Virus record (IMG/VR): IMGVR_UViG_3300035703_000115
Span: 1 to 56,995 of that record
Reading direction: 5' to 3' (one strand)
Length of the DNA stretch: 56,995 bases
DNA from: a virus
Lineage: Duplodnaviria; Caudoviricetes
A model generated the notes under the pieces. The model worked only from the letters and a program-made list of their open reading frames with translations. It did not search any database and was not told where the DNA came from. The translations under genes were made by a program, and so were the position numbers. Positions 1 to 56,995 of this stretch are shown here, in pieces; position 1 is the first letter of the stretch, and each line of letters opens with the position of its first letter.

Positions 1-1
1 A

Positions 2-697
2 ACTGGATGGACAAACGACGGGTTTAATCTGGGTTCTGAAGCGCAATACAACGCATCTGGTTTGTCCATCATAAATTGGTGCCTCCTCCGCGCCCCCGGC
101 TTCTTTGATGTGGTTTGCTATACGGGGGATGGGGTTGCGGGGCGCACCGTGACTCACAATTTGGGTGTTGCGCCTGAGATGATGATTGTTAAACGCAGGG
201 ATTCTGCTGGGTCATGGCCTGTTTATTACGGTAACGCAGGTGGAACCATACTGTTAAACAGTAATGGAAACGCAATTGGTGGCCCGTGGAACGATACAAG
301 TCCAACATCCTCCGTATTTACAGTATCTAGTTCGTCAGATGTAAATGCCAGTGGCGCAACTTATGTAGCATATTTATTTGCGTCTTGTCCGGGAGTTAGT
401 AAATTTGGATCGTATACGGGGACAGGCACAACTTTGCAAATCAACTGCGGGTTTACTAATGGTGCAAGATTTGTACTAATCAGAAGGGTGGCATCATCAA
501 GTGACTGGTACGTCTGGGACACCGCAAGAGGCATCGTTTCTGCCAACGATCCGCGCTTGAGTCTCAATAGCACCGCCGCTGAAGTCACCACAGACGACAG
601 CATTGACCCGGACTCCAGTGGATTCATCGTGAATCAGGTTGCTGCCACGAACATCAACGTCAGTGGCGGTAGTTACATCTTCCTTGCCATCGCATAG
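2..697 (+). CDS. Tail/receptor-binding-type virion protein, 3' part (5'-truncated at contig edge)
   Basis: Frame is open from base 2. Repeated FFDVVCYTGDG / GSYTGTG and DTARG motifs match the same family as the ORF starting at 56758. GC is lower than the rest of the genome. Confidence 0.65.
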   Translation, partial: TGWTNDGFNLGSEAQYNASGLSIINWCLLRAPGFFDVVCYTGDGVAGRTVTHNLGVAPEMMIVKRRDSAGSWPVYYGNAGGTILLNSNGNAIGGPWNDTSPTSSVFTVSSSSDVNASGATYVAYLFASCPGVSKFGSYTGTGTTLQINCGFTNGARFVLIRRVASSSDWYVWDTARGIVSANDPRLSLNSTAAEVTTDDSIDPDSSGFIVNQVAATNINVSGGSYIFLAIA

Positions 698-705
698 AGG
701 GCCAG

Positions 706-1308
706 ATGACTCAATACATCAACACAGAAACCAACGCCTATCCGGTATCCGAGGCCCAGATTCGGGCTGAGTTTGTCAACACTAGTTTCACCGTGCCGTT
801 CGTTGCGCCCGAGCCGTATGTGGTGGTGTTCACGACGCCGCAGCCGCAGCACGATCAGGTTATCCAGGCGGTGCGTGAGGCTGCGCCCGTGCTGACCGAC
901 ATGGGCCACTGGGAGCAGCAATGGGAGGTGGTGCCTCGCTTCGTCGAGTACGCCGACGATGCCGGTGTTGTGCATACCGTTGCGGAGCAAGAGGCTGCTG
1001 CGATTGCTGCGGATCAGCAGGCCAAGGCGCAGGCGCTGCAAGCGTCCATCGTCGCTGCGGTGCAGTCCCGGCTTGATGCGTTCGCCAAGACGCGCAACTA
1101 CGACGGCATCCTGTCTGCTGCCACCTACGCGGCGAGTACGGTGCCAAAGTTCGCGCAGGAGGGGCAGTACGCAGTGCAGGCCCGTGATGCAACGTGGGCC
1201 ACGCTCTACACGATCTTGGCTGAAGTGCAGGCCGGTACGCGCCCCACCCCGTCCGGCTATGCCGACATCGAGGCCGATCTTCCGGTGCTTGAGTGGCCTG
1301 CTGCCTGA
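706..1308 (+). CDS. Tail fibre assembly/chaperone-like protein
   Basis: Follows the tail gene; C-terminal LDAFAKTRNYDGILSAATY...RDATW...LPVLEWP is typical of phage fibre-associated proteins; SD GAGG. Confidence 0.55.
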   Translation: MTQYINTETNAYPVSEAQIRAEFVNTSFTVPFVAPEPYVVVFTTPQPQHDQVIQAVREAAPVLTDMGHWEQQWEVVPRFVEYADDAGVVHTVAEQEAAAIAADQQAKAQALQASIVAAVQSRLDAFAKTRNYDGILSAATYAASTVPKFAQEGQYAVQARDATWATLYTILAEVQAGTRPTPSGYADIEADLPVLEWPAA

Positions 1309-1310
1309 CC

Positions 1311-1538
1311 ATGAAGCAACGCATCCTGTTCATGGCTATCGCCTTGGATCAATTCCTGTGGTGTTGGCTGACCCTCGGTCGCTACCACCCTGATGTCACG
1401 CTCTCGGCGCAGGCATGGCAGTGGGAGTTGGACGGCAAGCGTTCGGGGCCGCGCAAGGTCATTGATTTCATCTTTCGCCCGGTCGAGCAGGATCACTGCC
1501 GGGCCTCTTGGATTGCTGAAAAACAGGGAGCGGCTTGA
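1311..1538 (+). CDS. Small conserved phage hypothetical protein
   Basis: IALDQ...TLSAQAW...IDFIF...DHC motif; tightly packed in the operon. Confidence 0.6.
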   Translation: MKQRILFMAIALDQFLWCWLTLGRYHPDVTLSAQAWQWELDGKRSGPRKVIDFIFRPVEQDHCRASWIAEKQGAA

Positions 1539-1981
1539 TGGAGGGCCAGTCGAACAACGAGATCAGCCAAAGCCTGGCGGTTTTCCAGGCCGAGATGCGG
1601 GCCGAGTTGAAGACCATCGGCGGTGCCATTGACAACATCAATCGGCAGCTTGATTCCGTGGTCCAGATGCGCGATGAGATCACGCGCATGGCAAGCAACT
1701 ATGAGAACTGGAAGCAAGAGAAGGAAACGATGTGGCGCAAGGTGGATGGTCTGCGTGAAGACCTTGAAGCCTTGCGCGACAAGGAACTGGCAGAGGTCAA
1801 GCGTGAACTCCATGCGTGGGAGGGTGCGAGCAAGTTGGCCCGTGGTTTCTTTGGCGTGATGTCGGCGCTGTTCACCGCATCCATCACCTACCTTGCGGTG
1901 TCGATGGTGGACTTGAAAGTGATGGCCGAGAAGGTGCGCGTTCTTGAAATTCATGTGCAGCAGTTGGAGGCACGGCGATGA
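1538..1981 (+). CDS. Coiled-coil protein with one TM helix (holin/antiholin-like candidate)
   Basis: TGATG coupling; heptad-rich N-terminus followed by a hydrophobic segment; lies upstream of the lysozyme. Confidence 0.5.
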   Translation: MEGQSNNEISQSLAVFQAEMRAELKTIGGAIDNINRQLDSVVQMRDEITRMASNYENWKQEKETMWRKVDGLREDLEALRDKELAEVKRELHAWEGASKLARGFFGVMSALFTASITYLAVSMVDLKVMAEKVRVLEIHVQQLEARR

Positions 1982-2220
1982 CGAAGAATCTCGAACTCCC
2001 GAGCGAGGGCTACTACTCACCGCAGCAGTTGAGCACTCGCTTGTTCCAGTTGGACTTGCAAGTGGCTAACCTGGCCGCGATGGTCAAGCGCCTGTACCAA
2101 GAGGTACACGGCGACCACAAGCACATCAACGACATTGATGTGATGCTGCTTGACCTCCAGAACCAGATTCATGCGTGTCGCGCACTGCACGACAAAGACA
2201 TTGAGGGGGCACCAATATGA
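1978..2220 (+). CDS. Hypothetical protein
   Basis: ATGA overlaps at both ends; SD GGAGG. Confidence 0.55.
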   Translation: MTKNLELPSEGYYSPQQLSTRLFQLDLQVANLAAMVKRLYQEVHGDHKHINDIDVMLLDLQNQIHACRALHDKDIEGAPI

Positions 2221-2690
2221 TTGCTGAATCCATCCTGGGGGGCCTGCTTGGCGGCGTGCTGCGCCTTGCCCCCGAGCTCATCAAGTTCTTCGACCGCAAG
2301 GACGAGCGCAAGCACGAACTGGCGATGGCGAACGTGGAACTCACGATTGCCGAGAAGAAGATCGAGTTTGGTATGCGCCAACTCGACGCCGAGGTGGATG
2401 TCGCAACCATGCAGGCGATGGGCCAAGCCTTGAAGGGTCAGGCCGAGATGGCAAAGGCCGGTGGCAAGTTCATCAGCGCCATCAGTGCTGCTGTGCGGCC
2501 TGGGGTCACGATCTGGTTTGTGGGCCTGTACAGCGCCGTCAAGGTTGCTGTCATGGCAATGGCAGTCGGCCAGGGTGCGGCATGGCAGGAGGTCATCCTG
2601 CGCGCCTGGACGGCAGATGATGCGGCGATTCTCTCGGCCATCATCATGTTCTGGTTTGTGGGTCGGCCAATCGACAAGCGCACGGCATGA
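2217..2690 (+). CDS. Putative holin-like membrane protein
   Basis: LGGLLGGVLRLAPE start, VRP motif, two C-terminal TM segments ending FWFVGR; directly upstream of the endolysin. Confidence 0.6.
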   Translation: MIAESILGGLLGGVLRLAPELIKFFDRKDERKHELAMANVELTIAEKKIEFGMRQLDAEVDVATMQAMGQALKGQAEMAKAGGKFISAISAAVRPGVTIWFVGLYSAVKVAVMAMAVGQGAAWQEVILRAWTADDAAILSAIIMFWFVGRPIDKRTA

Positions 2691-3145
2691 ACATCGACCG
2701 CGCCCGCGAACTGGCCGAACCCCTCATCAAAGCGTTTGAGGGGTTGCACAAGCGCGTGGGTGCGATGGTCCACGCATACATCTGTCCTGCGGGCTACCCC
2801 ACCATCGGATGGGGAATCGTTGTGCCGAGCCTGGATGTGCCGCCCATCACGCCCGAGCAGGCCGATGCGAAGTTCTCGGCGGTGCTGCCCGCGTACATGC
2901 TCGACGCGCTCAAGCTCTCGCCTGTCCTGGCCGCTCACCCGGCACGGTTGGCCGCAGTCACCTCGTTCGTGTTCAACCTGGGCGCGGCCCGCTACAAGTC
3001 CTCCACCCTGCGCCGCCGCATCAACGCAGGTGAGTGGGCTGATGCCGCCGAGGAATTCGACAAGTGGGTCATGGCCGCAGGCAAGAAGATGCCCGGTCTG
3101 GTCAAGCGCCGCGCCGCGGAGCGTCAACTGTTTGAGGCCGCCTGA
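2687..3145 (+). CDS. Endolysin, GH24 phage lysozyme
   Basis: FEG...AYICPAGYPTIGWG, SFVFNLG and GLVKRRAAERQLF motifs. Confidence 0.93.
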   Translation: MNIDRARELAEPLIKAFEGLHKRVGAMVHAYICPAGYPTIGWGIVVPSLDVPPITPEQADAKFSAVLPAYMLDALKLSPVLAAHPARLAAVTSFVFNLGAARYKSSTLRRRINAGEWADAAEEFDKWVMAAGKKMPGLVKRRAAERQLFEAA

Positions 3146-3354
3146 TGGAAGAACTCGACATTGCATCAGAGCGTGAGCAGCTTGAGCGGGACTCGCTCGT
3201 GGCTGCCATCCGCAAGCGCCCGTCCAGTGGACTGCTGCCGTGCGGCCAGTGCCACTGGTGCGACAGCGCGGTTCAAGGGCAGCGGATTTTCTGCGACGGT
3301 GAGTGCGCAGACCAACACGAATTGATGCGCCGCAGGGGCGCAATGAAGGGCTGA
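3145..3354 (+). CDS. DksA/TraR-like C4 zinc-finger protein
   Basis: N-terminal DIASERE helix plus CHWC...FCDGEC. Confidence 0.6.
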   Translation: MEELDIASEREQLERDSLVAAIRKRPSSGLLPCGQCHWCDSAVQGQRIFCDGECADQHELMRRRGAMKG

Positions 3355-3355
3355 T

Positions 3356-5587
3356 ATGGGCTTGATCTTCACGGGCGACTTTGCCAACTTCGACGCCAAC
3401 CAAAAGGCGGACTACTACAAAAGCCTGCAGGGCCTGGGCTACTCGGACGGCGAAATCCGACAAGCTGCCGAGGGCGTTGCCGGCGCGCAGACCGATGCCA
3501 ACTGGAATGCGCTCAAGGGGTTGGCGGACTCGCGCCCGGCCGGCGCCGCTTTCGCAACAGGCGTTCAAAATTTCGGAGCGCCGCAGAAGGCCCAGTTCTA
3601 CCGTGACCTGCGAACCTCGGGCCTGACAGATGGCCTGATCCGTCAGGCCGCCGAGGAATCATTCGGCGCGCAGACCGATGAGAACTGGAAGGCGCTGCAA
3701 GACATGTCGGGCTACGTCGCGCCGAAGAAGGCCGCGGCATCCCCTGCTGCATCTCCTGCGCCTGCCCCCGCCCCGGTGTTCACGGCTCCCCCAGTCGCCA
3801 CCTACCAAGCGGCGGTGGCGCAGCCGGCGCGAGACGCCACCTTCCGCGGCTACGACGCGGCCACGATTGGTGATTTGCCCAAGGCTCAGATCGAGCGCAT
3901 CGTCGTTGACGATAACCAGACCGTGCAGGGCCGCCTGCGTGGACTGCTTGCCGAGGACAGTCCGATCCTGCAGCAAGCCCGCGCACGCGCCCTGGCGTCG
4001 ATGAATGCGCGCGGCCTGATCAACAGCAGCATGGCAACAGGTGCAGCGGACTCCGCTCTGTACGACGCGGCCACGCCGATTGCCGCGGCAGATGCCGGCA
4101 CGTTTGCAACGGCAGCCCGGGAAAATGCCGACGCATTCAACACCAACTCTCGTTTCAACGTCGAAACGGAAGCGAACCGGCAGCGTTACAACGCTGACGC
4201 AACCAACCAGAGTCGCGCCTTTGGAGCCCAGGCTTTCAACACCGCCGAGCTCACAAACACCGGCCGACTGCAGGAAGTCAATCTGGCCAATGCCGGCTTC
4301 CAGAATTCCGCAGCCCAGTTCAATGCCGGCGCGCAGAACACCGCCAACCTCGCAGGCTTTGACGCCAATGTCCGAAGCAGTCTGCAGAACTCTCAGCAGC
4401 AGTTTCAGCGCAGTGAAAGCGCACTGGATCGCGCGCAGCAAACGAGCCTGCAGAATGCGGCGCAGACCTTCCAGGCCAGTCAGAGTGAGATTGATCGTGC
4501 TCAGCAAATTATGTTGGCCGACAAAAACATCACGGCGCAGCAGGCGTTGCAGCAGGCGCAACAAAAGTTCCAGTCAAGCGAGTCTGCCCTGGACCGCACG
4601 CAGCAGACCGCGCTGAACCAGGCGACCCAGGCATTCCAGGCGACTCAAGCAGAGAAGGACCGCGCCCAACAGATCATGTTGGCGGATAAAAACATCTCTG
4701 CCCAACAGGCACTGGAGCAGGCGCGGTTCACGTTCCAGGCGGAGCAGTCCGGTCTTGACCGCACGCAGGCCGCATCTCTGGCCGAGGCCGGTCGGGTGTT
4801 CCAAGCGTCGCAGGCCGAGAAGGATCGTGCGCAGCAGGTCATGCTTGCGGACAAGAACATCTCCGCTCAGCAGGCGCTTGAGCAGGGCCGGTTCATCTTC
4901 CAGGCCGAGCAGGCGGGACTGGATCGGACCCAGGCCGTCAATCTTGCAGAGGCCGGCCGCACGTTCCAGGCATCGCAGGCTGAGCGCGACCGGGCTCAGC
5001 AGATCATGCTCGCCGACAAGAACATCTCCGCGCAGGTCGCGCTTGAGCAGTCGCGCCAGACCTTCAGCAGCGTCGAGGCCGGACTGCAGCGGGACTTTGA
5101 AGCGAAGATGACCGAGCTTCGCTTCTCTCAGTCCACGACGCTCGGCTCGCAGCAGTTCGCCACCAATGTCTCTGCAAGCCTCAATAACCAGATCAGCGCG
5201 ATCCTCGCAGACGGCAACCTGACGCCGGAGTCCAAGGATGCGGCCATCAGCAACTTGGTCAAGTCGGCCAACTCCACGCTCGCCTGGGGTTCTGCGTTCT
5301 ACAAAACGCCGCTGCCGTCAGTAACAGCGCCCGGCGCCACGCCTGGGCAGACCGGCACAACGGCCACCACAGGCACAACGGGCACTTCTGGTGGCGGTCT
5401 TATCAACACCACGGTAGCCGGCCCTGGCGGTCAGGCCACGCAACTGCCGGACTACTTTTCAAGGTACGGTGATGTGGCTCGTGCCTACGAGTCGGAAAAC
5501 GCTGCCGCGCGTGGCATCACGCCGGAGCAGTACGCGCAGATGCACTACGACAAGTTCGGCCGCACTGAGGGCAGGGCAGCGCCGTGA
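3356..5587 (+). CDS. Putative internal virion/ejection protein with tandem repeats
   Basis: 743 aa, Ala/Gln-rich; RGLINSSMA motif; lies in the ejection-protein block. Confidence 0.6.
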   Translation: MGLIFTGDFANFDANQKADYYKSLQGLGYSDGEIRQAAEGVAGAQTDANWNALKGLADSRPAGAAFATGVQNFGAPQKAQFYRDLRTSGLTDGLIRQAAEESFGAQTDENWKALQDMSGYVAPKKAAASPAASPAPAPAPVFTAPPVATYQAAVAQPARDATFRGYDAATIGDLPKAQIERIVVDDNQTVQGRLRGLLAEDSPILQQARARALASMNARGLINSSMATGAADSALYDAATPIAAADAGTFATAARENADAFNTNSRFNVETEANRQRYNADATNQSRAFGAQAFNTAELTNTGRLQEVNLANAGFQNSAAQFNAGAQNTANLAGFDANVRSSLQNSQQQFQRSESALDRAQQTSLQNAAQTFQASQSEIDRAQQIMLADKNITAQQALQQAQQKFQSSESALDRTQQTALNQATQAFQATQAEKDRAQQIMLADKNISAQQALEQARFTFQAEQSGLDRTQAASLAEAGRVFQASQAEKDRAQQVMLADKNISAQQALEQGRFIFQAEQAGLDRTQAVNLAEAGRTFQASQAERDRAQQIMLADKNISAQVALEQSRQTFSSVEAGLQRDFEAKMTELRFSQSTTLGSQQFATNVSASLNNQISAILADGNLTPESKDAAISNLVKSANSTLAWGSAFYKTPLPSVTAPGATPGQTGTTATTGTTGTSGGGLINTTVAGPGGQATQLPDYFSRYGDVARAYESENAAARGITPEQYAQMHYDKFGRTEGRAAP
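4472..5060 (+). repeat. 165-bp (55-aa) degenerate tandem repeat, about 4 copies
   Basis: QASQAEKDRAQQIMLADKNISAQQALEQ units start near 4472, 4637, 4802 and 4967. Confidence 0.85.
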
Positions 5588-6024
5588 TTCAGCTTCGCAA
5601 AGCCAAGCTCTCCGACATCCCCGCGGTGGTGGACATCGCGGTGGAGTCGGTGTCTCGCAACCAGTGGCCGGTGGAAATCGACCGCGCGGCAATGGCCGAG
5701 ACGGCTCAGACGGCGCTCAACCCTGCCCATTTCCTGTGGGTGGCTGAAGCTGACGGCAAGGTGGTTGCCGCGTTCGGCGCAGTGGTGCAGCCGTCCTTTT
5801 GGTTCAAGAAGCTGTCGTGCTCGGTGCTGCTGTTCTACAGCCGAGTGCCGGGCGCCGGGCTGCCGCTGATCCGCGAGTTCATCCGGTGGTTCAAGGGTCG
5901 CAGTGCGATCAAGTGTGTGATGTGGGAGGTGGAGCAGGAGTGTGATCAGCGCATCGCCAAGTTCCTGCGCCGCGCCGGTTTCAATCGTGAGGCTCGAACC
6001 CTCACTTATGTAAGGGGGTTGTGA
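5584..6024 (+). CDS. GNAT-fold acetyltransferase-like protein
   Basis: LRKAKLSDIPAVV start, WVAEADGKVV, and FLRRAGF near the end. Confidence 0.65.
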   Translation: MIQLRKAKLSDIPAVVDIAVESVSRNQWPVEIDRAAMAETAQTALNPAHFLWVAEADGKVVAAFGAVVQPSFWFKKLSCSVLLFYSRVPGAGLPLIREFIRWFKGRSAIKCVMWEVEQECDQRIAKFLRRAGFNREARTLTYVRGL

Positions 6025-6791
6025 TGTCAAGAGCGGTCAAGTCAGTCGGCCGATCACTGGGCAAGGTGGTCAAGGGGGCGGCAAAAGTCCTGGTGCCGAT
6101 TTACGGTCTGACTCAGTCAAAGACTGGGCGCAAGATTCTCAAGGTTGCGGCTATTGCTGCGGCGGTGTACTTCGGCGGTGCTGCGCTCATGGGGGGTGTC
6201 GGAAGTGCAGCAGCCGGGGGCAGTTTCCTTAACGGAGCCAGTGCTGGCCTATCAAGTGCGGCCTCTGGCATCTCCTCGGCATGGACAGCCTTGGCGGGCG
6301 GGAGCGTTTCCGGCGCAGGCTCCGCCCTTGCCGGGGGCTTTACGGGGGCGGGGGCGGCCGGTGCTGCCACGGCTGGTGCGGCGACTGCCGCCGGCGCTGC
6401 CGCCTCTACTGCTGCGGCGGCATCCCCGTGGATGACGACCTCAACTGGCCTGAACGTTCTGGCCGGCGAAGCCGCGGGCGCAGGGATCGGTGCCGCCAAC
6501 GCAGCAACCGGCCTGGGCTACACCGCAGCCGAGATGGCTGCGCTGAGTTCCCCTGCGGCACAGGCTGCGGCAGCTTCCGAGGCTGCGCTTTCTGCCGGTG
6601 GTGCGGCCGCCAAGGGGGCCGGGATGCTGTCGTCGGCCTGGAACGCACTAGGCCCATACGGCAAGGCCGCGGCGATCCAGGTTGGCGGCGGAATGATTGG
6701 CAGCGCGATGCAAGCAAAGGGGCAGCAGCAGATGGTCAATGACGAGCGTGCCCGCTACAACCGCAACATCGGCACCCGCCTGTGGAGCTGA
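6024..6791 (+). CDS. Gly/Ala-rich internal virion (DNA transfer-like) protein
   Basis: Basic N-terminus and long Gly/Ala hydrophobic tract; follows the GNAT gene, as in P22-like ejection modules. Confidence 0.55.
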   Translation: MSRAVKSVGRSLGKVVKGAAKVLVPIYGLTQSKTGRKILKVAAIAAAVYFGGAALMGGVGSAAAGGSFLNGASAGLSSAASGISSAWTALAGGSVSGAGSALAGGFTGAGAAGAATAGAATAAGAAASTAAAASPWMTTSTGLNVLAGEAAGAGIGAANAATGLGYTAAEMAALSSPAAQAAAASEAALSAGGAAAKGAGMLSSAWNALGPYGKAAAIQVGGGMIGSAMQAKGQQQMVNDERARYNRNIGTRLWS

Positions 6792-6802
6792 AAGGAAACC
6801 AC

Positions 6803-7312
6803 ATGAATGGATTGATTCAGCAGGCACAGGGTCCGCAAAATCCGCAGATGCCGCAAGAGCCCCAGATGCCCCCGGATCAGGCCGAGCCGACAGACGCGGC
6901 AGGCCAAGGTGCGCCCGAGGATGACCCTGGATACGACCAAGCGATGACGTTCGCGATGGAAGTGCTCTACAAGCAGAAGGCCGCCATCAACATTGCCGAT
7001 TCCCTGAAGTCCGGCGATCCGGTGGAATCCCTCGCCAACACGGCATATGAGGTCGTTAGCATCGTTGACGAACGGACTGATGGCGCCGTGCCGGACGAAT
7101 TGCTCGTGCTGTTTGCAACGCGAATCCTTGAGGAAGTTGCCGAGATTGCCGAGGCCGCTGGGGTGGAGGTCAAGCCCTCGACCGTGGCCCAGGCTTTGAA
7201 GCAGATGATCCTGCGCTACCTGGGGGAGCAGGGCATTGACGCGCGCGAACTGCAGGCCGCGATGGATCAGGTTGATCCTGGCGAGTTTGACCGGATGGCG
7301 GAGGCAGCATGA
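6803..7312 (+). CDS. Hypothetical acidic protein
   Basis: SD AAGGA; GC3-rich codons; ATGA overlap with the next gene. Confidence 0.65.
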   Translation: MNGLIQQAQGPQNPQMPQEPQMPPDQAEPTDAAGQGAPEDDPGYDQAMTFAMEVLYKQKAAINIADSLKSGDPVESLANTAYEVVSIVDERTDGAVPDELLVLFATRILEEVAEIAEAAGVEVKPSTVAQALKQMILRYLGEQGIDARELQAAMDQVDPGEFDRMAEAA

Positions 7313-8277
7313 GCGGTCTTTTGTGGAGCGCCCTCGGCGGCGCGATTGCCAACGGCAGCAACGCATTTGCCAACGCCTACATCCGCGAGGCCGAAGAAGA
7401 TCGGCGCCGCGCGGACGAGGAGCGGCGCGAGAAGCGTGCTGACGACCGCGACGAGGCCAAGTTCCAGCGTCGCAAAGATGCCGAAGAAGCCGAGCGGATA
7501 AAGCAGGCTGGCATCTACGACCGCGCTGAGAAGAACGCTCCTGCGCTTGGCGATGAGCGCCGCTTCGAGAAGTTCCGCAAGGACGCCCGGGATGCGGGCT
7601 ACGAGGCCGACGACGCCACCCTGCGAGAGCAGTTCGATAAGACCTACAACCAGAAGGTTGTTGCCGGCTCCGACCGCTACCTTGAGCGCTACAGCAAAGA
7701 GCGCGAAGACGTGCTTAATGAGGTCCGGCGCTTGGGCGGTAGCAGCGACACCATCAAGCAGGCCCAAGTCGCCTACGACACGGCGCGAAAGATTGAGTCC
7801 GATGATGCGCGTGCGGCACGAGAAGAGCGGCGACTCATTCAAGAGCGACAGCTTGCCGAGGATCGTGAAGACAACCGCGAGCGCCGGGCCGAGAGGCGCG
7901 ATGAGACGATTCGGCGCGGCCAGGACATCCAGCGCGATAGGGTCTACGGAGGCGGAAGTGGTGGCCGCGGCAGCGATGGAGGAAAGCCTCCGACGGGCGT
8001 TGACCTTGAGCGCAGCGCCAAGGCTGCCGAGAAGCGTCTTGCCCTTGAGTTGGGAGTCCCGCTCAACCGCGTGCAGGAAGAAGTCACCCGCAGGAAGAAG
8101 CGCGGGGACATGACTTCTGAGCAAGAAGAAGCCTACACCGACTACCAATCTGCCCTTCGTAAGTGGCGCGAGTTCAAGCCTGGTTCCGGTGGCTCGACAG
8201 ACTCCCCGCCAACCAAGCCTGCTGGCAGCAAAGACCGCCCACCGCTTTCATCCTTCCAACTCCCCACAAAGAACTGA
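7309..8277 (+). CDS. Putative internal virion protein (charged coiled coil)
   Basis: 322 aa, E/R/D-rich; immediately upstream of the giant gene. Confidence 0.55.
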   Translation: MSGLLWSALGGAIANGSNAFANAYIREAEEDRRRADEERREKRADDRDEAKFQRRKDAEEAERIKQAGIYDRAEKNAPALGDERRFEKFRKDARDAGYEADDATLREQFDKTYNQKVVAGSDRYLERYSKEREDVLNEVRRLGGSSDTIKQAQVAYDTARKIESDDARAAREERRLIQERQLAEDREDNRERRAERRDETIRRGQDIQRDRVYGGGSGGRGSDGGKPPTGVDLERSAKAAEKRLALELGVPLNRVQEEVTRRKKRGDMTSEQEEAYTDYQSALRKWREFKPGSGGSTDSPPTKPAGSKDRPPLSSFQLPTKN

Positions 8278-8289
8278 GACAGGGTCACC

Positions 8290-11200
8290 ATGCGCTTTGA
8301 TGTCAACGCCGCTCGCAAGGCTGGGTACACCGACGATGAGATTGCCGACTACCTTTCTGAGCAGCGCGGGTTTGACATTGGCTCGGCGCGGGAATCGGGC
8401 TATTCGTCTCGGGAGGTCTTGGACTTTCTGAGCAAGCCGGAGGTCAAAAAGCCGGCCGTCGCCAACACCCCGGCCTATGTCGAGGAGCCCATCAACTACG
8501 ACGATGCGGCAACCTCGATGGCGGGTACGCCTTCGCAATCAAACGGCGGCGGCGTCCTTCAGCGCATCGGCGCGGCGCTGCGGCCCGACCAAAATCGCAG
8601 CGTGCTTGAGGGGTACAAGCAGCCGGAGGCCGAGCGCCAAGCGGAGGTTGATCGTCGCCTGTCCTACGGTCAGGGTCCAATCAGCCAGAAGGTCGCGGCC
8701 GATGCTGACCGTGTTCGCAGTGCGCGTGGCACCAACGACCAGATCAAGTTCACCAGCCCGACCTATGAGAGCCGGGTGCGGGGGGTCGTTGACGCGATGG
8801 ACGAGCGCGGCGAGCGCTCTTTTGGCGACCTTGCCGCGCTTGGGCGTGATGGCGAGATTCAGCGGGCATTGACTCAGAGCAAGGCCGACGAGTTCCGCTC
8901 TGCCGGCGAGTGGGCCATCGACACCGCATCCAATGTGATGCAGGGCGCCGTGTCTCTGGCGCAGATGCCGGTCAATCTGATCGCGCCTGACGGCTCTCTG
9001 GCCGAGTCGCTGCGGCAGACCCAGAAGGAATTGCAGGCCGAGGAGTCTGATGTCCTCAAGGCCAGCCGTGAAGTCCTCAAGCAGCGGGTGATGAACGAGG
9101 AGGGCTTCTTCGGGCAATACGCCGCCACGGTCAAGCAACTGATCACAAACCCCACGCTCGCTATCTCTGAGGGCTTCAAGCAGTTGCCGATGTTCCTCGG
9201 GATCGTGGGCGCAGCCCGTGGTGGTGCGGCGGCGGGCGCTGCCGGCGTGGCCGCCGCAGGGCGTGTTGCTCCTACGGTTGCGCTGGCAGATGCGATTGGC
9301 GGCGGCGCTCTGACGGCGCGGGCCGCCGCTATCGGCAGCACTGTGGGCGGTGGCGCCGCAGCGGTGACGATGGCCGCGGGTGATGCGGCCGGTCAGACCT
9401 ACGAGGAACTGACCGATCCCCGGCGCACTCCGCGAGAAACCTGGGAGCAGAACCCAGACTATCAGCGCCTTGTGGCCGAGGGCAAGTCTCCGGATGAAGC
9501 GATCAATGAGTTGGCCGTTGCCAAGTCGCGCATGGCCGCGCTTGTGGCCGCGCCTCTTGGCATCTTGGGCTTCATGGGCGCAGAGGCGGCAGTCGCAGGC
9601 CGCGGTATTGTTCAGGCCGCAAGGGATGCGCTGACCTTCAAGGGTGCCGCAAAGTCTTTCGGCAAGGAAACGGTTGGTGAGCAGTTGGAGGAGGGCGGTA
9701 CACAGGCCGCATCCAACTTCGCCGTTTCTACGGTGAACCCAAACAAGTCAATCCTTGAAGGCGTGCCCGAGGCGATGGCACTGGCCGGCGTGACATCGAC
9801 GCCATTCGGCGCGATTGGTGCCTTGAGCAACTATCAGCAGGCGCGGGCTCAGTTGGACTCCGGACCTGATGTGGCGGCCCTCGTTAGCCGGGATGGTCAG
9901 ACCGCAATTGATGACCGCTTCGGCGACACCCTGCGCCCCGAGCGAGTGGCTGCCGAGCGCGAGCGCCTGGAGCGTATGCGCCGCCTGTCTGAGGCGCAGA
10001 GCGTGGATGAGGCGATTGAGTTGGCCAATGAGGTGGCCAATGCGCCGGTTGCGCCGCAGACGCCTGCTGCGCCCGCGGCGCCGGTAAACGCCGGGGATGA
10101 TCCGGTTCTGAGCAATGTGCTGACATCGCTCGGGGCACTGAGCAATCAACCAGGAGGCGTCAATGTCGGGGCATCAAATCAGCCTGCACCCACAGCTACA
10201 GGAGGCCCTGGAGTTGGGGGCGGTGACGTTCTCGGAAGCCTGGTTGCTGATGGACGAAATCCTGCTGCAGGACTGCGAGGTGGTGATGATGCCGGCGGAG
10301 TACCTAGTGTTAGTAGCCAAGGTGCAGTTGTGCTGGGCGGAGGTGCCGCCGGGGGTGGTCGTCCAGTAGTTCTCCAGAACCGCGACCGATCAACGGCGGC
10401 GTCCATCTCGCAGATGAACAGCATCGCGGCAGCACCCGACTATCTCAGGGCTGGCCCGAGCCGTGAGATGGTCACGGGTGCCCCGGTGGTTTTCGGGGAT
10501 GTGCCGGATTTTGCAGCGCTGGGGCGGCAGGAGACGGTTGTGGACGGGCGTGGCAATCGAGTTGCCGTGCAGTACGCCGTGGTGGATGCTGCCGATCTGA
10601 TCCCGTCCAACCGTGCGGATGGCACCCCGGTGTCTGAGTACGAGCAAGGCGCCGCCGGCAAACTGCGCGCGGTGGCCGGCAACGGCAGAACGGCTGGCCT
10701 GCAGGAGGCGTACAACCGCGGCACTGCGGGCGCCTATCAATCCGAGATGATGGCCGACTTGCCCAATCTCGGCGTTGACCCGGCTGCGGTGCAGTCGATG
10801 CAGCGTCCGGTCCTGGTACGGGTCATGTCGCAAGATGATGTGACACCCGACATGGGCGACCGCACGAACACGGCGGTGACGCAGAACTTGAGTCCTGTTG
10901 AGCAGGCGGCCAACGATGTGCGCCGAGTGGATGTTCGCGGGTTTGAGTTCACCGATGCGGGCGACCCGACACCGCAGACTGTTCGCTCGTTCGTGTTCTC
11001 TTTGCCTGAGTCCGAGCGCGGCAACTTGCTCAACGCTGACGGCACGCCGACGCGGCAGGCCGTTGACCGGCTCATGGGCGCCACATTCCGCGCCGCCTAT
11101 GGCAATGATGGGTTGGTGCAGTTGTACGCGCAGGCCACCGACCCGGATGCGCGGTCGGTGATCAACGCCGCGGCGATGGCGGCGGGCTCCATGTCCAGCC

Positions 11201-14200
11201 TGGTTGGGTCCGCCCCGGAGTTCGACATTCGAGGCGTGGTGTCGGATGCCATCGGGATGGCGGTCAATGCGTCCAGGCAGGGAGTTCGCCTCGCTGACTA
11301 TGCAGCCAACACCGATCTGACCACAGACGCTTATGCGGCTGACATTGCAAGGTTCCTGGGTGAGAATATCCGCTCACCCAAGAAGATGGCCGAGGGGCTG
11401 CGGGCGATGGCGAACTTTGCCGCGCAGCAGCAGCAGGCTCTGGTCAGCAACGCCACCAATGCCGGCCTGTTCGGGGATCAGCCCACGGCCAGCCGCCAGG
11501 AGATCATCAATGCCGTCTTCGGACAAGCCAACGGTCAACCCCAAGTCGCTGCTAGAAACGCCGCAGTGGCGCAGGATGGCGGTCAAGGTGCTCAACGGGC
11601 AGCAACCGACCCAGCAGGAGCAGGACGAGTTTCAGTCGATGGCGCTGCAGGAAGCCAAGCGGCGACTGGACGAAATGAGCAAGGCTCAGACCAGCAAGGA
11701 CTGACATCTCCCACGGTCGATCAGGTTCTGCAGCAGCAGGACCGTGCGGCCAATGAAGCGGAACTTGATCAGCGTGATCAGGTTCGACGCGAGAGCGAGG
11801 CGGGCGCCGATCAGTTCACGCTGCAGGCGCAGGATGGCCGGGTAGACAACACCGGCAGCCTGTTCTCAAACGACAGGGAGCAGCAGGACGAGGACTTCCT
11901 GCGGACCGTGTTCGGCGCCGAATCCGGCCAGGCCGGGCAGTCCAACTCTGGAGGCGGCACCACCAATTCCGCATCCCGCCTGCCGACCGTGGAGGGCGTG
12001 GGCTCTGTTGTGCAGATGAAGGTCGGGCAGACCTTCCAGATCCGTGACCAAGGTCAGGTTCACCAGGTTCGCGTGGTGGACTCCAAGTCATCGGGCGTTT
12101 CGTCCAGGGCTCTGGACATCATCGCCAAGGTGTTCGGCAAGCGTGTGGTGTTCGTGGACCCCGGCACCTTGGATGTCGATGGATTCGTGCGGCCTGACGA
12201 CAACCGCAACATCTACATCAGCGTGCGCTCCAGGATCAACCCGCTGGCCGTGCTTGGCCACGAGTTGACGCACCTGCTCAAGCGCGACAACCCGCAAGCC
12301 TACGCCGCCCTGGAGGCGGTGGTGATGCGCGAACTGCGCGAGGGTGCGGGCAAGAGCTTCTCTGCCTACTACGGACCCGGCGCCAATACCGAGGAATTGG
12401 TTTCCGACCTGGTGGGCAACCGCCTGATGGACAAGGACTTTCTGGTCAAGTTGTTCGCCGAGATCCAGGCTCAGAACCCGCAGGGCGCGCAGGGCATCAT
12501 CGCCAAGTTGGCCGCGATCATCAACCGGGTGGTTTCTCGGTTCATGGAGTTGTCCAAGCAGGCCGGCTTTGAGACGGACGCCTTGGTCAAGCGAGTGGCC
12601 CCGATCCAGGATGCGGTGCGGCAGGCTCTGAAGGAGTACGCGCTGCAGCAGGGTCTGCGGCCGGCGCAGATGGAGGTTGCGCTGGCGCGTGCGGGAGCGG
12701 GCTTGAGCATTGAGGGTGCGGCGCCCGTGCGGCGCAGTCCGGTTCGACCGGCCAGCGCGGATCGTGCAGACCTCAACCGTTCGCTCGGCGCGCAGCGCGT
12801 CTCTCCGCGACTGCCAACCGCAGTCAAGGCCACGGAAAATCCGATGGGCAACGACCGACTGCAGCCGGACCTAGATTCAGCCAAGCGGGACGCTGTTGTC
12901 TTCGCGCACAACATCAACCTGATGGCGCAGTACCCCAACTTCGTCAATGTTGGCGGCTCTGTGGACCAAATGGCCGAGGCCATGATCACGCAGATGAAGG
13001 ACAACCTGGTGTGGCTGCACAACCAGTGGCGTCCTGAACTGCGCGAGCGGTCCCGACTCTGGTATGTGGGTGGGAATCGAATCTCACACCGTATGGCTTC
13101 GCGGTTTAGGACCGAGCCCTGGCGTGTGGCTGCCGTGATTGCGGCGACCAGCCCTCAGAAGGACTGGTTCCAGAACGTCTCTTTGGCCGAGCGCATTTTG
13201 GAGGCGGTGGTCAACAACTCGCAGATGGCCTGGACGGCGCAGATGACCGAGACGGTCAACTCCCGCGACTGGGGCGGCAAGGAGTCGCGCGATCTGGGGT
13301 TCACGCCGCGCAATGAAATCTCTCGCCTGCAGGGCAAGACCTTGCGTGATCTGTACGACCCTCAGAATCCGCAGTCTCTTTTGGATATGGCGGTATGGGT
13401 TCGCGCTTGGGATGAAACGTACAACCCCCGCATGGCCAGGGTGATCTCGCCTGAAGGCAAGTTCATTGATGAGTTCGACTCGACCAAGGACGGTCGTCCA
13501 ATCGGCCTGCGTTGGCAGAGTTTTGCGACCATTGCCAAGACGCTGGACATCCTGACTGCGCCTGATCGGGCGACAGTGTCTTCCATGATCGGCTCGAACC
13601 ATAAGGTTCGCTCGTTCTACAACAACATCATCGCGCCGTTTGATGATGAGGACGTGACCATCGACACCCATGCCGTGGCCGCCGCGCTGATGCGACCACT
13701 GGGGTCGTCAGCCACCGAGGTGGCTCACAACTTTGGCACCAACGAAAAGGGGATGCCGGGGCCGAAGAACAGTGCCATCACGGGACTTTTCGGCACCTAC
13801 CCGATCTACGCTGAAGCGTATCGCCGGGCTGCCCGCGAGGTTGGGGTGCTTCCTCGCGAGATGCAGTCCATCACTTGGGAGGCGGTGCGCGGCCTGTTCC
13901 GTCCAGAGCAGAAGAATGAGAGAATCAAGGGCGAGGCAGACCGCATTTGGCGCGAAGTCTCTGAGGGAGAACTGGATGTCAACGAAGCGCGGCAGCAAAT
14001 CTCTGGCCTGGTTGGTGGCATCCAAGACCCCGCCTGGGTCCGATCCCCTGCTGGAAGTAATGAAGCAGCGCGGGATTCCTCTTACGCAGGAGGAGTACCT
14101 GAAGATGGCGTACCCGGAAGGGGTGCCCAACCCGGTGCCGCCCGAGGTGATGGCCGAGATGCCAGCGCAACTCCGGCAAGCCTGAGTCGCGGGCGACGAG

Positions 14201-17200
14201 TCGCGCCCAACCCTGACTCCGCAAACTTCAAGCGTTGGAGCGGTAACGCCCCGCTGATCACCTCTGCAGCAGCGGTTGACCATGTCTTCAAGACGGGTCA
14301 GAAGGTGGTGCTTGAGGGCTTCCACGGTACTGGCCGGGGTGATCGTGTTGGCACGGTGTTCCAGCGCAAGCGCGCCACCTCCGGCCCGATGGCGTTCTTC
14401 ACCAGTTCGCCGGTGCTTGCGAGTTCATACGCGCAGGGGAAGCCAGACACCAGCCGCGCACTGGAGGACAACCCGTTTGAGAGTTGGTTCAAGTTCAAAG
14501 GGAAGGGAATGCGAACGGCGGTCAACCTCGACCGCGCGTGGTATTTCCTTGATCAAGAGAGCAAGGCCAAGATCGCCAAGCGGATGCCTGACATTCGCAC
14601 GGACGATGACGGCAACATCGTCTACGAAGAGGGCGGCGGCGACCTCGGCAACTACGACTGGGAACTGAAGCAAACCAAGTCGGCCTACCTGCGTGAGGGT
14701 AACCCGCTGAAGGCGGCCGTTGAATCTTGGTTGAGCAGCGGCTCCATCTACGGCGACGAGGGCAGTTTCCGCCAGGTGCTGCGCTTGGCCGGCTTCCCGA
14801 TGGATGCGCTAGATTACGACAACCCGCAGGAGACGTACCCGTTCGTCTACAAGGTCTATGTCTCCATGCTCAACCCGCTGGTGACCAGCGACATTCCGAA
14901 GGAAGTGGACGATGCCTTGCGCGCGGCTGCCGCAAAGGACCGCAGCAAGGCCAAGTCACAGTTCGGCGTGGACTCATGGGACAAGAACACCCGCACGCTC
15001 AAGGAGTGGGTGGGCGAGTACCTGAACCCATCCAATGGGGATAACCGCTACGTTTGGACGAGCATCCCTGATAAGGTGACCGAGGTTTTCAAGAGCCTGG
15101 GTTATGACGGGATCATCGACTACTCGGGGAAGAACGGTTCCACCGAAGTCGCGCCGGTCTACATCCCGTTTGAAGAGGGTCAGGTCAAGAGCGCCCTGAG
15201 CAACAGCGGCGAGTTTGACCGCAGCAAGAAGGACATTCAGGCCAGCAGATCGCGTGAGCGCCTACTGTCAATGCCTGCGGTGCCGGTGAGTCCGCTACCC
15301 GATGGTATGGCTCTTGGTGATCTTCGAGTCTTGGCTAGTGAGCGGTACAAGGCCGCTGCCAAACTTGGCCCCGTCAGGATGAAGGATGACCGCGCCGTGC
15401 TGTTGACATCGGTGGGGATGAAGAAGTCGCGCAGCCACAGCGCCGACAAGCGGGTGCTGGACTTGATGGGCTCAATTCGCGAGGTGCTTGGCGCGGCCGA
15501 GCCCGTGGCTTCGATTCCGCATCAGAAGGAAAACCCAGGCGACTCAATCCGCGCGTGGCACTACTACGGCGCGAAGGTGGATATCGATGGCGAGGAGGCG
15601 TTTGCCAAACTCGTTGTGCGCGAGTCCGTCAACGGCGAGATTTACTACGACACCGACCTGTCTGGCGTGGAAGATATCAGCGGTCGTGCTGGTGACGCTG
15701 CCCGATCCAAAACCGGGGCGGCAGCCGTTTCCGCTGACAAAAGAACTCTAGCCGATCTTTTGGGCGCGGGCAATCTTGGGAGTGAGGTTGAGTTGAGCCG
15801 CGGCCGCTCCGAAATCGGTTTCTACTCCGCCCTGTCTGAGGGCATTGACGGCATCAAGGTCAGTGCTGCGCCTGCAGCCGGATGGCGCGATGCCATCAAG
15901 GGCCTGGTGAACAAGGGTGCGGCCAAGGCCGATGAGGTGGAGTGGTCGGGGGTCAATGACTTCCTGAGCCTGCAGGCCGGCAAGGTGACCAAGCAGCAGG
16001 TGCTGGACTACCTGGGCGCCAATGGGGTGCGGGTAGAGGAGGTGGTGCTGGGCGGCAACACCGCATTGACGCCAAGCGAGCAGACCGAGATGGACGAACT
16101 GCTTGACTTGCGCCGGCGCTACGAAGAGGGAGAGGCCGGAGTCTACGAGGCGGCCGACGCCGACAGGTTGGAAGAACTGATGCGCAAGCGCATGCAGGAC
16201 GCCGAAGACGTGGCGCTGCCAAAGTACGGCCAGTACACCCTCCCCGGCGGCGAGAACTACCGCGAGGTGCTGCTGACGCTGCCAGATAGGCGCGAGCTGC
16301 CAGAGGGCTACAAGGTCAAGAATGACCCCGACTATGGGTGGATGGTTGAGAGCCCCGAGGGCGGCATGGTGTGGCAGGGCAGAACGCGAGAGGAGGCTGT
16401 CGCCAATGCCAGAAGCAGCCCGACTGTGCTGGGCCAGAAGCAGCCGGACAAGTCTTACCGTTCCTCACACTGGGACCAGCCCAACGTCATCGCCCACATC
16501 CGCGTCAACGACCGCACCGATGCCGATGGCAAGCGCGTGCTGTTCGTGGAGGAGATTCAATCTGACTGGGGCCAGGAGGGGAAGAAGAAGGGTTTTGCCG
16601 AGAAGTCCCCGAGGCCGGTCCGCGTGTTTGACCGGCGAACTGGGGCGGAGGTTGCACGGTTCAATACCGGGCGCGAGGCTGAGGAATTCATCGCGTCGGA
16701 AGATCCGCGCATGGACAGGCTTGAGTACGAGGAGGACCAGGGTCGCAACTCCGGCATCCCATCCGCACCCTACGTCACCAAGACCGAAGGCTGGCTGAAC
16801 CTCTCCCTCAAGCGCGTGATGATCATGGCCGCAGAGGGAGGCTATGACAAGGTTGCGTTCGTCAATGGCGAGCAGTCTGCTGATCGGTATGACCTTTCAA
16901 AGCAGATCAGCAAGGTTCGCTACGAGGACAGGAGCATCCAAGGCTCTGGCAAGCCCACGTTGGATGGTTCGCCTGAGAGCGGGGAGTTCTATGCCTATGA
17001 CCTTGAAGGGAATCTACAGATTAACAGGCGCCTCAATGACCCAGTCAAGGAGTTGCCTGACCTAATCGGTAAACAACTGGCTGAACGTCTTTTGAATGCT
17101 GAGCCGACAGAAGCTCGCGGCTATGGCGGTGGCTTCCGTCGCCGAGAGGTTTCTGGCGTTGACCTCAAAGTCGGCGGCGAAGGCATGAAGACCTTCTACG

Positions 17201-20200
17201 ACACCATCGTGCCCACGGCGCTGAAGAAGCTGCTGCCCAAGGTGGGTGGTGGGCAGATGAGCAATGTTGATGTTGTCTTGCAAGAAGCATACGAGCGCGA
17301 TCCCGAAGGCTTCCCGGCCAAGATTGCCGCTCAACCCGGCTTTGATGTCACCCCCGAGATGGTGCAGAAGGTATCCGATGGGGTGCCGCTGTTCAGCCGC
17401 GGCCGCAACTCTCAGATCGACACGCCTGAGTTCAAGCGGTGGTTTGGGGATTGGGAGGCTGTTATGCACCGCGTCTTCCTAGACGGCCCCCCGGTCGCCT
17501 CAGTAGCTGGCGACACATTCAGCTCTGATGGAGTGCCGCTAACGGAGAAGGTGCCCAAGTGGTACGCGGAGCGCGGCTTCTCTACGGTGGATGTGGCCGG
17601 TATCGGGCCAGTCTCGCTAGACGAGAAGGCCGTAAAAAACAGCCTTTCGCACGGTATCGGGAGGGATAAGGCCGCTGCGTTTGCGGTGGTCCCCGATGTT
17701 CTTCTAAAGGGCCGCATCATCCACCGTGAGCGGCATGATGGTGGCCGCGACACCGACATGGTGTATCACATAGCCGCGCCGGTCAGGATTGGTGGCCGCG
17801 ACTTTATCGCTGACGTATTGATTCGCGAGGACAGCAACATCCGCCGCATGTACGTCCACGAAGTCGTGCTCAAAGAAAAACTCCAGCAGTCCGCCTTCAA
17901 GACCAGTGCAGATGCAGTCGAAACTGGGGTGCGTGCTGGAGCGGGTGCTGGAGCGATGCGTAGTGTGCTTCAGAGAGTTTTCACCGTCAACCCCGCAACC
18001 GTCTCCAAAGTCGTCGATGCTGATGGCAAGCCGATGGAGGTGTACAACGGCTCGCCGGACGGGATTGAGGCGTTTGAAGAAGGCCGAGACGCCTACTTCA
18101 CCAGCAGCCGCCGATTGGCCGAGGAGTACACCGACCGCCGAGGTATGTGGTTGTCCAAGGGCGCGAACCCGACTGTCACCTCTGCTTACCTGTCAATTCA
18201 GAACCCGTTGGTGATTGACGCGCTTGGCAAGCGCAACGACAACATCCCGGTGCCGTGGCAGGAGTGGAGCCCGAAGGTATTCGGCAGGCTTCCAGATGGT
18301 GCAGTGAGCGTTGAGGCTGCGGCCAAGCGTGCCCGTGAGATGGGTTACGACGGTCTGATTGTTCGCAACGTGGTGGACAGCGCCACGACCGATGGCAAGA
18401 CCAAGGGCGACGTGTTCGTGGCCTTCAGCCCCGAGCAGATCAGGGAATCGACCGGCGACAGCAGCGACATCACGAAGTCCTCTGGCCGCGCCACCAGTGA
18501 CCTGGACCTGATCGCCAAGCGCGACGAGATGGGCCGATTGAAGTTCGGCCTGGGCAGCAAGGCTTACAGCCTCGTGGCCGAGGTGGCCAACAACGTGCTG
18601 GATCGGGTTCGCATGAAGCCCATCTCCGAAGACCTCGCTCGGGCCATGCTCAAGATGAAGGTCGCCATCGAGCAGGCGCAGGAGCGCACGGTGGATGTGG
18701 CCAAGTCCATGAGCGAACTGGACCCCGCCGAGCGGCAGATGATCTCGGATGTGATTGAGCAGGAACTGACCGCAGGCGTGGTGCCCCCAACTCGTGTGCT
18801 GCAGATCGCGGCCACCCTGCAGGGCATCATGTCCGAGCAGTCCAAGGAACTGATCGACCTGGGCATGCTGCGCCAGGAAGATGCTGACCGATGGGATGGA
18901 CGCTACATCCCGCGCTTCTACGAGCAGACTCTTGGCAAGGAAGCCTCGGCCTGGATGAAGGCGGTCAAGCAGTTGTTCACTCGCCCGCGCGCGATGATGG
19001 GCATCAAGGGCAACAACCTGAAGTCTCGCGGTCTGTGGGAGACGATCCCTGCGGACGAGTTGGCATCGTGGACGGCCAATGGTTGGGAGGCTCGCGACCC
19101 CGCGTTCGATCCGGCCACCTCAACCGAGGTCCGCATCTGGCGCGACTACACCCGCCCCGAGCGGGATGGCATGGGCGAGATTCGGGACGCCATGTTCCGC
19201 TTCGTCATGGGCTACCAGAAGGCCCAGCGCGACATCGCCTTGGGCAAGATGTACCGGCACATCAACCAAACGATGGCTAGCAGCGTCGAGAAGGATGGAT
19301 TCGTTCGGGTGCCGGACTCCAGCATCGATGGCGTGGACGTGCCGTCCTACGGCGAGCTGGCCGGCAAGTGGGTTCCGCGCGAGGTGCTGGATCACCTGAG
19401 CGCATTCGACTCCACGCAGCGCAACGCCCTGACCCGCTTCTACCAAAAGGCTCTTTCCTACTGGAAGGAGGGCAAGGTGGTGCTCAACCCGGTGAGCCAT
19501 GCCAACAACATCCTGTCCAACCTGACGATGGCCCACTTCGCCGGCGTGTCGTACTGGGACGGCGGCAAGTACATGGCCGCCCTGCGTGACATGGTCAAGG
19601 GCTCGCCCATGCTGGACGAGGCCAAGGACGCGGGCCTGTTCGTGGGATCGTTCAACCAGGCCGAGATCGCCAAGGCGCTGCCCGAGGAGTTGAAACTCCT
19701 GGCCGGCAAGTCCGAGAGCAAGGCCGGGCAGGCGGTGGACTTCGCCTTCACCGCGATGACGTTCTTCTTGCGAAAGCCGATGAACATGGCCTACGAGGTG
19801 GAGGACCAGTACTTCCGGTACCTGCTGTACCGCGACGCACGACAGCGCGGCATGGAGCCGGAGGACGCGGTGCGCCACTCGCAGCGGCACATCTTCACCT
19901 ACGACGACCTGCCGCAGGGCGCGCGCGTGGTGCGCGACACGGCGCTGCCATTCTTCGCCTACACCTACAAGGTGATCCCGGTCCTGGCCAAGACGGCGCT
20001 GGAGTACCCGCATCGGTACGCGATGCCAGCGGCCATCCTGTACACCCTCAACGCCCTTGGATTCGCGATGGCCGCCGGCGATGAGGACGATGACTGGATG
20101 GAGATCATCCGCAAGTACGCCACCGACGCCGACTTCCGCAAGAAGGTCAGCGACCTGGAGGGCCAAGAGCGCGAGAACCTGCCGCCGTGGATGCAGGGCG

Positions 20201-20859
20201 CAAGCGCCTCTCTTGGAACGCCCAAGGCGATCCGCCTGGGCGAGGATGACAAGACCGGTCTGCCGGTGTACCTGGACGTGAGCAAGATCTTCCCCGGCGG
20301 CGATCTGTTGGATGTCACATCGAACGCCGGCGGCCTGCCGTGGCTGCAGCCGCTCACGCCTTCAAGTCCTGTGCTCAACGCGGCCGCGGCGCTGTTCTTC
20401 AACCGCGATCCGTTCTACGGCAAGGACCTGGTGGACAAGAACGACACCCCCGCAGAGGCCGCAGAGAAGCGCGCCGAATGGGCGTGGAAGCAGTTCTCGC
20501 CGGCCATCACGGTCTACAACTACCACTGGGACCGCGGCATGAACGTCTTGGCCAACGCCACCGGAACGGACATCCTGGGCTACACCGGGCGCGGCAAGGA
20601 CGGCATCCCGGTAGATGCGATGTACGCGGCCATGCAGACCTTCGGCATCAAGGCTCGGCCCATTGATCTGGAGAAGTCGGCCGACATCAACGCCAACAAG
20701 GAGAAGTCCATCATCCGCTCCATTGAGGCAGAAATTTCGCAACTCAAGCGCCTGGAGGCCAAGGGCGCAATGACCTCGGAGAAGGCTCAAAAGCAGATCG
20801 ACCTTGAGAACGAGAAGATCCAGCGCATGCGCGACAAGCAAACTGAGTCAGTTGATTGA
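8290..20859 (+). CDS. Giant polyvalent protein (probably virion-injected): ddrB-like ParB domain, zincin peptidase-like domain, TIDTHA domain, two ART-PolyVal-like domains, two BECR/LPD3-like RNase domains, EEIQSD domain, helical C-terminal region
   Basis: 4189 aa uninterrupted. Motifs: LQNRDR/YAVVDAADL/VAGNGR (~10372-11480); HELTH (~12259); VTIDTHA (~13654); FHGT..FFTS..GYDGII (~14320-15120); WHYYG..KLVVRE..YYD (~15555-15650); EEIQSDW (~16549); FKRWFG..YNGS..YFT..GYDGLI (~17430-18360) interrupted by YHIAAPV..ADVLIRED..MYVHEV. Confidence 0.85.
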   Translation: MRFDVNAARKAGYTDDEIADYLSEQRGFDIGSARESGYSSREVLDFLSKPEVKKPAVANTPAYVEEPINYDDAATSMAGTPSQSNGGGVLQRIGAALRPDQNRSVLEGYKQPEAERQAEVDRRLSYGQGPISQKVAADADRVRSARGTNDQIKFTSPTYESRVRGVVDAMDERGERSFGDLAALGRDGEIQRALTQSKADEFRSAGEWAIDTASNVMQGAVSLAQMPVNLIAPDGSLAESLRQTQKELQAEESDVLKASREVLKQRVMNEEGFFGQYAATVKQLITNPTLAISEGFKQLPMFLGIVGAARGGAAAGAAGVAAAGRVAPTVALADAIGGGALTARAAAIGSTVGGGAAAVTMAAGDAAGQTYEELTDPRRTPRETWEQNPDYQRLVAEGKSPDEAINELAVAKSRMAALVAAPLGILGFMGAEAAVAGRGIVQAARDALTFKGAAKSFGKETVGEQLEEGGTQAASNFAVSTVNPNKSILEGVPEAMALAGVTSTPFGAIGALSNYQQARAQLDSGPDVAALVSRDGQTAIDDRFGDTLRPERVAAERERLERMRRLSEAQSVDEAIELANEVANAPVAPQTPAAPAAPVNAGDDPVLSNVLTSLGALSNQPGGVNVGASNQPAPTATGGPGVGGGDVLGSLVADGRNPAAGLRGGDDAGGVPSVSSQGAVVLGGGAAGGGRPVVLQNRDRSTAASISQMNSIAAAPDYLRAGPSREMVTGAPVVFGDVPDFAALGRQETVVDGRGNRVAVQYAVVDAADLIPSNRADGTPVSEYEQGAAGKLRAVAGNGRTAGLQEAYNRGTAGAYQSEMMADLPNLGVDPAAVQSMQRPVLVRVMSQDDVTPDMGDRTNTAVTQNLSPVEQAANDVRRVDVRGFEFTDAGDPTPQTVRSFVFSLPESERGNLLNADGTPTRQAVDRLMGATFRAAYGNDGLVQLYAQATDPDARSVINAAAMAAGSMSSLVGSAPEFDIRGVVSDAIGMAVNASRQGVRLADYAANTDLTTDAYAADIARFLGENIRSPKKMAEGLRAMANFAAQQQQALVSNATNAGLFGDQPTASRQEIINAVFGQANGQPQVAARNAAVAQDGGQGAQRAATDPAGAGRVSVDGAAGSQAATGRNEQGSDQQGLTSPTVDQVLQQQDRAANEAELDQRDQVRRESEAGADQFTLQAQDGRVDNTGSLFSNDREQQDEDFLRTVFGAESGQAGQSNSGGGTTNSASRLPTVEGVGSVVQMKVGQTFQIRDQGQVHQVRVVDSKSSGVSSRALDIIAKVFGKRVVFVDPGTLDVDGFVRPDDNRNIYISVRSRINPLAVLGHELTHLLKRDNPQAYAALEAVVMRELREGAGKSFSAYYGPGANTEELVSDLVGNRLMDKDFLVKLFAEIQAQNPQGAQGIIAKLAAIINRVVSRFMELSKQAGFETDALVKRVAPIQDAVRQALKEYALQQGLRPAQMEVALARAGAGLSIEGAAPVRRSPVRPASADRADLNRSLGAQRVSPRLPTAVKATENPMGNDRLQPDLDSAKRDAVVFAHNINLMAQYPNFVNVGGSVDQMAEAMITQMKDNLVWLHNQWRPELRERSRLWYVGGNRISHRMASRFRTEPWRVAAVIAATSPQKDWFQNVSLAERILEAVVNNSQMAWTAQMTETVNSRDWGGKESRDLGFTPRNEISRLQGKTLRDLYDPQNPQSLLDMAVWVRAWDETYNPRMARVISPEGKFIDEFDSTKDGRPIGLRWQSFATIAKTLDILTAPDRATVSSMIGSNHKVRSFYNNIIAPFDDEDVTIDTHAVAAALMRPLGSSATEVAHNFGTNEKGMPGPKNSAITGLFGTYPIYAEAYRRAAREVGVLPREMQSITWEAVRGLFRPEQKNERIKGEADRIWREVSEGELDVNEARQQISGLVGGIQDPAWVRSPAGSNEAARDSSYAGGVPEDGVPGRGAQPGAARGDGRDASATPASLSRGRRVAPNPDSANFKRWSGNAPLITSAAAVDHVFKTGQKVVLEGFHGTGRGDRVGTVFQRKRATSGPMAFFTSSPVLASSYAQGKPDTSRALEDNPFESWFKFKGKGMRTAVNLDRAWYFLDQESKAKIAKRMPDIRTDDDGNIVYEEGGGDLGNYDWELKQTKSAYLREGNPLKAAVESWLSSGSIYGDEGSFRQVLRLAGFPMDALDYDNPQETYPFVYKVYVSMLNPLVTSDIPKEVDDALRAAAAKDRSKAKSQFGVDSWDKNTRTLKEWVGEYLNPSNGDNRYVWTSIPDKVTEVFKSLGYDGIIDYSGKNGSTEVAPVYIPFEEGQVKSALSNSGEFDRSKKDIQASRSRERLLSMPAVPVSPLPDGMALGDLRVLASERYKAAAKLGPVRMKDDRAVLLTSVGMKKSRSHSADKRVLDLMGSIREVLGAAEPVASIPHQKENPGDSIRAWHYYGAKVDIDGEEAFAKLVVRESVNGEIYYDTDLSGVEDISGRAGDAARSKTGAAAVSADKRTLADLLGAGNLGSEVELSRGRSEIGFYSALSEGIDGIKVSAAPAAGWRDAIKGLVNKGAAKADEVEWSGVNDFLSLQAGKVTKQQVLDYLGANGVRVEEVVLGGNTALTPSEQTEMDELLDLRRRYEEGEAGVYEAADADRLEELMRKRMQDAEDVALPKYGQYTLPGGENYREVLLTLPDRRELPEGYKVKNDPDYGWMVESPEGGMVWQGRTREEAVANARSSPTVLGQKQPDKSYRSSHWDQPNVIAHIRVNDRTDADGKRVLFVEEIQSDWGQEGKKKGFAEKSPRPVRVFDRRTGAEVARFNTGREAEEFIASEDPRMDRLEYEEDQGRNSGIPSAPYVTKTEGWLNLSLKRVMIMAAEGGYDKVAFVNGEQSADRYDLSKQISKVRYEDRSIQGSGKPTLDGSPESGEFYAYDLEGNLQINRRLNDPVKELPDLIGKQLAERLLNAEPTEARGYGGGFRRREVSGVDLKVGGEGMKTFYDTIVPTALKKLLPKVGGGQMSNVDVVLQEAYERDPEGFPAKIAAQPGFDVTPEMVQKVSDGVPLFSRGRNSQIDTPEFKRWFGDWEAVMHRVFLDGPPVASVAGDTFSSDGVPLTEKVPKWYAERGFSTVDVAGIGPVSLDEKAVKNSLSHGIGRDKAAAFAVVPDVLLKGRIIHRERHDGGRDTDMVYHIAAPVRIGGRDFIADVLIREDSNIRRMYVHEVVLKEKLQQSAFKTSADAVETGVRAGAGAGAMRSVLQRVFTVNPATVSKVVDADGKPMEVYNGSPDGIEAFEEGRDAYFTSSRRLAEEYTDRRGMWLSKGANPTVTSAYLSIQNPLVIDALGKRNDNIPVPWQEWSPKVFGRLPDGAVSVEAAAKRAREMGYDGLIVRNVVDSATTDGKTKGDVFVAFSPEQIRESTGDSSDITKSSGRATSDLDLIAKRDEMGRLKFGLGSKAYSLVAEVANNVLDRVRMKPISEDLARAMLKMKVAIEQAQERTVDVAKSMSELDPAERQMISDVIEQELTAGVVPPTRVLQIAATLQGIMSEQSKELIDLGMLRQEDADRWDGRYIPRFYEQTLGKEASAWMKAVKQLFTRPRAMMGIKGNNLKSRGLWETIPADELASWTANGWEARDPAFDPATSTEVRIWRDYTRPERDGMGEIRDAMFRFVMGYQKAQRDIALGKMYRHINQTMASSVEKDGFVRVPDSSIDGVDVPSYGELAGKWVPREVLDHLSAFDSTQRNALTRFYQKALSYWKEGKVVLNPVSHANNILSNLTMAHFAGVSYWDGGKYMAALRDMVKGSPMLDEAKDAGLFVGSFNQAEIAKALPEELKLLAGKSESKAGQAVDFAFTAMTFFLRKPMNMAYEVEDQYFRYLLYRDARQRGMEPEDAVRHSQRHIFTYDDLPQGARVVRDTALPFFAYTYKVIPVLAKTALEYPHRYAMPAAILYTLNALGFAMAAGDEDDDWMEIIRKYATDADFRKKVSDLEGQERENLPPWMQGASASLGTPKAIRLGEDDKTGLPVYLDVSKIFPGGDLLDVTSNAGGLPWLQPLTPSSPVLNAAAALFFNRDPFYGKDLVDKNDTPAEAAEKRAEWAWKQFSPAITVYNYHWDRGMNVLANATGTDILGYTGRGKDGIPVDAMYAAMQTFGIKARPIDLEKSADINANKEKSIIRSIEAEISQLKRLEAKGAMTSEKAQKQIDLENEKIQRMRDKQTESVD
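10163..10369 (+). CDS. Nested small ORF 1 (68 aa) in the +1 frame of the giant gene
   Basis: AGGAGG 5 nt before the ATG; nearly all codons end in G/C in this frame, while the host frame becomes Gly-rich filler with A/T-ending codons. Confidence 0.7.
   Translation: MSGHQISLHPQLQEALELGAVTFSEAWLLMDEILLQDCEVVMMPAEYLVLVAKVQLCWAEVPPGVVVQ
11510..11704 (+). CDS. Nested small ORF 2 (64 aa) in the +1 frame of the giant gene
   Basis: AGGAG 7 nt before the ATG; helical-looking product MPSSDKP...EAKRRLDEMSKAQTSKD; begins just after the ParB-like domain. Confidence 0.6.
   Translation: MPSSDKPTVNPKSLLETPQWRRMAVKVLNGQQPTQQEQDEFQSMALQEAKRRLDEMSKAQTSKD
13976..14185 (+). CDS. Nested small ORF 3 (69 aa) in the +1 frame of the giant gene
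   Basis: GAGGGAG 6 nt before the ATG; product includes DPLLEVMKQRGIPLTQEEYLKMAYPEG; its stop coincides with the SRGR module junction. Confidence 0.7.
   Translation: MSTKRGSKSLAWLVASKTPPGSDPLLEVMKQRGIPLTQEEYLKMAYPEGVPNPVPPEVMAEMPAQLRQA
15668..15738 (-). ncRNA. Candidate antisense structured sRNA 1, downstream of RNase-like domain 1
   Basis: Closing stem GUCAGCGG/CCGCUGAU, inner GCUGCC/GGCAGC, and CCCGG-UUUUGGA-UCGGG; G-U pairs form only on the minus strand; the 5' end lies 7 nt from a predicted -10. Confidence 0.55.
15745..15773 (-). promoter_or_regulatory. Antisense sigma70-like promoter TTGCCC-N17-TAGAGT
   Basis: Reverse complements of gggcaa (15768-15773) and actcta (15745-15750), 17-bp spacer. 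Confidence 0.55.
17872..17954 (-). ncRNA. Candidate antisense structured sRNA 2, downstream of RNase-like domain 2
   Basis: Closing stem GCUCCAGCA/UGCUGGAGU, inner CCGC/GCGG and CCAG/CUGG, CAGU-UUCG-ACUG tetraloop, 3' UUUUUCUUU tail. Confidence 0.6.
17962..17990 (-). promoter_or_regulatory. Antisense sigma70-like promoter TTGACG-N17-CACACT
   Basis: Reverse complements of cgtcaa (17985-17990) and agtgtg (17962-17967), 17-bp spacer. Confidence 0.5.
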
Positions 20860-20891
20860 ACAGAACCGGAATCCCCTGTCAATAGGGTGAA

Positions 20892-20919
20892 TTGACACTT
20901 CCTGCAAAAACGCTATCAT
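20892..20919 (+). promoter_or_regulatory. Sigma70 promoter TTGACA-N16-TATCAT, overlapped by a 10-bp inverted repeat
   Basis: Near-consensus boxes; IR AAACGCTATC (20908-20917) / GATAGCGTTT (20930-20939). Confidence 0.7.
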
Positions 20920-20949
20920 TTGTACTGTCGATAGCGTTTCTTCTCAATG

Positions 20950-20990
20950 GCCCTGCGGAATTACAAGTTCTGGCAGGGCTTTTGTCTTTC
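20950..20990 (+). terminator. Intrinsic terminator between the promoter and the moron ORF
   Basis: GCCCTGC...GCAGGGC stem followed by TTTTGTCTTT. Confidence 0.7.
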
Positions 20991-21002
20991 AGGAGGTGAA
21001 CC

Positions 21003-21236
21003 ATGAAGTTCAGCGAAGCAATCGACCATCTTCGCTTGGGCCATCTGGTCCAGCATCAAGATTGGGAGCCCACGAGCAAACTGTGGTGGTGTGACCAGAT
21101 GCAGATCCTGCGCGTGTCCACGCGGCGCGGCGACTTCATCTTTCGCATTGAGTCGGCCGACCTGATGAGTGACGGCTGGCGACTGTGCGCGCCCGAGCAC
21201 GATGTGCTGCTCCACGAAGAGGCCGCCTGGGTGTGA
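21003..21236 (+). CDS. DUF2829/Tad2-like protein (possible immune-signal sponge)
   Basis: MKFSEAIDHLRLGHLV...W and SADLMSDGW resemble the Tad2/DUF2829 pattern F.EAL..L..G..V.R..W ... S.D+LA.DW; SD AGGAGG. Confidence 0.5.
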   Translation: MKFSEAIDHLRLGHLVQHQDWEPTSKLWWCDQMQILRVSTRRGDFIFRIESADLMSDGWRLCAPEHDVLLHEEAAWV

Positions 21237-21266
21237 CCTAGTACCTAGGCACCAAATGCTCATCGC

Positions 21267-21482
21267 TTGCATGATGTTGGTGTGGGCGTGGACGCGATCC
21301 GTGTTTCTTCGTTGACTGAAAGACTCCCGGCTGGCCTGAGGATCGGCACGCCCACGCCTCCTGCCGAAGCGGGCAACCCGCTGAATATCCCGGCCAGGAT
21401 TAAACAGGCCGAGGATGTGCGCCTCTACAACGAGCGCAGGGGGTACGTTCCGGGGCAGGGGAACGTCATTGGTGTGGCCTGA
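21267..21482 (+). CDS. Hypothetical protein
   Basis: 71-aa ORF only; start site uncertain. Confidence 0.3.
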   Translation: MHDVGVGVDAIRVSSLTERLPAGLRIGTPTPPAEAGNPLNIPARIKQAEDVRLYNERRGYVPGQGNVIGVA

Positions 21483-21486
21483 AAAC

Positions 21487-21716
21487 CGTGGGAATACCCC
21501 GGCTGCAGGCCGCATAAACACTAGGCAATTTTTGTGGCCTGGTTTCCCACGAATCGTGCTGCAACCCGCATGAATGCTAGGTTCGGCGAATCGGACTCTT
21601 AATCCGTTGGTCGAGTGTTCGAGTCACTCAGGGCCCACCACATTCATGCGCTTTTGCCGGTAAGCGCACGCTAACTTATCACGCCAAAATTTCCCACCGT
21701 TTCCCGCGTGGGAAAT
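21487..21716. repeat. Putative integrase arm-type sites (TTTCCCAC/GTGGGAA repeats) and an IR flanking the att core
   Basis: cgtgggaa 21487, tttcccacg 21543, atttcccac 21689, tttcccgcgtgggaaa 21700-21715; cgcatgaatg / cattcatgcg bracket the core. Confidence 0.6.
21592..21640 (+). other. attP core: 3' half of tRNA-Lys(CTT)
   Basis: CGGA-CTCTTAA-TCCG anticodon arm, GAGTG-TTCGAGT-CACTC T-arm and GGGCCCACCA end; no D-arm or 5' acceptor strand; adjacent to the integrase 3' end. Confidence 0.9.
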
Positions 21717-21723
21717 GGACGGC

Positions 21724-22761
21724 TCAAAGTGCCTTGCGCCTGGACGCTGCCGAGCGGTCGTAAACCTTGGCCGTGGTGGTCGGGCTGGCGTGGATTTCGG
21801 GCAGTGTTCCAAGCTGTTCCTTGTGGGCCGTGACGTAGTGCGCCCGCAGATCGTGGAAGGTGAATTTGCGCCGGATGACCTTGGCGTCCAGCGCGGCCTT
21901 GATGAACTTCTGCCACTGCGCGGCGAACCCGAAATAGGTGTACGCATTGCCGTGCTGATTGCGGAACACCGTGCCCTCGCGCGGGTTGGTTGCAAGCGCC
22001 CGCATCCTGCCCAGCAGTTCGCGCATGGCGGGGCTGATCTCAATGCGCTCAACACGCTCATCGCGTCCACGCTGTTTGCTGCGCTTCAGACGCACTTCGG
22101 TGCTGGTCACCTGAGTCCATGTCATGTCGAGGAATTCGGCCTGACGGGAGCCTGCCAACGCAGCGAATTCAGCCGCCCCGCAGATGATCAGACTCTGCCC
22201 GCCACGGGCTTGAGCAAATGCCGCCAGGGCCTTGAGGTCTGCTGTCTCGGGAGAGACAGTGCGCGGCCTCTCTTTGTTGCGCTTGACTTGCCGCTCACGG
22301 CAGGGATTGACCAGCGCCTCCCCCCTCTCAATGGCTAGACCGATCAGGATGCTCAACAGCGAAATCTCGCGGTTGGCACGCACTGGGGCGTCAGACCTCT
22401 CCACGCGCAAATATTGCGCGATCATGGGCGCGGTGATGTCGGCGGCCTGCATGGCTCCGAAAACCCGCAGCACCGCGACCGAGTAGGCCGTGTAGTCCTG
22501 CTGTGTGCGGGGCTTGAGATCACGCCACAGTGGTGTGAGTTGGTAGGTGTCCCACAGACCCGCTATCGTGCCGATGGCGGGGCCGCTGCGGGTGAGGTCA
22601 AGCACCTTGCGGATCGCCGCCTCGCGGTCTGTGCCGAGGTTGATTGGCTTGCCGCGCAGGGGGTGGTAGCGGTAGGTGACGGTCTTTCCATCCTTCCAAG
22701 GCCGCGCCTCCATCAGCGGCAACAAGCCTTGAGCACTGGCGCGGTCTTTGGGTCGGATCAT
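21724..22761 (-). CDS. int: Tyrosine integrase
   Basis: GSRQAEF (R), FHDLRAH (HxxR), H...VY (catalytic Tyr); next to attP. The start could also be 22776. Confidence 0.92.
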   Translation of the reverse strand: MIRPKDRASAQGLLPLMEARPWKDGKTVTYRYHPLRGKPINLGTDREAAIRKVLDLTRSGPAIGTIAGLWDTYQLTPLWRDLKPRTQQDYTAYSVAVLRVFGAMQAADITAPMIAQYLRVERSDAPVRANREISLLSILIGLAIERGEALVNPCRERQVKRNKERPRTVSPETADLKALAAFAQARGGQSLIICGAAEFAALAGSRQAEFLDMTWTQVTSTEVRLKRSKQRGRDERVERIEISPAMRELLGRMRALATNPREGTVFRNQHGNAYTYFGFAAQWQKFIKAALDAKVIRRKFTFHDLRAHYVTAHKEQLGTLPEIHASPTTTAKVYDRSAASRRKAL

Positions 22762-22970
22762 GCTGACACTCTCCATTTCGGCCCATTGACGGGCGTTGCC
22801 TGGGCCATATTACGCCTGTCCCAATCTGCCCTTCGCACCAGAGGCTTGCCGTTGGGCTTCACATCGACCGGCAGGCCAAGTCCGCGCAGGAAGCGAACCT
22901 GGGCGTGGCCCTGTACCAGCGGCTCGCAGATCGCGTCAATCTCTTGCTGAGTGAGGATAGGCAGGCTCAT
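22758..22970 (-). CDS. Putative excisionase, DUF4224-like
   Basis: LTQQEIDAIC...AQVRFLRGLGLP...GKPLVRR; overlaps the int start. Confidence 0.7.
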   Translation of the reverse strand: MSLPILTQQEIDAICEPLVQGHAQVRFLRGLGLPVDVKPNGKPLVRRADWDRRNMAQATPVNGPKWRVSA

Positions 22971-23170
22971 GCTGTTTCCTTCTTGAGCGGACGCCACGGC
23001 TTGCCCTGCAAGGAGGCAGACCGCCCGGTCGTGATGTTGAACCAGATGCCGTCCCGGTACTCTTCGATTGATGGGCTCAGGTGGTCGGCGTAGAGGCGTT
23101 CGTACAAGCCGTTCTTGGTCGGCTTGGTCGTCCGGTTCCAATCGTCGCGTTTCATTCGGTTGTCAGCCAT
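22967..23170 (-). CDS. Hypothetical protein
   Basis: Coupled to its neighbours in the early left operon. Confidence 0.55.
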   Translation of the reverse strand: MADNRMKRDDWNRTTKPTKNGLYERLYADHLSPSIEEYRDGIWFNITTGRSASLQGKPWRPLKKETA

Positions 23171-23402
23171 GCTGCCCCCGTGCGGCCAGCATCGCGTCGG
23201 CCATGTGCCACGCTGTAGTCGCATAGATCACATCGTCGCCGTCACCCAGCTTCGACCAATCGCCGCTGTGCGCCATCAGTCCTTGCAGTGCTGCGGCTGC
23301 GAAGTAGTCCCTGAGCGATAGCCCTTGCGCGTGCTCTGCCGGCGTGGTGCTGTGCGTGTGCGCGGTGCTTGGGAATGCGGGGCCGCCGTTGTTTGTGGTC
23401 AT
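23163..23402 (-). CDS. Conserved phage protein (GGPAFP...GLSLRDYFAA family)
   Basis: Recognisable motif ending ADAMLAAR; SD AAGGAG. Confidence 0.75.
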   Translation of the reverse strand: MTTNNGGPAFPSTAHTHSTTPAEHAQGLSLRDYFAAAALQGLMAHSGDWSKLGDGDDVIYATTAWHMADAMLAARGQHG

Positions 23403-23542
23403 GTGCTCTCCTTCATTTCCAGCCAGCGGTTGAGGAACGCGAACGCGACCAATGCGCCACTCAGCACCACAGCGACCTCATAGGTCATGTGAGGCGCAAC
23501 GAAGATCGCAGCGCACAGAAACATTCCATCAACGCGGGTCAT
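23399..23542 (-). CDS. Small membrane protein (47 aa)
   Basis: Manually translated MTRVDGMFLCAAIFVAP...; ATGA overlaps on both sides. Confidence 0.55.
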   Translation of the reverse strand: MTRVDGMFLCAAIFVAPHMTYEVAVVLSGALVAFAFLNRWLEMKEST

Positions 23543-24030
23543 GCGCTCTCCTTCAAGCGGTCGCGCAGGGCGGTGATGGCAGCATTCACGGCTTGCTCAT
23601 CAATCACGCCGGGGTGATCGGCTTCGGTTTCCAAAGCGTCCAAACACTGCCGCAGCAGGGCGGTGTCGTCTACGGGACGGGTGTAGAGGGGACCCCAGCC
23701 GTCCTCGTCTGGTCGTTGTTTGCCCCACACGACTTCGGGTTCGTCAAGACCAATCGCACGACCATCATCATCTTCAATAAAACTTGCTCGGCTCCACGCC
23801 ACCGGCTCCTGCCAAGGCTCCGCAATTCCACGCGCACAAGTTGCGCACAACTTGGCTCGCTCACAAGTCTCGCCACACTGATTGAGTGGTTCAGACTCCG
23901 ACAGTGCGGTGCGGAGGGCGGCGACTGTCTTGTTAAGATTGCTCCCCGGAACTAGCTTAAATATAGAACTTGCGTTTTGTGTTTCGATAAGTTTCAACGC
24001 CATCTGCGCTGCTTCTCTCAGTGTTGTCAT
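23539..24030 (-). CDS. Hypothetical protein (mosaic early gene)
   Basis: LREAAQMAL, EPVAW, PLYT and AITALRDRL motifs typical of phage early ORFs; AT-rich insert near the 5' end. Confidence 0.65.
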   Translation of the reverse strand: MTTLREAAQMALKLIETQNASSIFKLVPGSNLNKTVAALRTALSESEPLNQCGETCERAKLCATCARGIAEPWQEPVAWSRASFIEDDDGRAIGLDEPEVVWGKQRPDEDGWGPLYTRPVDDTALLRQCLDALETEADHPGVIDEQAVNAAITALRDRLKESA

Positions 24031-24257
24031 GCTTCACCTCCTGCATCGGACTCGCGCTTCGTCACGGAGACGTCCCACACGTAGTCCCCGCTGCGGATCT
24101 GGAAAGCCCCGCCGTGGAATTCAGCCTTGCTGATGAGTGCGCCCATGACGTCACTGGTCACATCACGCTTCTCGCCGATGAAGTGGGTTCCGGTTTTGTT
24201 GACGCGACCGGTGTAGATCGTGCCCGTCAGAGGGCTGCACGCAATTCGGGTGCTCAT
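24027..24257 (-). CDS. Conserved phage hypothetical protein
   Basis: SPLTGTIYTGR...KRDVT motif; coupled to neighbours. Confidence 0.65.
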   Translation of the reverse strand: MSTRIACSPLTGTIYTGRVNKTGTHFIGEKRDVTSDVMGALISKAEFHGGAFQIRSGDYVWDVSVTKRESDAGGEA

Positions 24258-24532
24258 GCTTGCTCTCCTGTAGCCTTTGCGATGGCTGCGCGGGCTTTGG
24301 CTGCTGCGTCGCTGCCGTATGCCGGGGCTTCTTCCCAGTTCGTCAGCATTGCCTTCAACGCCTCCAACAACTCAGGCGCGGCTGCGATCAGGCGGGCGTT
24401 GGCTTCTGCCTGCTCACGCGGGATGGTGTCCCAATCTTCAACCCGTGTAATCGCCACATACTCACCAGCGGACTCGGCCCAAATCTGATGCGGATCATCG
24501 ACGCTCCACGGCCCCGGTGTGTGTTTGCTCAT
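24254..24532 (-). CDS. HTPGPW-family phage protein
   Basis: MSKHTPGPW...ANARLIAAAPELLEAL...AIAKATG. Confidence 0.75.
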   Translation of the reverse strand: MSKHTPGPWSVDDPHQIWAESAGEYVAITRVEDWDTIPREQAEANARLIAAAPELLEALKAMLTNWEEAPAYGSDAAAKARAAIAKATGEQA

Positions 24533-24822
24533 TTGGTTTCTCCTGCCTTGGCGATGGCTGCGTCGATTCGCGAAACGAACTCAAACATTTCCGGCTCGAC
24601 TTTCAGTTCTTCGCGGGCCTCAATCAGCAATTCAAGCAGTTCCGCATTCACCGCATGAAGGCGGCGCAGTTCGGCAGCGCATCGGTTGTGCATGTTGGTG
24701 TTGTATGACCTCGCCCAGTCAGCCAAGCGCAGGGCAAGGGTGGGCGCTGCCGATACCGGCCCGGTCTGTTCACCACCGCCTGACGGCAATGGATCAGCAG
24801 CGCCCGAATTCAGTTCACTCAT
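24529..24822 (-). CDS. Hypothetical protein
   Basis: ALRLAD...AAELRRLHAVNAELLE motif; coupled to neighbours. Confidence 0.6.
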   Translation of the reverse strand: MSELNSGAADPLPSGGGEQTGPVSAAPTLALRLADWARSYNTNMHNRCAAELRRLHAVNAELLELLIEAREELKVEPEMFEFVSRIDAAIAKAGETK

Positions 24823-25057
24823 CGTCATCCTCCACCTCCACCACCTTGTCCGCAATACACGCGATGACGTCCTCCAATCGCACCACCGTGTAGCCGTCCA
24901 CCATTCCCCTGCGGTGAAGCGTCTGCACCCGGCGCATCAGGTTGTGCTGCATCAGGCGCAGCGCGGCCAGTTGACGAATCAACTCCTCGCCCTGCGTGAT
25001 GATTTCGCTCGGCGGCACGGGGTCACCCAGCCGCAGTCGCGCTAAGAGTTGCTGCAT
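24815..25057 (-). CDS. Hypothetical protein
   Basis: Tiles within the operon. Confidence 0.5.
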   Translation of the reverse strand: MQQLLARLRLGDPVPPSEIITQGEELIRQLAALRLMQHNLMRRVQTLHRRGMVDGYTVVRLEDVIACIADKVVEVEDDDE

Positions 25058-25341
25058 GAAAACTTTCTTTCAAGGAATGAAGCCAAGTCGCGGCTGACCT
25101 TTTTGGGGGTCGTCCAACCGGACGGGCCTTGATGATTCGTTGGTGCGGTGCGTCCGCGAAGGTTGTGACCAGCGCGGCTGGCCGTTCGAGGGTCAAGCAC
25201 CTCAACCTGACCGGGGCGCTTGACTGCTTTCCATCGGTGAGCGCATTCCAAGCAAATGCGAGTTCGTACAACAACATCATTTGATTTGCGCCTTGTCTCA
25301 ATGACGGCCATTCGCAGCCCCTGACAACTCGGACACTTCAT
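25042..25341 (-). CDS. Zinc-ribbon protein (NrdR N-terminus-like)
   Basis: MKCPSC...VIETR...RTRICLECAHRW. Confidence 0.6.
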   Translation of the reverse strand: MKCPSCQGLRMAVIETRRKSNDVVVRTRICLECAHRWKAVKRPGQVEVLDPRTASRAGHNLRGRTAPTNHQGPSGWTTPKKVSRDLASFLERKFSCSNS

Positions 25342-25344
25342 ACT

Positions 25345-25446
25345 TCACCAAAACTTCACAACCACGAAACCCAACACCGCCAAGGCAGCGATTGCCAACA
25401 CGAACAACCGGCCCAATACCTCCAGGCCATCGTCTTCATCGCGCAT
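25345..25446 (-). CDS. Small single-TM peptide (33 aa)
   Basis: MRDEDDGLEVLGRLFVLAIAALAVLGFVVVKFW fills the gap between two genes; SD GAGG. Confidence 0.45.
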   Translation of the reverse strand: MRDEDDGLEVLGRLFVLAIAALAVLGFVVVKFW

Positions 25447-25660
25447 CTAACACCTCGATCAACTTGTCGATGTAGTGGCGGGCTTTCTTCAGTTCCTGCA
25501 CCTGTTCGTCCTTGCTGCCCATTCGCATCAGGTACTTCACGGCATTGCCTCTGAAGAATCCGATGCGCTGCTCAAGGGGCCATGTGTCCACTACGTCCCA
25601 CGGCTGCACGGACATCTGAACGTAGTGGGTGCCGCCTTCTTGCTTTCGCTTGGCGTTCAT
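25436..25660 (-). CDS. DUF3310 family protein (T7 gp1.7-like)
   Basis: QEGGTHY...QPWD...GFFRGNAVKYLMR...ELKKARHY. Confidence 0.8.
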   Translation of the reverse strand: MNAKRKQEGGTHYVQMSVQPWDVVDTWPLEQRIGFFRGNAVKYLMRMGSKDEQVQELKKARHYIDKLIEVLDAR

Positions 25661-26007
25661 GCTGCTTCCTTGAACGTCTCATTGACCTGGTTCCATGCGT
25701 CTTGGTTTGCGACCAAGATGGCCCCAAGATGGAAAACCGAAGCAGGCCGTGGCAGTCCTGGCGGCAAAGCAATCTCGCCCGATCCACGGCCCTCTGCCGT
25801 GTCTGCAAACCGCCCGTAGAACGAAGTGGGATACCCCCCGCCCAACTGCTTGCGGTAGGCCACATGGACGGCATCGCGGCAGACCATTGCCAAGAGCGAA
25901 TCCCGCACACGCTTGATGGGCAGCTTCAGTTCAGCGGCCAGTTCGTTTGCCGATTTCGGTACGTCCAGGGCGGCGAAGATGAGCATGGCTGCGGTGGGTC
26001 GGGTCAC
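25657..26007 (-). CDS. Putative winged-HTH protein
   Basis: PKSANELAAELKLPIKRVRDSL HTH-like segment. Confidence 0.5.
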   Translation of the reverse strand: MTRPTAAMLIFAALDVPKSANELAAELKLPIKRVRDSLLAMVCRDAVHVAYRKQLGGGYPTSFYGRFADTAEGRGSGEIALPPGLPRPASVFHLGAILVANQDAWNQVNETFKEAA

Positions 26008-26198
26008 TGCTGCCCCTCCGCTGCCAGGACTGCGCGCAGACGCTCAATGCGGGTTGCGTTGTAGGCGGCAAGAGCCTGGGCGTACTCCATCGCAGACTGC
26101 GCCTGCAGCCGCTCGCGTTCGGCCTGGGCCAGCTCGGCCGCGGCCAACTCAATGGCGGTCTTTTGCCGGAACACGCCCTTGACCATTTCACTCAACAT
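26004..26198 (-). CDS. Hypothetical coiled-coil protein
   Basis: ELAAAELAQAERERL...RIERLR; start uncertain. Confidence 0.55.
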   Translation of the reverse strand: MLSEMVKGVFRQKTAIELAAAELAQAERERLQAQSAMEYAQALAAYNATRIERLRAVLAAEGQQ

Positions 26199-26526
26199 CC
26201 ACAGACTCCCGTTGCTGTTTTGCTTGGCTTGCCCGCTCAGATCCCTCGTCAGGGCGGGTGCGGCGGTTGCGCCGCTCCGGCTCAAATAACTTGGCATCCC
26301 GGCCACACGGACCGCTGTATCTCGCATCGATGCAGGTGCTGTACTCACGCCGACTCCCTTTACTTCTCTTGCACACCATCACGCGGTTGATTTCCATCTT
26401 TCGCCGCGCCCCACCGACCGCTTCTGCGTAGTGCCTGCAGGCCATGCAGGTCTTGCGCTCCTCGCCCCAGGTGTAGTCGGGCAGGGTCCACTGCGGATCG
26501 GCGATGTAGACGCGGCGCCAGTTCAT
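26188..26526 (-). CDS. Hypothetical Cys-rich protein
   Basis: CMACRH...C...C...CGRDAKLFEP. Confidence 0.55.
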   Translation of the reverse strand: MNWRRVYIADPQWTLPDYTWGEERKTCMACRHYAEAVGGARRKMEINRVMVCKRSKGSRREYSTCIDARYSGPCGRDAKLFEPERRNRRTRPDEGSERASQAKQQRESVDVE

Positions 26527-26720
26527 GCCGCCTGTTCAATCTCACGCTGTTGAGCGTTCAGCCGGTCGCGCAGGCGCTCGGCTTCCTGTTGGAAGAACTT
26601 GTGTTCGCCGCAGGGCGTACCGTGGAAACCATCAATCACGATGAACATCCCGCCAAAAACGGTGCGGTCAAAGCGCACGAAGTAGCGGGCGCTTGGGTCG
26701 TTGTTTAAGGCGAGGCTCAT
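26523..26720 (-). CDS. Hypothetical protein
   Basis: MSLALNNDP..., ATGA-coupled. Confidence 0.5.
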   Translation of the reverse strand: MSLALNNDPSARYFVRFDRTVFGGMFIVIDGFHGTPCGEHKFFQQEAERLRDRLNAQQREIEQAA

Positions 26721-27034
26721 GCGGCTTCTCCAGTTGCTTTGGAGATGGCGGAACTTGCTGATTCCAGCGCGTGCGCTATGCCGCTGTCGGTGAAGGAAAG
26801 GCCACGCAGTTGGCGCTGGCAAAGCGTCAGCGCGTTTAGTAGTTCTGGAGATGCCGCCATCAAAAGCGCGTTTGTGACTGACTCCTCGTTGCGGCGAGGA
26901 ACTTTCGCAATTGGAAGATTGATTGGCCTGCCCATCACAACTGGCTGTATTGCAATGTTTGGGGTTGGCTTCGCGGGCCACCCGTAGGTTTGATCAATCT
27001 GCGCGTACCAAGGCCCCGGCGTGTGCTTGCTCAT
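26717..27034 (-). CDS. Second HTPGPW-family protein
   Basis: MSKHTPGPW...NALLMAASPELLNAL...AISKATG. Confidence 0.7.
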   Translation of the reverse strand: MSKHTPGPWYAQIDQTYGWPAKPTPNIAIQPVVMGRPINLPIAKVPRRNEESVTNALLMAASPELLNALTLCQRQLRGLSFTDSGIAHALESASSAISKATGEAA

Positions 27035-27642
27035 GCCGCCACCTTTGAAAGCCGCTCAACCATCTGATCAACCTCAATCAGGAACTGCTCAACCTCAAAC
27101 TCCAGCTCCGCAATGAGCTTGTCGTCGCGCTGGATGCGCGTGACGAACAACTGCAGATGAGCCGGGAAGCGGTCGTCGTAGCTGACGAAGTCGCACCAAC
27201 GACGGCCGGTGCAGGACATCTGCCACTGCATCTGCGTGACGTACTTCCCGTCTGGCTTGCCCGTGAGAAGCGTGTTCATGTGCGTGGCGCTGTTGGGCAC
27301 CTTGATCTCGAGCAGACCATCGGTGTTGATGACCCCGTCCGGCGAAGCGCCCGACATCTGCAGCCGGGGGTGCAGGATCAGCCCCACCTCCTCCACGATC
27401 TCGCCGCTCATGGCCTCGTAGGCCGCGCGGGCCACCGGCTCCATCTCCGTGCCGCGCTGCATGGCCGCGTTGGTGAAGGACTCCTGCCGGCGCCCGGTCA
27501 TGCGCTCCAGGACCAGTTCTGCCAAGTAGTTCTGGCGGGAGGTTGAGTACCCGGACTTGGTCTTGGCAATAACATCGGCCACGCGGCTAGCGGTCACCTT
27601 GCCCAGGCGCGCAGCGAACCATTCATCTGTGCGCTGGTCCAT
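27031..27642 (-). CDS. exo: YqaJ/lambda-type exonuclease
   Basis: QRTDEWFAARLGKVTAS, GASPDG, LEIK, QMQWQM. Confidence 0.92.
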   Translation of the reverse strand: MDQRTDEWFAARLGKVTASRVADVIAKTKSGYSTSRQNYLAELVLERMTGRRQESFTNAAMQRGTEMEPVARAAYEAMSGEIVEEVGLILHPRLQMSGASPDGVINTDGLLEIKVPNSATHMNTLLTGKPDGKYVTQMQWQMSCTGRRWCDFVSYDDRFPAHLQLFVTRIQRDDKLIAELEFEVEQFLIEVDQMVERLSKVAA

Positions 27643-28403
27643 CACTTGACCTCCGCATCGACGACGTTTGCCGCGGCAATGGCTGCGTTGAATGCATCCC
27701 GGCGCTGCAGCACCAGGTCTTTCAACTCCTCGTAGCCCGAGACATCACGGGCCGCATTGGCCAGGGCGCACTGCGCTTTCCAGATGCGCTGCAGTTCATC
27801 TTTGTCGGGAGCGGCGAGCACCAGGGCCTTGGCGGCATCCAGGTCGAAGGTGATGATTTCACCGGTGTCGGAGTTGATGACCTTCGGGGCGACGGATTCA
27901 ACGATGCGCTCGGCCTCGTCCTGCTCGTAGATGCCCACGAAGCCAAAGGCCAGACGGGCGCACTGGATCATGGCCTTGTGGCGCAGCATCCTCTTGGGGT
28001 GAGACTGCCACGGCCCGGTGCCACGCTTGCACTCCTCCATCCATTCCGTGACCTTCACCGGGTGAGCGCGGTCCTTGCGGTAGATGATGCAGGTGCAGGA
28101 CTCGTTGTCCTGCTGGAAGTCCATGCCATCAAACTGCGGGTGCGTGTTGATGATCCGGCTCCAACCGTCCACGCCGACCACCGGCACGATGCCGTTTGAC
28201 TTGTCGGGGAAGGCGTAGATTTCCTTGGTCCAAGGATTCAAGCTGTACTGGTTTGCGACCACCAACAGCGCGGCCATCTGCGCATCGGACACTTGGCCCT
28301 TGAAAGCGGTGGCCTTCAGGACGCCAACCAACTCCTCGGGCTCCCCGCCCAGGTTGAGTGCCGTTGCCAGCTTGCTGGCGTTGGCAAGAACGATGTTGCT
28401 CAT
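27642..28403 (-). CDS. bet: Bet/RecT-family single-strand annealing protein
   Basis: LNPWTKEIYAFPDK, VVGVDGWSRIIN, PWQSHPKRMLRHKAMIQCARLAFG. Confidence 0.93.
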   Translation of the reverse strand: MSNIVLANASKLATALNLGGEPEELVGVLKATAFKGQVSDAQMAALLVVANQYSLNPWTKEIYAFPDKSNGIVPVVGVDGWSRIINTHPQFDGMDFQQDNESCTCIIYRKDRAHPVKVTEWMEECKRGTGPWQSHPKRMLRHKAMIQCARLAFGFVGIYEQDEAERIVESVAPKVINSDTGEIITFDLDAAKALVLAAPDKDELQRIWKAQCALANAARDVSGYEELKDLVLQRRDAFNAAIAAANVVDAEVK

Positions 28404-28615
28404 TGCTTCCTCTCAAAGATGGCCCGAAGGACTCGGGCGATCAAGTTCTTGTAGTAAGACGCCCGGGTCATCGGGCGGGTGCGGCGGTACGGTCCGGTGA
28501 TGGCGCCCGTGTCGATCAATCGCTGAATCACCACGGTGCTGCCTCCCAGTTCGGCGCGAGCCTGGGCTTGCGTGTCTTGCGAAACGTTTTGCCCTTGAAG
28601 GTTGGAAATGGCCAC
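28400..28615 (-). CDS. Hypothetical protein
   Basis: SD GAGGGAG; coupled to bet. Confidence 0.45.
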   Translation of the reverse strand: MAISNLQGQNVSQDTQAQARAELGGSTVVIQRLIDTGAITGPYRRTRPMTRASYYKNLIARVLRAIFERKQ

Positions 28616-28640
28616 GCTCCCTCCCGTACAGACTGCGGAA

Positions 28641-28754
28641 TCAGACGATGCCCATCCACCACAGCGCCACCGGCAGGAAGACGCACATGGCCAGGAACAG
28701 CGCGCCGAGCAAGTCCATCGCGCCCTGCCGGCGCTGCTCGTAGGTCGTGCTCAT
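28641..28754 (-). CDS. Small single-TM peptide (37 aa)
   Basis: MSTTYEQRRQGAMDLLGALFLAMCVFLPVALWWMGIV; ATGA-coupled. Confidence 0.45.
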   Translation of the reverse strand: MSTTYEQRRQGAMDLLGALFLAMCVFLPVALWWMGIV

Positions 28755-28954
28755 GCGATTGCATGGTTGGCCAACACTTCTTCTTCAATGCGGCGAAGGG
28801 TGGCCTCTTCAAGCTGGCTGGTGATGTCCAGGCCGCCGACCCAGACCTTGAGGTTGGCCACCGCATCGCCGGCGCCGGGTTCGTCGTCGCGGTCGGCATA
28901 ACCGGGCGTGATGTCGAACTCGACTTCCACTTCAAGGGTGATTTCGAGGTTCAT
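28751..28954 (-). CDS. Hypothetical acidic protein
   Basis: MNLEITLEVEVEF...; SD GAGG; ATGA-coupled. Confidence 0.6.
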   Translation of the reverse strand: MNLEITLEVEVEFDITPGYADRDDEPGAGDAVANLKVWVGGLDITSQLEEATLRRIEEEVLANHAIA

Positions 28955-29142
28955 GCGGCCACCTCGCTGCGCTGTCCCGCAAGAGATGCCTGAATGGCCT
29001 GCACCATCTGCTCTGCCGCGGCGCGGGAGAGGTGAAAACTGAAGTTGCTGGTGCCGGTCTGCACATACAGCCAAGCGCCGGGCCGGTCGCCGTCCCACTC
29101 GTCTACCGACACACACACTTCCGTGTCATCAATCGTCTTCAT
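28951..29142 (-). CDS. Hypothetical protein, first gene of the left operon
   Basis: SD AGGAGAGG; directly downstream of PL. Confidence 0.6.
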   Translation of the reverse strand: MKTIDDTEVCVSVDEWDGDRPGAWLYVQTGTSNFSFHLSRAAAEQMVQAIQASLAGQRSEVAA

Positions 29143-29184
29143 CTGCCTCTCCTTGTTGCGCGTGTTGCGCTGTTGATGGAGAGG

Positions 29185-29214
29185 AGTTTAGGGCAATCTA
29201 AACGATACAGTCAA
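29185..29214 (-). promoter_or_regulatory. PL promoter (TTGACT-N18-TAAACT) with operator GTTTAG-N6-CTAAAC
   Basis: Palindrome at 29186-29203 has the same half-sites as the operator at 30390-30407. Confidence 0.75.
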
Positions 29215-29255
29215 GTGTGACCTAAACTTTTTTCATCAAAGCAAACCCTTAGATG

Positions 29256-29279
29256 AAAAAAAGCCACCCGAAGGTGGCT
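29256..29279 (-). terminator. Intrinsic terminator of the cI/lipoprotein transcript
   Basis: GCCACC-TTCG-GGTGGC followed by a T7 run on the minus strand. Confidence 0.8.
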
Positions 29280-29299
29280 GGTAGCGGATGCGGGTTGGT

Positions 29300-29644
29300 C
29301 TACGGCTTGGCGCGGGGCTTGTCGCTCTCGTCTCGCCAGTCGATGTCGCCAAAGTCCATGACGCTGTCTTCGGCCGGGCAGTCCATGCTCACGCCCTTCG
29401 GGCTTTCCCAGACGTAGCAGATTCGGTAGTCCACATGGATGGTGCCCTTCATGGGGATGCGGACCACGCGCAATGTGGCGTTGGGCATTTCATAGACACG
29501 CTCAATCGGCCCCTGCTTGAACATCTCGGCGACCTTGGCCCGCTCCTTTTCCCGGCGCTCCTTGGCCCGCCTTTCTTTGTCTGAATCGCCCGTGCAGCCG
29601 GCGATTGCGACTGACGCGACCAGGGCGAAAAGTGTTGATCTCAT
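29300..29644 (-). CDS. Lipoprotein co-transcribed with cI (possible superinfection exclusion)
   Basis: Signal peptide with lipobox IAG-C; ATGA overlap with the cI stop. Confidence 0.6.
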   Translation of the reverse strand: MRSTLFALVASVAIAGCTGDSDKERRAKERREKERAKVAEMFKQGPIERVYEMPNATLRVVRIPMKGTIHVDYRICYVWESPKGVSMDCPAEDSVMDFGDIDWRDESDKPRAKP

Positions 29645-30342
29645 AGCCCTCCCGAGCCCGACTTGTCCCTCACCCGGCCGATGATGCTGATGTGCTCTTG
29701 CACGGACTCGGGGTCGATTTCCTCGTCCTGAGGGCGGTGCGCAGGATTGTCACTGTGCAAAATGATTCCGCCATCAAGTCGCTTGTAGACGCGCTTGATT
29801 CTCAGTTCATCGCCGTAGCGCAGCGCGTACACCTTGCCATCCAAGATCGTGACCTCGGCTAGGTTCACCAGCACGGTGTCGCCCGAGTGAAGAAGGGGTT
29901 CCATGCTGTCGCCGCGGACTTGGAACCGCCTGGCTGACTCGGGCTTGATGCCCTGCTTCTGAAACCACTCCCGGCGGTAGGTCGCGAGGGTTGAGTCTTG
30001 GATCTCCTCGACGATGGGGATTCGCCCCGGCCCGGCGCTGAAGGTGACCGTGTGCTCGGGGATCTGGACGTAGTCTTCGCCCAAGTCCTCGTCGTCATCG
30101 TGCGCCCGAACCGCGACCGCCTGTATGACGCTGGATGGCGCGTCCATGAGGAAGTACGTCTCGGGCAGTCGCAACCTTTCCGCAAGTCGTGTTGCCACCA
30201 ACTCCCCGAACGGCTCGTTTTCGTCCAGCAACTGTGTGATTCGCCCCTTGCTGTATCCCGTTCGCCTCATCAATTCTTGGCGGTCCGACTTGAGCTTTGA
30301 CTCAAAGTAGGCGACGAATCGATCCCTGCGCTCTTTGTCCAT
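29641..30342 (-). CDS. cI: CI-like repressor with S24 peptidase domain
   Basis: N-terminal HTH (TGYSKGRITQLL), SAGPG cleavage site, VRGDSMEP and IKR; the real start is the internal ATG at 30342, divergent from cro. Confidence 0.9.
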   Translation of the reverse strand: MDKERRDRFVAYFESKLKSDRQELMRRTGYSKGRITQLLDENEPFGELVATRLAERLRLPETYFLMDAPSSVIQAVAVRAHDDDEDLGEDYVQIPEHTVTFSAGPGRIPIVEEIQDSTLATYRREWFQKQGIKPESARRFQVRGDSMEPLLHSGDTVLVNLAEVTILDGKVYALRYGDELRIKRVYKRLDGGIILHSDNPAHRPQDEEIDPESVQEHISIIGRVRDKSGSGGL

Positions 30343-30378
30343 CCTGGCAATGCTATGACGCGGGCGTTCAGCAATTTC

Positions 30379-30408
30379 TTGACAGCATCGTTTAGACTGA
30401 TCTAAACT
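30379..30408 (+). promoter_or_regulatory. PR promoter (TTGACA-N18-TAAACT) with operator GTTTAGA-CTGA-TCTAAAC
   Basis: Perfect -35; palindrome at 30390-30407; cro ATG lies 7 nt past the -10. Confidence 0.8.
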
Positions 30409-30414
30409 TTGCGC

Positions 30415-30630
30415 ATGAACCTGAACGATTGGCTTGACTTGGAACTTGGCCGCTCGGTCGCCTTGGCCCAGCACTTCGGATTGACCCGCAGTGCCATCAG
30501 CCAGTGGCGAACGAACGGCGTTCCACCCTCGCGAATGAAAGCCGTTCGCGACTTCACCAATGGCGAAGTGACCCTGGAGGAGATGGTGCCCGACACCGGC
30601 TCCGAGGCCGACAGCCGCACGGCGGCCTGA
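30415..30630 (+). CDS. cro: Cro-like regulator (YdaS-like)
   Basis: ALAQHFGLTRSAISQW...TNGEVT; divergent from cI. Confidence 0.85.
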   Translation: MNLNDWLDLELGRSVALAQHFGLTRSAISQWRTNGVPPSRMKAVRDFTNGEVTLEEMVPDTGSEADSRTAA

Positions 30631-30730
30631 CACCTCACCCGCGCAACTCACGCGCCATTTCCTCCCACTCCCAGGCCGCGTTGTCCATACAGCGCCGGAT
30701 GACCCAAGACAGTTTCTGAGTCGCCCAAAC

Positions 30731-30985
30731 ATGATCATCGATCCGATCCATTCGCTTTCCTCTCGTGGGCGCTCTGACGGCGCGCTGCAGGTTGAACTCC
30801 GAGGGATGTGCCCTCGGCTGACGGTCGATGTGCTGGACGCTGTGGCTTCTGCCCGCGGCTCCACCCGCACCGACCTCGTCAACGAACTGCTCTCCAAGTG
30901 GGCAGAGCAGCAGTTGCGAGAAGCAAGTCTCATCGCAAGGGTCACGCGCGGCAATCCCGAGGTCGCGGACGCATTCGGAGTCTGA
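30731..30985 (+). CDS. Ribbon-helix-helix-like regulator (CII position)
   Basis: ELRG...DVLDAVASARGSTRTDLVNELL pattern. Confidence 0.55.
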   Translation: MIIDPIHSLSSRGRSDGALQVELRGMCPRLTVDVLDAVASARGSTRTDLVNELLSKWAEQQLREASLIARVTRGNPEVADAFGV

Positions 30986-30988
30986 TGG

Positions 30989-31351
30989 ATGAACGCCCAA
31001 CTCGCCATTGACTTTGACCCGCCGCGCCTGGATCGGCCGCAGGGCCTGATGCAGTCGGCCCGCAAGCGCGGACAGCGCCTGGGGGACTTGGCCGCAGACC
31101 GTGCAGCAGAGGACTTCCGCGAGCGCGCCAAGGCATTTGCCGTGCGCTACCTGCAGGTGCATGGACCCAGCAGCAGCGAGGTGATCACTGACGCCGCGAA
31201 GGCCGCGGGGATCACGCCGCCGGATGACCGCGCGTTTGGACCTGTGTATGCGGCCCTGGCCAAGAAGGGCCAGATTGAGTTCGCCGGCTGGTGCGCCCGT
31301 GTCAAGGGTCACGGCACGGCGGGTGGGCGACTGTGGAGGGTGGCGGCGTGA
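30989..31351 (+). CDS. Hypothetical protein
   Basis: PPDDRAFG motif; GC3-rich codons. Confidence 0.6.
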   Translation: MNAQLAIDFDPPRLDRPQGLMQSARKRGQRLGDLAADRAAEDFRERAKAFAVRYLQVHGPSSSEVITDAAKAAGITPPDDRAFGPVYAALAKKGQIEFAGWCARVKGHGTAGGRLWRVAA

Positions 31352-31563
31352 GGGACTCGCGGCGCGTGTTTTCCGCGAAGCAAAAAAGGCATCTGTATTT
31401 GGCGCAGCGTGGTTGTTGCGCCAAGTGTGGTGGGCAACTCGGCCAACGCTGGGATGCCCACCACGAAGTTCGGCACGCCGATGGCGGCGTGACCGAGATC
31501 GTCAACGCGGTAGCCCTGTGTCTAGGGTGTCACCGCACGATTCATGGAGCTAAAAGTGATTGA
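31348..31563 (+). CDS. Small HNH endonuclease
   Basis: CAKC...AHH...GGVT..NAVALC..CHRTIH; GTG start in a GTGA overlap. Confidence 0.8.
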   Translation: MRDSRRVFSAKQKRHLYLAQRGCCAKCGGQLGQRWDAHHEVRHADGGVTEIVNAVALCLGCHRTIHGAKSD

Positions 31564-33247
31564 ACCAAGAGGTTGGCAAACCAAGGCCGTTGAGCGTTTC
31601 AAGAATGAGGACGCGAAGGCGTTTCTCGTCAACGCTTGCCCAGGCGCCGGCAAAACCATTTTCTCGGGTATCTGCTCGCGTCATGCCATTGACAGTGGCG
31701 AAGTTGATTTCGTGGTGATCGTAGTCCCGACCACCGCGCTCAAGGGCGACAAGGCCGCCGGCTTTCTGGGCGATTGGAACAAGGTTGGCATCCAGATCAC
31801 GACCGTTCTCAAGGATGGCAAGGGCCGCCCCGAGGAGTTCAGTGGAGCAGTGGTGACCTATCAGCAACTCGGCAATCTGCTCTCCACATTTGATGCTTGG
31901 GTTGGCGGCGGCTTGAGGCTGATGTTCGTGTTCGATGAAATCCACCATGCAAGCGAGTCCAACACATGGGGGATGGCCGTGGACCGTTGCGGCGAGTTGG
32001 CGGTCAAGGTGCTGGCGATGACGGGCACGCCTTTCCGCGGCGACGGCAGTCGCATTTCCTTCGTGCGCTACGACCAGGATGGCAAGGCCAAAGCTGATGC
32101 CACCTACACCTACCAACAGGCAGTTGCTGATCGCGTCTGTCGCCCGGTGGAATTTATGACCGATGACGGTCTGGCCCAGTACATCTACAACGAGCAAGAG
32201 GAGGAGATTCGAATCTCCGAGGCAACTGCTGATGATGAGGCCAGCAAGGCCGCTCGGGTGATCTTCAGCGCGGAGTCGGACTGGCTGCGTCAGGTCATAG
32301 AGAAGGCCGACAGTCGCCTGGAGCAGTACCGAGTCGCCGACATTGATGCCGGCGGGATCGTGATCTGCCGGCCCGGCAAGGACGAGCGAGATGACCGGCA
32401 CCTACTCCAGGTGGCCAAGGTTCTCAAGGCCATCACGGGTGAGACGCCGGAGGTCATTACCCACGACGATCAGGATGCCAACGCCAAGATCGAGCGGTTT
32501 CGAGAAGGTTCTTCAAAGTGGATCTGCAGCGTTCGCAAGATCAGCGAAGGCGTGGACATCAAGCGCCTGCGCGTGATGGTCATGGCGAACAACCCTGGCA
32601 CAGAGCTTCTGTTTCGCCAGTTGGTCGGGCGGGTCGTGCGCGTCGAGGACCGCACGATCACCGAGGACGCAACCATCTTCATGGCCAAGTTCCCGCAACT
32701 TGTGGGGTGGGCCAAGCAGATCATGGAGGAGGCCAGCGCGGGCTTGAGGACTCGGGAGGCGGAAGATGAGGCGCAGCAGAAGGAGATGACCGAGGAGCGC
32801 GTCTCCTCCTTTGTGGCGCTTGGTGCAACGCACGAGCATGGCGGCGGCGTTTCATCGTATGGCGAAACCTTCCAAGCCCATGAGATCAACTTCGCGGAAA
32901 GCTTCAAGCGAGGTGACCCCCAGATGACCAACATCCCGGCCACCGTCATTGCGCACATCTTCCGCAAGGCCAACGTGCAGGCGCCCGCTGATGTGGCCGT
33001 CACTGAGCCCTTGGCCGTCCAGAAAACCAGGGTCCGAAAGTCACTGAACAACTTGGCTCGCCAGTACGCATTCATGCGCAACCCGGACAAGCCTGATTTC
33101 TCTGGCGTCTTCCAAATGATCCATCGGTTCACGGGCGCGAAGAACTTGGACGACCTGCACGACAACCACAGCATCGACAAGATGCGTCAGGTTGAACGCG
33201 CCCTGCGCACGGCAATCGCTGGGAGCAGTGATGCAGCAGCAGCCTGA
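31544..33247 (+). CDS. Superfamily 2 DEAD/DEAH helicase
   Basis: PRGWQ, PGAGKT, DEIHH, MTGTPFR, ISEGVDI, QLVGRVVR. Confidence 0.9.
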   Translation: MELKVIEPRGWQTKAVERFKNEDAKAFLVNACPGAGKTIFSGICSRHAIDSGEVDFVVIVVPTTALKGDKAAGFLGDWNKVGIQITTVLKDGKGRPEEFSGAVVTYQQLGNLLSTFDAWVGGGLRLMFVFDEIHHASESNTWGMAVDRCGELAVKVLAMTGTPFRGDGSRISFVRYDQDGKAKADATYTYQQAVADRVCRPVEFMTDDGLAQYIYNEQEEEIRISEATADDEASKAARVIFSAESDWLRQVIEKADSRLEQYRVADIDAGGIVICRPGKDERDDRHLLQVAKVLKAITGETPEVITHDDQDANAKIERFREGSSKWICSVRKISEGVDIKRLRVMVMANNPGTELLFRQLVGRVVRVEDRTITEDATIFMAKFPQLVGWAKQIMEEASAGLRTREAEDEAQQKEMTEERVSSFVALGATHEHGGGVSSYGETFQAHEINFAESFKRGDPQMTNIPATVIAHIFRKANVQAPADVAVTEPLAVQKTRVRKSLNNLARQYAFMRNPDKPDFSGVFQMIHRFTGAKNLDDLHDNHSIDKMRQVERALRTAIAGSSDAAAA

Positions 33248-33800
33248 GCGCGATGTGCTTGAGGTGTTCCTGAGTGAATACCGCAGCAACCTCGCGCAGA
33301 CGCTTGAGGGGATCGCTTGGTACATCAAGAAGATCATCGCGCAGCGTTCCTGGGAGTCCAAGAACGATCAGGGTGGAAAGCCTTTCACATCGTTTGAGCA
33401 CTGGGTGGTGGACCGCGGCTATTGGGGCTTGCGCTCCACCATCTCCCAGTTGCTCGACTTCTGCAAGGCTGATCACGAGGCCCAGGCCCTCATTCGCGCG
33501 GAGGTTGGGACTGCGCCGAAGAACGGCGAGATCGGGAACGGCAGAAGTAGGGTTGATGCCATCAAACCTACAGATGGGGGCACATCGCAGACCTACTTGC
33601 TGAAACGCATGAAGCGCGACTTTCCGGACGCCGCACAGCGTGTGGTTGATGGGGAGTCCGCGCACTCAGTTGCTGTTGAACTTGGAATCCTTCCCAAGTC
33701 CATCAGGATCACAGACAAGACGGATGTTGATGTCGCCGCAGCGCGGATCAAACAGGTGCTTGGTGACTCGTTTGCGAAGCGCCTAAGGGAGGTTCTGTGA
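33231..33800 (+). CDS. Hypothetical protein with C-terminal YLLKRxKRD...SAH module
   Basis: Overlaps the helicase end; SD GGAG. Confidence 0.6.
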   Translation: MQQQPERDVLEVFLSEYRSNLAQTLEGIAWYIKKIIAQRSWESKNDQGGKPFTSFEHWVVDRGYWGLRSTISQLLDFCKADHEAQALIRAEVGTAPKNGEIGNGRSRVDAIKPTDGGTSQTYLLKRMKRDFPDAAQRVVDGESAHSVAVELGILPKSIRITDKTDVDVAAARIKQVLGDSFAKRLREVL

Positions 33801-34417
33801 CAGCGGGAATCTACGCAATCAATGATTTTGAAAGGGGTGTCCCGGTTTATGTTGGTCGATCAAAAAACATTGAGCGCCGCATTAAACAGCACCTCAAGGA
33901 TTGGATTTCATGCGAACGCAATGCAATCCTCGACGGGTGTATTGAGGCCCCATTCATAAGGTCGAAGAAATCCTTGTTTTCGCTTCTAGCGATAGAGGGA
34001 CTGCCATTTGATTGGGAGGTCATCGAGGAAACGAATGACTTGGAAAAAGCTGAGTCGTTTTGGATAGACGAGCTTCTTTCATCAGGGGTTCAACTTGCGA
34101 ATGGATATGGGACACACACCATGCAAGGTCGCGCACTAAAGCTGCCCTGCCCGTATTCAGAAAAGTATGGCGTTGGGCCTGCTGCTCTTTGCTATGTGAC
34201 GAAGGTGAGGATCGAGCAGACATACCTCCTCAAGCGCCTCAAGCGTGACGAGCCCGCGCTGGCCGAGAAGGTGGTGAGCGGAGAACTGTCGGCCCATGCC
34301 GCGGCGGTAGCGGCAGGCATCAAGAAGCGCCTTGTGCAGATTGAGCCCACGCCAGATGGGTTTGCCAAGGCAATCGAAAAGCACCTTCCGGGGTGGACAT
34401 TGGTGAGGGCGGCATGA
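33797..34417 (+). CDS. GIY-YIG nuclease domain fused to a YLLKRLKRD module
   Basis: GIYAI...YVGRS..IERRIKQH...E...N in an AT-rich 5' two-thirds. Confidence 0.75.
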   Translation: MTAGIYAINDFERGVPVYVGRSKNIERRIKQHLKDWISCERNAILDGCIEAPFIRSKKSLFSLLAIEGLPFDWEVIEETNDLEKAESFWIDELLSSGVQLANGYGTHTMQGRALKLPCPYSEKYGVGPAALCYVTKVRIEQTYLLKRLKRDEPALAEKVVSGELSAHAAAVAAGIKKRLVQIEPTPDGFAKAIEKHLPGWTLVRAA

Positions 34418-35223
34418 ACTTCTTCAAGCTCTACATCGGCGACTATCAGCGTGATACCGCACATCTTTCAGTCACTGAGCACGGCGCATATCTGCTGATG
34501 CTCCAGCACTACTACGCCACCGAAAAGCCGCTGCCCGTGGGCAGAGCCCTGCACCGGATGCTGCGCGCACAGGACAAGCACGAGCGGGACGCGATAGATG
34601 TGGTCGCCCAGCGGTTCTGGCGGACGACTGATGAGGGGCTCGTGAACGATAGGGCGGACGTTGAGATCGTCAAAGCGTCAGCGCAGCGTGAGACGAATTC
34701 GGCCATCGCAAGGACACGAGAGGCTAAACGAAAGACTCGCGAAATGGAGCACGAATCGTGTAACGAATCGTGTGACGAAGCGAGCACGAATCGTGCAACG
34801 AACGATCAACCTAACCAGACACCAGACACCAGACATAAACCCCCCTTACCCCCCAAGGGGGCTGACGACGAGGGCCAAACCCCGTCGGTGCCTTGCCCGT
34901 TTGAGACGATTGTTGGGCTGTACCACAACATCCTTCCTGAGCTTCCGGCCGTCAGGCTGATGACGGAAAAGCGAAAGCGAGCGATGCGCAAGTTCTGGGC
35001 TTGGGTGCTTTCGTCCAAACGGCTCGATGGCACTCGCAGAGCGGAGAGCGGCGACGAGGCGCTTGAGTGGCTTCGGACTTACTTTTCGACGGCGCGCCAA
35101 AACGACTGGCTCATGGGGCGGACAGCAAGGTCAGCGGAGCATCAGAACTGGGAATGCGATCTGGACTTTCTGCTGTCCGAGCGGGGGATGACAAAAGTGA
35201 TTGAGAAGACGAGGGCCGCATGA
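34414..35223 (+). CDS. Replication initiator, DUF1376/YdaU family
   Basis: YIGDYQRDTAHLSVTEHGAYLLML; C-terminal W.CDLDFLL; precedes DnaB. Confidence 0.85.
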   Translation: MNFFKLYIGDYQRDTAHLSVTEHGAYLLMLQHYYATEKPLPVGRALHRMLRAQDKHERDAIDVVAQRFWRTTDEGLVNDRADVEIVKASAQRETNSAIARTREAKRKTREMEHESCNESCDEASTNRATNDQPNQTPDTRHKPPLPPKGADDEGQTPSVPCPFETIVGLYHNILPELPAVRLMTEKRKRAMRKFWAWVLSSKRLDGTRRAESGDEALEWLRTYFSTARQNDWLMGRTARSAEHQNWECDLDFLLSERGMTKVIEKTRAA

Positions 35224-36581
35224 GCGCCATCCTGGAAATCCAAAACGCTGCGGCGGACACCTTCGTCCCTCCCTACAGCCTTGAGGCCGAGCAAAGCGTC
35301 CTCGGCTCCCTGCTGGTCGATCCGTCGAACTTCAACGGTGTTGCTTCGCTGGTCACCGAGGAATCTTTCTTCGTCGGTTCTCACCGGGCCATCTGGTCGG
35401 CCATCCAGGCCAAGTGCAATGCAGGGCAGGCGTGTGATCCGTTGACCGTCTTTGCCGCTTTGCAGGAGGCGGGCGCGGAAACGGGCGGTCTTCCCTACCT
35501 CACGCAGTTGGCCTCAAGCGTGTTCGGAGCAAGCCCTGTGCGTCATGCCGGGATCGTTCGGGAGCGGCACCTTCAACGTCAGATCATCGGCGCGGCTTAC
35601 AAGGCCATCGAAATCGCCCGAGAGCCTGGTGCGGTTGCGGAGAAGTTGGATCGCATCAGCGGAGCCTTCCAGGGCATCGAACGCACGCAGATGCGTAAGG
35701 TGCCGCGCCACATTTCCGAGTTGGTCATCCGCGCCATTGATCGCTACAACGACATGGCGGACGGCAAGGCCCCGAAGGCGTGGCCCACCGGCATTCAGCC
35801 GTTGGACAGGTTGCTCAACGGCGGCATTCGTCCGGGCAAGCTGTACGGGGTTGCCGCACGTCCGAGCGTTGGGAAGTCCTCCGCAGCTCGCTCGATGGCC
35901 GCGACTCTTGCTGCAGCCGGGGTCACCACGCTCATCCTGAGCCAAGAGATGCCGGTCGATGAGGTGGCAGATTGCCTTGTTGCCCAAGAGGGCAATCTGA
36001 GCGGCGCTCGGATTGCATCGGGAGAGTTTGAGCAAGAGGATTGGTCGCGAGTTGTGGACGCTGCGGAGGCCCTGCGGCCCATGAGCCTGTACGTTGACGA
36101 TGACGGTGGCCTGACCATCAACCAGATCGCGGCCAAGTGCCGGGATGTGAAAGGCTTGAAGGTCTTGGTGCTGGACTATCTGCAACTGAGCCAGTCAACC
36201 AACACCAAGGCCACGACCAACGACCAGATCGCGGAAATCTCCAAGGGGCTCAAGCGTCTTGCCTTGAACCTCGACATCGCCGTCATCGTCCTGAGCCAGT
36301 TGAATCGGGATGTCGAGAAGCGGGCCGACAAGGAGCCTGTGCTTGCTGACCTTCGGGACTCCGGGGCTATTGAGCAAGACCTTGATGTGGCCATCCTCTT
36401 GTGGACGGCTCAGATGCACGAGGACTCGCGCCTGGTTGGGTGGAAGGTCGCCAAGCACCGCGGCGGTCGCATTGGAACCTTTGGGATGCGTTTCACCCCG
36501 AGCGTGTATCGCTGGCACGAGAGCGCCGAAGACTTGCGTGCGCCTCCCGTGGCGTTCAAGCGCAAGGGAGACGGCCTGTGA
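35220..36581 (+). CDS. dnaB: DnaB-like replicative helicase
   Basis: EAEQSVLG, AARPSVGKS, LDYLQL, LSQLNR, DLRDSGAIEQD. Confidence 0.95.
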   Translation: MSAILEIQNAAADTFVPPYSLEAEQSVLGSLLVDPSNFNGVASLVTEESFFVGSHRAIWSAIQAKCNAGQACDPLTVFAALQEAGAETGGLPYLTQLASSVFGASPVRHAGIVRERHLQRQIIGAAYKAIEIAREPGAVAEKLDRISGAFQGIERTQMRKVPRHISELVIRAIDRYNDMADGKAPKAWPTGIQPLDRLLNGGIRPGKLYGVAARPSVGKSSAARSMAATLAAAGVTTLILSQEMPVDEVADCLVAQEGNLSGARIASGEFEQEDWSRVVDAAEALRPMSLYVDDDGGLTINQIAAKCRDVKGLKVLVLDYLQLSQSTNTKATTNDQIAEISKGLKRLALNLDIAVIVLSQLNRDVEKRADKEPVLADLRDSGAIEQDLDVAILLWTAQMHEDSRLVGWKVAKHRGGRIGTFGMRFTPSVYRWHESAEDLRAPPVAFKRKGDGL

Positions 36582-36718
36582 CGATCAATGAATTGATCCT
36601 CATGTGCGCCCGTCGAGTGATCGACAACCACCGCATCGGGCGAAAGGTTGGACAGGAACAACTGGCATGGGCGCGGGCCATTCTCACGCGCCACAACTCT
36701 ACTAGGGAGAGCAAATGA
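36578..36718 (+). CDS. Small hypothetical protein
   Basis: GTGA/ATGA coupling between dnaB and ssb. Confidence 0.5.
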   Translation: MTINELILMCARRVIDNHRIGRKVGQEQLAWARAILTRHNSTRESK

Positions 36719-37158
36719 ACTCATTGACCATCACCGGCAACCTTGGCAAAGACGCCGAGATGCGAAGCCTCAGCAACGGAGATCCCGTGCTGACCTTCAG
36801 CGTGGCCGACAGTCAGGGCAAGGAAAAGCCCGCGATCTGGTGGAACTGCAGCCTCTTTGGCAAGCGCGGCGAGAGCCTGTCGCAATACCTCACCAAGGGA
36901 CAGCAAGTCACGGTTGTGGGGACCGTCTCCGAGCGCGAGTACACCGACAAAAACGGCATGGCCCGCAAGGCGATGGACGTTCGCGTGTCTGACGTTGCGC
37001 TGCAGGGCGGTCGTCGCGAATCGGCAGACCCGGCGCCCGCGCCTGCGCCAGTTCGCAAGATGAGCAGCTTTCACCCCGACCACCCAGACAACCGCCAGCC
37101 CGCACAGAACAAGCCGGCGCCGTCCCTGGCCGACATGGAAGACGACATCCCGTTCTAG
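36715..37158 (+). CDS. ssb: Single-stranded DNA-binding protein
   Basis: GNLGKDAE, YLTKGQQV, C-terminal DDIPF. Confidence 0.95.
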   Translation: MNSLTITGNLGKDAEMRSLSNGDPVLTFSVADSQGKEKPAIWWNCSLFGKRGESLSQYLTKGQQVTVVGTVSEREYTDKNGMARKAMDVRVSDVALQGGRRESADPAPAPAPVRKMSSFHPDHPDNRQPAQNKPAPSLADMEDDIPF

Positions 37159-37179
37159 CGATTACTTGGACAAATCGCT

Positions 37180-37362
37180 GTGAAGTGCGTCATGTGCGGC
37201 AAGACCCTCAAGCGTGCAGCCCTGCTGCTAGGCACGGTGGCCATCGGCCCCAAGTGCGCGGCCAGGATGTTCACCAAGACCGGCCGCGCCCGCATGACGG
37301 TTCTGATCCGAAAGCAATCGCCCCAGACGAGTCCCGACCAAATGAGCCTGGAGTTCGCATGA
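37180..37362 (+). CDS. Small zinc-finger protein
   Basis: CVMCGKTL...IGPKC. Confidence 0.55.
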   Translation: MKCVMCGKTLKRAALLLGTVAIGPKCAARMFTKTGRARMTVLIRKQSPQTSPDQMSLEFA

Positions 37363-37772
37363 CCGACAAGCAAATCTTCTTCATGGCCCACGACGAGGCG
37401 CGGCGTCGGGCAATGGATGCCGTCAGCAAGGCCCCTGCAGGGTTCAAGGTGACGATTTCTCCGCCCACCCGCACCCTGGATGCCAACGCGGCCCTTTGGC
37501 GCATCCTGACGCTGTTTTCCGAGCAAATGCTGTGGCCGGTCAACGGCAACATGGTTCGGATGGAGCCCGAGGAGTGGAAGGCGGTACTGTCGGCGGGCTT
37601 TAGGCAGGAGCAGGCGCGGCTTGCGATGGGGCTGAACGGCGGGGTGGTGATGCTGGGCTTGCGCACGAGCAAGATGAGCAAGCGCGAGTTCTCGGAGTTC
37701 CTCGAGTTCCTGCACGCGGTGGCCGCCGACCGCGGCGTGGACCTGCAGGAGCGGGTGGAGGCGCACGCATGA
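37359..37772 (+). CDS. ninB: NinB/Orf-family recombination protein
   Basis: RTLDANAALW, EEWK, RTSKMSKREFSEFLE. Confidence 0.85.
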   Translation: MTDKQIFFMAHDEARRRAMDAVSKAPAGFKVTISPPTRTLDANAALWRILTLFSEQMLWPVNGNMVRMEPEEWKAVLSAGFRQEQARLAMGLNGGVVMLGLRTSKMSKREFSEFLEFLHAVAADRGVDLQERVEAHA

Positions 37773-38110
37773 TCCTCACGCTGCCCTGGCCACCCAAAGA
37801 CCTGAGCCCCAACGCCCGGGTGCATTGGTCGCGACTTGCCCGGGCCAAGAAAGCCTACCGGGCCGCATGCGCGTGGAGCGCCAAGGGGCAGGGTGCTGCC
37901 AAGAAGGACGCGCAAAGCCTGCAGGTGTCCCTGACCTTCCACCCGCCCACCCGGCGCGCCATCGACATCGACAACTGCCTGTCCCGGTTCAAGGCCGGCA
38001 TTGATGGTCTGGTGGATGTCCTGCAGGTTGACGACTCCCTGTGGCGCATCACGATTGCCAAGGCCGAGCCCGCCAAGGGCGGCAAGGTGGTGGTGGAGAT
38101 TGCGGCATGA
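37769..38110 (+). CDS. rusA: RusA-like Holliday junction resolvase
   Basis: LPWPP..LSPN, PPTRR..DIDN...DG...DD. Confidence 0.85.
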   Translation: MILTLPWPPKDLSPNARVHWSRLARAKKAYRAACAWSAKGQGAAKKDAQSLQVSLTFHPPTRRAIDIDNCLSRFKAGIDGLVDVLQVDDSLWRITIAKAEPAKGGKVVVEIAA

Positions 38111-38523
38111 AGCGCACCGGATTCAAGCGCCCGACTTACGAGGCACCCCCGGCGCCGCCCATCAGGCCCGTGCCGGCAGAACTCCGCGCCCGCATCACCA
38201 TGCCCCGGTGCGAGCAGACCGCCAAGCCTGAACCCAAGGAGGGTGCTTGGCGCAGCGAAGCCTACCGCCGCGAGATCGCCGGCATGCCCTGCAGCGCCTG
38301 TGGAGCCCCACCTCCAACCCAGGCCGCGCACGCCAACCACCGCGGCAAGGGCATGGGGATGAAGTGCAGCGACATCTTCTGCTTCCCCCTGTGCCCGCCT
38401 TGCCACGCCGAATTCGACCAAGGCAAGAACTACACCCGTGACCAGCGCCGCGCTCTGGCCGACGACTGGACCCTCAACGCCATCGCCAAGCTCGCCAACG
38501 CCGGAAGGATCAAACTCGCATGA
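38107..38523 (+). CDS. HNH-like nin-region protein (DUF968-like)
   Basis: RSEAY...PCSACG...AAHAN..KGMGMK.SD...PLCPPCH. Confidence 0.7.
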   Translation: MKRTGFKRPTYEAPPAPPIRPVPAELRARITMPRCEQTAKPEPKEGAWRSEAYRREIAGMPCSACGAPPPTQAAHANHRGKGMGMKCSDIFCFPLCPPCHAEFDQGKNYTRDQRRALADDWTLNAIAKLANAGRIKLA

Positions 38524-39044
38524 CCAAACTCCTCAACCGCTACGCCTCGGCCATCAACTCCGATGACCTCACGAGCAACCCCAAGACGGTCTGGTCGGAC
38601 TCCGATGTGGTCGGCGCTGCCGGCATCGCATCCCGGCACCACCCGATGGCCGCGGCCCTCACCCGGATGCTGCTGGGCGACAAGCGCGCGGCCAATGAGG
38701 TTGTGGAGGCTTTGGCCGAGGGTCTGGTGGGTTACGCCTGGAGGCAGGGGCGGCACCGCTTGCCCCGGCAGATCGCCACCGAGATCGCGCAGGCCACCCT
38801 CGCATGGCACCGATTCGGCACCTGCTCCCACTGCGACGGCACCGGCTACGCCAAGGTCAAGGACGCCCCGGTGCGGGTGAACCTGTGCGTGCCCTGCAAC
38901 GGGACTGGCCGCACCCACCTTGACCACCAGGTTGAACCGCAGCACCGGCAGTACGCCAACTGGGCCGCAGCAGAGATCGACCGCCGGATGCATGAGGCGG
39001 GACCGGCCGCCATGCGCTCGCTTGCGCCGCAGTTGGCCTTGTAG
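38520..39044 (+). CDS. Late antiterminator Q-like protein
   Basis: Last early-right gene; CSHCDGTG...CVPCNGTG zinc motif; followed by terminators. Confidence 0.65.
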   Translation: MTKLLNRYASAINSDDLTSNPKTVWSDSDVVGAAGIASRHHPMAAALTRMLLGDKRAANEVVEALAEGLVGYAWRQGRHRLPRQIATEIAQATLAWHRFGTCSHCDGTGYAKVKDAPVRVNLCVPCNGTGRTHLDHQVEPQHRQYANWAAAEIDRRMHEAGPAAMRSLAPQLAL

Positions 39045-39212
39045 ATCGCGCCCCAATGGTGGAAACCCGCCAAAAAACCCAACTCTGCCCGTTGATCAAC
39101 CGACCAGAACCTCAGAAAATGACACCGTCCCCGAGGAATCGGGCTACCCGCAACCACCAGGTTCGGGCCAAGTCGCCGTAACGTAACGGCCAAACTCACC
39201 CCAAAATTTTTG

Positions 39213-39242
39213 AACCCGCCCTGGAAACTCGGCGGGTTTTTC
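39213..39242 (+). terminator. Intrinsic terminator (tR'-like)
   Basis: AACCCGCC...GGCGGGTT followed by a T run. Confidence 0.75.
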
Positions 39243-39350
39243 GCTTTCGGGGGCGGTCAATCAACCCGCCAAGCGCTAACCCTGTGACCTGTCCCCCGAC
39301 CCAAACCTCTCCCGGGCCGTTACTCCCTCAAATCTCCGTCGGCCCGGTTC

Positions 39351-39376
39351 GCCCCCACTAGCGGGGCTTTTTTATT
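39351..39376 (+). terminator. Intrinsic terminator
   Basis: GCCCC...GGGGC followed by TTTTTTATT. Confidence 0.7.
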
Positions 39377-39533
39377 CCGCAAGCAGCGTGTGCGGCCAAC
39401 TGCTGCAGCCCTGCGATGTAGACCAGCGCGGCCACGACCTGAGCGCAAACCGCAGTTGCCGATTCCTGGCGCGGAACGCGGGCAGGCGCAGGGCAGACAG
39501 CCGGGAAAGACCGGCACCACCCGAGGACACCCC

Positions 39534-39791
39534 ATGAAGTGCATCTGCATCTGCATCGCTGACGACGGCACCTACACCGTCCACCCCGAGGAGTACGACG
39601 CTCCTCCCGAGGGAGCGCAGCAGTTCGCCTCCGAGGAGGAACTGATGGCCGCACTGCCTCAGATGCTCTCCTCTGACTCCATGCCCGATGACGGCGATGT
39701 GGAGATGGAAGGGGAGGCCGAAACCAAGGCCGCCATGAGCCAAGCCTTCGAGGGCGGGTTCAAGGGTGCGCGTGGGGGCTCGGGGTTCTGA
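39534..39791 (+). CDS. Hypothetical acidic protein
   Basis: SD GAGGA; first late gene. Confidence 0.6.
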   Translation: MKCICICIADDGTYTVHPEEYDAPPEGAQQFASEEELMAALPQMLSSDSMPDDGDVEMEGEAETKAAMSQAFEGGFKGARGGSGF

Positions 39792-39792
39792 G

Positions 39793-40269
39793 ATGACTGC
39801 CAGGGGCAAGGGGAAGAAGTCTGCGCTGGAGCAGCCGGCCAAGCCGGTGAAGGCAGGGCGCGAGGCGATTCCTGAAATCCTGGAGGCAATGACAAACGGC
39901 GCATCTGTGCGCTCTGAGTGCGAAAAGCGGGGAATTGCCATTGGGTCGTTCTTTCGCTGGGTTGGCGAGGACGAAGAACTCTCGGAGCAGTACACGCGCG
40001 CACGCGAGGCGCGGGCCGACCTTGCCTTCGAGGAGATGGACGACCTGAGCGACCAAGCCATGAGGGCCGAGAGTCAGGTCCAGGTCGCCGCGCTTCGTCT
40101 GGTGGCCGACAACCTGAAGTGGAAGCTGGCCAGGATGGCGCCCAAGAAGTACGGCGACAGGACGGCCTTGGACCACGGCGGCAGCGTGAATGTCACCCTG
40201 TTCGACGGCGAGCAGGCCCGCCGCATGGCCCAGCAGTTGATCCGAGACGATGAAGGCGACGGCCGCTGA
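39793..40269 (+). CDS. terS: Terminase small subunit (Sf6 gp1-like)
   Basis: GASVRS..., QYTRAREA, KWKLARMAPKKYGD; overlaps terL. Confidence 0.85.
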   Translation: MTARGKGKKSALEQPAKPVKAGREAIPEILEAMTNGASVRSECEKRGIAIGSFFRWVGEDEELSEQYTRAREARADLAFEEMDDLSDQAMRAESQVQVAALRLVADNLKWKLARMAPKKYGDRTALDHGGSVNVTLFDGEQARRMAQQLIRDDEGDGR

Positions 40270-41656
40270 ACTCGAAGCCCTGGCTGCAACGGCGGCCAGT
40301 CAGCGACTCCTGGCCTATGCCATTGGACTGAACCGAGAGTACAAGACCCCTCCGCACATCGAACTCCTGGCTGATGCGCTGGAGGCGGTGGAGCGGGGTG
40401 AAATCAAGCGGCTGATGGTGTTCATGCCGCCTCGCCACGGCAAGTCGAATCTGGCCAGCGAGATTTTCCCGGCGTGGTACTTGGGCCGAAAGCCTCACCA
40501 CCAAGTCATGTTCACGACCTACGGGCAAGACCTCGCGGACGGATTCGGGCGCAAGGTGCGCAACGCGGTTGCAGACCCCAGGCACACGCGGGCATTCCCG
40601 GGCAGTCTCTTGGCAGAAGATTCTCAATCTGCCAAGAGATTCAACACGGGCGCAGGCGGCGTGTACTACGCGGTCGGCGCGGGTGGCGCGGTTACTGGCC
40701 GGGGCGCGGACCTGCTGATCCTGGACGACCCGCTGAAGAACCGCGAGGAGGCGGATTCGCGCTTAATCCGGGACAAGCTCTGGGATTGGTACGCATCTAC
40801 CGCTTACACCCGCTTGATGCCCGGTGGCGCGGTGGTGCTCATTCAAACGCGCTGGCACGAGGATGACTTGGCCGGCCGACTCCTCAAGGGCGAGGAGAAC
40901 TGGAAGGTCATCAACCTCCCGGCCATTGCCGAGGAGAACGATCTTCTGGGGCGCAGTCCTGGTCGAGCCCTGTGGCCCGAGCAGTACGACATCCAGGCGC
41001 TTGAGAACATCCGCGGCACGATTGGCCAGCGAGAGTTCGCCGCCCTGTACCAGCAGCGGCCGGCTCCCCTGGAGGGCGCTCTGTTCAAGCGCGACTGGAT
41101 CAGGACGGGTCGCAGCCCTGGGGCTGGCGTTCGGATCGCAATGGGCGTTGACCTCGCTCTGAGCACCAAGGAGAGCGCCGACTACACAGCCATCGCTGTG
41201 ATGGCCAGGGACGAGTTCGGCAAGCTCTACGTCCTGGACGTGGTGCGCGAGCGGGTGGACTTCCCCAACGCTCTGCGCCTGATCCGCAACATGGCCGACA
41301 AGTGGAACCCCAGGGCCATCGCCATCGAGCAGGTGGCCTATCAGGCGGTGGTGGTGCAGGAGCTTCTGCGTCAGACCACGCTGCCCATCCGTGGCGTGCT
41401 GCCGGACAAGGACAAGGTAACGCGGGCGCAGCCCCTTGCCTTGCGCTATGAGCAGGGTCTTGTGCAGCACGCGCATGACCTGCCCGGGTGGTTCACCGAT
41501 GAACTGTTTGCTTTCCCCAACGGGCAGCACGACGACGCGGTGGATGCCCTGGTGTACGCCTATCAGCAGGTGATGAAGCTGAGCGTGGGGGGCGCATCGC
41601 TGCCCGATCCGCGCGAGGTGGCCTGGACGACTTTTGACCCTTCGATGGGAACCTGA
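40250..41656 (+). CDS. terL: Terminase large subunit
   Basis: MPPRHGKS, GRGADLLILDDP, QTRWHEDD, YQQRP, GVDLA, FPNGQHDDAVDA. Confidence 0.96.
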   Translation: MKATAAELEALAATAASQRLLAYAIGLNREYKTPPHIELLADALEAVERGEIKRLMVFMPPRHGKSNLASEIFPAWYLGRKPHHQVMFTTYGQDLADGFGRKVRNAVADPRHTRAFPGSLLAEDSQSAKRFNTGAGGVYYAVGAGGAVTGRGADLLILDDPLKNREEADSRLIRDKLWDWYASTAYTRLMPGGAVVLIQTRWHEDDLAGRLLKGEENWKVINLPAIAEENDLLGRSPGRALWPEQYDIQALENIRGTIGQREFAALYQQRPAPLEGALFKRDWIRTGRSPGAGVRIAMGVDLALSTKESADYTAIAVMARDEFGKLYVLDVVRERVDFPNALRLIRNMADKWNPRAIAIEQVAYQAVVVQELLRQTTLPIRGVLPDKDKVTRAQPLALRYEQGLVQHAHDLPGWFTDELFAFPNGQHDDAVDALVYAYQQVMKLSVGGASLPDPREVAWTTFDPSMGT

Positions 41657-41665
41657 GGAGATTGC

Positions 41666-42031
41666 ATGGCAACAAGAAACGCAACCGTGGACTATGAGGT
41701 GTCCGAGCGGTGGCACGCGCGGCTCATCCGCTGGGCCGGCCTGACGTTCACGACGCTGGACGATGGCGCTGCGGCTCAGTGGGTTGAGTTCGCTGACCGC
41801 TGCTTCCAGGTCACGGGCACCTTCGGCACGGGCGGCTCGCTCACGATTGAGGGCAGCAATGACGGGACAACCTGGCATCCGCTGTCCGATCCGCAGGGCA
41901 ACCCACTGACTTTCACCACGGGCCGGATCGAGCAAGCCCTGGAGTTGCCGCGCTTCGTTCGTCCGCGCGTGACAGCAGGCGACGCCACCACCAACCTCGT
42001 TGTGACTCTGATGATGCGGAGGGTCCAGTAA
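41666..42031 (+). CDS. Beta-sandwich hypothetical protein (possible virion decoration)
   Basis: QVTGTFG...IEGSNDG..W...RFVRP; SD GAGGAG. Confidence 0.6.
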   Translation: MATRNATVDYEVSERWHARLIRWAGLTFTTLDDGAAAQWVEFADRCFQVTGTFGTGGSLTIEGSNDGTTWHPLSDPQGNPLTFTTGRIEQALELPRFVRPRVTAGDATTNLVVTLMMRRVQ

Positions 42032-42573
42032 TGGCCACGAAGAAAGCAGCAATCGAGCAGGCCCCGTTCCTGGAGGCCGCCGACAACATCCGCCGACTGG
42101 CCAAGCAGTACGAAGGCTTCATGGTCGCGGCCGAGGCGCTGGAGAAGGTCGGCTCGGTAGACCAAGCCCTGCGCGAGCGTGAGGCTGCGCTGGATGCGGC
42201 CGAGAAGGAAACCGCCGAAGTCAAGGCCAAGCTGGACAAGGCCAAGGCCGCGCTCAAGGGCGCCGAGGCTGAAGCTGAGTCGCTGATTGCCGGCGCCACC
42301 CAGAAGGCCGAGCAGATGATCGAGGACGCCAAGACGCTGGCCAAGGAGGCCGCCGACAACATCGTGGCCAGGGCCAACGCCGATGTGGACAAGACCATCG
42401 ACCAGGGCAAGGCTGCGCTGCAAGAACTGCAGGCCAAGGCCAAGAAGGCCAAGGCTGATGCCGATGCCGCTCAGGCCAAGGCTGAGTCGCTGGGCGCCGA
42501 GATTCAGTCCAAGCAGGCCCAGCTTGATGCGCTGCAGGCCAGCCTGGATGCGCTCAAGGCAAAGCTCTCCTGA
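42031..42573 (+). CDS. Coiled-coil protein
   Basis: A/E/K-rich heptads; TAATG coupling. Confidence 0.7.
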   Translation: MATKKAAIEQAPFLEAADNIRRLAKQYEGFMVAAEALEKVGSVDQALREREAALDAAEKETAEVKAKLDKAKAALKGAEAEAESLIAGATQKAEQMIEDAKTLAKEAADNIVARANADVDKTIDQGKAALQELQAKAKKAKADADAAQAKAESLGAEIQSKQAQLDALQASLDALKAKLS

Positions 42574-42578
42574 CATAG

Positions 42579-43238
42579 ATGGCTGACAACACCACTCTCA
42601 ATCCTGCGCAGGTTGAGGGCGGGGATGTCATTGCGTCCGATGACGTCAATGGCGTCAAGTTCCAGCGGGTCAAGCTCACGCTCGGAGGTGACGGTCAGGA
42701 CCAGGGCGATGTTCACGCGGGCAACCGACTGCCGGTAGCGGTCCAGTTCCCTGCGACTCAGCAGGTGTCCGGTACGGTGGCCCTCGACGCGGCATCACTT
42801 GCCGCGCTTGAGACGGTCAACGCCAATGTGAGCGGGACGGTTGCGCTCGATGCGGCCACGCTTGCTGCGCTGGAGTCGGTAAACGCTGCTGTGACCGGCA
42901 CCGTTGCGGTGAACAACCTTCCTGCCGTTCAGGCCACGACCGACAGCACTGACACCGAGTATCTGCGGGTGGCAACGAGCGTGATGAACGCAGGCGACAC
43001 CACCTTGGTCACGCCCGCAGCAGGCAAGCGCATCAGGCTCCAGTGGGTCTACGCGGTCAATGATCCGGTGGCGTCAAGCAGCACGCTTATCACGATCAAG
43101 TTGGGCACGTCTGTTCAATATGTTGCGTGGGCCATCAGCAAGCGGCAGCAACTCACGGGGCCGGTCGATGGTGCGCTGATCGTCAACCTCTCCGCTCCCG
43201 GCAATGTGGCCGTGACGGTGTTCTATCAGGAGGTGTGA
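42579..43238 (+). CDS. Hypothetical structural-type protein with an internal repeat
   Basis: VSGTVALDAA.LAALE.VNA occurs twice. Confidence 0.6.
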   Translation: MADNTTLNPAQVEGGDVIASDDVNGVKFQRVKLTLGGDGQDQGDVHAGNRLPVAVQFPATQQVSGTVALDAASLAALETVNANVSGTVALDAATLAALESVNAAVTGTVAVNNLPAVQATTDSTDTEYLRVATSVMNAGDTTLVTPAAGKRIRLQWVYAVNDPVASSSTLITIKLGTSVQYVAWAISKRQQLTGPVDGALIVNLSAPGNVAVTVFYQEV

Positions 43239-43426
43239 TGGCACCAGATGGGTTTGAGCCGAACGTGGTTGCAGTGCCGATCAACTCCAAGGGCGAGTTG
43301 GCAAGGGTCGTCATCCGCAAGGGTGATGGGCGTGTTTACGACCTTGGCAAGCCAGGAACATTGATGTTCAAGGTGCGCCTTTGGAATTACAAGCGATTGA
43401 TGAAAAAGGGGGTCAGCCGTGGGTAG
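43238..43426 (+). CDS. Small protein, likely the N-terminal part of a gene split by the HNH
   Basis: TGATG coupling; VVIRKGDGRVYDLG motif. Confidence 0.5.
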   Translation: MAPDGFEPNVVAVPINSKGELARVVIRKGDGRVYDLGKPGTLMFKVRLWNYKRLMKKGVSRG

Positions 43427-43868
43427 ACCCGTTATCGGCTATGAAGCCAACCTACGGTCTAAGTTCACTCAGGGTGATGAAGGCGCTTGCTGGGTGTGGG
43501 CGGGCTATAAGCCGGAAACTCACTACGCCAACTTCATTTTCAAAGTGGACGGCAGGTCTAAATCAAAGACCGCTCACCGCGCGGTCTACGAGTTGCTGAT
43601 TGCGCCAATACCGGATGGGATGGTGTTAGACCATCTCTGCAAAAACATTCACTGCGTGAACCCGGCGCATCTTGAGCCTGTCACTCAAAAAGAAAACTTG
43701 CGCCGGAGCGACAACTACATTGGGAAAAACGCTCGTAAGACTCACTGCGTAAATGGACATGAGTTCACGCCAGAGAACATTTATCACCCGCCTAAAAAGC
43801 CAACACACCGTTATTGCAGGGCGTGTGCAAATGCGCGGGCAAAGCAATACGCAAACTTAAGGGGTTAA
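43419..43868 (+). mobile_element. HNH homing endonuclease (free-standing)
   Basis: CWVWAG, AHRAVY, LDHLCKN..CVNPAHLEPVTQKEN, KTHCVNGHEF; AT-rich relative to the flanks. Confidence 0.9.
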
Positions 43869-43869
43869 C

Positions 43870-44241
43870 ATGGATGTCGTAACCAACGTAGGCCGAGCGC
43901 AAGCGGCGGGCTATCTATCCAACACCGTCACCCAGATTGCCACCTATCACGGCAATGTAGGCACGGGTGCGGGCACTGCGGCAGTGGGGGATACCACGCT
44001 GTTCACTGAAACCGGCACTGCTCGCATTGCCATCACGCCCACTCGCGTGACTCGGGCGTTCACCAACGACACGGCTCAGTATGTGTTCACCTACACCGCC
44101 ACGGGGCCGATCAACGTGACCAATGCGGGGTACTTCACCGCAGCCACTGGCGGCGTGCTGATGCAGAAGTCGGACTTCGCCACGATTCCGCTACAGGCCA
44201 CGGACTCCATTGAGTTCACGTTTCAGAATATGCAAACCTAA
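43870..44241 (+). CDS. Phage structural-type protein (VVTNxG...GTG...DTTL...NAG family)
   Basis: Motifs of tail-collar/baseplate-like beta proteins; begins 1 nt after the HNH stop. Confidence 0.6.
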   Translation: MDVVTNVGRAQAAGYLSNTVTQIATYHGNVGTGAGTAAVGDTTLFTETGTARIAITPTRVTRAFTNDTAQYVFTYTATGPINVTNAGYFTAATGGVLMQKSDFATIPLQATDSIEFTFQNMQT

Positions 44242-44244
44242 GAG

Positions 44245-45336
44245 ATGGCACTGGTTCGCGCCACCTTCAGAGCGCCACGCTCTTTCAGCGTCACCGTCAC
44301 CGGCACGATTGTCGGCAACACGGTGGTGCTTGAGGGCATTGGTCGAGGCGGTGGCGGCGGTGCATCTGGTGCAACCTTTGGCGGCGGCGGCGGTAAGGGC
44401 GGCGGTTATGCCAGAAGGAACGCGCAGGCAGTCGCAACCAACGACACCCTGGCCTTTGTCATCCCCGCAGCGGGCACGGGCGCAGGAACCGCCACCACGG
44501 TAGCGAGGAACGGGGCCAACGTCTTGACGGCGGGTGGTGGCAACGCGGGCGCGAACGGACAAGCCACGGCAGGCGGCGCGGGTGCTACCGCTCAAGCGCA
44601 GGCCAGTGTGGGTGATGTGACATTCACGGGCGGCAACGGCGCAAACGGTGGCCTGACCACAGGCGGCGCAGGCGGTGGTGGTGCTGGTTCAACGGCGAAC
44701 ACCACGGGTGCGGCGTCATCGCTCCAGTTCGGCCCCGGCAATACGGGCGCTGGTGGCGCATCGGCTGCGGCGGGTACTGCTGCGGGTGGTGCCGGTGGTG
44801 GTGCTTCAACGCTTGCAGGCGCAGGGCAGGGTGCGGCGGGTCAGGCAAGGCTGACACTGGACACCGGGCCGGGAACGATTGCCCACAGTGCTGTGTTTAC
44901 TCGGCGCTTGACGCTGTTTCGTCGCGTGACGGCAGCGATCACGAATCTTGCTGTTTTCAGCCGCAGGATCACGGCACGCAGGGCTTTCACGGCTTCAATC
45001 ACGCATCTGTCGCGGGCACTCAAGACGATCAAGCTGACCCGCAGCGCGAGCGTGACCCATGTGGCGGCTTACACGCGCAAGGCGATCCGGCTAACCCGCA
45101 CGGCGGCGATCACGCATTTGGCGCGGATTCGCAGGTCGCTTAGGTTCAGACGAGTGGCGACCATCGTACACAGCGCGGTGTTTCGCCGGTTGGTGACGCT
45201 TCGCAGGCGCTTCGTTGCTTCGATTCAGCAGCGGGCAAGGACGTTCCTGAAGTTGGAGGCGAGGCTGATCCCTCGCGCAGAAGGTGGCGGCACTGTTGTT
45301 CAGCAGTTCCGCAGCCTGTTTATCTTTGAGGACTGA
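44245..45336 (+). CDS. Gly-rich protein with Arg-rich beta-repeat C-terminus
   Basis: GGGGGG tracts followed by about 7 repeats of I.H.A...R...L.R. Confidence 0.65.
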   Translation: MALVRATFRAPRSFSVTVTGTIVGNTVVLEGIGRGGGGGASGATFGGGGGKGGGYARRNAQAVATNDTLAFVIPAAGTGAGTATTVARNGANVLTAGGGNAGANGQATAGGAGATAQAQASVGDVTFTGGNGANGGLTTGGAGGGGAGSTANTTGAASSLQFGPGNTGAGGASAAAGTAAGGAGGGASTLAGAGQGAAGQARLTLDTGPGTIAHSAVFTRRLTLFRRVTAAITNLAVFSRRITARRAFTASITHLSRALKTIKLTRSASVTHVAAYTRKAIRLTRTAAITHLARIRRSLRFRRVATIVHSAVFRRLVTLRRRFVASIQQRARTFLKLEARLIPRAEGGGTVVQQFRSLFIFED

Positions 45337-45337
45337 G

Positions 45338-45817
45338 ATGCTGAGGCGCGACTTGTCAGCATCGGATTTGCTCAACCGTCTGATGTGGTTGCCAAAGGCC
45401 ACCATCATCGTTGGTCTGGTGGCAATGACTTATTGGGCCTTTGATCGTAAGCCGCCGTTCGTTGTGCATTCGGCGCGGGTTGTGCCGCCGAGCATTCCGG
45501 GTGGCGCTCTGCTTGTTGAGGGGGAAGTTAGCCGGGATGTCTCTAGGCCATGTGACCTGACAGTGCATCACTGGGTTGAGGACTCGCAGGGGTATAGGCA
45601 CTACCTTCCTGTTGTGCAAATGCCTGCTGAGTCGATCAAGCGGTTAGAGCAGTCTATTAGCCCCGGCCGCACGAAATTTTCAACGATGCTGGCAACAGCG
45701 GTGCCGTTTGGTGCGGCGACGTACCACGCTGAAAACCAGTATGTGTGCAACCCAGTTCATGTGTTGCTGCCTATTTCGGTCATCACTCGTATTCCGTTCA
45801 CGGTCACATCCAAATGA
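45338..45817 (+). CDS. Membrane-anchored hypothetical protein
   Basis: N-terminal TM helix, DRKPP, C...YVCNPVH. Confidence 0.6.
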   Translation: MLRRDLSASDLLNRLMWLPKATIIVGLVAMTYWAFDRKPPFVVHSARVVPPSIPGGALLVEGEVSRDVSRPCDLTVHHWVEDSQGYRHYLPVVQMPAESIKRLEQSISPGRTKFSTMLATAVPFGAATYHAENQYVCNPVHVLLPISVITRIPFTVTSK

Positions 45818-46053
45818 GCGCCGAGCCGATCAAGATTTACAGCGGCCCGGAGCGCAGGAGCGGGCTCAGCATCAGCCGCGATCAGTTGGACTCCATTGCT
45901 GAACACGCGGCAGAGCGGGCCATTGAAAAGATGAAGGATGCATTCTTCAAGGAGTTGGGTCGCAAGGCTTTGCAATTCTTAATCTGGTTGGGCGGCGCTT
46001 TGGTGGTCGGCGTGTTTGCCTGGGCGCAGTCGAGTGGTTTGTTGCGGTGGTGA
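45814..46053 (+). CDS. Small holin-like membrane protein
   Basis: YSGPERR start and a C-terminal TM helix. Confidence 0.5.
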   Translation: MSAEPIKIYSGPERRSGLSISRDQLDSIAEHAAERAIEKMKDAFFKELGRKALQFLIWLGGALVVGVFAWAQSSGLLRW

Positions 46054-46260
46054 GCGGTTGTGAATACGCCGACACCCTTGATTGATTTTTAAGGGCTAGA
46101 AATGCTTGCTGCGATCCTGCTGAACCTGCCGGACTACCAGCGCAGGCGCGAACGTCACGGTGGTTCCGGCCAACGCGATTCATCTGAGCATCACAGTGCA
46201 GTGTTCGGCAGCAGCGGCCAACGTCACCCGTGGCGCTTGGGCTACGGTGGGGAATTGACC

Positions 46261-46470
46261 ATGATCCAGAGCAACACCCTGCAAGTGCGCCGCGTGATGC
46301 AGCGTGAGTTGGACGTAGACGGAAACGCCTCCTTCCACGAGACGCTGCAATTCCGCACGCGGGACGTCCTGGTGGCGGTACTGGGCGTCTCGCTTGGTTC
46401 TTGGAGCGCGTGGCAGAGCATCCCGCGCACCGAACTCATCTATGTGGATGAGGAAGGGGCGGCGCTGTGA
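46261..46470 (+). CDS. Hypothetical protein (the in-frame ORF extends back to 46102)
   Basis: MIQSNTLQVRR...WSAWQSIP; the upstream part looks chimeric. Confidence 0.45.
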   Translation: MIQSNTLQVRRVMQRELDVDGNASFHETLQFRTRDVLVAVLGVSLGSWSAWQSIPRTELIYVDEEGAAL

Positions 46471-46637
46471 AGATCACCAAGACCATCACCATCGACGGCA
46501 AGACCGCTGAGGAGTACGAGCAGATCAAGGCGCACCTTGAATCGCTCAAAGAGCAGTTCCCCGGCTGGACGATCACCTACGACCCGTTGCTGAAGCGGGC
46601 AACAGCCATCCGAAGCGACGAAGTGACGAGTCTGTAA
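46467..46637 (+). CDS. Small hypothetical protein (56 aa)
   Basis: GTG AAG ATC ACC..., GC3-rich; GTGA and TAATG coupling. Confidence 0.6.
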   Translation: MKITKTITIDGKTAEEYEQIKAHLESLKEQFPGWTITYDPLLKRATAIRSDEVTSL

Positions 46638-46732
46638 TGCTCCTCGCCCTCCAAAACAACCTGCTGCTGGCGCCGAGAAACAACGGCGGCGGCCTCTACA
46701 TCCTGCAGCGCCGTCGATTCCGCCGCGCGTGA
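46637..46732 (+). CDS. 31-aa peptide MLLALQNNLLL...RRRFRRA
   Basis: TAATG coupling; its stop overlaps the portal SD. Confidence 0.45.
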   Translation: MLLALQNNLLLAPRNNGGGLYILQRRRFRRA

Positions 46733-46740
46733 GGTAACAC

Positions 46741-48996
46741 ATGGACCAGATGACCGACTACACCGAGGAAGAACTGCAGGCGGCCAAGGAAAAGCTCGCC
46801 GCCAAGGTCGATGCCTTCGGTTCGGCCCTGTCGTCCAAGAGGCAGGAGGCCATCAACGGGCGCAAGAACTCGGGCATCGAGGACGAGTGGACGCTGGCCG
46901 AGGAGTCCTACCAGGGCGTTGATGACGCCAACCGCAAGGAGAACCAGGGCAAGCCCAGTGGCTCAGAGGGTGGCTACATCAACTCCTCTGTGCGGCCTTC
47001 TGTGGGCACCCGCTCGACCGTCTACCTGAACATCACCCGTCCGTATGTGGATGCGGCGGCAGCCAAGGTGGGCGACATGCTGCTGCCAACAGACGACCGC
47101 AACTGGGGTATCAGCCCGACTCCGGTGCCGGCGATTGCGCAGGTGGAGGAAAGCCCCGAGCTTGCCAACACCCCGATGGCGCAGGCGATCCTGCAGCTTC
47201 AGGCCCAGGCGCGCGAAGCCTGCAAGGGCGCGGAGCGGCAGATCGAGGACTGGCTTGTGGAGTGCCAGTGGCACGCCGAGTTCCGAAAGGTCATCGAGGA
47301 CTGCGCCCGCCTGGGCACAGGCATCCTGAAGGGTCCGTTCCCGGTCAAGCGCAAGTCCAAGGCTGTCAAGCGCATTGGCGGCATGACCGCAATGATGATG
47401 GAGGAGCGCATCGCACCCACCTCTCAGAGCGTCAACCCCTGGAACTTCTACCCCGATCCCTCTTGCGGCGAGGACATCCAGGACGGTAGCTACTGCTGGG
47501 AGAAGGATCTGATCAGCGCCAAAAAGCTGCGCGACCTCAAGGGTGTGCCGGGCTACCTGGAGTGGCAGATCGACAAGGTGCTGGAGGAGGGTCCGGGCGG
47601 CAAGCACAAGACCGACACGTTCGCCCCCGGCAAGGTCAAGGCGCAGGACGACGACCAGTTTGAAATCTGGTACTTCTACGGCACCGCCTCGCGTGAGGAT
47701 CTGGCTGCCGCAGGCGTGGAAATCCCGGGCGATCAGATGCTGGCCGTGCCGTGCCTTGTCACGATGGTCAACGACTGCGTGATCCGTGCGGCACTCACGC
47801 CGATGGATGACGGCGAGTACCCGTATGACGTGATGCCCTGGCAGCGCAAGCCCAACATGCCGTGGGGTACGGGCATCGCCATCCAGATCAACACGCCCCA
47901 GCGCATGATCAACGCGGGTGCGCGCAACATGATGGACAACGCCGGCTATTCGGCCGGTCCTCAGTTCGCCATGCGACGCGACGCGGTGGAGCCTGCAGAT
48001 GGCACATGGCAGATCACGCCGCGCAAGATTTGGTTCATCAAGGAAGGCGCGGATGTCAACGCGGTGCAGCAAGCCATTGTTGCCATCAACATCCCCACGA
48101 TGCAGCAGGAACTGCTGAACATCATTCAGTTCGCGCTGAAGATGGCCGAGGACGTGACGGGCCTGCCCATGATCATGCAGGGGCAGACTGGCCAGCAGGG
48201 CAGGGCGGCCGAGACGGTGGGCGGCATGCAGATGCTCAACAACAACGCCTCTGTCGTGCTGCGCCGCATCGCTCGTCTGGCTGATGACCGTGTGACTGAG
48301 CGCCACATCCGCCGCTACTACCGCTGGCTCATGGAGTTCCACGAGGACGACTCGATCAAGGGTGACTTCCAGATCGACGCCCGCGGCAGCACGGCCCTGG
48401 TGGAGCGCGATCTGCAGAATCAGAACATAGCGGCAATGGCTGAACTGGTTCTGAATCCTTCATTCGGTATCAGCCCGCAACGGTGGTTCTCAGAATTTCT
48501 CAAGGCCCAGCGACTTGATCCCGAGAGGTTCTTGTTGACCAACGAAGAGAAAGAGCAGATGGCCGCGCAGGCTGGGCAACAGCCCGAGGCGCCCCAAATT
48601 GCAGCCGCCCAAATTAGGGCTGAAACGGAGTTGCAGAAGACGCAGATGCAAGTCGAGGCCGATCTACAGAAGGCCCAGATGCAGACGCAGGCCGGCGTGC
48701 AGAAGATGCAGATGGATTCGGACAGGGATTGGGCCTATGTCCAAGCGGAAAACGAGCGCACCCAGATCGAGCATCAAGCCCGCATGGCTGAGCTTGAAGT
48801 CCGCAGGGAACTTGAGTTGTTGAAATACGCAAACGAGCAGCGCACGACACTGGAGTCGGTGAAGGCCCAGTTGGCCGCCACGGCTATGAAGCTCAATGTT
48901 CAGAAAGAGTTGGCCGGTCTGAAGGTTGGTCAGGTAGCAAAGCCCGAGGTGGAGCCCGCTGGGCGAGCGCCTGATGGACAGGCATTTGCTCGGTGA
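46741..48996 (+). CDS. Portal protein (P22-like)
   Basis: 751 aa; GTGILKGP, PWNFYPDP, PYD..W...WGTG; Gln-rich barrel C-terminus. Confidence 0.88.
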   Translation: MDQMTDYTEEELQAAKEKLAAKVDAFGSALSSKRQEAINGRKNSGIEDEWTLAEESYQGVDDANRKENQGKPSGSEGGYINSSVRPSVGTRSTVYLNITRPYVDAAAAKVGDMLLPTDDRNWGISPTPVPAIAQVEESPELANTPMAQAILQLQAQAREACKGAERQIEDWLVECQWHAEFRKVIEDCARLGTGILKGPFPVKRKSKAVKRIGGMTAMMMEERIAPTSQSVNPWNFYPDPSCGEDIQDGSYCWEKDLISAKKLRDLKGVPGYLEWQIDKVLEEGPGGKHKTDTFAPGKVKAQDDDQFEIWYFYGTASREDLAAAGVEIPGDQMLAVPCLVTMVNDCVIRAALTPMDDGEYPYDVMPWQRKPNMPWGTGIAIQINTPQRMINAGARNMMDNAGYSAGPQFAMRRDAVEPADGTWQITPRKIWFIKEGADVNAVQQAIVAINIPTMQQELLNIIQFALKMAEDVTGLPMIMQGQTGQQGRAAETVGGMQMLNNNASVVLRRIARLADDRVTERHIRRYYRWLMEFHEDDSIKGDFQIDARGSTALVERDLQNQNIAAMAELVLNPSFGISPQRWFSEFLKAQRLDPERFLLTNEEKEQMAAQAGQQPEAPQIAAAQIRAETELQKTQMQVEADLQKAQMQTQAGVQKMQMDSDRDWAYVQAENERTQIEHQARMAELEVRRELELLKYANEQRTTLESVKAQLAATAMKLNVQKELAGLKVGQVAKPEVEPAGRAPDGQAFAR

Positions 48997-49199
48997 AGCT
49001 CACCCAGTATGAACTCCAGAGCGCCGTGTGGGTCAAGTTGCGCGAGCACCTGGAGCGGCAGCTTCAAGACAGTCGCAGTCGCAATGACGGCGATCTGAAC
49101 GAAATCGACACGGCACGCCTTAGGGGGCGAATTGCCGTGATCAAGCAGATCCTGGCGTTCGGGGAACCGACACCAGAGCAAGCGGAGCCGGACGCTTAA
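48993..49199 (+). CDS. Small conserved head-module protein
   Basis: W.KL...R..ND..L....TA.LRGRI; lies between portal and scaffold. Confidence 0.65.
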   Translation: MKLTQYELQSAVWVKLREHLERQLQDSRSRNDGDLNEIDTARLRGRIAVIKQILAFGEPTPEQAEPDA

Positions 49200-49224
49200 A
49201 GCGCCCATGCTTCATCCCCGAAAT

Positions 49225-49251
49225 GCCCGCCTTGTGCGGGCTTTGTCTTTT
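49225..49251 (+). terminator. Hairpin/terminator
   Basis: GCCCGC-CTTGT-GCGGGC followed by TTTGTCTTTT. Confidence 0.65.
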
Positions 49252-49262
49252 CTGGAGCCCGT

Positions 49263-50144
49263 ATGACCACGGAGGCTATGCAAGAGCAAGTCCAAGATCA
49301 AACCACCGTCACCGCTGATGAGCAGCCGCAGGTTGAGCAATCAACCCCCGCGGTGGAGTCTCAGGAGCAGGCCGCGCCGCCGCAAGACGACGCAGCCGCC
49401 TTTGAGGCCGGATTCAATCAGGCGCAGGGAATCGAAACCCCTGAGCCTGAGCCCGCGCCTCCTCCCGAGCCCGTGCTGATTGCCGGCATGACCGAGGAGC
49501 AGATCAAGGAAGCTGTCGCCAAAGCAGCCGAGGTAGACAAACTCAAAGAGCAGCAGGCAAAGGTTTTCGGAACCATCGGAAATCTCAAGCAGGCGCTGGA
49601 CCAACTGAAGTCAGCACCGAAGCCCTCCGCGGCCCAGGTCCAACTGACCAAGGAGAAGTTCGCCCGTCTGTCAAAGGACTTCCCCGAGATGGCCGACATG
49701 ATCGCGGCCGACCTCAACGAAGCACTGCAGGGTGCGGCTGTTGGGGCGGATGCGAGCCAGTTCGAGGGCGTGGTGCAGCAGCAGGTGTCCTCTGCGGTGG
49801 ATCAGGTGAAAGCCGAGATTTCGCAGCAGTACGAACGCAAGCTGCTGAGCATTCAGCACAAAGACTGGCAGGAAGTCGTCAAGTCCAACGAGTTCGCGCA
49901 GTGGACGCAAACGCTCCCCGAGGACGTTCGCAATGAACTGGGCAGCACTTGGGACTCGACCTTCATCGGCGACAAGCTCACCGAGTTCAAAGCCTGGAAA
50001 CAGCAAAGCGCCACAAGTGCGCAGACCAAGCAAAAGCGCCTGGAAGCGGCCATCACCCCCAAGGGGACGCCGACAACCGGGAGCAATCAGTCCGAGTACG
50101 ACGCCTTCGTGAGCGGCTTCAAGTCCGCCCGGGGCATCAGTTAA
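49263..50144 (+). CDS. Putative scaffolding protein
   Basis: Acidic, helical; H.DW..V....F..W motif; upstream of the capsid gene. Confidence 0.7.
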   Translation: MTTEAMQEQVQDQTTVTADEQPQVEQSTPAVESQEQAAPPQDDAAAFEAGFNQAQGIETPEPEPAPPPEPVLIAGMTEEQIKEAVAKAAEVDKLKEQQAKVFGTIGNLKQALDQLKSAPKPSAAQVQLTKEKFARLSKDFPEMADMIAADLNEALQGAAVGADASQFEGVVQQQVSSAVDQVKAEISQQYERKLLSIQHKDWQEVVKSNEFAQWTQTLPEDVRNELGSTWDSTFIGDKLTEFKAWKQQSATSAQTKQKRLEAAITPKGTPTTGSNQSEYDAFVSGFKSARGIS

Positions 50145-50176
50145 GTAAGTGAATCGCGGTTGCGGTTCGGTTCTGT

Positions 50177-50273
50177 TTGAGTAATTGAAAGGCAAGGGCT
50201 AAAATAAGCGAAGGGCTGAAACCGCGCCAACGGTTGCAGCCCCTCTGACCAATCAACCTGTAAGAGAGGCTGA
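50177..50273 (+). promoter_or_regulatory. HEG promoter TTGAGT-N17-TAAAAT, leader hairpin and RBS-occluding hairpin
   Basis: GGGCTG..AACCG/CGGTT..CAGCCC stem at 50213-50242; TCAACCT/AGGCTGA pairs over the SD. Confidence 0.6.
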
Positions 50274-50274
50274 A

Positions 50275-50967
50275 ATGGCTAAGACCATTCTATCGGGCAT
50301 CTACCGAATAGACGGGCCGAGAGGCAAGTTCTATGTCGGCAGCGCACTCCACATTCCTCGCCGCTGGATCGAGCACAAGCGCGATCTTCGCCGGGGCGAC
50401 CATGCCAACGCCAAGTTGCAGGCCGCGTGGAACAAGTACGGTGAAAGCTGCTTTGTGTTGAGCATCATTGAGGTTGTGGCCTCCAAGGAGATGCTGATCG
50501 CAAGAGAGCAGCACTGGCTTGATGCGACGCAGGCTGCCAGCCGGGGTTACAACCTAACCCCTACGGCCGGAAGCCTGCTTGGCAAGAAGCACACCGAAGA
50601 AACACGGCGCAAGATGTCCGAGGCGCACAAGGGCCGCAAGCACGGACCGATGAGTGAAGAACAGAAAGCTCATTACTCCGAGTTGTATCGGGGCAAAAAG
50701 CTGTCTGAAGAAACTCGTGCGCGGATGTCTGCGGCCAAGACGGGTCGAGTTTTTTCGGATGAAACGCGTCAGCGCATCTCCGACGCTCATCGTGGTCGCA
50801 GTCTTTCAGAGGCGACCAAGCAAAAGTTGCGACTTGCCAACCTTGGCAAGAAGGCATCTGAAGAAACGAGAGCCAAGATGCGGGCTGCACAGGCGAATAG
50901 ACCCCCCATATCGGAGGAGACTAGGCGCAGACTGATTGCAGCGCAGGCCCGAAGAAAGAGTCAGTAA
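50275..50967 (+). mobile_element. GIY-YIG homing endonuclease with NUMOD3 repeats
   Basis: GIYRI...FYVGSA...RW..H...REQ...GYN followed by repeated SEETRxKMS motifs. Confidence 0.92.
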
Positions 50968-50980
50968 TTGCCGTGAACAG

Positions 50981-51006
50981 AAGCCGCCATGACAAGCGGC
51001 TTTTTT
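50981..51006 (+). terminator. Intrinsic terminator of the HEG cassette
   Basis: AAGCCGC...GCGGCTT continuing into a T6 run. Confidence 0.75.
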
Positions 51007-51060
51007 ATTGCTTAAACAGAACCGAACCAATACCGCAAGCCATTCTTGAAAGGAACAATC

Positions 51061-52128
51061 ATGGCTATCCAAAATATGGGTATTGGTAATGTCGGCGCGA
51101 CTCAGGCCGCCAGAATTGGAAAACTGAAGGGTGAGGTGTTGGCCCACGCCATCCCGGTCGAAGTGCTGGGCATGTGCGGCATGCAAAAGCAAATCCCGAA
51201 GAACCAGTCCGACACGGTGCTGTTCCGCCGCTGGACGCTCTCTGGCCCTGGCTCGGTGGACAACCGCTGGATCACGGGCGCCAACGTGAACACCTTTGCA
51301 GGTGCTCACCTGACCTCTGAGGGTGTGACGCCCACGGCTGATGCGCTGACGGCGACCGACATCACCGCCACGCTCAACCAGTATTCGTGCCTGTACTCGG
51401 TGACTGACCGCACCGTGGACATGTACGAGGACGACATCCCCTCGGAGATGAAGAAGCACACTGGCGAGCGCATCGGTCTGGTGCGTGAGATGGTGCGCTA
51501 CGGCGTCCTGAAGGGCATGACCAACCTGTTCTACGGCGGCACTGGCAACAGCAAGGCCACCACGAACGGCACGGTGTCGTTGAACCTGCTGCGCAAGATC
51601 ACGCGCTCGATCAAGGCCAACCACGGCAAGATGATCACCTCCACCCTGGCGGCGAGCCCCAACTTCGCCACTACCCCGGTTGAGGCCGCGTACATCGTGT
51701 TCTGCCACAGCGACCTGGAGCCGGCGATCCGCGATCTGCCCGGCTTCAAACATGTCTCGGAGTACGGCCAGCGCAAGCCGGTGCATGAAATGGAAATCGG
51801 CTCTTGCGAGTCCTTCCGCTTCGTGCTGTCGCCCGAGCTCGCTCAGGACATCAACGCCGGTGCATCGGTCGGTGCCACTGGCCTGCAGTCCACGGGCGGC
51901 GCCAACATCGACATCTATCCGATGATCGTTTGCGGCGAGGACGCTTGGGGTCAGGTCGCTCTGCGCGGCATGGACTCCATCGACGTGACCTACATCGCTC
52001 CTGGCCAAAAGGATAAAAACGATCCTCTGGGCCAGCGCGGCTTCATTGGCGCCAAGACGTACTTCACGACCGTTGTGTTGAACAACGGCTGGTCCGCCTT
52101 GGCCTGGGTGGGCACGCCTTCGCTGTGA
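51061..52128 (+). CDS. Major capsid protein, N4-gp56 family
   Basis: PKNQSDTVLFRR, LTSEGVTP, HEMEIGS, DPLGQRG. Confidence 0.92.
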   Translation: MAIQNMGIGNVGATQAARIGKLKGEVLAHAIPVEVLGMCGMQKQIPKNQSDTVLFRRWTLSGPGSVDNRWITGANVNTFAGAHLTSEGVTPTADALTATDITATLNQYSCLYSVTDRTVDMYEDDIPSEMKKHTGERIGLVREMVRYGVLKGMTNLFYGGTGNSKATTNGTVSLNLLRKITRSIKANHGKMITSTLAASPNFATTPVEAAYIVFCHSDLEPAIRDLPGFKHVSEYGQRKPVHEMEIGSCESFRFVLSPELAQDINAGASVGATGLQSTGGANIDIYPMIVCGEDAWGQVALRGMDSIDVTYIAPGQKDKNDPLGQRGFIGAKTYFTTVVLNNGWSALAWVGTPSL

Positions 52129-52135
52129 TCTGAAT

Positions 52136-52158
52136 GAGGGGCTGCGGCCCCTCTTTCT
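52136..52158 (+). terminator. Hairpin after the capsid gene
   Basis: GAGGGGC-TGCG-GCCCCTC followed by TTTCT. Confidence 0.55.
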
Positions 52159-52180
52159 CTCAACTCTATAGGAGCCCAAC

Positions 52181-52372
52181 ATGGCACTTCCCGAGTCCGT
52201 GTCGCAGAGCGTTGCGGCACTGCAGATTGACAAGATGAGCGAGCGCGAACTGCGCAAGCTCTTGGCCGCCTTGGTCGATGGCATCCAAGCCATCACCGCC
52301 AAGCTCGACGCCGATGCCGGCGTGACCGACACCAACTACACGGCGACCTTCGCCAACTTCGTGCGCGACTAA
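52181..52372 (+). CDS. Small virion-associated protein
   Basis: AKLDADAGVTDTNY motif; SD AGGAG. Confidence 0.65.
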   Translation: MALPESVSQSVAALQIDKMSERELRKLLAALVDGIQAITAKLDADAGVTDTNYTATFANFVRD

Positions 52373-52392
52373 CCCTCAAGCACTTCACCCCC

Positions 52393-52428
52393 AAAGCCGC
52401 CACGGTTCGCCCTGGCGGCTTTTCTTTT
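52393..52428 (+). terminator. Intrinsic terminator
   Basis: AAAGCCGCCA...TGGCGGCTTT followed by TCTTTT. Confidence 0.75.
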
Positions 52429-52443
52429 ACCAGGAGAAAAGCA

Positions 52444-52929
52444 ATGCCCCGTGGAATCCCCAACTCTCGCTACCAAGACGCCGCAGAAGTCGCCCAGCGC
52501 CCCGGCCTGGACATGCCCACCACCGGCTCGGTTGACGACATCCAGCGCACCGACCTGAACATCGAAATCGCCACGCCCGACATGGCCGGCGACTACGCTG
52601 CGCAACTGGCGTTCATGGAGGAGAAGCTGGATGTGATCGTCCACGAGTCCACCGACAAGAACGCCGACCCCATCGTGGACGTGTACGTCAACGGCGTGCC
52701 CCAGCGTTTCATTCGCGGGCAGGTCCAGACCGTGCGCCGCAAGTTTGTGGAAGTCCTGGCCAACGCCCGCGAGACTTCCATCCAGACCAAGAACCTCACC
52801 GGCAATGATGGCGAGGTCATGCAGCGCATCAACAAGCACACCGCGCTGCGTTATCCGTTCTCGGTGTCCAACGACCCGAGCGGCCCGCGCGGCGCCGTGT
52901 GGCTCAAGCAAGTGCTGTCGGCGGCCTGA
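52444..52929 (+). CDS. Conserved phage protein
   Basis: VNG...RG...RKFVEVLA...YPFSV..DP..RG..WL; SD AGGAG. Confidence 0.7.
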   Translation: MPRGIPNSRYQDAAEVAQRPGLDMPTTGSVDDIQRTDLNIEIATPDMAGDYAAQLAFMEEKLDVIVHESTDKNADPIVDVYVNGVPQRFIRGQVQTVRRKFVEVLANARETSIQTKNLTGNDGEVMQRINKHTALRYPFSVSNDPSGPRGAVWLKQVLSAA

Positions 52930-52931
52930 AC

Positions 52932-53603
52932 ATGGCGACGTACCTGGAACTGTGCCGCGACCTGCGGCAAGAGGCCGGCATTGCCGGGATGGGGCCGCTG
53001 TCGGTGGCCAACCAGTCCGGCGAGGCCAAGCGCATCGTGGACTGGGTGCGCCGCGCTTACAACGACATCCAGCTGGAATCAACCCAATGGCGTTGGCTCA
53101 CGGCAGAGTTCCAGTTCGTCACCACTCCAGGCAAGCAGGCGTACAGCCCGCTTGAAGCGGGCATTACCGCTAGGTTTGATCGGTGGAATCCCCGCTCAAT
53201 TCGGTTGAGTCTCGTGGGGGTTCAAGATCAAATCGAGCTTGAGTACATCAGCTACGACGAGTTCCGCGCGATCTATCTGACGGGGCCTCGAACAGAGTCC
53301 CGGCCCACGGTGGTCAGCATCTCGCCGCAGCAAGAACTTCTGCTAGGTGACGTGCCCAATCTCGCATACACGGTGGTCGGTGAGTATCAAAAGACCCTGC
53401 AAAAACTGCAGGCTGACTCCGACACCCCCGAGATGCCAGAGCAGTACCACGACGCAATCCTGTACTGGGCATTGACCAAGTACGCGCGCTACGAGTCGGC
53501 CCCTGAGATTTACCAGGATGCGATGGCCAACTTCAAGCGCCTGATGGGCGGACTGCGCCAGCACCAGTTGCCCTTCATCGCCCAGCCGGAGCCGCTGGCG
53601 TGA
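52932..53603 (+). CDS. Head-tail adaptor
   Basis: TYLELC start, W.W, L..D.DTP.MPEQYHDAI; position in the module. Confidence 0.7.
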   Translation: MATYLELCRDLRQEAGIAGMGPLSVANQSGEAKRIVDWVRRAYNDIQLESTQWRWLTAEFQFVTTPGKQAYSPLEAGITARFDRWNPRSIRLSLVGVQDQIELEYISYDEFRAIYLTGPRTESRPTVVSISPQQELLLGDVPNLAYTVVGEYQKTLQKLQADSDTPEMPEQYHDAILYWALTKYARYESAPEIYQDAMANFKRLMGGLRQHQLPFIAQPEPLA

Positions 53604-55618
53604 TCACGAACTTCTCGGACATCCGCTACGACTTCGCGCGTCTGGCCGGGGGACTGGACCAGATCACGCCGACCCTGGCGCTCAAGCCGGGCGTGGCGCG
53701 GCGCGCTGCCAACTTCGAGTGTTCGATCACGGGCGGCTACACCCGCATTCAGGGCTACGAGCGGTTTGATGGCCGCACGCGTCCTTCTGCTGCCGGCTAC
53801 ACCGCCCTGGTGGTGGCCAATGCCTCGGGTTTCACGGTCGGCCAAACCGTCAGCACCGCAACAGGGTCTGGCGTCATCGTGGCCATTGATGGCGTGACCC
53901 TGGTGCTCACCAAGGCCGCCGGATCGTTCGATGCCGGGCAGACCATTGGGTCCACCACCATCACCTCGTTCTCGCTGATCGTCGCAGACCCTGCAGCGGA
54001 TGCCAGGTATCGGCACCTCGCAGCCAATGAGTACCGCAAGGACATCGGCCTGGTTCCGGGTGTCGGCCCGATCCTGGGCGTGGCGTACTACTCCGGCAAG
54101 GTCTATGCGTGGCGCAACAACGCCGCGGGCACCGAGGCCGTGATGTGGGGCTCAAGCGCCACGGGTTGGCAGCAGGTCATGCTGTTTGAGGAGGTGCCCT
54201 TCACCAACGCCAACACGAGCGTGAACGAGGGCGACACCTTGACCCAAGGCGGCGTGAGCGCCCTGGTGCGCCGGGTGGTTCTGGAGAAGGGCTCACTGGC
54301 CTCGACTCCGAACTCTGGGCGTCTGATCGTCAGTGGCCGCACGGGAGGCAACTTCACGGCCGCGGCTGCGACCTCCACCGGGGGCGGCGCGCTCACATTA
54401 GGCGGCCCGGCGGTGGCCATCAAGCTCTTGCCCAGTGGCGAGTTCAATTCGGTCGTGGCCAACTTCGGCGGCGGCCCGCAGAACCGGCGCCTGTATGTGG
54501 CTGATGGCGTGAACCGCGCCTTCGAGTTCGACGGCACGGTCCTGGTTCCCATCTCAAGCGGCATGTCGCCGGACAAGCCCAGGCGCGTGGTGGCCCACAA
54601 GCAGCACCTGTTCCTGAGCTTTGGCTACTCGCTGCAGTATTCGGCCGTGGGATTCCCGTACTCGTTCAGCCCCATCCTGGGCGCCGGCGAGATTGCGCTG
54701 AACACCGACATCACCGACCTCGTGCAGTTGCCCGGCGACCAGTTGACCGGCGCCCTGGCGGTGTTCACCACCGACGAGACGGCGATCCTGTACGGGTCAA
54801 GCTCGCTGAACTTCCAACTGTCCAACTTCAACACCCGCACGGGCGCGGTGATTGGGACAGCGCAGAACCTGGAGCAGACCTACATCCTGACGGACCAGGG
54901 CGTTGTGAGCCTCGCTGTGACGCAGCAGTTCGGCAACTTCCTGCCCGCGTCGCTGACCACCACGCTGCGGCCTTTCATCCGGCAGCACCTGCCCTTTGCG
55001 ACCTGCAGCGGCCTGTCGCGTGAGAAGGCCCAGTACCGGGTGTTCTTCAGCGACGGGTTTGGCCTGTACGTCACCGTGCGCAATGGTCAGTTCCTGGGCG
55101 CGATGCCGGTGCAGTTCCCGGACCCCGTGCTGTGCATGACCGAGGGCGACCGCGCGGACGGATCCAAGACGAGCTACTTCGGCTCGGCCAACGGTTACGT
55201 CTATGAGATTGACGCCGGCACCTCGTTCGATGGCCAGGACATCCCGGCCAACGTGAGCTTGGTTTTCAACTCGATGGGCAACAGCCGCCTCCTCAAGCGT
55301 TACCGCAAGGCGTCGTTCGAGATTTTTGGTGACGCCTACGCGCAGTTCGCGGTGGGCTACGACCTGGGCTACCGCTCGATGGAGTACGAGCAGGCGGCCG
55401 ACACGGCAAGCGCCACGGACCTGCGCTCGTCGTATTGGGATCAGTTCGTTTGGGACGACTTCCTGTGGGACGGCAAGGAACTGGCGCCCGCTGAGTTTGA
55501 TGTGACGGGCTCTGCCGAGAACGTCGCATTCCGAGTTTCTTGCGTGGCACCGGATGTTGAGCCGTTCACCCTCAACAGCATCACGGTTCACTACAGCCCA
55601 CGACGGGGTATCCGATGA
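53600..55618 (+). CDS. Tail nozzle/packaged-DNA stabilisation-like protein
   Basis: GGLD...NFE...GGY.RI.GYERFDG; beta-propeller-like; follows the adaptor. Confidence 0.7.
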   Translation: MITNFSDIRYDFARLAGGLDQITPTLALKPGVARRAANFECSITGGYTRIQGYERFDGRTRPSAAGYTALVVANASGFTVGQTVSTATGSGVIVAIDGVTLVLTKAAGSFDAGQTIGSTTITSFSLIVADPAADARYRHLAANEYRKDIGLVPGVGPILGVAYYSGKVYAWRNNAAGTEAVMWGSSATGWQQVMLFEEVPFTNANTSVNEGDTLTQGGVSALVRRVVLEKGSLASTPNSGRLIVSGRTGGNFTAAAATSTGGGALTLGGPAVAIKLLPSGEFNSVVANFGGGPQNRRLYVADGVNRAFEFDGTVLVPISSGMSPDKPRRVVAHKQHLFLSFGYSLQYSAVGFPYSFSPILGAGEIALNTDITDLVQLPGDQLTGALAVFTTDETAILYGSSSLNFQLSNFNTRTGAVIGTAQNLEQTYILTDQGVVSLAVTQQFGNFLPASLTTTLRPFIRQHLPFATCSGLSREKAQYRVFFSDGFGLYVTVRNGQFLGAMPVQFPDPVLCMTEGDRADGSKTSYFGSANGYVYEIDAGTSFDGQDIPANVSLVFNSMGNSRLLKRYRKASFEIFGDAYAQFAVGYDLGYRSMEYEQAADTASATDLRSSYWDQFVWDDFLWDGKELAPAEFDVTGSAENVAFRVSCVAPDVEPFTLNSITVHYSPRRGIR

Positions 55619-56754
55619 GCACAGAGTATTTCATCCCAACTGGCAACCCGCAGCCCAACTCGCCCGGCGCGTCCAACCAGATTCGCTCTGAGTTCGCGCT
55701 TGTCCAGGCTGGCTTTGCCAAGCTGCCCGCCATGATGGCCAACGGCAACAAGGCCGTGGTCGTCAACTCGGCCGGCACCGCGCTGACCACGACGACGACG
55801 TTCACCGGCTTCACGCTGAACACCCCGACGATCAATGGCGGCACGGGCACGTTCAACAGCCCGACGCTGACAACGCCCACCATCACGGGCGGCACGATCA
55901 ACGGCGCGGTGATCGGCGCGACCACGCCTGCTGCGGCGACGTTCACAACCGCGACGGCCACCTCGTTCGTCGGCAACCTGACGGGCAACGCCTCCACGGC
56001 AACGACTGCGCTCACGGCCAACACGGCCAACAGTGCAACGACTGCGACCACGGCAACCAACGTCAATGGCGGGACGGTCAACGCCACAACCGGGACGTTC
56101 TCGGGCACGGTCACCGCGCCGAACTTTGTGGGCGTCATCTCGGACGCAACCAATGCTCAGTTTGCTGTCACGCAGCCCCTTGCTGACAACAGCACGCGAA
56201 TCGCCACAACGGCCTTCGTCATGCAGATCGCCTTCCAGAACGCTCTGCCGGATGTGGACAACACGGTGGCCGGGTATGTGCCGACGAACGACGGCACCAA
56301 CTCATTCTGGTCGCCGCTCAAGACCATCGGAGGTCAGACCCTATTGGGCACTGGCGAAGTGGCTGGAGTTGTCACAGCAACCGGCACCGATACGCTGACC
56401 GACAAGACCATCGAGGATGGCATCTTCTCCAACGGATACCGGGAAGAGACATTCACCGCCAACAGCGGCACCGCTTTCACGGTGGACATCCTCAATGGAT
56501 CGCTTCAGGTCATCACACTCACTGGCAATGTGATGTTCACCTTCCCCACGCCCACGGCAGGGCGCGGTCTGGTGATCCTGCTCAAGCAAGACGCCACGGG
56601 CGGCAGGACGGCCACATGGCCGATGACGGTGAAGTGGCCCGGAGGTACTGCGCCGACGATTACGTCAGCAGCGAACAAGCTGGACAAGTTCGCGTTTGTC
56701 GCGGATGGAATCAACTGGTACGGCACCAATGCCGGCCAGAACTACACGGTGTAA
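55615..56754 (+). CDS. Tail fibre-like protein
   Basis: Thr-rich repeats, STRIATTAFV, LKQDATGGRTATWP..VKW.GGTAP. Confidence 0.7.
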   Translation: MSTEYFIPTGNPQPNSPGASNQIRSEFALVQAGFAKLPAMMANGNKAVVVNSAGTALTTTTTFTGFTLNTPTINGGTGTFNSPTLTTPTITGGTINGAVIGATTPAAATFTTATATSFVGNLTGNASTATTALTANTANSATTATTATNVNGGTVNATTGTFSGTVTAPNFVGVISDATNAQFAVTQPLADNSTRIATTAFVMQIAFQNALPDVDNTVAGYVPTNDGTNSFWSPLKTIGGQTLLGTGEVAGVVTATGTDTLTDKTIEDGIFSNGYREETFTANSGTAFTVDILNGSLQVITLTGNVMFTFPTPTAGRGLVILLKQDATGGRTATWPMTVKWPGGTAPTITSAANKLDKFAFVADGINWYGTNAGQNYTV

Positions 56755-56757
56755 GCG

Positions 56758-56995
56758 ATGCTCGGTGGGACGAATCAATCGGCTATCGCGCAGGTGTTTG
56801 AGTACGTCGAAGACGTATTCAGCACCTATCTGTATACCGGCAACGGCTCTACGCAGACCATCACTAATGGGATTGATCTGTCCACGAAGGGTGGACTGGT
56901 TTGGATTAAAGCCAGAAATGGGGCGGGCAATCACAGACTTTTTGACACGGCAAGAGGACTTGGTTCGACAGGATTGCTAATAAGCAATCTAGAAA
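56758..56995 (+). CDS. Tail/receptor-binding-type protein, 5' part (runs off the contig)
   Basis: MLGG...VEDVFSTYLYTGNGSTQTITNGIDL..GGLVWIK.R...DTARG; open to the end of the window. Confidence 0.7.
   Translation, partial: MLGGTNQSAIAQVFEYVEDVFSTYLYTGNGSTQTITNGIDLSTKGGLVWIKARNGAGNHRLFDTARGLGSTGLLISNLE

Follow-up and report, generated by a model that had tools for sequence, protein, structure and literature searches.

The polyvalent-protein gene and its modules

The window, which is the whole 56,995-nt stretch of phage DNA analysed here, carries on its plus strand a single uninterrupted ORF of 4189 aa (positions 8290–20859), a phage polyvalent protein gene. An integrase and a DnaB-like helicase are encoded in the same genome, that of a temperate phage. 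Pfam assigns a ddrB-ParB, a DUF7178 and an LPD3 domain and two stretches of ART-PolyVal to this ORF, that is, several unrelated effector-type domains in one phage polypeptide, and a megablast search of the giant gene against GenBank phages gives no match. The ddrB-ParB module (379 aa; positions 10372–11508, plus strand) matches PF18763 with 65.7 bits over residues 695–846 of the giant protein and aligns along its whole length with the 4203-aa protein of Bacillus phage Dartukuta at 40% identity. The DUF7178 module (365 aa; positions 12880–13974, plus strand) scores 95.1 bits against PF23802, for which the Pfam cut-off is 27. Further downstream on the same strand lie the LPD3 domain (residues 2352–2453; positions 15343–15648; PF18798, 76.6 bits) and the ART-PolyVal domain, the best of whose two stretches occupies residues 3243–3392 (positions 18016–18465; PF18760, 95.1 bits).

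The initial annotation listed ParB-like, zincin, ART and BECR-fold RNase domains as established in polyvalent proteins of phages and conjugative elements. The ParB-like and ART domains are recovered by Pfam, whereas the zincin is represented by a motif only and no BECR/PBECR RNase domain is detected by Pfam in the giant ORF. The single HExxH motif of the protein (residue 1324; positions 12259–12273, plus strand) was located by motif search and marks a possible zincin peptidase; its region matches no Pfam peptidase family at E ≤ 0.1. Polyvalent proteins commonly, though not universally, contain a zincin-like metallopeptidase for self-processing. Iyer et al. (2017; PMC5512222) predict that ddrB-ParB domains act as NTP-regulated DNases and describe the packaging of ddrB-type proteins into heads. 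The protein in the window resembles the polyvalent proteins of that paper in being a very large multi-domain phage protein with ddrB-ParB, ART-PolyVal, LPD3 and a possible zincin motif. The likeness extends to the rearrangement of modules between relatives: in G001, a 95%-identical relative, positions 15817–18466 of the window, including the best ART-PolyVal stretch and one of two antisense units considered below, are replaced by other DNA.

All 48 aligned DUF7178 members match PF23802, and the AF2 model of the module has a pLDDT of 90.7 and a pTM of 0.89. In a VIA-align comparison, each of the top 22 rows is either an HhH-GPD glycosylase or DUF2419, a queuine salvage enzyme, with Z from 9.4 to 4.7 (the next row has 3.8), which argues for a shared HhH-GPD fold. 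The best rows are 7ugk (Z 8.3), 1xqp (Z 7.9) and, ahead of both, 3n0u (rmsd 4.1, 189 aligned), whose Z of 9.4 falls in the range that, according to the VIA-align note, helical models can reach by common arrangement alone. A Foldseek search of the model against the PDB gives no match at E ≤ 0.001, and a BFVD search retrieves uncharacterised phage proteins only. At the sequence level, no HhH-GPD Pfam family is matched by any of the 48 members at E ≤ 10, nor does the DUF7178 profile match PDB chains at E ≤ 10. The invariant residues are K242, P253 and D262-T-H264, in an arrangement of helix 241–251, a loop and the start of helix 263–270; a helix-hairpin-helix and, after it, a loop containing Pro lie between the invariant Lys and Asp. 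In HhH-GPD glycosylases, the catalytic Asp comes after the helix-hairpin-helix and a Gly/Pro loop, and the invariant residues of DUF7178 are candidate equivalents of the catalytic residues. Compared with endonuclease III, OGG/AGOG, MutY, AlkA and DUF2419, the DUF7178 module shares the predicted fold and the invariant Lys/Asp but lacks a sequence-profile match and has about 100 extra N-terminal helical residues. DUF7178, on which a literature search returned no paper, is thus predicted, from the model, to be an HhH-GPD-type glycosylase-like enzyme.

Three genes nested in the linkers

Three small ORFs lie in the +1 frame of the giant gene, each with an ATG start and an upstream Shine–Dalgarno (SD) match, as initially annotated. 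ORF1 (68 aa; positions 10163–10369, plus strand) is situated in a Gly/Ala-rich linker, opposite main-frame residues 625–694, and is preceded by AGGAGG at positions 10152–10157. ORF2 (64 aa; positions 11510–11704, plus strand) occupies the linker after the ddrB-ParB module, opposite residues 1074–1139, with AGGAG at positions 11498–11502. ORF3 (69 aa; positions 13976–14185, plus strand) directly follows the DUF7178 module, opposite residues 1896–1966, with GAGGGAG at positions 13963–13969. All three are therefore complete ORFs with their own start signals, embedded in another gene and frame.

An off-frame ORF with an SD match is insufficient by itself, because 33 ORFs of 60 codons or more start at an off-frame ATG in the giant gene, and 8 of them have an SD-like 4-mer. 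This background is a ground for reading the small ORFs as shadow ORFs of a GC-rich gene, or as fused-over relics that are no longer translated, and the lack of significant homologues of ORF1 and ORF2 points the same way. Codon-position composition speaks against it: among the 19 long off-frame ORFs tested, a coding-like pattern is exclusive to ORF1–ORF3, and the other 16 resemble shadow frames. The nested-frame GC contents at codon positions 1/2/3 are 0.69/0.31/0.87 in ORF1, 0.61/0.39/0.84 in ORF2 and 0.65/0.46/0.78 in ORF3, i.e., 0.31–0.46 at position 2 and 0.78–0.87 at position 3, and simultaneously the main-frame GC3 falls to 0.26–0.46 in the three segments, compared with 0.76 overall.

The same three segments of flipped composition are present in G001, in which the main frame is also open over the parts of the giant gene compared. 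Outside the nested segments, the window and G001 differ at 327 sites in 6702 nt, 263 of them at main-frame position 3. Inside, there are only 7 differences in 612 nt, distributed 6/1/0 over main-frame positions 1/2/3 (Poisson P = 6e-7 and Fisher P = 3e-5 for the contrast); in the +1 frame none of the 7 alters a residue, whereas 4 do so in the main frame. Four of these differences lie in ORF1 (4 synonymous in +1, 3 nonsynonymous in the main frame) and three in ORF3 (all synonymous in +1). ORF2 is identical in G001, but it lies in a tract of 550 nt or more over which the two sequences do not differ at all, which makes the comparison uninformative for ORF2. Together with the family data given below, these patterns point to purifying selection on the embedded frame for the nested set, ORF2 by itself being uninformative. 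Judged from sequence, ORF1–ORF3 are real nested genes that form a second coding layer in the linker DNA; the second information layer proposed for the linkers is thereby borne out as a coding layer, singled out by composition and by the comparison with G001.

Programmed +1 frameshifting, in which the +1 segments would be alternative C-terminal ends of the upstream module, would account for their frame and for the stop that occurs shortly after each module. Furthermore, the +1 frame is already open 5′ of the ATG of ORF2 (from 11333) and of ORF3 (from 13733). However, the compositional switch begins at the nested ATG and not upstream. This reading is also opposed by the start sites and gene arrangements of the ORF3 family described in the next section, and it is highly improbable.

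Searches with the three nested proteins against Pfam and PHROGs, and by tblastn against GenBank phages, gave no match. A word-indexed protein search returned one homologue of ORF3 and none of ORF1 or ORF2, and an ESM Atlas search with ORF3 gave no usable match. For ORF1, no homologue was found in any search, including those next to related modules and in genome contigs, and inspection of 34 related loci revealed no ORF1-like frame upstream of ParB. Co-segregation of ORF1 with its neighbouring module is not supported, no homologue being found next to any related module. The sole non-trivial ORF1 match falls in frame within a protein of 478 aa (30.4 bits; 62 aa aligned at 34% identity). It was rejected as evidence, since an exact 8-residue pattern had seeded the match in a collection of very large size and the matched protein belongs to no Pfam family.

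The initial annotation also placed two antisense promoter/structured-RNA units in the gene, as RNA antidotes for RNase modules. Neither is supported. The first (positions 15668–15773, minus strand) has a fold z of −0.86 and the second (positions 17872–17990, minus strand; absent from G001) a fold z of −1.39, and neither site has an Rfam match or a promoter-like site; the whole gene has 2 promoter-like sites, against 2.1 expected from shuffles. The promoter and stable structure of an antisense RNA antitoxin (type I or III-like) were not found at either site, and the second is not conserved in G001. Similarly, the view that every module is a cassette is not supported, since the nested genes number only three, all within the first 1,966 residues, and none adjoins the ART or LPD3 modules.

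Small genes linked to DUF7178 and ddrB-ParB

In the case of ORF3, a profile search (E ≤ 1e-3) identifies a family of 2051 cluster representatives, mostly of 55–125 aa. The family is absent from Pfam and PHROGs, also when its stand-alone homologues are searched; these collections missed at least 2051 representatives because gene callers skip genes nested in genes. A small gene of this family follows DUF7178 in 78 of 84 DUF7178 loci, whose GC content ranges from 0.33 to 0.68. It is nested in the +1 frame in 58 loci (one of them weak, E 0.2), overlaps the stop of the DUF7178 gene in 8, and is a separate gene in 12, of which 8 have it downstream in frame +1, +0 or +2 and 4 have it on the opposite strand; a family match is missing in the remaining 6. 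In the reciprocal search from the ORF3 family, DUF7178 lies directly upstream in 77 of 79 usable loci, which share contigs with the 84-locus set and are not independent of it. The expected co-segregation of a nested gene with its neighbouring module is therefore strongly positive for ORF3 and DUF7178. Two ORF3-like genes without DUF7178 occur in a Betaproteobacteria MAG.

Most members of the family start at their own ATG, and of the 64 unique starts in the family, 49 have an SD-like 4-mer ahead of them, compared with 10.1% of 8639 control ATGs, which stands against frameshifting, as do the homologues that lie past the main stop in frames +0 and +2 or on the opposite strand. Among 70 ungapped, non-independent family pairs, the substitutions at nested positions 1/2/3 number 378/625/1179, and the amino-acid divergence is 20.1% in the nested frame versus 29.4% in the main frame. 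Even in loci of 33–44% GC, the ORF3 homologue is nested in 10 of 15; on one contig of 38.5% GC it is found at the same place and in the same +1 frame. These low-GC loci and the size of the family, added to the G001 differences and the composition, leave the shadow-ORF reading of the three ORFs very improbable, and for ORF3 it is disfavoured.

Where the nested protein is conserved, in its core, the main frame encodes a low-complexity tail, and where it is variable, at its N-terminus, the main frame encodes the conserved end of DUF7178. Family members have a disordered N-terminus and a short helical core; in the AF2 model of ORF3 (pLDDT 69.9), four short helices are located at residues 24–67. 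The net charge is negative in 46 of 64 members (median −4), but the window's own ORF3 has a net charge of +1, i.e., it is not acidic. A Foldseek search of the ORF3 model against the PDB finds nothing, and no resemblance to a known chaperone or to p56 is seen.

Around ddrB-ParB, 36 IMG/VR loci were found, 34 of which entered the small-gene count. A second small-gene family follows ddrB-ParB in 15 of the 34; in 3 of these 15, it forms a downstream gene with an overlap of about 14 nt across the ParB stop. An ORF2-like gene is absent from 15 loci with a complete ParB match. The window's ORF2 lies at the same place and in the same frame as this family, to which its similarity is marginal at the sequence level: the best phmmer E value is 0.067, with all 8 top non-self matches being positional equivalents, a targeted hhalign comparison gives a probability of 40.9 and an E value of 2.8e-4, and a database-wide search with an HMM of the family does not detect the window's ORF2. 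The expected co-segregation thus stands for the small-gene family as a whole and only marginally for the window's ORF2 itself. The antisense gene iddB (132 aa) inside ddrB of P1 was considered as a counterpart and judged unrelated.

Proposed embedded enzyme–partner cassettes

In 78 of 84 DUF7178 and 15 of 34 ddrB-ParB loci, a small gene is situated directly 3′ of the enzyme domain and co-inherited with it. The best explanation, which is held tentatively and at slightly less than even confidence, is that of embedded enzyme–partner cassettes with an immunity-like restraint of the DNA-acting modules. The first three low-complexity linkers of the polyvalent protein would be dual-coding, each holding a complete gene of 64–69 aa translated from its own Shine–Dalgarno site and ATG. 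The nested genes would represent the downstream halves of two-gene cassettes composed of an enzyme module and a small partner, the partner in simpler phages being a gene of its own that adjoins the enzyme gene's end or overlaps it slightly. Upon loss of the enzyme stop codon, the enzyme frame would continue across the partner gene, whose shadow frame is poor in stops, yielding a disordered tail or linker, which in giant proteins would couple the enzyme to the next module, and the partner gene would persist embedded after the fusion. ORF3 would then be the partner of DUF7178, ORF2 would occupy the position of the ddrB-ParB partner in other phages, and ORF1 would be a lineage-specific third case.

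The small, mostly acidic partners may bind the adjacent DNA-acting enzyme and restrain it, in the producing cell or in the capsid beside the phage's own DNA, until the polyvalent protein is delivered or processed. Both partnered domains, DUF7178 and ddrB-ParB, are predicted DNA-acting enzymes, which fits the need for restraint, and an antidote role of the nested proteins is plausible. The partner is not obligatory, because four DUF7178 loci (L078, L080, L008 and L010) with intact conserved motifs, as well as the 15 complete-ParB loci mentioned above, have no adjacent small gene; these four loci argue against an obligatory antidote. A wider proposal, that polyvalent proteins grow by read-through of enzyme-plus-inhibitor cassettes and that each DNA-damaging module (glycosylase-like DUF7178, ParB-like DNase) brings a linker-encoded, +1-frame immunity protein protecting the producing cell and the co-packaged genome up to delivery, is rather doubtful. 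If it is true, the linkers of giant proteins would be shadow-frame translations of immunity genes, and thousands of embedded genes would be missing from phage annotation.

Type III secretion effectors have small acidic chaperones encoded adjacent to them. By analogy, the small proteins could be packaging or ejection chaperones that keep the module unfolded, soluble or targeted for uptake into the capsid and transit through the tail, rather than inhibitors. The same linkage data (78/84, 15/34 and 77/79) suit this reading as well as the cassette explanation, and so do the small size, the mostly acidic character, the disordered N-terminus and the short helical core of the proteins; moreover, the intact-motif loci without a partner are more easily explained with a helper than with an antidote. 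The polyvalent gene is also in a late-gene-like position, in keeping with the packaging of ddrB-type proteins described in the main text of PMC5512222. However, such help would be required equally by the ART and LPD3 modules, which have no nested gene, and the ORF3 model has no structural likeness to a known chaperone; the chaperone reading is unlikely, though worth some weight. Less probable still is that the small genes are independent effectors, for example anti-defence or regulatory peptides, which are adjacent only through a fusion that locked the arrangement. ORF1, without module-linked relatives, and the DUF7178-free genes of the Betaproteobacteria MAG would be expected under this reading, but the linkage is kept without overlap in the 12 loci with separate genes in three frames or on the opposite strand, and the GC range of the DUF7178 loci indicates long co-inheritance.

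Several known systems resemble parts of the proposed cassettes. In phage lambda, Rz1 lies inside Rz as an embedded +1-frame gene. As in that pair, the +1 frame of a larger gene wholly contains a complete small gene with its own start, and among related phages one pair occurs embedded, overlapping or separate; here, however, the host gene encodes a multi-enzyme virion-type protein with three embedded genes in inter-domain linkers, and each embedded type goes with one particular enzyme domain upstream of it. Toxin–immunity cassettes of polymorphic toxin systems were reportedly treated by Zhang et al. in 2012. The likeness to these cassettes is a small gene immediately 3′ of a predicted nucleic-acid-acting domain, co-inherited with it, and a cassette that moves as a unit. 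In contrast, the partner here is encoded within the protein's own reading frame and not after a C-terminal toxin, some loci that retain the enzyme motifs lack it, and toxicity, binding and neutralization are putative.

The protein p56 of phi29 (PMC2018632) is a small phage inhibitor of the host uracil-DNA glycosylase. Like p56, the nested proteins are small phage proteins (about 56–70 aa) that could restrain a DNA glycosylase, and most ORF3-family members are acidic. The target of p56 is a host enzyme of another fold, whereas the target proposed here is the phage's own co-encoded enzyme; furthermore, ORF3 has no similarity to p56, and in the window it is not acidic. A literature search on overlapping phage genes, polyvalent proteins and glycosylase inhibitors returned no description of embedded genes in polyvalent-protein linkers. 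The main text of PMC5512222 describes neither the embedded linker genes nor the glycosylase-like module found here, and 'overlap', 'frameshift', 'antidote', 'linker' and 'glycosylase' do not occur in it, while DUF7178 may appear in its supplements with a different designation.

If the partners are inhibitors, they would constitute a new class of self-immunity for virion-delivered enzymes. DUF7178 gains a testable identity as an HhH-GPD-like glycosylase, and DUF7178 and ddrB-ParB each gain a candidate partner protein, so that the function of these two common phage modules becomes directly testable. The loss of a stop codon and read-through over a small 3′ gene would offer a route for the assembly of giant polyvalent proteins, and dual coding would explain why some polyvalent linkers are low-complexity and have unusual codon usage.

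The giant gene and its embedded reading frames

The record is complete at 56,995 bp, and its giant gene (8290–20859, + strand) is one unbroken ORF of 4189 residues. Pfam places in this ORF a ddrB-ParB domain (residues 695–846), DUF7178 (window 12880–13974), LPD3 (residues 2352–2453) and, in two stretches, ART-PolyVal; hence, judged by its domain content, the predicted product belongs to the polyvalent proteins in the sense of PMC5512222. The low-complexity linkers are confined to the first 2,000 residues. Of the further domains suggested by the initial annotation, the zincin has a single HExxH motif at residue 1324 as its sole sign, and the BECR-fold RNases found no counterpart, the PBECR/BECR family going undetected by Pfam in the giant protein. 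A tyrosine-integrase-like gene (21724–22776, − strand) lies directly after the giant gene, and the phage is therefore probably temperate. DnaB-like and other helicases are also encoded in the window.

Three small +1-frame ORFs are situated within the giant gene at the places where they had been claimed: ORF1 (10163–10369), ORF2 (11510–11704) and ORF3 (13976–14185), all on the + strand, each starting with ATG and preceded by AGGAGG, AGGAG and GAGGGAG, respectively. An ORF with a Shine–Dalgarno (SD) site is weak evidence by itself, since the GC-rich giant gene holds 33 off-frame ATG ORFs of 60 or more codons, eight of them with an SD-like 4-mer. In a sliding window, the main-frame GC3 (0.76 over the whole gene) dips to 0.26–0.46 in exactly three segments, at about 10120–10390, 11500–11770 and 13960–14230, where GC at main-frame position 1 rises up to 0.8–0.9. 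Read in the +1 frame, GC at codon positions 1/2/3 is 0.69/0.31/0.87 in ORF1, 0.61/0.39/0.84 in ORF2 and 0.65/0.46/0.78 in ORF3, a profile that is normal for a gene of this genome. The remaining 16 of the 19 off-frame candidates tested have the inverse, shadow-frame GC pattern, and their products are rich in Arg, Ser, Ala and Pro. The main-frame reading of the three nested segments gives Gly/Ala/Gln-rich linkers.

Over the giant gene, G001, the one related phage in IMG/VR, is 90–96% identical to the window phage. Outside the nested segments, 327 of 6702 sites differ (4.9%), 263 of them at main-frame position 3, versus 7 of 612 (1.1%) inside, with six at main position 1 (nested position 3), one at position 2 and none at position 3. 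Poisson P for the lower rate is 6e-7, and Fisher P for the shift of codon position 3e-5. In +1, every one of the seven is synonymous; in the main frame, four alter the residue. ORF1 carries four of them, ORF3 three and ORF2 none. ORF2 sits in a tract with zero differences from 11315 to beyond 11865 (at least 550 nt, against a gene-wide difference of 4.6%), which may be a recent recombination tract; its identity with G001 is thus uninformative, and the selection signal comes from ORF1 and ORF3. G001 has these three compositional segments as well, and no further ones. Taken as genes, ORF3 is very probably real, ORF1 is a probable gene and ORF2 a fairly probable one.

Two replacements also separate the phages. 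Window 15817–18466 (2,650 bp, main residues about 2510–3392, including the second ART-PolyVal match) corresponds to about 1,110 bp of unrelated sequence in G001, and window 11915–11959 (44 bp) corresponds to 548 bp, amounting to about 168 extra in-frame residues. Both are module swaps in a gene otherwise 90–96% identical; the +1 coding signature is not seen in the inserted G001 segment.

The second antidote layer of the initial annotation, antisense promoter/RNA units at 15668–15773 and 17872–17990 (both − strand), is rejected. A promoter-like site occurs at neither unit, the gene having two such sites, both elsewhere, versus 2.1 expected; the predicted folds are no stabler than shuffles (z −0.86 and −1.39, respectively), and the window contains no Rfam matches. 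The second unit is located within the 2,650 bp that are replaced in G001.

The ORF3 family and its linkage to DUF7178

The first ORF3 homologue, found by protein search, has 68 aa and 74% identity. A metagenome scan then yielded L007, a 30.7-kb contig (38.5% GC) with a 2677-aa polyvalent ORF, in which the DUF7178 region is followed by a 65-aa ORF3 homologue in the +1 frame with an ATG and an AGGAG site. The best 80 of at least 568 IMG/VR relatives of the aligned DUF7178 module were taken, and 84 DUF7178 loci were scanned in six frames with a three-sequence ORF3 HMM. An ORF3 homologue is nested in +1 directly after DUF7178 in 58 of the 84 loci, the main ORF being closed in 42 of these and running off the locus in 16, one of which (L009) has a weak match (E 0.2). 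The homologue overlaps the main stop in eight loci, lies 3' of it as a separate gene (frames +1, +0 and +2) in eight, and is found just downstream on the opposite strand in four; in the other six, the six-frame search gave no HMM match. GC content of the 84 loci ranges from 33 to 68%, and the nested form occurs in 10 of the 15 loci below 45%.

The reverse search, by ORF3 motif, found 82 loci, 79 of them with at least 900 nt upstream. The supposition that a nested ORF co-segregates with its neighbouring domain is borne out for this family, with DUF7178 directly upstream in 77 of the 79 usable loci (69 nested) and both exceptions deriving from one Betaproteobacteria MAG; the forward and reverse sets share contigs and hold near-duplicates, so these counts are not independent, and the unique family proteins number 64. 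The linkage of ORF3 and DUF7178 in a cassette is real.

In the four opposite-strand loci (L049, L054, L088 and L089), the ORF3 homologue is convergent with the DUF7178 gene, the 3' end of which it overlaps by some tens of nucleotides; the linkage survives the inversion. In the Betaproteobacteria MAG (L131, 2869–3174, and L132), two ORF3-like copies stand at the end of a 101-aa ORF without DUF7178 upstream, next to what by eye resemble an Lrp/AsnC-like regulator, a Sir2-like protein and an XRE-like regulator, and may be prophage remnants. The DUF7178 locus L020 lacks an ORF3 HMM match, yet at about 3900–4200 it has a +1-frame ORF whose first residues are like the N-terminus of the window ORF3 and whose remainder is different; its partner gene may have been replaced.

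Several features further support separate translation of the family proteins. An SD-like 4-mer lies at −17 to −4 in 49 of the 64 unique starts, versus 10.1% of the 8639 remaining ATGs of these loci. Substitution counts at nested positions 1/2/3 are 378/625/1179 across 70 ungapped, non-independent pairs, and the nested protein diverges by 20.1% versus 29.4% for the main-frame tail. The core motif of the small protein, around P-L-T-R-E-N-Y-L ... A-Y-P-E-G, is retained in stand-alone, non-overlapping homologues, and because the core is kept there, the main-frame 'SSY' conserved in the giant forms is a side effect of coding in the nested frame. Constraint is split between the two frames: where DUF7178 has its conserved end, the small protein has its variable, disordered N-terminus, and the core of the small protein overlaps the low-complexity main-frame tail.

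The ParB cassette

The ParB module (10372–11508), upstream of ORF2, is 40% identical over its full length to part of a 4203-aa protein of Bacillus phage Dartukuta, and has 36 IMG/VR relatives. Among 34 loci inspected, 15 have a different small-gene family (about 50–65 aa) in +1 directly after the module. In 12 it is nested and the main ORF extends beyond the locus; in three (L116, L117 and L126) it is a downstream gene overlapping the ParB stop by about 14 nt. The small gene is missing from another 15 with a complete ParB match, and four are truncated.

ORF2 occupies the same place and frame as these genes. The HMM of the family missed ORF2 in the database-wide search; in phmmer against 17,103 six-frame pieces, its eight best non-self matches are all positional equivalents (best E 0.067), and hhalign to the family gives a probability of 40.9 (E 2.8e-4, 31 columns). 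Since homology of the DNA by itself produces a degree of similarity in +1, be that frame functional or not, ORF2 is graded as probably a positional analogue, and possibly a distant homologue, of the ParB-linked family. Its cassette linkage is likely real. Across the searches, a relative of ORF1 was found in G001 alone; a match of 30 bits within a 478-aa protein was discarded as pattern-seeded.

In the Dartukuta record (L092, MW749009), the 4203-aa protein, from 5880 onward, is annotated 'putative methyltransferase', and an ORF2-like nested gene at 9142–9300 is unannotated. Phage P1 (L091, NC_005856), whose ddrB is the prototype of the ParB domain, has the annotated 132-aa iddB inside ddrB on the opposite strand at 4207–4605; iddB was judged unrelated to the +1 nested genes.

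Partnered modules, proposed origin and possible role

The DUF7178 module gives a confident model (pLDDT 90.7, pTM 0.89), for which Foldseek against the PDB returned nothing at E<=0.001. In exhaustive VIA-align, the top 22 chains are all HhH-GPD DNA glycosylases or the queuine salvage enzyme DUF2419, led by 3n0u (Z 9.4, rmsd 4.1, 189 aligned) and including AGOG, endonuclease III, MagIII, Mag1, OGG1, MutY, AlkA and ROS1, with DUF2419 at Z 8.3, values that helical models can reach by common arrangement alone; below these chains, Z drops to 3.8. Owing to the uniform match list and the score gap below it, an HhH-GPD glycosylase-like fold is predicted. The invariant residues K242, P253 and D262-T-H264 fall in the model on the second helix of the helix-hairpin-helix, the next loop and the start of the following helix, respectively, an arrangement that would correspond to the HhH-GPD active site. 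In sequence, DUF7178 does not match the HhH-GPD families. As for the other partnered module, PMC5512222 describes ddrB-type ParB domains as predicted NTP-regulated DNases, packaged in P1 heads. Action on DNA is thus predicted for each of the two modules that have a small partner; no such partner accompanies ART or LPD3.

The small gene is seen as a separate gene, overlapping the stop, nested under a short tail ending about 40 nt later, or nested in a linker of a giant protein, a range that suggests an order of events, inferred without a rooted tree. An enzyme gene and a small downstream partner would have started as two genes; the stop codon of the enzyme gene would then have been lost, and the enzyme frame would have read on through the partner gene. 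Such a frame tends to be open, because a stop there needs T at the third codon position of the partner. The read-through would have formed a disordered tail, later a linker to the next module, with the small gene retaining its own ribosome-binding site. Many of the phages in L011–L090 have a DUF7178 main ORF of about 670 aa, with an N-terminal part of about 260–315 residues without Pfam match and a main stop at a constant 38 nt past that of the nested gene.

Regarding function, first place goes to an immunity-like restraint on a DNA-acting enzyme that would otherwise come into contact with the DNA of the phage itself. Such a role fits how tightly the genes are coupled, how small the proteins are, their mostly negative charge (net negative in 46 of the 64 ORF3-family members, median −4) and the predicted action of both partnered enzymes on DNA. 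Against an obligatory antidote stand four DUF7178 loci with intact motifs and no small gene, the half of the ParB loci lacking one, and the net charge of +1 of the window ORF3. A role as packaging or ejection chaperones is ranked second, and an unrelated function preserved by history third. Even with the immunity-like restraint ranked first, the antidote function proposed in the initial annotation is tentative, more doubtful than probable.

Embedded +1-frame genes are known in phages, such as Rz1 in Rz, and toxin-immunity cassettes and polyvalent proteins are likewise already known. What is new is that genes are embedded in the linkers between domains of a polyvalent protein, that across hundreds of phage contigs they are tied to particular upstream domains, that a small-protein family of large size lacks annotation, and that DUF7178 receives a model-based fold assignment. 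No description of embedded genes in polyvalent-protein linkers was found in the literature searched or the main text of PMC5512222. With a 48-member profile of the ORF3 family, 2051 of 1.84 billion cluster representatives are retrieved at E<=1e-3 and 538 at E<=1e-10, nearly all of 55–125 aa; ten that were looked up are unnamed or called 'hypothetical protein', and the family is absent from Pfam and PHROGs. Some called proteins of 149–189 aa, such as P0003 and P0005, have two stretches matching the profile, pointing to duplication in tandem, or to fusion, of the small protein.

What the first reader, a model, noticed from the sequence alone, without database searches (positions are those of the whole stretch)
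10152..10369. Nested overlapping gene 1, ending just before the ParB-like domain
A perfect AGGAGG lies 5 nt before the ATG at 10163. The 68 codons are almost all G/C-ending (cag gag gcc ctg gag ttg ggg gcg gtg...) and give a globular-looking acidic/hydrophobic protein. Over the same bases the host frame becomes Gly/Val/Ala filler with unusual A/T-ending codons. The stop falls 2 nt before the LQNRDR start of the ddrB-like ParB domain.
Basis: seen in the sequence. Interest (0 to 1): 0.8.

Follow-up and report, generated by a model that had tools for sequence, protein, structure and literature searches.

The report
Small gene nested in giant phage gene
A 68-codon gene for a small acidic helical protein is written one base out of frame inside the floppy linker of a 4189-codon phage virion-protein gene, and related phages keep the same arrangement, so it is a real hidden gene that ordinary annotation would miss.

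Summary
The ORF is a real protein-coding gene (N1), not a chance frame. HMMER found 4 relatives of 67-69 aa. In 12 of 12 fetched loci the relative lies in the +1 frame of a giant open frame, in phages of 43-69% G+C. In three independent close pairs, 23 differences are silent in N1 but change the host protein, and 1 does the reverse. The host frame is open more often than N1's protein sequence would allow by chance, so both frames are kept. Start Met, Ser2 and a purine-rich ribosome-binding site are conserved. N1 travels with the N-terminal module of the giant protein, not with the ParB domain. Function is unknown: no Pfam, PHROG, fold or atlas match. My inference is a dedicated partner or chaperone of the N-terminal module. 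Two further nested candidates (N2, N3) lie in later linkers.

The parts
8290..20859 (+). Host gene: 4189-codon polyvalent virion protein. It has an N-terminal module, ddrB-ParB, DUF7178, a weak ART-PolyVal match and further domains.
   Evidence: ORF list. Pfam: ddrB-ParB 68.1 bits at aa 695-846, DUF7178 89.8 bits, ART-PolyVal 14.3 bits, below its cut-off. PHROG: aa 67-587 match phrog_2206 'virion RNA polymerase', profile positions 22-495 of 3406, E 1.8e-13.
10139..10141 (+). TGA stop in the nested (+1) frame, 7 codons upstream of the N1 start. It closes that frame upstream.
   Evidence: Sequence; open stretch 10142-10369.
10152..10157 (+). Shine-Dalgarno AGGAGG, 5 nt before the N1 start.
   Evidence: SD-like purine runs at the same place in 8 of 8 aligned relatives.
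10103..10162 (+). The 60 nt upstream of the N1 start, nearly invariant within close pairs. Probably the translation initiation region of N1 (inferred).
   Evidence: 0, 1, 0 and 1 mismatches per 60 nt in four close pairs (which share loci), against 4-15 in the adjacent upstream bin. No common sequence motif across distant lineages other than the SD.
10163..10369 (+). N1: nested gene of 68 codons plus TAG. The product is acidic (pI 4.09, 9 D+E against 1 K+R) and hydrophobic, with three predicted helices.
10162..10371 (+). Host-frame linker read over N1: 70 residues, Gly/Val/Ala-rich and low in complexity. It is kept open but is not constrained in sequence.
10372..10827 (+). ddrB-like ParB domain of the host protein (aa 695-846). 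It starts 2 nt after the N1 stop.
   Evidence: Pfam PF18763, E 9.7e-19.

Best explanation
Bases 10163-10369 are a real protein-coding gene (N1) fully embedded, on the same strand and in the +1 frame, in the linker that follows the N-terminal module of a 4189-residue polyvalent virion protein.

Shown: the N1 protein is under purifying selection, the host frame over it is only kept open, and the arrangement is shared by at least six phage lineages.

Inferred: ribosomes start N1 independently at its own SD and ATG on the long late mRNA of the giant gene. This gives a 68-residue acidic three-helix protein in step with the giant protein.

Inferred further (about 0.3): N1 acts on the N-terminal module with which it is always inherited, as a dedicated chaperone or assembly/packaging cofactor. 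That module has Gly/Ala-rich hydrophobic stretches and resembles the N-terminal part of N4-type virion RNA polymerases. N1 is less likely to act on the ParB domain downstream.
For: (1) Family. phmmer against 1.84 billion representatives gave 4 proteins of 67-69 aa, 41-50% identical, E 3.6e-10 to 1.9e-4, and no longer protein. In the 14-row alignment M1, S2, L8, L12, A15, A26, W27, L29, D31, L34 and P44 are invariant, and starts and ends coincide.

(2) Context. All 12 loci fetched with N1 (5 viral, 7 metagenomic; L013=L010 and L017=L011 are duplicates) carry the relative +1 inside an open frame of 1404-2491 codons, or 1669 or more for L007. Locus G+C is 0.43-0.69.

(3) Substitutions. In window vs L007, 4 of 4 differences are silent in N1 and change the host residue. 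Three independent close pairs were pooled (window/L007, L009/L018, L011/L014). They give 23 host-changing/N1-silent, 1 host-silent/N1-changing, 11 changing both and 2 silent in both, on 137.7, 171.3, 291.3 and 2.7 sites. The binomial p for the excess is 3.5e-7. The rate ratio for N1 (both-changing over N1-silent) is 0.23. Outside the nested regions the host ORF differs from its relative at codon positions 1/2/3 in 89/51/423 places.

(4) Host frame kept open. Given N1's protein sequence and host codon usage, the host frame would be open by chance with probability 0.115 (window), 0.254, 0.005, 0.046, 0.084 and 0.534 in six lineages. The product is about 3e-7 (my arithmetic, assuming independence).

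(5) Initiation. The invariant ATG is preceded by a purine-rich SD-like run in 8 of 8 aligned loci. A stop in the nested frame lies 3-15 codons upstream in 8 of the 9 distinct contexts (87 codons in L012). The 60 nt upstream are nearly invariant in four close pairs.

(6) Link to the N-terminal module. N1 always lies at host residue about 436-625, after a weakly alignable N-terminal module that is 17-25% identical to the window's. N1 itself is 30-42% identical. Downstream domains differ: there is no ddrB-ParB in the 4 relatives scanned, and divergence and indels rise directly after the N1 stop in 3 of the 4 close pairs, not in window vs L007.
Against: There is no expression evidence of any kind. 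No listed RNA run holds this stretch, and the phage is uncultured (no match in GenBank phages).

The function has no support beyond gene position. There was no Pfam or PHROG family. There was no fold match (best Foldseek E 4.4 in PDB and 1.5 in BFVD; best VIA Z 3.0). There was no atlas hit. The AlphaFold model is only moderately confident (mean pLDDT 70.6, pTM 0.39).

The genomic context of the four HMMER relatives P0001-P0004 could not be seen, so a free-standing form cannot be excluded.

Close pairs within a lineage share ancestry, and the six 'lineages' are not strictly independent.

AGGAGG alone is not enriched in the window.
Confidence: 0.85

Rival explanations
1. N1 is not started on its own. 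It would be the alternative C-terminus of a truncated product made by a programmed +1 frameshift of ribosomes reading the giant ORF. That would give a protein of about 690 residues (N-terminal module plus the N1 sequence) beside the full-length protein.
For: The nested frame is on the same strand and +1. The module boundary coincides with the N1 stop. Two-product frameshifts are known in phage structural genes (own knowledge: lambda G/GT).
Against: A stop in the nested frame lies only 3-15 codons before the ATG in 8 of 9 distinct contexts, which leaves 9-45 nt for a shift. No shared slippery sequence is seen there in 8 aligned loci. Met1 and Ser2 are invariant in 14 of 14 sequences, and an SD-like run precedes the ATG in 8 of 8. 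These features are not needed by a frameshift.
Confidence: 0.05
2. N1 is real, but its partner is an effector domain of the giant protein, here the ddrB-like ParB domain that starts 2 nt after its stop. N1 would be a built-in inhibitor or immunity protein that keeps that domain silent in the producing cell.
For: N1 lies directly next to the ParB domain in this phage. It is small and very acidic (pI 4.09), as many nuclease or DNA-binding-protein inhibitors are (own knowledge). Earlier notes of this scan propose partner genes for neighbouring enzyme domains in other genomes (unchecked leads).
Against: In the 4 relatives scanned with Pfam the giant protein has no ddrB-ParB domain at all. The sequence after N1 differs between lineages. 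N1 is nevertheless conserved, so ParB cannot be its general partner.
Confidence: 0.08
3. The giant ORF is not translated through this stretch. N1 would be an ordinary small gene lying between two genes, and the host frame over it would be open by accident.
For: N1's third positions are G/C-rich, so host codons there seldom begin with T. In this window the host frame would be open by chance in 11.5% of synonymous recodings, and in 53% for L012.
Against: There is no stop in the host frame anywhere before 20857, so ribosomes reading the N-terminal module must read on. The host frame is open in 12 of 12 loci, including lineages where the chance value is 0.005-0.084. Upstream and downstream parts are always in the same frame.
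Confidence: 0.03
4. The ORF is a chance open frame in G+C-rich DNA and codes for nothing. The composition would come from the Gly-rich linker alone.
For: Long alternative frames are common here: 17 of the 33 +1-frame stretches of at least 45 codons are at least 68 codons long. AGGAGG is not enriched.
Against: There are relatives of the same length at E down to 3.6e-10. The start and end are conserved. There are 23 N1-silent against 1 N1-changing/host-silent differences. The frame is also open in relatives of 43-49% G+C, where chance frames are short (the third frame there is open for only 9-17 codons).
Confidence: 0.02

Closest known systems
Rz/Rz1 two-component spanin genes of phage lambda, where the o-spanin gene Rz1 is embedded in the +1 frame of the i-spanin gene Rz. 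The architecture is recalled; PMC5295617 and PMC6139136 were seen only as search listing and start of abstract.
   Same: A small gene lies wholly inside a larger phage gene, on the same strand and in the +1 frame, with its own start. Both products are thought to be made from one late mRNA.
   Different: N1 has no signal peptide or lipobox and is not in a lysis cassette. The host gene is a 4189-codon virion polyvalent protein. The overlapped host segment is an unconstrained low-complexity linker, whereas in Rz/Rz1 both overlapped parts are functional. There is no sequence or fold relation.
Polyvalent proteins of phages and conjugative elements (Iyer, Burroughs, Anand, de Souza, Aravind 2017, PMC5512222; passages read with 'find').
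   Same: The host gene fits this class. It is a very long multi-domain protein with ddrB-like ParB, DUF7178 and an ART-PolyVal-like region, beside virion genes.
   Different: That paper's main text has 0 occurrences of 'overlap' or 'linker', and its 2 uses of 'nested' concern a hairpin fold. Small genes nested in the linkers are not described there. Its supplementary architecture lists could not be seen.
Overprinted (de novo overlapping) viral genes, where one partner is ordered and the other disordered (reviews PMC8227390 and PMC3494269, seen as search listing only).
   Same: Selective load is divided: one frame carries a folded, constrained protein, and the other a disordered segment that tolerates almost any change.
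   Different: Here the constrained frame is the small nested one and the tolerant frame belongs to the large gene. Which frame is older cannot be told, because the composition pattern is the same in low- and high-GC relatives.
Earlier notes of this scan on +1-frame micro-genes in linkers of giant phage polyvalent genes in other genomes (e1-3443486, e1-3292661, e1-6097177, e1-5901425, e1-6075534, e1-6056688, e1-3778229).
   Same: Same layout: SD-led genes of about 45-70 codons, +1 frame, in inter-domain linkers, directly behind a domain.
   Different: They come from other genomes and, as far as shown, other small-protein families. They are unchecked AI notes and count as leads only.

Membership tests
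Embedded same-strand overlapping gene (Rz1-in-Rz type architecture) | The small ORF lies wholly inside a larger ORF, on the same strand and in another frame. | tested here: met
   10163-10369 lies inside 8290-20859, offset +1. The same holds in 12 of 12 related loci.
Embedded same-strand overlapping gene (Rz1-in-Rz type architecture) | The nested frame is under purifying selection as a protein. | tested here: met
   23 N1-silent/host-changing against 1 N1-changing/host-silent differences in three independent pairs; rate ratio 0.23. Relatives at E 3.6e-10.
Embedded same-strand overlapping gene (Rz1-in-Rz type architecture) | The host frame is also maintained (true dual coding). | tested here: met
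   The host frame is open in 12 of 12 loci. Chance values are 0.005-0.534 per lineage. The amino-acid sequence of the linker itself shows no constraint.
Embedded same-strand overlapping gene (Rz1-in-Rz type architecture) | Own translation start signals. | tested here: met
   AGGAGG 5 nt before the ATG. SD-like run and invariant ATG in 8 of 8 aligned loci. This is sequence evidence only.
Embedded same-strand overlapping gene (Rz1-in-Rz type architecture) | Both products shown to be made. | not testable with these tools
   The phage is uncultured. No RNA or proteome data were available.
o-spanin (Rz1-like lipoprotein) | N-terminal signal sequence with a lipobox Cys; proline-rich periplasmic part; location in the lysis cassette. 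| tested here: not met
   The N1 sequence starts MSGHQISLHPQLQE, with no hydrophobic leader. Its Cys residues are at 38 and 57. The gene lies in a virion-protein gene, not near lysis genes.
Polyvalent protein (host gene) | One long polypeptide with several unrelated effector domains typical of the class, in a phage late/virion context. | tested here: met
   ddrB-ParB 68.1 bits (cut-off 27.6) and DUF7178 89.8 bits (cut-off 27). ART-PolyVal scores only 14.3 bits (cut-off 31.2) in the window but 69.5 bits in relative L012. The N-terminal part resembles phrog_2206 virion RNA polymerase.
Any curated protein family for N1 (Pfam-A, PHROGs) | Profile match. | tested here: not met
   0 families at E up to 0.1 in Pfam and up to 1 in PHROGs.

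The most novel reading that the evidence does not exclude
Giant polyvalent virion genes may be built from shuffling cassettes. Each cassette would be a protein module plus a trailing linker that carries, one base out of frame, the gene of a small dedicated partner (chaperone, packaging cofactor or inhibitor) of that module. N1 would be the partner of the conserved N-terminal ejection/packaging module, and N2 and N3 the partners of the ParB and DUF7178 modules. Because the partner gene lies inside the linker, recombination that swaps modules cannot separate a module from its partner. The overlap would then be a linkage device rather than genome compression.
Probability: 0.3. Interest if true: 0.8.

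Novelty: new variant of a known kind. Interest (0 to 1): 0.66.

Why it matters
Same-strand embedded genes are textbook rarities in tailed phages, and annotation pipelines forbid them. Here a whole small-protein family exists only as a gene hidden inside the linker of giant virion-protein genes, in phages ranging from 43 to 69% G+C.

If this is general (two more candidates in this gene, a second nested family in relatives, and similar notes from other genomes of this scan), three things follow:
- Polyvalent-protein genes encode more proteins than annotated.
- 'Disordered linkers' in them are partly dictated by another gene.
- Module shuffling in these weapons-carrying proteins may move domain-partner pairs as units.

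It also gives a clean natural case in which selective load in an overlap is carried almost wholly by one frame.

Tried and rejected
- GenBank phages: blastn of 9700-10900, tblastn of N1 and tblastn of the N-terminal module found no match.
- The word-index protein search for N1 at near length found no candidate.
- One genome per prokaryote species (genome contigs): no N1 relative.
- Pfam and PHROGs for N1, N2 and N3: nothing.
- Fold searches with the N1 model gave nothing usable: Foldseek PDB best E 4.4, BFVD best E 1.5, VIA-align against 48,161 chains best Z 3.0.
- ESM Atlas: no usable hit.
- Complex prediction of the N-terminal module (624 aa, 10-row alignment) with N1 gave the verdict 'no answer' with score 0.00 in both runs. 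This counts neither for nor against binding.
- Sequencing runs: no RNA holder was listed.
- Promoter and terminator scan of 9700-10600: 0 and 0.
- An RNA fold that pairs the SD with 10059-10069 appears in the minimum-energy structure, but the z-score is -1.53 and 16 of 200 shuffles fold as well. I do not claim it.
- Flanking direct or inverted repeats that would mark a mobile insertion: only short chance-like matches.
- I considered and rejected a compensated frameshift or sequencing error (two indels). The arrangement, with stops on both sides of N1 and its own ATG, recurs in all lineages.
- Literature: (polyvalent protein + overlapping gene + phage) found 1 unrelated paper. (polyvalent proteins paper) found no mention of overlapping genes. 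One search found general overprinting reviews only. I found no printed description of genes nested in polyvalent-protein linkers in these three searches. Supplements were closed.
Full report
**What the window is**

The window is a whole IMG/VR virus record of 56,995 bases, 97% complete by CheckV's estimate, with 61.5% G+C. The finding lies inside ORF 8290..20859 (+), 4189 codons.

Pfam finds a ddrB-like ParB domain at residues 695-846 (68.1 bits), DUF7178, and a weak ART-PolyVal match. PHROGs matches residues 67-587 to the N-terminal part of phrog_2206, 'virion RNA polymerase' (E 1.8e-13). The host gene is therefore a polyvalent virion protein in the sense of Iyer et al. 2017 (PMC5512222; passages read).

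**Checking the observation**

All stated features are there:
- AGGAGG lies at 10152-10157, the ATG at 10163, and the TAG at 10367-10369.
- The frame is +1 to the host.
- A TGA closes that frame at 10139-10141.
- G+C at codon positions 1/2/3 is 0.68/0.31/0.87 in the nested frame and 0.86/0.68/0.30 in the host frame over the same bases. The host overall has 0.65/0.46/0.76.
- The host peptide over the overlap is 30% Gly, 14% Val and 14% Ala.
- LQNRDR starts at 10372, which is also where the Pfam ParB match starts.

Length and the SD alone are not remarkable. Of the 33 +1-frame open stretches of at least 45 codons in the host ORF, 17 are at least 68 codons long. AGGAGG occurs 36 times against 28.5 expected. 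The composition is remarkable: this is the only one of the 33 stretches with second-position G+C below 0.59.

**A close relative**

One near relative exists in IMG/VR (L002/L003/L007 = G001). Over the host ORF, 570 of 9708 aligned positions differ. Outside the nested regions these differences fall at host codon positions 1/2/3 in 89/51/423 places, the normal pattern of a gene read in the host frame.

Inside 10163-10369 there are 4 differences and none is at a host third position. All four are silent in the nested frame (GCC>GCA, CTG>TTG, TTG>TTA, CTA>CTG) and change the host residue. The N1 protein is 100% identical in the relative, and the host frame is open there too.

**A protein family**

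phmmer of the 68-residue product against 1.84 billion cluster representatives found 4 proteins, all 67-69 residues long and 41-50% identical, with E from 3.6e-10 to 1.9e-4. No longer protein contains the sequence. The alignment is collinear from Met1 to the C-terminus.

Scanning IMG/VR with the alignment gave 5 loci and the metagenome collection gave 7. One genome per prokaryote species gave none. L013 and L017 are duplicates of L010 and L011.

In all 12 loci the relative lies in the +1 frame of a very long open frame: 1404-2491 codons, and at least 1669 for L007. The third frame is open for only 9-40 codons. The loci have 43-69% G+C.

With 14 sequences, M1, S2, L8, L12, A15, A26, W27, L29, D31, L34 and P44 are invariant.

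**Which frame is selected**

I counted differences by their effect in both frames, in the manner of OLGenie, for close pairs in three separate lineages: window/L007, L009/L018 and L011/L014. The pooled counts are:

| Effect of the difference | Differences | Sites |
|---|---|---|
| Host-changing, N1-silent | 23 | 137.7 |
| Host-silent, N1-changing | 1 | 171.3 |
| Changing both | 11 | 291.3 |
| Silent in both | 2 | 2.7 |

The excess of N1-silent changes has binomial p = 3.5e-7. The N1 rate ratio (both-changing over N1-silent) is 0.23. The host ratio (both-changing over host-silent) is 6.5, so there is no sign of constraint on the linker's amino acids.

The more distant pair L009/L018... L009/L010 gives 31 host-changing/N1-silent, 14 host-silent/N1-changing and 26 changing both. 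Across 15 pairs of six lineages the mean identity is 0.40 for N1 and 0.28 for the host-frame peptide.

**Is the host frame really kept?**

I drew 20,000 synonymous recodings of each N1 protein with the host ORF's codon usage. The host frame came out open with these probabilities:

| Locus | Probability host frame open by chance |
|---|---|
| Window | 0.115 |
| L008 | 0.254 |
| L009 | 0.005 |
| L010 | 0.046 |
| L011 | 0.084 |
| L012 | 0.534 |
| L014 | 0.111 |

The host frame is open in all of them. The product for the six lineages (L014 left out) is about 3e-7 (my arithmetic, assuming independence). The upstream and downstream parts of the giant ORF are always in one frame, and there is no host-frame stop. 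This is therefore true dual coding. N1 carries the amino-acid constraint, and the host frame carries the constraints 'stay open' and 'stay a flexible linker'.

In the 43-49% G+C relatives, N1's third positions are 0.60-0.74 G+C while the host ORFs have third-position G+C of 0.31-0.43. So the host frame shapes N1's codon choice. It says nothing about which frame is older.

**How N1 is started**

The ATG is invariant. It is preceded at 5-8 nt by a purine-rich SD-like run in 8 of 8 aligned loci: AGGAGG, GGGGAG, GAGGAGGG, GGGGAAG, AAGGAAG and AGAGGA. Many ordinary genes of this phage have similar GAGG/GGAG runs.

A stop in the nested frame lies 3-15 codons upstream in 8 of 9 distinct contexts, and 87 codons upstream in L012. 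In four close pairs (which share loci) the 60 nt before the ATG have 0, 1, 0 and 1 mismatches, against 4-15 in the adjacent upstream bin.

These features fit independent initiation on the long mRNA and fit a programmed frameshift poorly. There is no promoter-like or terminator-like site nearby. A hairpin pairing the SD with 10059-10069 is not significant.

**What N1 goes with**

N1 always lies at host residue about 436-625, just after an N-terminal module with Gly/Ala-rich hydrophobic stretches. That module aligns weakly between lineages (17-25% identity to the window's), less well than N1 itself (30-42%).

What follows N1 differs. It is ParB only in this phage and its near relative. None of the 4 relatives scanned has ddrB-ParB, while L012 has InPase, DUF7178 and ART-PolyVal. 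In 3 of the 4 close pairs (not window vs L007), divergence and indels rise directly after the N1 stop. The unit of inheritance therefore appears to be 'N-terminal module plus N1', with the N1 stop at the module border.

**What N1 is**

The protein has 68 residues, pI 4.09, 9 acidic against 1 basic residue, and GRAVY +0.62. AlphaFold2 with the 14-row alignment gives three helices (10-17, 23-36, 45-58) with mean pLDDT 70.6. There is no signal peptide or lipobox.

Nothing places it in a family or a known fold: no Pfam, PHROG, PDB, BFVD or atlas match.

My mechanistic proposal is inference from position, co-inheritance and composition, and I give it about 0.3. It is that N1 is a dedicated chaperone or packaging cofactor of the N-terminal module. 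The rival, that N1 inhibits the ParB domain, is weakened by the relatives that keep N1 without ParB.

**Known things and novelty**

The architecture is that of lambda Rz1 inside Rz (recalled; PMC5295617 and PMC6139136 seen as listing and abstract start), but N1 is not a spanin. The polyvalent-protein paper does not mention overlapping or nested genes in its main text. Two further searches found nothing specific.

Earlier AI notes of this scan describe the same layout in other genomes. They are leads, not evidence, and none shares N1's sequence.

I rate the finding a new variant of a known kind: a new small-protein family that, in every context seen, is a gene embedded in the linker of giant virion genes.

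**Verdict**

- Real overlapping gene: about 0.9.
- Independent initiation: about 0.85.
- Partner of the N-terminal module: about 0.3.
- Interest: 0.66.

Noticed in passing
window 11510-11704 (+), +1 frame of the host ORF: N2 is a second SD-led nested ORF (aggag, 7 nt, ATG) of 64 codons in the linker after the ParB region. Codon-position G+C is 0.60/0.39/0.84, and host third-position G+C dips to 0.33-0.47. The region 11390-11890 is identical in the near relative, so there is no substitution test. No relative was found at near length. Its status is open.
   Followed up: partly
window 13976-14185 (+), +1 frame of the host ORF: N3 is a third SD-led nested ORF (gagggag, 6 nt, ATG) of 69 codons in the linker after DUF7178. 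There is one relative of 68 aa at 74% identity, E 2.7e-24, with the same start. All 3 differences from the near relative are silent in N3; two are also silent in the host frame. It is probably real.
   Followed up: partly
L010 7837-7980, L011 8206-8346, L015 8263-8412 (+1 frame of the giant ORFs): The relatives carry a second, different nested ORF of 46-49 codons with a GGAG run upstream and a shared motif (VSQDKFKIGPK or similar), about 1.8-2.2 kb after their N1 gene. It has no counterpart in the window.
   Followed up: no
window 11915-11959 and 15817-18466 against G001: The near relative has about 500 extra bases at window 11915-11959. It also replaces window 15817-18466 (2650 nt) with about 1110 unrelated bases, so whole segments of the polyvalent gene are swapped between 95%-identical phages.
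   Followed up: no
window 10085-10162: The stretch upstream of N1 has no difference from the near relative, while the 300 nt before it have 8-14 differences per 100 nt. The same is seen in three other close pairs. No shared motif beyond the SD was found.
   Followed up: partly
window 8290-8440 and L012 3240-3390: The first 48 residues of the giant protein contain a twice-repeated motif of the type A-G-Y-[ST]-x-x-E-I-x-D-[FY]-L. They are 58% identical in L012 and absent from the other relatives.
   Followed up: no

Follow-up and report, generated by a model that had tools for sequence, protein, structure and literature searches.

A short open reading frame (ORF) in the window (the whole 56,995-nucleotide stretch of viral DNA that was analysed) is very likely a real gene, overprinted in the +1 frame on a giant gene for a polyvalent protein. 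Its product is probably a partner of the ddrB-ParB module that the giant gene encodes immediately upstream, as judged from a predicted complex, and taken as a whole we lean towards a view in which an overprinted gene supplies a cis-encoded partner to the ParB module. The first-pass annotation had proposed a nested overlapping gene at this place, and codon usage, conserved anatomy, the substitution pattern and profile searches together indicate that this gene is very likely genuine.

Direct reading confirmed the arrangement of AGGAG, seven nucleotides and ATG that had been noticed, as well as the 64-residue ORF that it opens, the translation of which was the peptide quoted in the annotation (Table 1). 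The spacer reads ATCATCA (11503-11509) and the stop is TGA (11702-11704), while (11510-8290) mod 3 = 1 places the ORF in the +1 frame of the host gene, whose own frame continues uninterrupted through it. The host protein matched Pfam family PF18763 (ddrB-ParB) over residues 695-846 at 65.7 bits (cut-off 27.6), and the conserved block of the module reached residue ~1069. The ORF was also said to lie immediately after the ParB-like domain, within a low-complexity linker, and both statements held: the PF18763 match adjoins the linker that contains the ORF, the nested ATG lying 5 nt short of where the ParB match ends, and the linker is rich in G, A, Q and D. This linker was similar to the linkers of homologues, and the LTSPT... 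block that follows was conserved. RNA structure around the nested start showed no excess over shuffles (z = +0.89). A promoter scan returned a single sigma-70-like site, a weak one with 9 of 12 matches at 11339-11367, to which we gave no weight. Among RNA runs, none was listed that contains the stretch with the nested ORF.

Table 1. Coordinates of the nested ORF and of the host-gene features around it.
Feature	Position	Strand	Remarks
Host gene, 4189-aa polyvalent protein	8290..20859	+	ddrB-ParB, DUF7178, LPD3, ART-PolyVal
ddrB-ParB module	10372..11497	+	host aa 695-1069; directly upstream of nested gene
ParB-module part predicted to contact the nested protein	11215..11472	+	chain residues 282-367; coordinates converted from residues
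Shine-Dalgarno-like AGGAG	11498-11502	+	read in sequence; 7 nt upstream of nested ATG
Putative nested gene, +1 frame	11510..11704	+	64 codons + TGA; start ATG 11510-11512

A +1 ORF with a Shine-Dalgarno motif, an ATG or GTG start and about 50-80 codons occupied the corresponding place in 27 of the 37 ParB loci examined. The window is among the 27, as is L006, a relative nearly identical to it, and 26 of them are distinct. Such an ORF was also observed in L049 and in the cultured Bacillus phage vB_BspP_Dartukuta, where host GC3 dips at the nested site too, and the co-occurrence downstream of ddrB-ParB domains for which a check had been suggested is therefore present. In loci with the ORF the nested starts fell at -5 to +43 nt relative to the ParB match end, and the start codon was ATG in 23 of the 26 distinct loci and GTG in 3. 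A GGAG, GAGG or AGGA motif preceded the nested start at -17 to -4 in 18 of the 26 loci, whereas over the 940 nt upstream in these loci the background was 9.4% of all positions. Eighteen loci had a +1 stop within 10 codons before the nested start, and in one (L032) this stop directly preceded the ATG. Over the nested region the 26 loci contained no stops in the host frame and 78 in the +2 frame. The median drop in host GC3 was 0.28 where the ORF is present (26 loci) versus 0.07 where it is absent (10 loci) (Mann-Whitney p = 9e-4). Judged from these loci, the ParB module is not obligatorily paired with the nested ORF, because 10 of the 37 modules lacked it and 5 records without it, all incomplete (54-79% complete), held no copy elsewhere.

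Substitutions were compared in four independent close pairs of loci. Mismatches at host codon positions 1, 2 and 3 numbered 140, 82 and 497 in the ParB module and 60, 32 and 30 in the nested region, a shift with chi2 = 88.6 and p = 6e-20, where the p-value, coming from pooled counts, is optimistic because the pairs, like the loci above, are phylogenetically related. Thus 69% of the substitutions in the ParB module were at host position 3, while 49% of those in the nested region were at nested position 3. Silent changes accounted for 43 of 97 altered codons in the nested frame and for 13 of 95 in the host frame, and L042 and L045, which are only 7-8% diverged, differed by 3 nested versus 12 host amino acids. 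This pattern of changes demonstrates purifying selection on the +1 frame in the relatives. A second metagenome relative covered only the first 16 nested codons, and the 95%-identical relative, the only close one to the window, had no differences over 11305-11902. We considered this 598-nt zero-difference tract as evidence for dual coding and rejected it, because it overshoots the ORF by 205 nt upstream and 198 nt downstream. The tract abuts an indel at 11912-11959, and its extent well beyond the ORF is a sign of recombination or a sweep rather than of dual coding.

The +1 ORFs that start with their own ATG or GTG within ~45 nt of the end of a ParB module were treated as one post-ParB family (alignment A2), and the window ORF shares this site and frame and has its own start codon. 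The conserved core of the family follows the pattern K.(L/I)(W/L).(S/T)P.G..LL...L.G, and corresponds in the window peptide to residues ~13-45 (LLETPQW..VKVLNGQ..). Profiles built with one clade left out recognized the +1 peptides of 14 of the 15 clades at 10 to 54 bits, and the +1 peptide always outscored the host-frame peptide. In this test the window peptide scored 10.1 bits (E = 0.048 at Z = 1000, or about 5e-5 per comparison) and its host-frame counterpart -2.1 bits; with identities to other members of 9-32%, the window peptide is, on these profile scores, a weak and divergent member of the family. The ORFs of L042, L044 and L045 scored just 1-2 bits against the rest and may represent a separate invention. 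Mean BLOSUM62 per site was 0.76 for the nested frame, 0.40 for the host frame and 0.44 for the +2 frame. When the family profile was run on the six-frame ORFs of 56 loci (390 kb), all matches at E <= 1 were at post-ParB +1 sites.

Database searches added a member from a Bacillus phage. A Burkholderia-type peptide used as a tblastn query against 2.3 Gb of phage DNA matched a single record, vB_BspP_Dartukuta, at the same site and in the same frame (E = 2e-4, 47.5% over 40 aa), where the ORF (MW749009.1, 45867-46037, with its 168 sense bases at 45867-46034) is unannotated in the GenBank record. The window peptide itself had no tblastn match among phages, nor did 10300-12400 by blastn, and it matched 0 families in Pfam-A and PHROGs. 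Across the 26 members the best profile matches were scattered singles (Pfam E at least 0.007, PHROGs E at least 0.018). The sole phmmer match among 1.84 billion representatives was P0003, an Ig-repeat adhesin aligned through a repeated ETTQFRR-like motif, which we judged spurious.

The nested protein had been predicted to form amphipathic helices, and the AlphaFold2 model agreed, with two helices at residues 18-28 and 35-61 and a mean pLDDT of 75. The ParB module was modelled with a pLDDT of 88 and C-terminal helices at residues 287-302, 307-312, 320-331 and 336-362. Neither structure had a Foldseek match in the PDB at E <= 0.001, and the ESM Atlas gave no usable match for the nested protein. 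The suggested multimer prediction of the nested protein with the ParB module gave ipSAE values of 0.72, 0.71 and 0.70 in three runs, compared with 0.01 for the best of three controls; ipSAE is the model's confidence score for a predicted complex only, and the calibration counts for its mark (attained by 58 of 80 solved complexes and also by 2 of 110 mismatched pairs) are rough here, where our own row-matched alignments were used. At least 89% of the contacts were common to the three runs, and the partner pLDDT was at least 73. The predicted interface joined module residues 282-289, 320-328 and 341-367 with nested residues 13-53, module residues 342-357 and nested residues 23-30 being among the contacts, and was thus located off the stretch that matches the ParB/Srx Pfam model (chain residues 1-152). 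The first-pass annotation had proposed an inhibitor of the ParB-like domain. With the predicted contacts on the C-terminal helices and not on the Pfam-matching stretch, binding could stabilise, mask or regulate the module rather than inhibit it.

In the mechanism that we propose, the nested gene would be translated from its own Shine-Dalgarno sequence and ATG on the mRNA of the giant gene, by initiation that is probably independent. The host linker is presumably disordered and would tolerate almost any polar sequence, so that selection there would act mainly on the nested frame. The product, a putative two-helix protein of ~50-80 residues, would pack its helices on the last helices of the ParB module, as in the model. 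The coding sequence of the module ends a few codons upstream of the nested gene, and the partner would therefore be made beside the nascent domain. Its most likely role would be to mask the ParB module, hold it inactive or stabilise it in the producing cell, probably before the giant protein is packaged, the timing and the direction of the effect both being what we infer.

It is possible, but we think unlikely, that the nested gene is real and its product has no action on the ParB module, serving instead as a regulator, a packaging or assembly factor, or an effector in the infected cell; the position after the ParB module would then merely reflect a linker tolerant of overprinting. The modules that lack the ORF, together with the records that hold no copy elsewhere, are in line with such a role, as is a fold that amounts to a generic two-helix hairpin and matched no structure or family, and an inspection by eye of the ParB C-terminal helices found no feature that separates loci with the ORF from those without. 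Against this, the complex prediction exceeded the controls by a wide margin, the predicted contacts involve the conserved core of the nested protein, and in everything searched the ORF was observed only after ParB modules, whatever domains come next.

We regard it as highly improbable that there is no gene at all. An open +1 frame alone is expected by chance, since the frame stayed open over the 64 codons in 71% of the 5000 sequences obtained by synonymous resampling of host codons, and the giant gene contains 19 stop-free +1 runs of at least 64 codons; the host linker is without hydrophobic residues, hence without T at codon position 2, which removes +1 stops. The peptide would then be a by-product of this linker, with the Shine-Dalgarno sequence and ATG as accidents of host codons (Q-E as CAG GAG, N-A as AAT GCC), or in a variant the degenerating remnant of a small ancestral gene taken up through gene fusion. 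In line with there being no gene, gene calling very rarely yields the ORF: among 5.8 billion proteins there were 12 small unnamed ones, most of them on contigs shorter than 1 kb. However, host codon usage across the ORF is atypical, with a host GC3 over 11498-11704 of 0.429 versus 0.739 +/- 0.052 in the resampled sequences (z = -6; 0 of 5000 as low). Host GC1, GC2 and GC3 over 11500-11700 were ~0.82, 0.60 and 0.40, so that the +1 frame reads 0.60, 0.40 and 0.82 and resembles the gene-wide values of 0.65, 0.46 and 0.76. Substitutions that move to the third positions of the nested codons, the surplus of changes silent in the nested frame, the cross-clade profiles that recognize +1 and not host-frame peptides, and a family shared by Burkholderiales prophages and a Bacillus phage also argue against an absence of coding, and selection visible in a pair as little diverged as L042 and L045 argues against a dead relic.

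The least probable account, in which programmed +1 ribosomal frameshifting near the end of the ParB module yields a shorter ParB product with the +1 peptide as its C-terminal tail, is formally possible in the window, where the open +1 stretch begins at 11321, 63 codons upstream of the ATG, and the predicted packing on helices encoded immediately upstream would fit a tail that folds back on them, but it is opposed by the +1 stops shortly before the start in most loci and by a start codon conserved in all 26 with its excess of Shine-Dalgarno motifs. Coding on the minus strand was rejected because the GC pattern (GC1 0.6, GC2 0.4) is that of the +1 frame and not of the antisense frame sharing its third position. 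We also rejected a compensated double frameshift, by which the +1 peptide would be the ancestral in-frame sequence, given that the peptide is in frame in no homologous giant protein; the similarity of the host-frame linker to those of homologues speaks against it as well.

Out-of-frame embedded genes are known from phages (Rz1 in Rz) and from giant bacterial genes (comS in srfAB). Rz1 of lambda, part of an embedded two-component spanin, is likewise a small phage gene that has its own start and is entirely contained, in the +1 frame, in a larger gene; the two products bind each other, where for the nested ORF binding is only predicted. The nested peptide contains no cysteine and hence no lipobox, and is not a lysis gene product, while its host gene encodes a 4189-aa polyvalent protein and not an i-spanin. 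In the available text of PMC12915044, comS of Bacillus subtilis encodes a small protein in a distinct overlapping frame of the giant multi-domain gene srfAB, with which it is transcribed, and the approach taken there was to introduce nested-frame stops by mutations that leave the host protein unchanged. The target of ComS lies in an unrelated pathway, competence, and is not the protein of the containing gene; the likeness is one of gene architecture only, the present host being a phage gene with the nested ORF in an inter-domain linker. A nested ORF, iddB, is also annotated inside ddrB of phage P1 (NC_005856.1), the prototype ddrB-ParB gene, but on the opposite strand and as 'unknown protein function'; P1 ddrB had no +1 ORF of the nested family after its ParB domain. 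The immunity or antitoxin genes of polymorphic toxin systems resemble the nested gene in encoding a small partner immediately 3' of the domain that it is predicted to bind, with the difference that they follow a stop codon whereas the nested gene overlaps a continuing ORF. Iyer et al. (2017) liken polyvalent proteins to polymorphic toxin systems for their cassette-like variability, in the portion of PMC5512222 available.

In the parts of the literature searched we found no out-of-frame embedded gene described for polyvalent (DarB/DdrB-type) proteins; the word 'overlapping' is absent from the main text of PMC5512222, and the supplements of PMC5512222 or PMC6139136 could list further architectures. 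The family, which spans Burkholderiales prophages and a cultured Bacillus phage, is missing from Pfam and PHROGs, and a family so conserved and yet unannotated suggests that overlap-blind gene callers miss conserved phage genes. As a predicted dedicated partner it would give access to the ddrB-ParB module, which is an injected domain, and for evolution it would provide a clean case of a disordered linker that yields its sequence to a second frame, detectable from the codon-position GC of a single sequence. A broader conjecture, which we hold to be doubtful, is that each inter-domain linker of giant polyvalent proteins can hold an overprinted +1 gene whose product docks on the upstream domain. 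If true, a toxin-immunity-like or assembly-factor pairing would be compressed into one ORF, and the window would hold three such genes, at 10163-10369, 11510-11704 and about 13930-14185. The +1 frame noted as common to all three nested ORFs was recovered (10163..10369 and 13733..14185 are also +1), and codon-position GC was inverted alike in each. The ORF at 10163-10369 had a strong AGGAGG Shine-Dalgarno sequence, and its changes against its relative fell only outside host third positions.

The window record (56,995 bp, 97% complete by CheckV) is a temperate phage. Its giant ORF encodes a protein with ddrB-ParB (aa 695-846), DUF7178, LPD3 and ART-PolyVal domains, a domain set that makes it a 'polyvalent protein' as Iyer et al. 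2017 (PMC5512222) use the term. Within this gene, the stretch 11510-11704 is very probably a genuine nested gene, a reading strongly supported by sequence comparison. Embedded out-of-frame genes are already known; new here are the protein family and the unexpected host gene. The first-pass annotation had described an AGGAG, a 7-nt spacer, an ATG at 11510, the +1 frame and 64 codons, all of which match the sequence exactly. The ORF's first base precedes the end of the conserved ParB module by five bases, and the ORF runs across a host linker rich in G, A, Q and D. Its stop sits within a host motif G-L-T (..GGA CTG ACA..) that opens a conserved block (host frame ~11695-11880), LTSPT..QQDR....LDQR.Q..RES...F.L...DGR.D.TG..F, common to many homologues.

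Coordinates of features in the window and of the corresponding ORFs in three Rubrivivax loci
Feature	Position	Strand	Remarks
Giant ORF	8290..20859	+	4189 aa
Second candidate nested gene	10163-10369	+	68 codons; +1 frame, directly before ParB module
Shine-Dalgarno-like AGGAG	11498-11502	+	then seven bases to ATG
Nested ORF	ATG 11510, TGA 11702-11704	+	64 codons; +1 frame of giant ORF
Third candidate nested ORF	13733-14185, chiefly 13930-14185	+	+1 frame, after DUF7178
Integrase	21724-22776	-	marker of temperate phage
CI-like repressor	29641-31131	-	
Portal/adaptor	46741-48996		
Rubrivivax +1 ORF, locus L042	4208-4411		post-ParB
Rubrivivax +1 ORF, locus L044	4211-4423		post-ParB
Rubrivivax +1 ORF, locus L045	4208-4411		post-ParB

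The open +1 frame alone is not above chance expectation. When host codons were replaced at random by synonymous ones drawn according to the codon usage of the gene (5000 trials), the +1 frame over the nested ORF stayed open in 71% of the trials, and stop-free +1 runs of at least 64 codons occur 19 times in the giant gene. Because a linker devoid of hydrophobic residues never has T at codon position 2, it cannot make +1 stops, which explains why the three nested ORFs of the first-pass annotation all lie in the +1 frame. Unlike the open frame, the codon-position composition is abnormal at the nested ORF. Host GC1/2/3 is 0.65/0.46/0.76 gene-wide versus ~0.82/0.60/0.40 over 11500-11700, where the +1 frame has a normal coding pattern. 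Host GC3 at the ORF was 0.429 versus 0.739 +/- 0.052 in the resamplings, six SD below, with 0 of 5000 trials as low. The host codons here are CAA, GCA, GGA, GGT and CGA, whereas the phage elsewhere prefers G/C-ending codons, and its preferred codons are those used by the nested frame.

A word-indexed search returned 107 giant homologues at E<=0.001 besides the query, with ParB module identity of ~50-63% among the best matches. Loci were fetched with the giant-homologue alignment (19 viral and 22 bacterial-genome); leaving out exact duplicates (L026, L027, L031) and truncated loci (L043, L046), we examined 37, including the window and its 95%-identical relative. In 27 of the 37, a +1 ORF starts between 5 nt before and 43 nt after the point where the ParB match ends, giving 26 distinct ORFs of 46-82 codons. 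Together with Bacillus phage vB_BspP_Dartukuta, these loci bear out the expectation that the ORF co-occurs downstream of ddrB-ParB domains in other phages. The remaining 10 loci have the same ParB end followed by a different linker; median host GC3 drop was 0.28 with the ORF versus 0.07 without it (p=9e-4). A search for copies elsewhere in five records without the ORF, run with a positive control on these incomplete records, found none. One IMG/VR provirus (L009, ~4137-4400) departs from this pattern: it lacks the family motif, yet its host GC3 is 0.30 lower after ParB and its +1 frame continues without a stop through 309 codons.

The 26 ORFs start with ATG (23) or GTG (3), and 18 of them have a Shine-Dalgarno motif (GGAG, GAGG or AGGA at -17..-4), compared with 9.4% of upstream positions. 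A +1 stop lies at most 10 codons before the nested start in 18 of the 26 loci, and over the nested regions the host frame has 0 stops and the +2 frame 78. Formally, the +1 peptide could instead be the tail of a frameshift product, which is unlikely since start codons, Shine-Dalgarno motifs and upstream +1 stops are conserved. The peptides of the proposed nested gene have a core, K.(L/I)(W/L/F).(S/T)P.G..LL...L.G, then an acidic/Q-rich helix.

Profiles built with each of 15 clades omitted in turn recognised the omitted +1 peptides in 14 clades (10 to 54 bits), always scoring them above the same DNA in the host frame. The window peptide scored 10.1 bits (E=0.048 at Z=1000) versus -2.1 bits for its host frame and by this measure is a weak, divergent family member. 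The exception is the group of Rubrivivax MAG loci, which the other clades' profiles score at 1-2 bits; their ORFs show clear selection on the nested frame and may represent an independent overprinting event at the same place. Run against the six-frame ORFs from 56 loci (390 kb), the family profile matched nothing at E<=1 other than +1 sites after ParB, and two non-training sequences were recovered, L049 (E=1e-5) and Dartukuta (E=1.6e-11). A tblastn search of 2.3 Gb of phage DNA with a Burkholderia-type peptide returned a single record, again Dartukuta at the same site (E=2e-4, 47.5% identity over 40 aa), where only a giant 'putative methyltransferase' is annotated and host GC3 dips from 0.46 to 0.28. 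As a cultured phage carries a family member, direct tests are possible.

Against six-frame ORFs of phage P1 ddrB, the profile found no family +1 ORF after ParB; the P1 gene iddB (NC_005856.1; 4207-4605 of its locus, L004, minus strand) is annotated as nested inside ddrB but is antisense, its product being listed as 'unknown protein function'. No consistent Pfam or PHROG match was obtained for the 26 peptides, and searches of the ESM Atlas and Foldseek (PDB) gave no usable match. Searching 5.8 billion proteins with a profile yielded only 12 matches, all small and unnamed, most of them on contigs <1 kb where the giant ORF is cut. Literature on 'polyvalent protein' with 'overlapping gene' yielded one unrelated paper; the main text of PMC5512222 does not use the word 'overlapping', and its one passage with 'reading frame' is about small ORFs next to each other or to other genes. 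With no family, structure or literature match, we therefore regard the nested protein family as undescribed within the scope of these searches.

Selection was examined in four close pairs that are independent of one another (L017/L019, L032/L033, L021/L022, L042/L045). The ParB coding sequence (900 nt) had 140/82/497 mismatches at host positions 1/2/3, and the nested region 60/32/30 (chi2=88.6, p=6e-20, an optimistic value as pooling ignores relatedness); host position 1 corresponds to nested position 3. Across these pairs, 43 of 97 changed codons were silent when read in the nested frame, compared with 13 of 95 for the host reading. The closest pair, L042/L045, differs at 16 nucleotides, 12 of them at nested position 3, which alter 3 amino acids of the nested peptide and 12 of the host protein. 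The substitution pattern lies between those expected if selection acted purely on one frame or purely on the other, and is consistent with purifying selection on a nested gene within a weakly constrained host linker.

The window and its 95% relative have 0 differences over 11305-11902 (598 nt), a tract that exceeds the ORF in length and adjoins an indel, so that recombination or a sweep is the better explanation. The window lineage thus lacks informative substitutions, and the selection evidence comes from relatives; it would extend to the weakly similar window member through shared position, frame, start signals and composition. The relative has ~550 nt (5541-6092 of locus L003) where the window has 47 nt (11912-11959), and a contig in metagenome run X1, the best DNA match, joins 11912 to 11959, which suggests that the linker region is a hotspot of recombination or indels. 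No RNA run is listed as containing the nested stretch. Two strains coexist in X1 over 10900-11121 (depths 99.6 and 53.9; 16 differing sites in 222 nt, the 15 individually listed all at host third positions) and have one unitig in common over 11092-11902.

AlphaFold2 with the 26-row alignment predicted helices at 18-28 and 35-61 of the small protein (pLDDT 75), and the ParB module model (pLDDT 88) ends in helices 287-302, 307-312, 320-331 and 336-362. A multimer model with the domain encoded upstream, suggested in the first-pass annotation, gave ipSAE 0.71 versus 0.01 for the best control (0.72/0.71/0.70 versus 0.00-0.01 for three controls), with at least 89% of contacts in common between runs and partner pLDDT of at least 73. 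In calibration, only rough with user alignments, 58 of 80 solved complexes attained the tool's mark, as did 2 of 110 mismatched pairs. Predicted contacts link residues 13-53 of the small protein, which form its conserved core, with residues 282-289, 320-328 and 341-367 of the module. The latter belong to the final helices, whose coding sequence (11215-11472) lies shortly before the nested start, and they are outside the stretch matching the ParB/Srx profile. From these models it appears fairly probable that the small protein binds the ParB module; it would be made from the same mRNA, beside the domain bound, and would complete a helical bundle on it. Such binding may mask, inhibit or stabilise the domain, so the inhibitor role proposed in the first-pass annotation is one of several possible effects. 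The module does not depend on the ORF everywhere, as 10 of the 37 do without.

The second candidate has AGGAGG 5 nt before its ATG, and host GC3 falls there to 0.28-0.37. Over 10090-10389, 4 differences from the 95% relative fall at host positions 1 (3), 2 (1) and 3 (0). It matches a +1 ORF of locus L034 weakly (E=0.006, 32% over 47 aa); by eye, the pre-ParB +1 peptides of L034 and L036 have a common pattern, L..AL..G.(I/V)S..EA..L. The third candidate, outside the coverage of all fetched loci, has the same codon-position GC inversion (host GC3 0.43-0.53), and its C-terminal part resembles an ordinary protein (..MKQRGIPLTQEEYLKMAYPEGVP..).

What the first reader, a model, noticed from the sequence alone, without database searches (positions are those of the whole stretch)
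15668..15773. Antisense promoter and tRNA-like sRNA directly behind the first BECR/LPD3-like RNase domain
A minus-strand TTGCCC-N17-TAGAGT places +1 at about G15738, the first base of an 8-bp closing stem. The predicted RNA is GUCAGCGG AAAC GGCUGCCGC CCCGG UUUUGGA UCGGG CAGCGUCACCAGCACGA CCGCUGAU AUCUUCCA. It has a 5-bp stem with a 7-nt U-rich loop (anticodon-arm geometry) and a CCA a few bases downstream. Two stem positions are G-U on the minus strand but A-C mismatches on the plus strand, which favours the antisense RNA. Inference: a decoy or inhibitor RNA for an anticodon nuclease, analogous to type III antitoxins. No clear terminator is visible.
Basis: partly seen in the sequence, partly recalled or inferred. 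Interest (0 to 1): 0.85.

Follow-up and report, generated by a model that had tools for sequence, protein, structure and literature searches.

The report
Antisense hairpin RNA gene inside phage effector gene
Inside the giant injected-protein gene of a temperate phage, the stretch just after each LPD3 domain carries on the opposite strand a conserved promoter followed by a long hairpin, most likely a small antisense RNA gene hidden in the coding sequence, but it does not look like a tRNA.

Summary
In this sequence alone they are near chance: the promoter pattern occurs 2 times against 1.5 expected, and 154 of 8338 equal-sized windows of the gene fold as well.

Comparison with relatives shows the element is real.
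- In 12 homologues the minus strand keeps TTGnC, a 17-nt spacer and TAnnnT. A 24-pair rod hairpin follows: 90.4% of cells paired against 30-48% when slid, and 12 pairs with compensatory changes.
- G-U cells favour the minus strand, 25 against 4.
- Synonymous codon identity rises from about 0.3-0.45 to 0.7-0.86 over the hairpin.
- The encoded peptide is predicted to be mostly disordered.
- The window's second LPD3 domain has the same unit, supported in 9 sequences.
- So do further LPD3 lineages, including cultured Pseudomonas phage H66 and Achromobacter phage CF418P1.

It is one extended hairpin, not a cloverleaf. The CCA is kept in only 5 of 12, and LPD3 is not shown to be an RNase.

Best reading: a cis-antisense small RNA gene that travels with the LPD3 module. 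Its function is inferred, and no RNA data were available.

The parts
8290..20859 (+). 4189-aa polyvalent (virion-injected type) protein gene that contains both units
   Evidence: ORF listed and translated. Pfam: ddrB-ParB, DUF7178, LPD3 (two stretches), ART-PolyVal.
15337..15648 (+). First LPD3 domain coding region
   Evidence: PF18798, 50.2 bits (cut-off 27), residues 51-154 of window:15187-15789. AlphaFold2 core pLDDT above 90.
15768..15773 (-). -35-like hexamer TTGCCC of unit 1
   Evidence: T, T, G and the C at hexamer position 5 are invariant in 12 of 12 homologues; TTGACA or TTGACG in 6 of them.
15745..15750 (-). -10-like hexamer TAGAGT of unit 1, 17 nt after the -35
   Evidence: A2 and T6 are invariant and T1 is present in 10 of 12; the spacer is 17 nt without gaps in all 12. 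T1 is made by a CTA Leu codon; NTA codons are 12 of 446 Leu+Ile codons in this ORF.
15676..15738 (-). Unit 1 hairpin: 63 nt, rod-like, 24 pairs; predicted +1 at about G15738
   Evidence: MFE. Covariation in 12 homologues. Strand asymmetry. The only strong consensus fold in the module. Synonymous-site conservation.
15666..15675 (-). Pyrimidine-rich tail after hairpin 1 (AUCUUCCA..), weak as a U tract here
   Evidence: The same position reads UUUUUUCU in L011 and L013.
17545..17853 (+). Second LPD3 domain coding region
   Evidence: PF18798, 38.5 bits, residues 7-109 of window:17527-18069.
17985..17990 (-). -35-like hexamer TTGACG of unit 2
   Evidence: TTGAC[GA] in 6 and TTGGCG in 3 of 9 sequences.
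17962..17967 (-). -10-like hexamer CACACT of unit 2 (weak), 17 nt after the -35
   Evidence: Relatives have GACACT in 4, CACAGT in 1, and TATAGT, TATGGT and TATGCT in 1 each.
17880..17954 (-). Unit 2 hairpin: 75 nt, rod-like
   Evidence: Fold -31.0 kcal/mol, z -2.86. RNAalifold gives 27 pairs, 10 with compensatory change. 93.8% of cells paired against 22-44% when slid.
17871..17879 (-). U-rich run UUUUUCUUU directly after hairpin 2 (terminator-like)

Best explanation
Each LPD3 domain of this temperate phage's giant polyvalent-protein gene is followed by a compact transcription unit on the opposite strand, written into the inter-domain linker codons. The unit has a sigma-70-type promoter (TTGnC, 16-17 nt, TAnnnT or a weaker form). 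About 5-8 nt after the -10 hexamer an imperfect rod-like hairpin of 63-85 nt begins. In many relatives a U-rich run follows it.

The most likely product is a small, stable, fully hairpin-closed cis-antisense RNA of about 70-90 nt made by host RNA polymerase. By analogy with known phage and transposon antisense RNAs, it would pair with the complementary hairpin in the polyvalent-gene mRNA and lower that mRNA or protein. This could act on leaky late transcripts in the lysogen, and in trans on incoming phages that carry the same LPD3 module.

Shown here: the conserved structure, the strand preference, the conserved promoter geometry, nucleotide-level selection, and the link to LPD3 modules.

Inferred only: that the RNA is made, where it ends, and what it does.
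For: 1. **Structure, unit 1.** In 12 homologues sharing 43-97% protein identity, the 24 pairs of the window's MFE hairpin are paired in 90.4% of cells against 30.2-48.0% when the partner is slid. 12 pairs show compensatory change against 7.2 +/- 1.6 in shuffles (0 of 500). 37 cells changed on both sides against 12.2.
2. **Structure, unit 2.** In 9 sequences, 27 pairs are paired in 93.8% of cells against 21.8-43.6% slid. 10 compensatory pairs against 3.8 +/- 1.2 (0 of 500).
3. **Strand.** Consensus energies are -17.3 against -9.0 kcal/mol for unit 1 and -36.2 against -31.1 for unit 2.
4. **Specificity.** Across the codon-aligned LPD3 module (8 sequences, 69 windows, both strands), every consensus fold is -5.3 kcal/mol or weaker. 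The exceptions are the two windows that hold the hairpin: -15.7 and -11.3 on the minus strand, -7.6 and -4.0 on the plus strand.
5. **Selection at the nucleotide level.** Codon identity given the same amino acid is 0.29-0.55 in the domain and 0.71-0.86 at 15691-15740. The encoded peptide has low AlphaFold2 confidence, pLDDT 68/50/79/65 per block of ten residues.
6. **Promoter.** The T, T, G and position-5 C of the -35, and A2 and T6 of the -10, are invariant, with a 17-nt ungapped spacer in 12 of 12. T1 of the -10 is made by rare CTA, TTA or ATA codons in 10 of 12. The residues under the -35 vary as [G/V][N/K], which keeps TTGxC.
7. **Generality.**
   - The same layout lies behind other LPD3 modules examined as single sequences: L042, L026 and L039, L041, L028, and L026b with the -35 beyond the contig end.
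   - It is also in cultured Pseudomonas phage H66 (hairpin z -5.22) and Achromobacter phage CF418P1.
8. **Orphan copies.** Remnants keep the promoter and hairpin without the LPD3 domain: L014 between a zeta-toxin-type gene and hsdR, and L035.
9. **Precedent.** The STnc6030 antisense RNA of prophage BTP1 lies opposite a DNA-injection gene and excludes superinfecting BTP1 (PMC7067206; abstract and passages read).
Against: - No transcript evidence: no RNA run holding this sequence is listed.
- In the window alone, the promoter (8 of 12) and the fold are near chance.
- The -10 of unit 2 is poor in 6 of 9 sequences (GACACT, CACACT, CACAGT), yet the hairpin is still conserved. The hairpin may therefore serve without that promoter.
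- A2 and T6 of the -10 and TT of the -35 sit at first or second codon positions. Part of the promoter conservation could follow from conserved residues.
- The U tract after unit 1 is weak in the window, and L028 has none.
- The hairpin exists on both strands, so a function in the mRNA is not excluded.
- The target lies in the middle of a 12.6-kb ORF, far from any ribosome binding site. A regulatory effect would have to work through cleavage or decay.
- Covariance model R1 does not find the diverged lineages L045, L041 or L043 at E up to 10. Their assignment rests on single-sequence folds and a permissive promoter pattern.
Confidence: 0.5

Rival explanations
1. The RNA works through protein binding rather than base pairing. 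The hairpin would be bound by, inhibit, or be a cofactor or substrate of the LPD3 domain or the ADP-ribosyltransferase that often follows it. This is an antidote or decoy in the broad sense of the first reader, similar in effect to a type III antitoxin.
For: - The unit travels with the LPD3 module whatever domain follows it.
- It is also behind a solo 209-aa LPD3 protein (L042).
- Orphan copies persist without the domain.
- In several relatives LPD3 plus its tail is followed by ART-PolyVal.
- No trans target was found in the phage genome beyond 13-17 nt matches at chance level.
Against: - LPD3 has no demonstrated nucleic-acid activity. Pfam gives LPD3 only and Foldseek finds no PDB hit at E <= 0.001.
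- There are no tandem repeats such as type III antitoxins have.
- The RNA is antisense to the gene, not upstream on the same strand.
- The shape is not tRNA-like.
- Nothing in these tools can test RNA-protein binding.
Confidence: 0.15
2. The selected structure is in the sense mRNA. A hairpin placed a few to 30 codons after the LPD3 domain would slow ribosomes so the domain can fold, or would mark an RNase processing site or a frameshift site. On this reading the promoter-like hexamers are by-products of the conserved residues.
For: - The hairpin also forms on the plus strand: -29.6 kcal/mol, and consensus -7.6 and -31.1 kcal/mol.
- It sits just after a folded domain in a linker.
- A +1-frame stop (TAG, TAA or TGA) directly follows hairpin 1 in 10 of 12 sequences.
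- A -1-frame TAG follows hairpin 2 in 5 of 7 (read).
- Part of the hexamer conservation sits at non-synonymous positions.
Against: - G-U cells number 25 on the minus strand against 4 on the plus, and consensus energy is better on the minus strand in both families.
- The U-rich run is 3' of the hairpin on the minus strand only.
- Rare NTA codons make T1 of the -10.
- The [G/V][N/K] variation preserves TTGxC rather than a residue type.
- There is no conserved slippery site before hairpin 1, and the off-frame stops are in different frames in the two families.
Confidence: 0.12
3. The hairpin plus U run is mainly an intrinsic terminator or insulator that stops antisense transcription running into the giant gene. 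No functional small RNA is made.
For: A hairpin followed by U-rich runs in many lineages: UUUUUCUUU in unit 2, UUUUUUCU in L011 and L013, UUUCUCUUUU in L042, UUUCGUUUUCC in L026.
Against: - A promoter-like element with fixed spacing sits immediately upstream in every lineage that has a tail.
- The units lie 5 kb and 3 kb inside the gene, far from the convergent integrase-side genes.
- The U tract is weak in unit 1 of the window and absent in L028.
- Ordinary terminators are much shorter than 24-27 pairs.
Confidence: 0.08
4. A DNA-level element: a cruciform or single-strand hairpin that promotes recombination and module shuffling at the LPD3 boundary.
For: Similarity to every relative ends shortly after the tail. 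The 96%-identical relative L002 diverges abruptly at 15817, and others at about aa 2491-2512.
Against: - The break points lie about 35-80 nt beyond the hairpin, not at it.
- A double-strand cruciform should not prefer G-T over A-C on one strand.
- A recombination site does not explain the promoter geometry or the U run.
Confidence: 0.04

Closest known systems
STnc6030 antisense RNA of Salmonella prophage BTP1 (PMC7067206; abstract and passages read)
   Same: A prophage-encoded RNA antisense to a late gene for a DNA-injection protein. It is expressed in the lysogen and acts against superinfecting phage, with a proposed base-pairing mechanism.
   Different: - STnc6030 is 786 nt, was found by RNA-seq and spans two genes. 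No conserved compact hairpin or link to a protein domain is described in the passages read.
- The unit here is about 70-90 nt and one hairpin. It is conserved with covariation across distant phages, tied to one protein module, and not yet shown to be transcribed.
IS10/Tn10 RNA-OUT (recalled from memory, no call)
   Same: An RNA of about 70 nt, folded as one long imperfect stem-loop. It is transcribed from a promoter inside the coding region on the opposite strand, is very stable, and acts in cis and in trans on copies with the same sequence.
   Different: RNA-OUT covers the 5' end and ribosome binding site of the transposase mRNA. Here the target is in the middle of a 12.6-kb ORF. No sequence relationship was tested.
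Phage lambda OOP RNA (mentioned in PMC7067206; its 77-nt size is recalled)
   Same: A short phage antisense RNA with its own promoter and terminator hairpin, overlapping the end of a coding region.
   Different: OOP overlaps the 3' end of cII and belongs to the lysis-lysogeny switch. This unit lies in a late, virion-protein gene and recurs after a specific protein domain.
Type III toxin-antitoxin RNA (ToxI-like; features recalled)
   Different: There are no tandem repeats. The RNA is antisense rather than upstream on the same strand. There is no evidence that LPD3 is an endoribonuclease.
tRNA and tRNA-like elements
   Same: An 8-bp closing stem, and a 5-bp stem with a U-rich 7-nt loop, in the single sequence.
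   Different: ARAGORN finds none and Rfam gives no match. Covariation supports one rod with the 7-nt loop partly closed. The CCA is kept in 5 of 12.

Membership tests
cis-encoded antisense small RNA (RNA-OUT, OOP, STnc6030 kind) | Own promoter on the strand opposite the target gene | tested here: met
   TTGnC, 17 nt, TAnnnT are conserved without gaps in 12 of 12. Analogous hexamers are in unit 2 and in other lineages. This is sequence evidence only: 8-11 of 12 consensus matches, counted by eye.
cis-encoded antisense small RNA (RNA-OUT, OOP, STnc6030 kind) | Conserved secondary structure of the antisense transcript | tested here: met
   covariation; strand preference; the only strong consensus fold in the module.
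cis-encoded antisense small RNA (RNA-OUT, OOP, STnc6030 kind) | A detectable transcript with defined ends | not testable with these tools
   No RNA run holding the sequence is listed. The 3' end is inferred from U-rich runs in relatives.
cis-encoded antisense small RNA (RNA-OUT, OOP, STnc6030 kind) | Effect on the complementary mRNA or its product | not testable with these tools
   This needs genetics or biochemistry.
tRNA-like RNA or tRNA mimic | Cloverleaf, or at least an acceptor arm plus an anticodon-type arm with a 7-nt loop | tested here: not met
   ARAGORN finds 0 genes. The conserved structure is a single unbranched hairpin; model R1 has 0 branch points. Pairs 42/48 and 43/47 close the loop.
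tRNA-like RNA or tRNA mimic | Conserved 3' CCA | tested here: not met
   CCA is present in 5 of 12 homologues at that place.
Type III antitoxin RNA | Tandem direct repeats upstream of, and on the same strand as, an endoribonuclease toxin gene | tested here: not met
   No tandem repeats at 15300-16100. The element is antisense and internal to the gene.
Intrinsic terminator | G+C-rich hairpin directly followed by a U run | tested here: inconclusive
   - Clear in unit 2 (UUUUUCUUU), in L011 and L013, and in L042 and L026.
- Weak in unit 1 of the window (AUCUUCCA) and absent in L028.
- The tool's terminator scan does not list either unit.
Pfam LPD3 (PF18798), the flanking protein domain | Score above the curated cut-off of 27 bits | tested here: met
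   50.2 and 38.5 bits for the two domains.
   No PBECR family at E up to 10. Foldseek against PDB gives no match at E <= 0.001; best TM-score 0.24. The model's helix followed by four strands is compatible with many folds.
Any Rfam 15 family | Match at the gathering score | tested here: not met
   0 matches in the window, L043, L042 and L026. At E up to 10 the only hit is an unrelated snoRNA model at 15996-16117.

The most novel reading that the evidence does not exclude
The unit is a self-contained RNA immunity or antidote cassette that belongs to the LPD3 effector module. The small hairpin RNA, made by host polymerase in lysogens, would disable any incoming phage whose injected polyvalent protein or its mRNA carries the matching module, or would bind and silence the LPD3 domain itself. 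Bacteria would retain orphan copies, stripped of the protein domain, in defence islands as RNA-only anti-phage elements. In this reading the 'conserved linker peptide' of polyvalent proteins is an RNA gene read in reverse. Domain shuffling of these giant proteins would move effector and countermeasure together.
Probability: 0.2. Interest if true: 0.85.

Novelty: new variant of a known kind. Interest (0 to 1): 0.72.

Why it matters
Polyvalent proteins are giant multi-domain effectors that phages and conjugative elements deliver into cells. The founding survey contains neither 'antisense' nor 'small RNA' in its main text (PMC5512222, term search).

A promoter-plus-hairpin RNA gene written into the linker after one particular domain would have three consequences.
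- It would add an unannotated RNA family, absent from Rfam.
- It would explain why a disordered linker is conserved.
- It would show a protein module and an RNA gene being shuffled as one piece.

The unit is also present in cultured phages: F116-like Pseudomonas phages and Achromobacter phage CF418P1 (34 phage records hit). The idea can therefore be tested directly at the bench.

Tried and rejected
- **RNA evidence.** The look-up of sequencing runs listed 5 runs, none on record as RNA. No RNA holder is listed.
- **Searches with module 1.**
  - Near or distant DNA similarity to cultured phages: only a 108-nt, 75% match elsewhere in the query.
  - tblastn of module 1 against plasmids and phages: no match.
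  - 400 further genomes of the order of G002: no match.
  - The metagenome scan added only 2 loci.
- **Covariance model R1.**
  - It finds only its own training loci, or duplicates of them, in the window plus 31 loci.
  - There is no extra copy in the window.
  - It does not detect unit 2, L045, L041 or L043.
- **Trans targets.** The best matches of either RNA elsewhere in the window are 13-17 nt at E about 0.04-0.05, which is chance level.
- **tRNA, tmRNA and Rfam.** Nothing found.
- **LPD3 fold.** The AlphaFold2 model is good (pLDDT 85.9), but Foldseek against PDB gives no match at E <= 0.001.
- **Programmed frameshift.** Considered because off-frame stops follow both hairpins. Set aside because there is no conserved slippery site and the frames differ.
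- **Other stable hairpin.** The one at 12223-12285 (minus strand) was looked at. It lies in the metallopeptidase-motif region and has no promoter-like element.
- **Literature.** Searches for F116-like phage transcriptomes returned nothing relevant in the listings.
- **Wrong pattern.** One search used a wrong spacer length. It was corrected.
- **Not seen.** Supplementary files of PMC5512222 (domain alignments) and PMC7067206 could not be seen and may bear on LPD3 annotation.
Full report
**Context**

The window is a whole virus record of 56,995 bp, estimated 97% complete. It is a temperate phage:
- integrase at 21724-22776 (minus strand)
- CI-like repressor at 29641-31131 (minus strand)
- DnaB-like helicase, large terminase and portal

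The finding lies inside one 4189-aa ORF, 8290-20859 on the plus strand. Pfam finds ddrB-ParB, DUF7178, two LPD3 stretches and ART-PolyVal in it. That makes it a polyvalent protein in the sense of Iyer et al. 2017 (PMC5512222; passages read).

The first LPD3 domain ends at about 15648. The finding covers the next 35 or so codons.

**The observation**

The single-sequence statistics are unimpressive:
- The hexamers match 8 of 12 consensus positions and fall below the tool's promoter threshold.
- The core pattern occurs 2 times in the window against 1.5 expected.
- The fold is -31.0 kcal/mol with z -3.35.
- 154 of 8338 windows of equal size in the same gene fold at least as well.

**Relatives of unit 1**

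Scans of viral, genome and metagenome contigs gave 11 further loci that encode this LPD3 subfamily together with its tail. Protein identity to the window is 43-97%.

Structure on the minus-strand alignment A4:
19 cells changed on both sides against 6.5 in shuffles (0 of 500).
- The full MFE structure has 24 pairs and forms one rod with internal loops. It is paired in 90.4% of cells against 30.2-48.0% slid.
- 12 of its pairs show compensatory change against 7.2 +/- 1.6 in shuffles (0 of 500). It has 32 further pair types against 24.7 (1 of 500).
- Several compensations use a synonymous change on one side, for example in L014 and L010. This is nucleotide covariation, not protein covariation.

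Negative control: a sliding RNAalifold scan over the whole codon-aligned module used 8 sequences and 69 windows on both strands. No consensus fold is better than -5.3 kcal/mol except the two windows that hold the hairpin. Those give -15.7 and -11.3 kcal/mol on the minus strand and -7.6 and -4.0 on the plus strand.

Synonymous sites: codon identity, given the same residue, rises from 0.29-0.55 in the domain to 0.71-0.86 at 15691-15740.

Protein model: the AlphaFold2 model from a 37-sequence alignment is confident for the domain. Over the tail it drops to pLDDT 68/50/79/65/40 per block of ten residues, with only a short helix at TLADLL. The 'conserved linker peptide' is therefore better explained by the nucleic-acid constraint.

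**Which strand**

The plus strand has 118, 4 and 34.
- Consensus energies favour the minus strand in both families: -17.3 against -9.0 and -36.2 against -31.1 kcal/mol.
- About half of the G-U cells are at terminal pairs, so the argument is good but not overwhelming.

**Promoter**

In the extended alignment A5:
- The T, T, G and position-5 C of the -35 are invariant in 12 of 12. TTGACA occurs in 3, TTGACG in 3 and TTGCCx in 6.
- A2 and T6 of the -10 are invariant, and T1 is present in 10 of 12.
- The spacer is 17 nt with no gap in any sequence.
- The stem starts at an invariant G, 7 nt after the -10.

T1 is the third base of a Leu or Ile codon that is CTA, TTA or ATA in those 10 sequences. Such NTA codons are 12 of 446 Leu+Ile codons in the window's ORF, and 1-6% in the other G+C-rich relatives L006, L007 and L015.

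The residues over the -35 vary as [G/V][N/K]. That is an odd pattern for a protein, but it preserves TTGxC.

Caveat: A2, T6 and the TT of the -35 sit at first or second codon positions. They could in part reflect residue conservation.

**A second unit in the same gene**

Behind the second LPD3 domain the minus strand reads:
- TTGACG at 17990-17985, then 17 nt, then CACACT at 17967-17962
- a 75-nt rod hairpin at 17954-17880 (-31.0 kcal/mol, z -2.86)
- UUUUUCUUU directly after it

Eight related sequences were found. In the 9-sequence alignment A8:
- 27 pairs are paired in 93.8% of cells, against 21.8-43.6% when slid.
- 10 pairs show compensatory change against 3.8 +/- 1.2 in shuffles (0 of 500).
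- The measure 'further pair types' is not above the shuffles (229 of 500).

The -10 is weak in 6 of the 9 (GACACT in 4, CACACT, CACAGT). It is good in 3 (TATAGT, TATGGT, TATGCT), and those 3 have the weaker -35, TTGGCG.

**Other LPD3 lineages, examined as single sequences**

| Source | -35, spacer, -10 | Hairpin and tail |
|---|---|---|
| L042, solo 209-aa LPD3 protein | TTGACA, 17, CACAGT | hairpin, then UUUCUCUUUU |
| L026 | TTGACG, 17, TACCTT | hairpin, then UUUCGUUUUCC |
| L041 | TTGACA, 16, GATGTT | hairpin, then UUUUCG |
| L028 | TTGCCT, 17, TAACTT | hairpin of about 83 nt, no U run |
| L026b | TATACT; -35 beyond the contig end | hairpin, then UUUUUCG |
| Pseudomonas phage H66 | TTGCGG, 16, TACACT | hairpin of about 78 nt (-44.4 kcal/mol, z -5.22) |
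| Achromobacter phage CF418P1 | TTGACG, 17, TACCGT | hairpin with the same UUUGG loop as unit 1, then UUUGCUUCC |

- One LPD3 gene, L027, stops right after the domain. It has no tail and no unit.
- These single-sequence cases rest on MFE folds and a permissive pattern, so they show consistency rather than proof. Covariance model R1 does not reach L041, H66 (L043) or CF418P1 (L045), the three of them it was run on.

**Orphan copies**

- L014 keeps only the last 20 or so residues of LPD3 plus the tail, in an 87-aa ORF. It lies between a zeta-toxin-type gene (24.3 bits) and hsdR in a bacterial MAG. Its promoter and hairpin are intact.
- L035 is a 104-aa remnant ORF carrying a unit-2 type tail without LPD3, in a phage that also has a full module.

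**What it is not**

- No tRNA or tmRNA.
- No Rfam family.
- No tandem repeats.
- The CCA is kept in 5 of 12, and the 7-nt loop is partly closed by covarying pairs.
- LPD3 matches no PBECR family and no PDB fold at E <= 0.001. Iyer et al. list the LPD domains as being of elusive function.

**Mechanism**

Shown here: a conserved structured element favoured on the minus strand, preceded by a conserved promoter-like element and linked to LPD3 modules.

Inferred: host RNA polymerase makes a hairpin-closed RNA of about 70-90 nt. The hairpin plus U run probably terminates it. The RNA pairs with the complementary mRNA hairpin and lowers expression of the polyvalent gene.

Because the giant gene is the last late gene next to the integrase, the RNA could act on leaky late transcripts in lysogens. 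It could also act in trans on related incoming phages, as reported for STnc6030 of prophage BTP1 (PMC7067206).

The link to one protein module and the orphan copies leave room for a protein-binding or antidote role.

No expression data were available.

**Novelty**

- The main text of the polyvalent-protein survey contains neither 'antisense' nor 'small RNA'.
- The listings showed no report of such an RNA, although these searches cannot prove absence.
- Antisense RNAs in phages are a known kind.
- What is new is a compact, covarying unit written into a protein linker, recurring after one domain family and moving with it.

Noticed in passing
window 15817 (compare L002:2853): The closest relative is 96% identical in DNA from 14500 up to 15817 and then loses all similarity. 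Other relatives lose similarity at about aa 2491-2495. This is a module junction about 35-80 nt past the hairpin.
   Followed up: partly
L014:1516-1779 (= L025): An orphan remnant: an 87-aa ORF that keeps only the end of LPD3 plus the tail, with intact antisense promoter and hairpin. It lies between a Zeta_toxin/Phd-like pair and a type I restriction hsdR gene in a Lysobacterales MAG.
   Followed up: partly
L035:968-1279: A second orphan: a unit-2 type tail in a 104-aa remnant ORF without LPD3, in a phage record that also has a complete LPD3 module at L039.
   Followed up: partly
window 15749-15751 and 17964-17966: Off-frame stop codons directly follow both hairpins on the plus strand. A +1-frame TAG, TAA or TGA follows hairpin 1 in 10 of 12 homologues. 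A -1-frame TAG follows hairpin 2 in 5 of 7. The frames differ and no conserved slippery site was seen.
   Followed up: partly
window 9199-9385, 10021-10110, 10420-10500: The most stable 63-nt folds of the giant ORF (-36 to -41.5 kcal/mol) cluster in Ala/Gly-rich, 70-84% G+C low-complexity parts of the gene. They were not compared with relatives.
   Followed up: no
window 15826-16800: The module that follows unit 1 (starting SRGRSEIGFYSAL...) has no Pfam match at E <= 0.001. It differs from the ART-PolyVal domain that follows the same tail in L007, L011, L013 and L015.
   Followed up: no
32 Pseudomonas phage records carry the same LPD3 plus tail.
   Followed up: partly
window 12223-12285 (-): A stable hairpin (-36 kcal/mol) antisense to the region that encodes an HELTHLL zincin-like motif. 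No promoter-like element lies upstream and conservation was not checked.
   Followed up: partly
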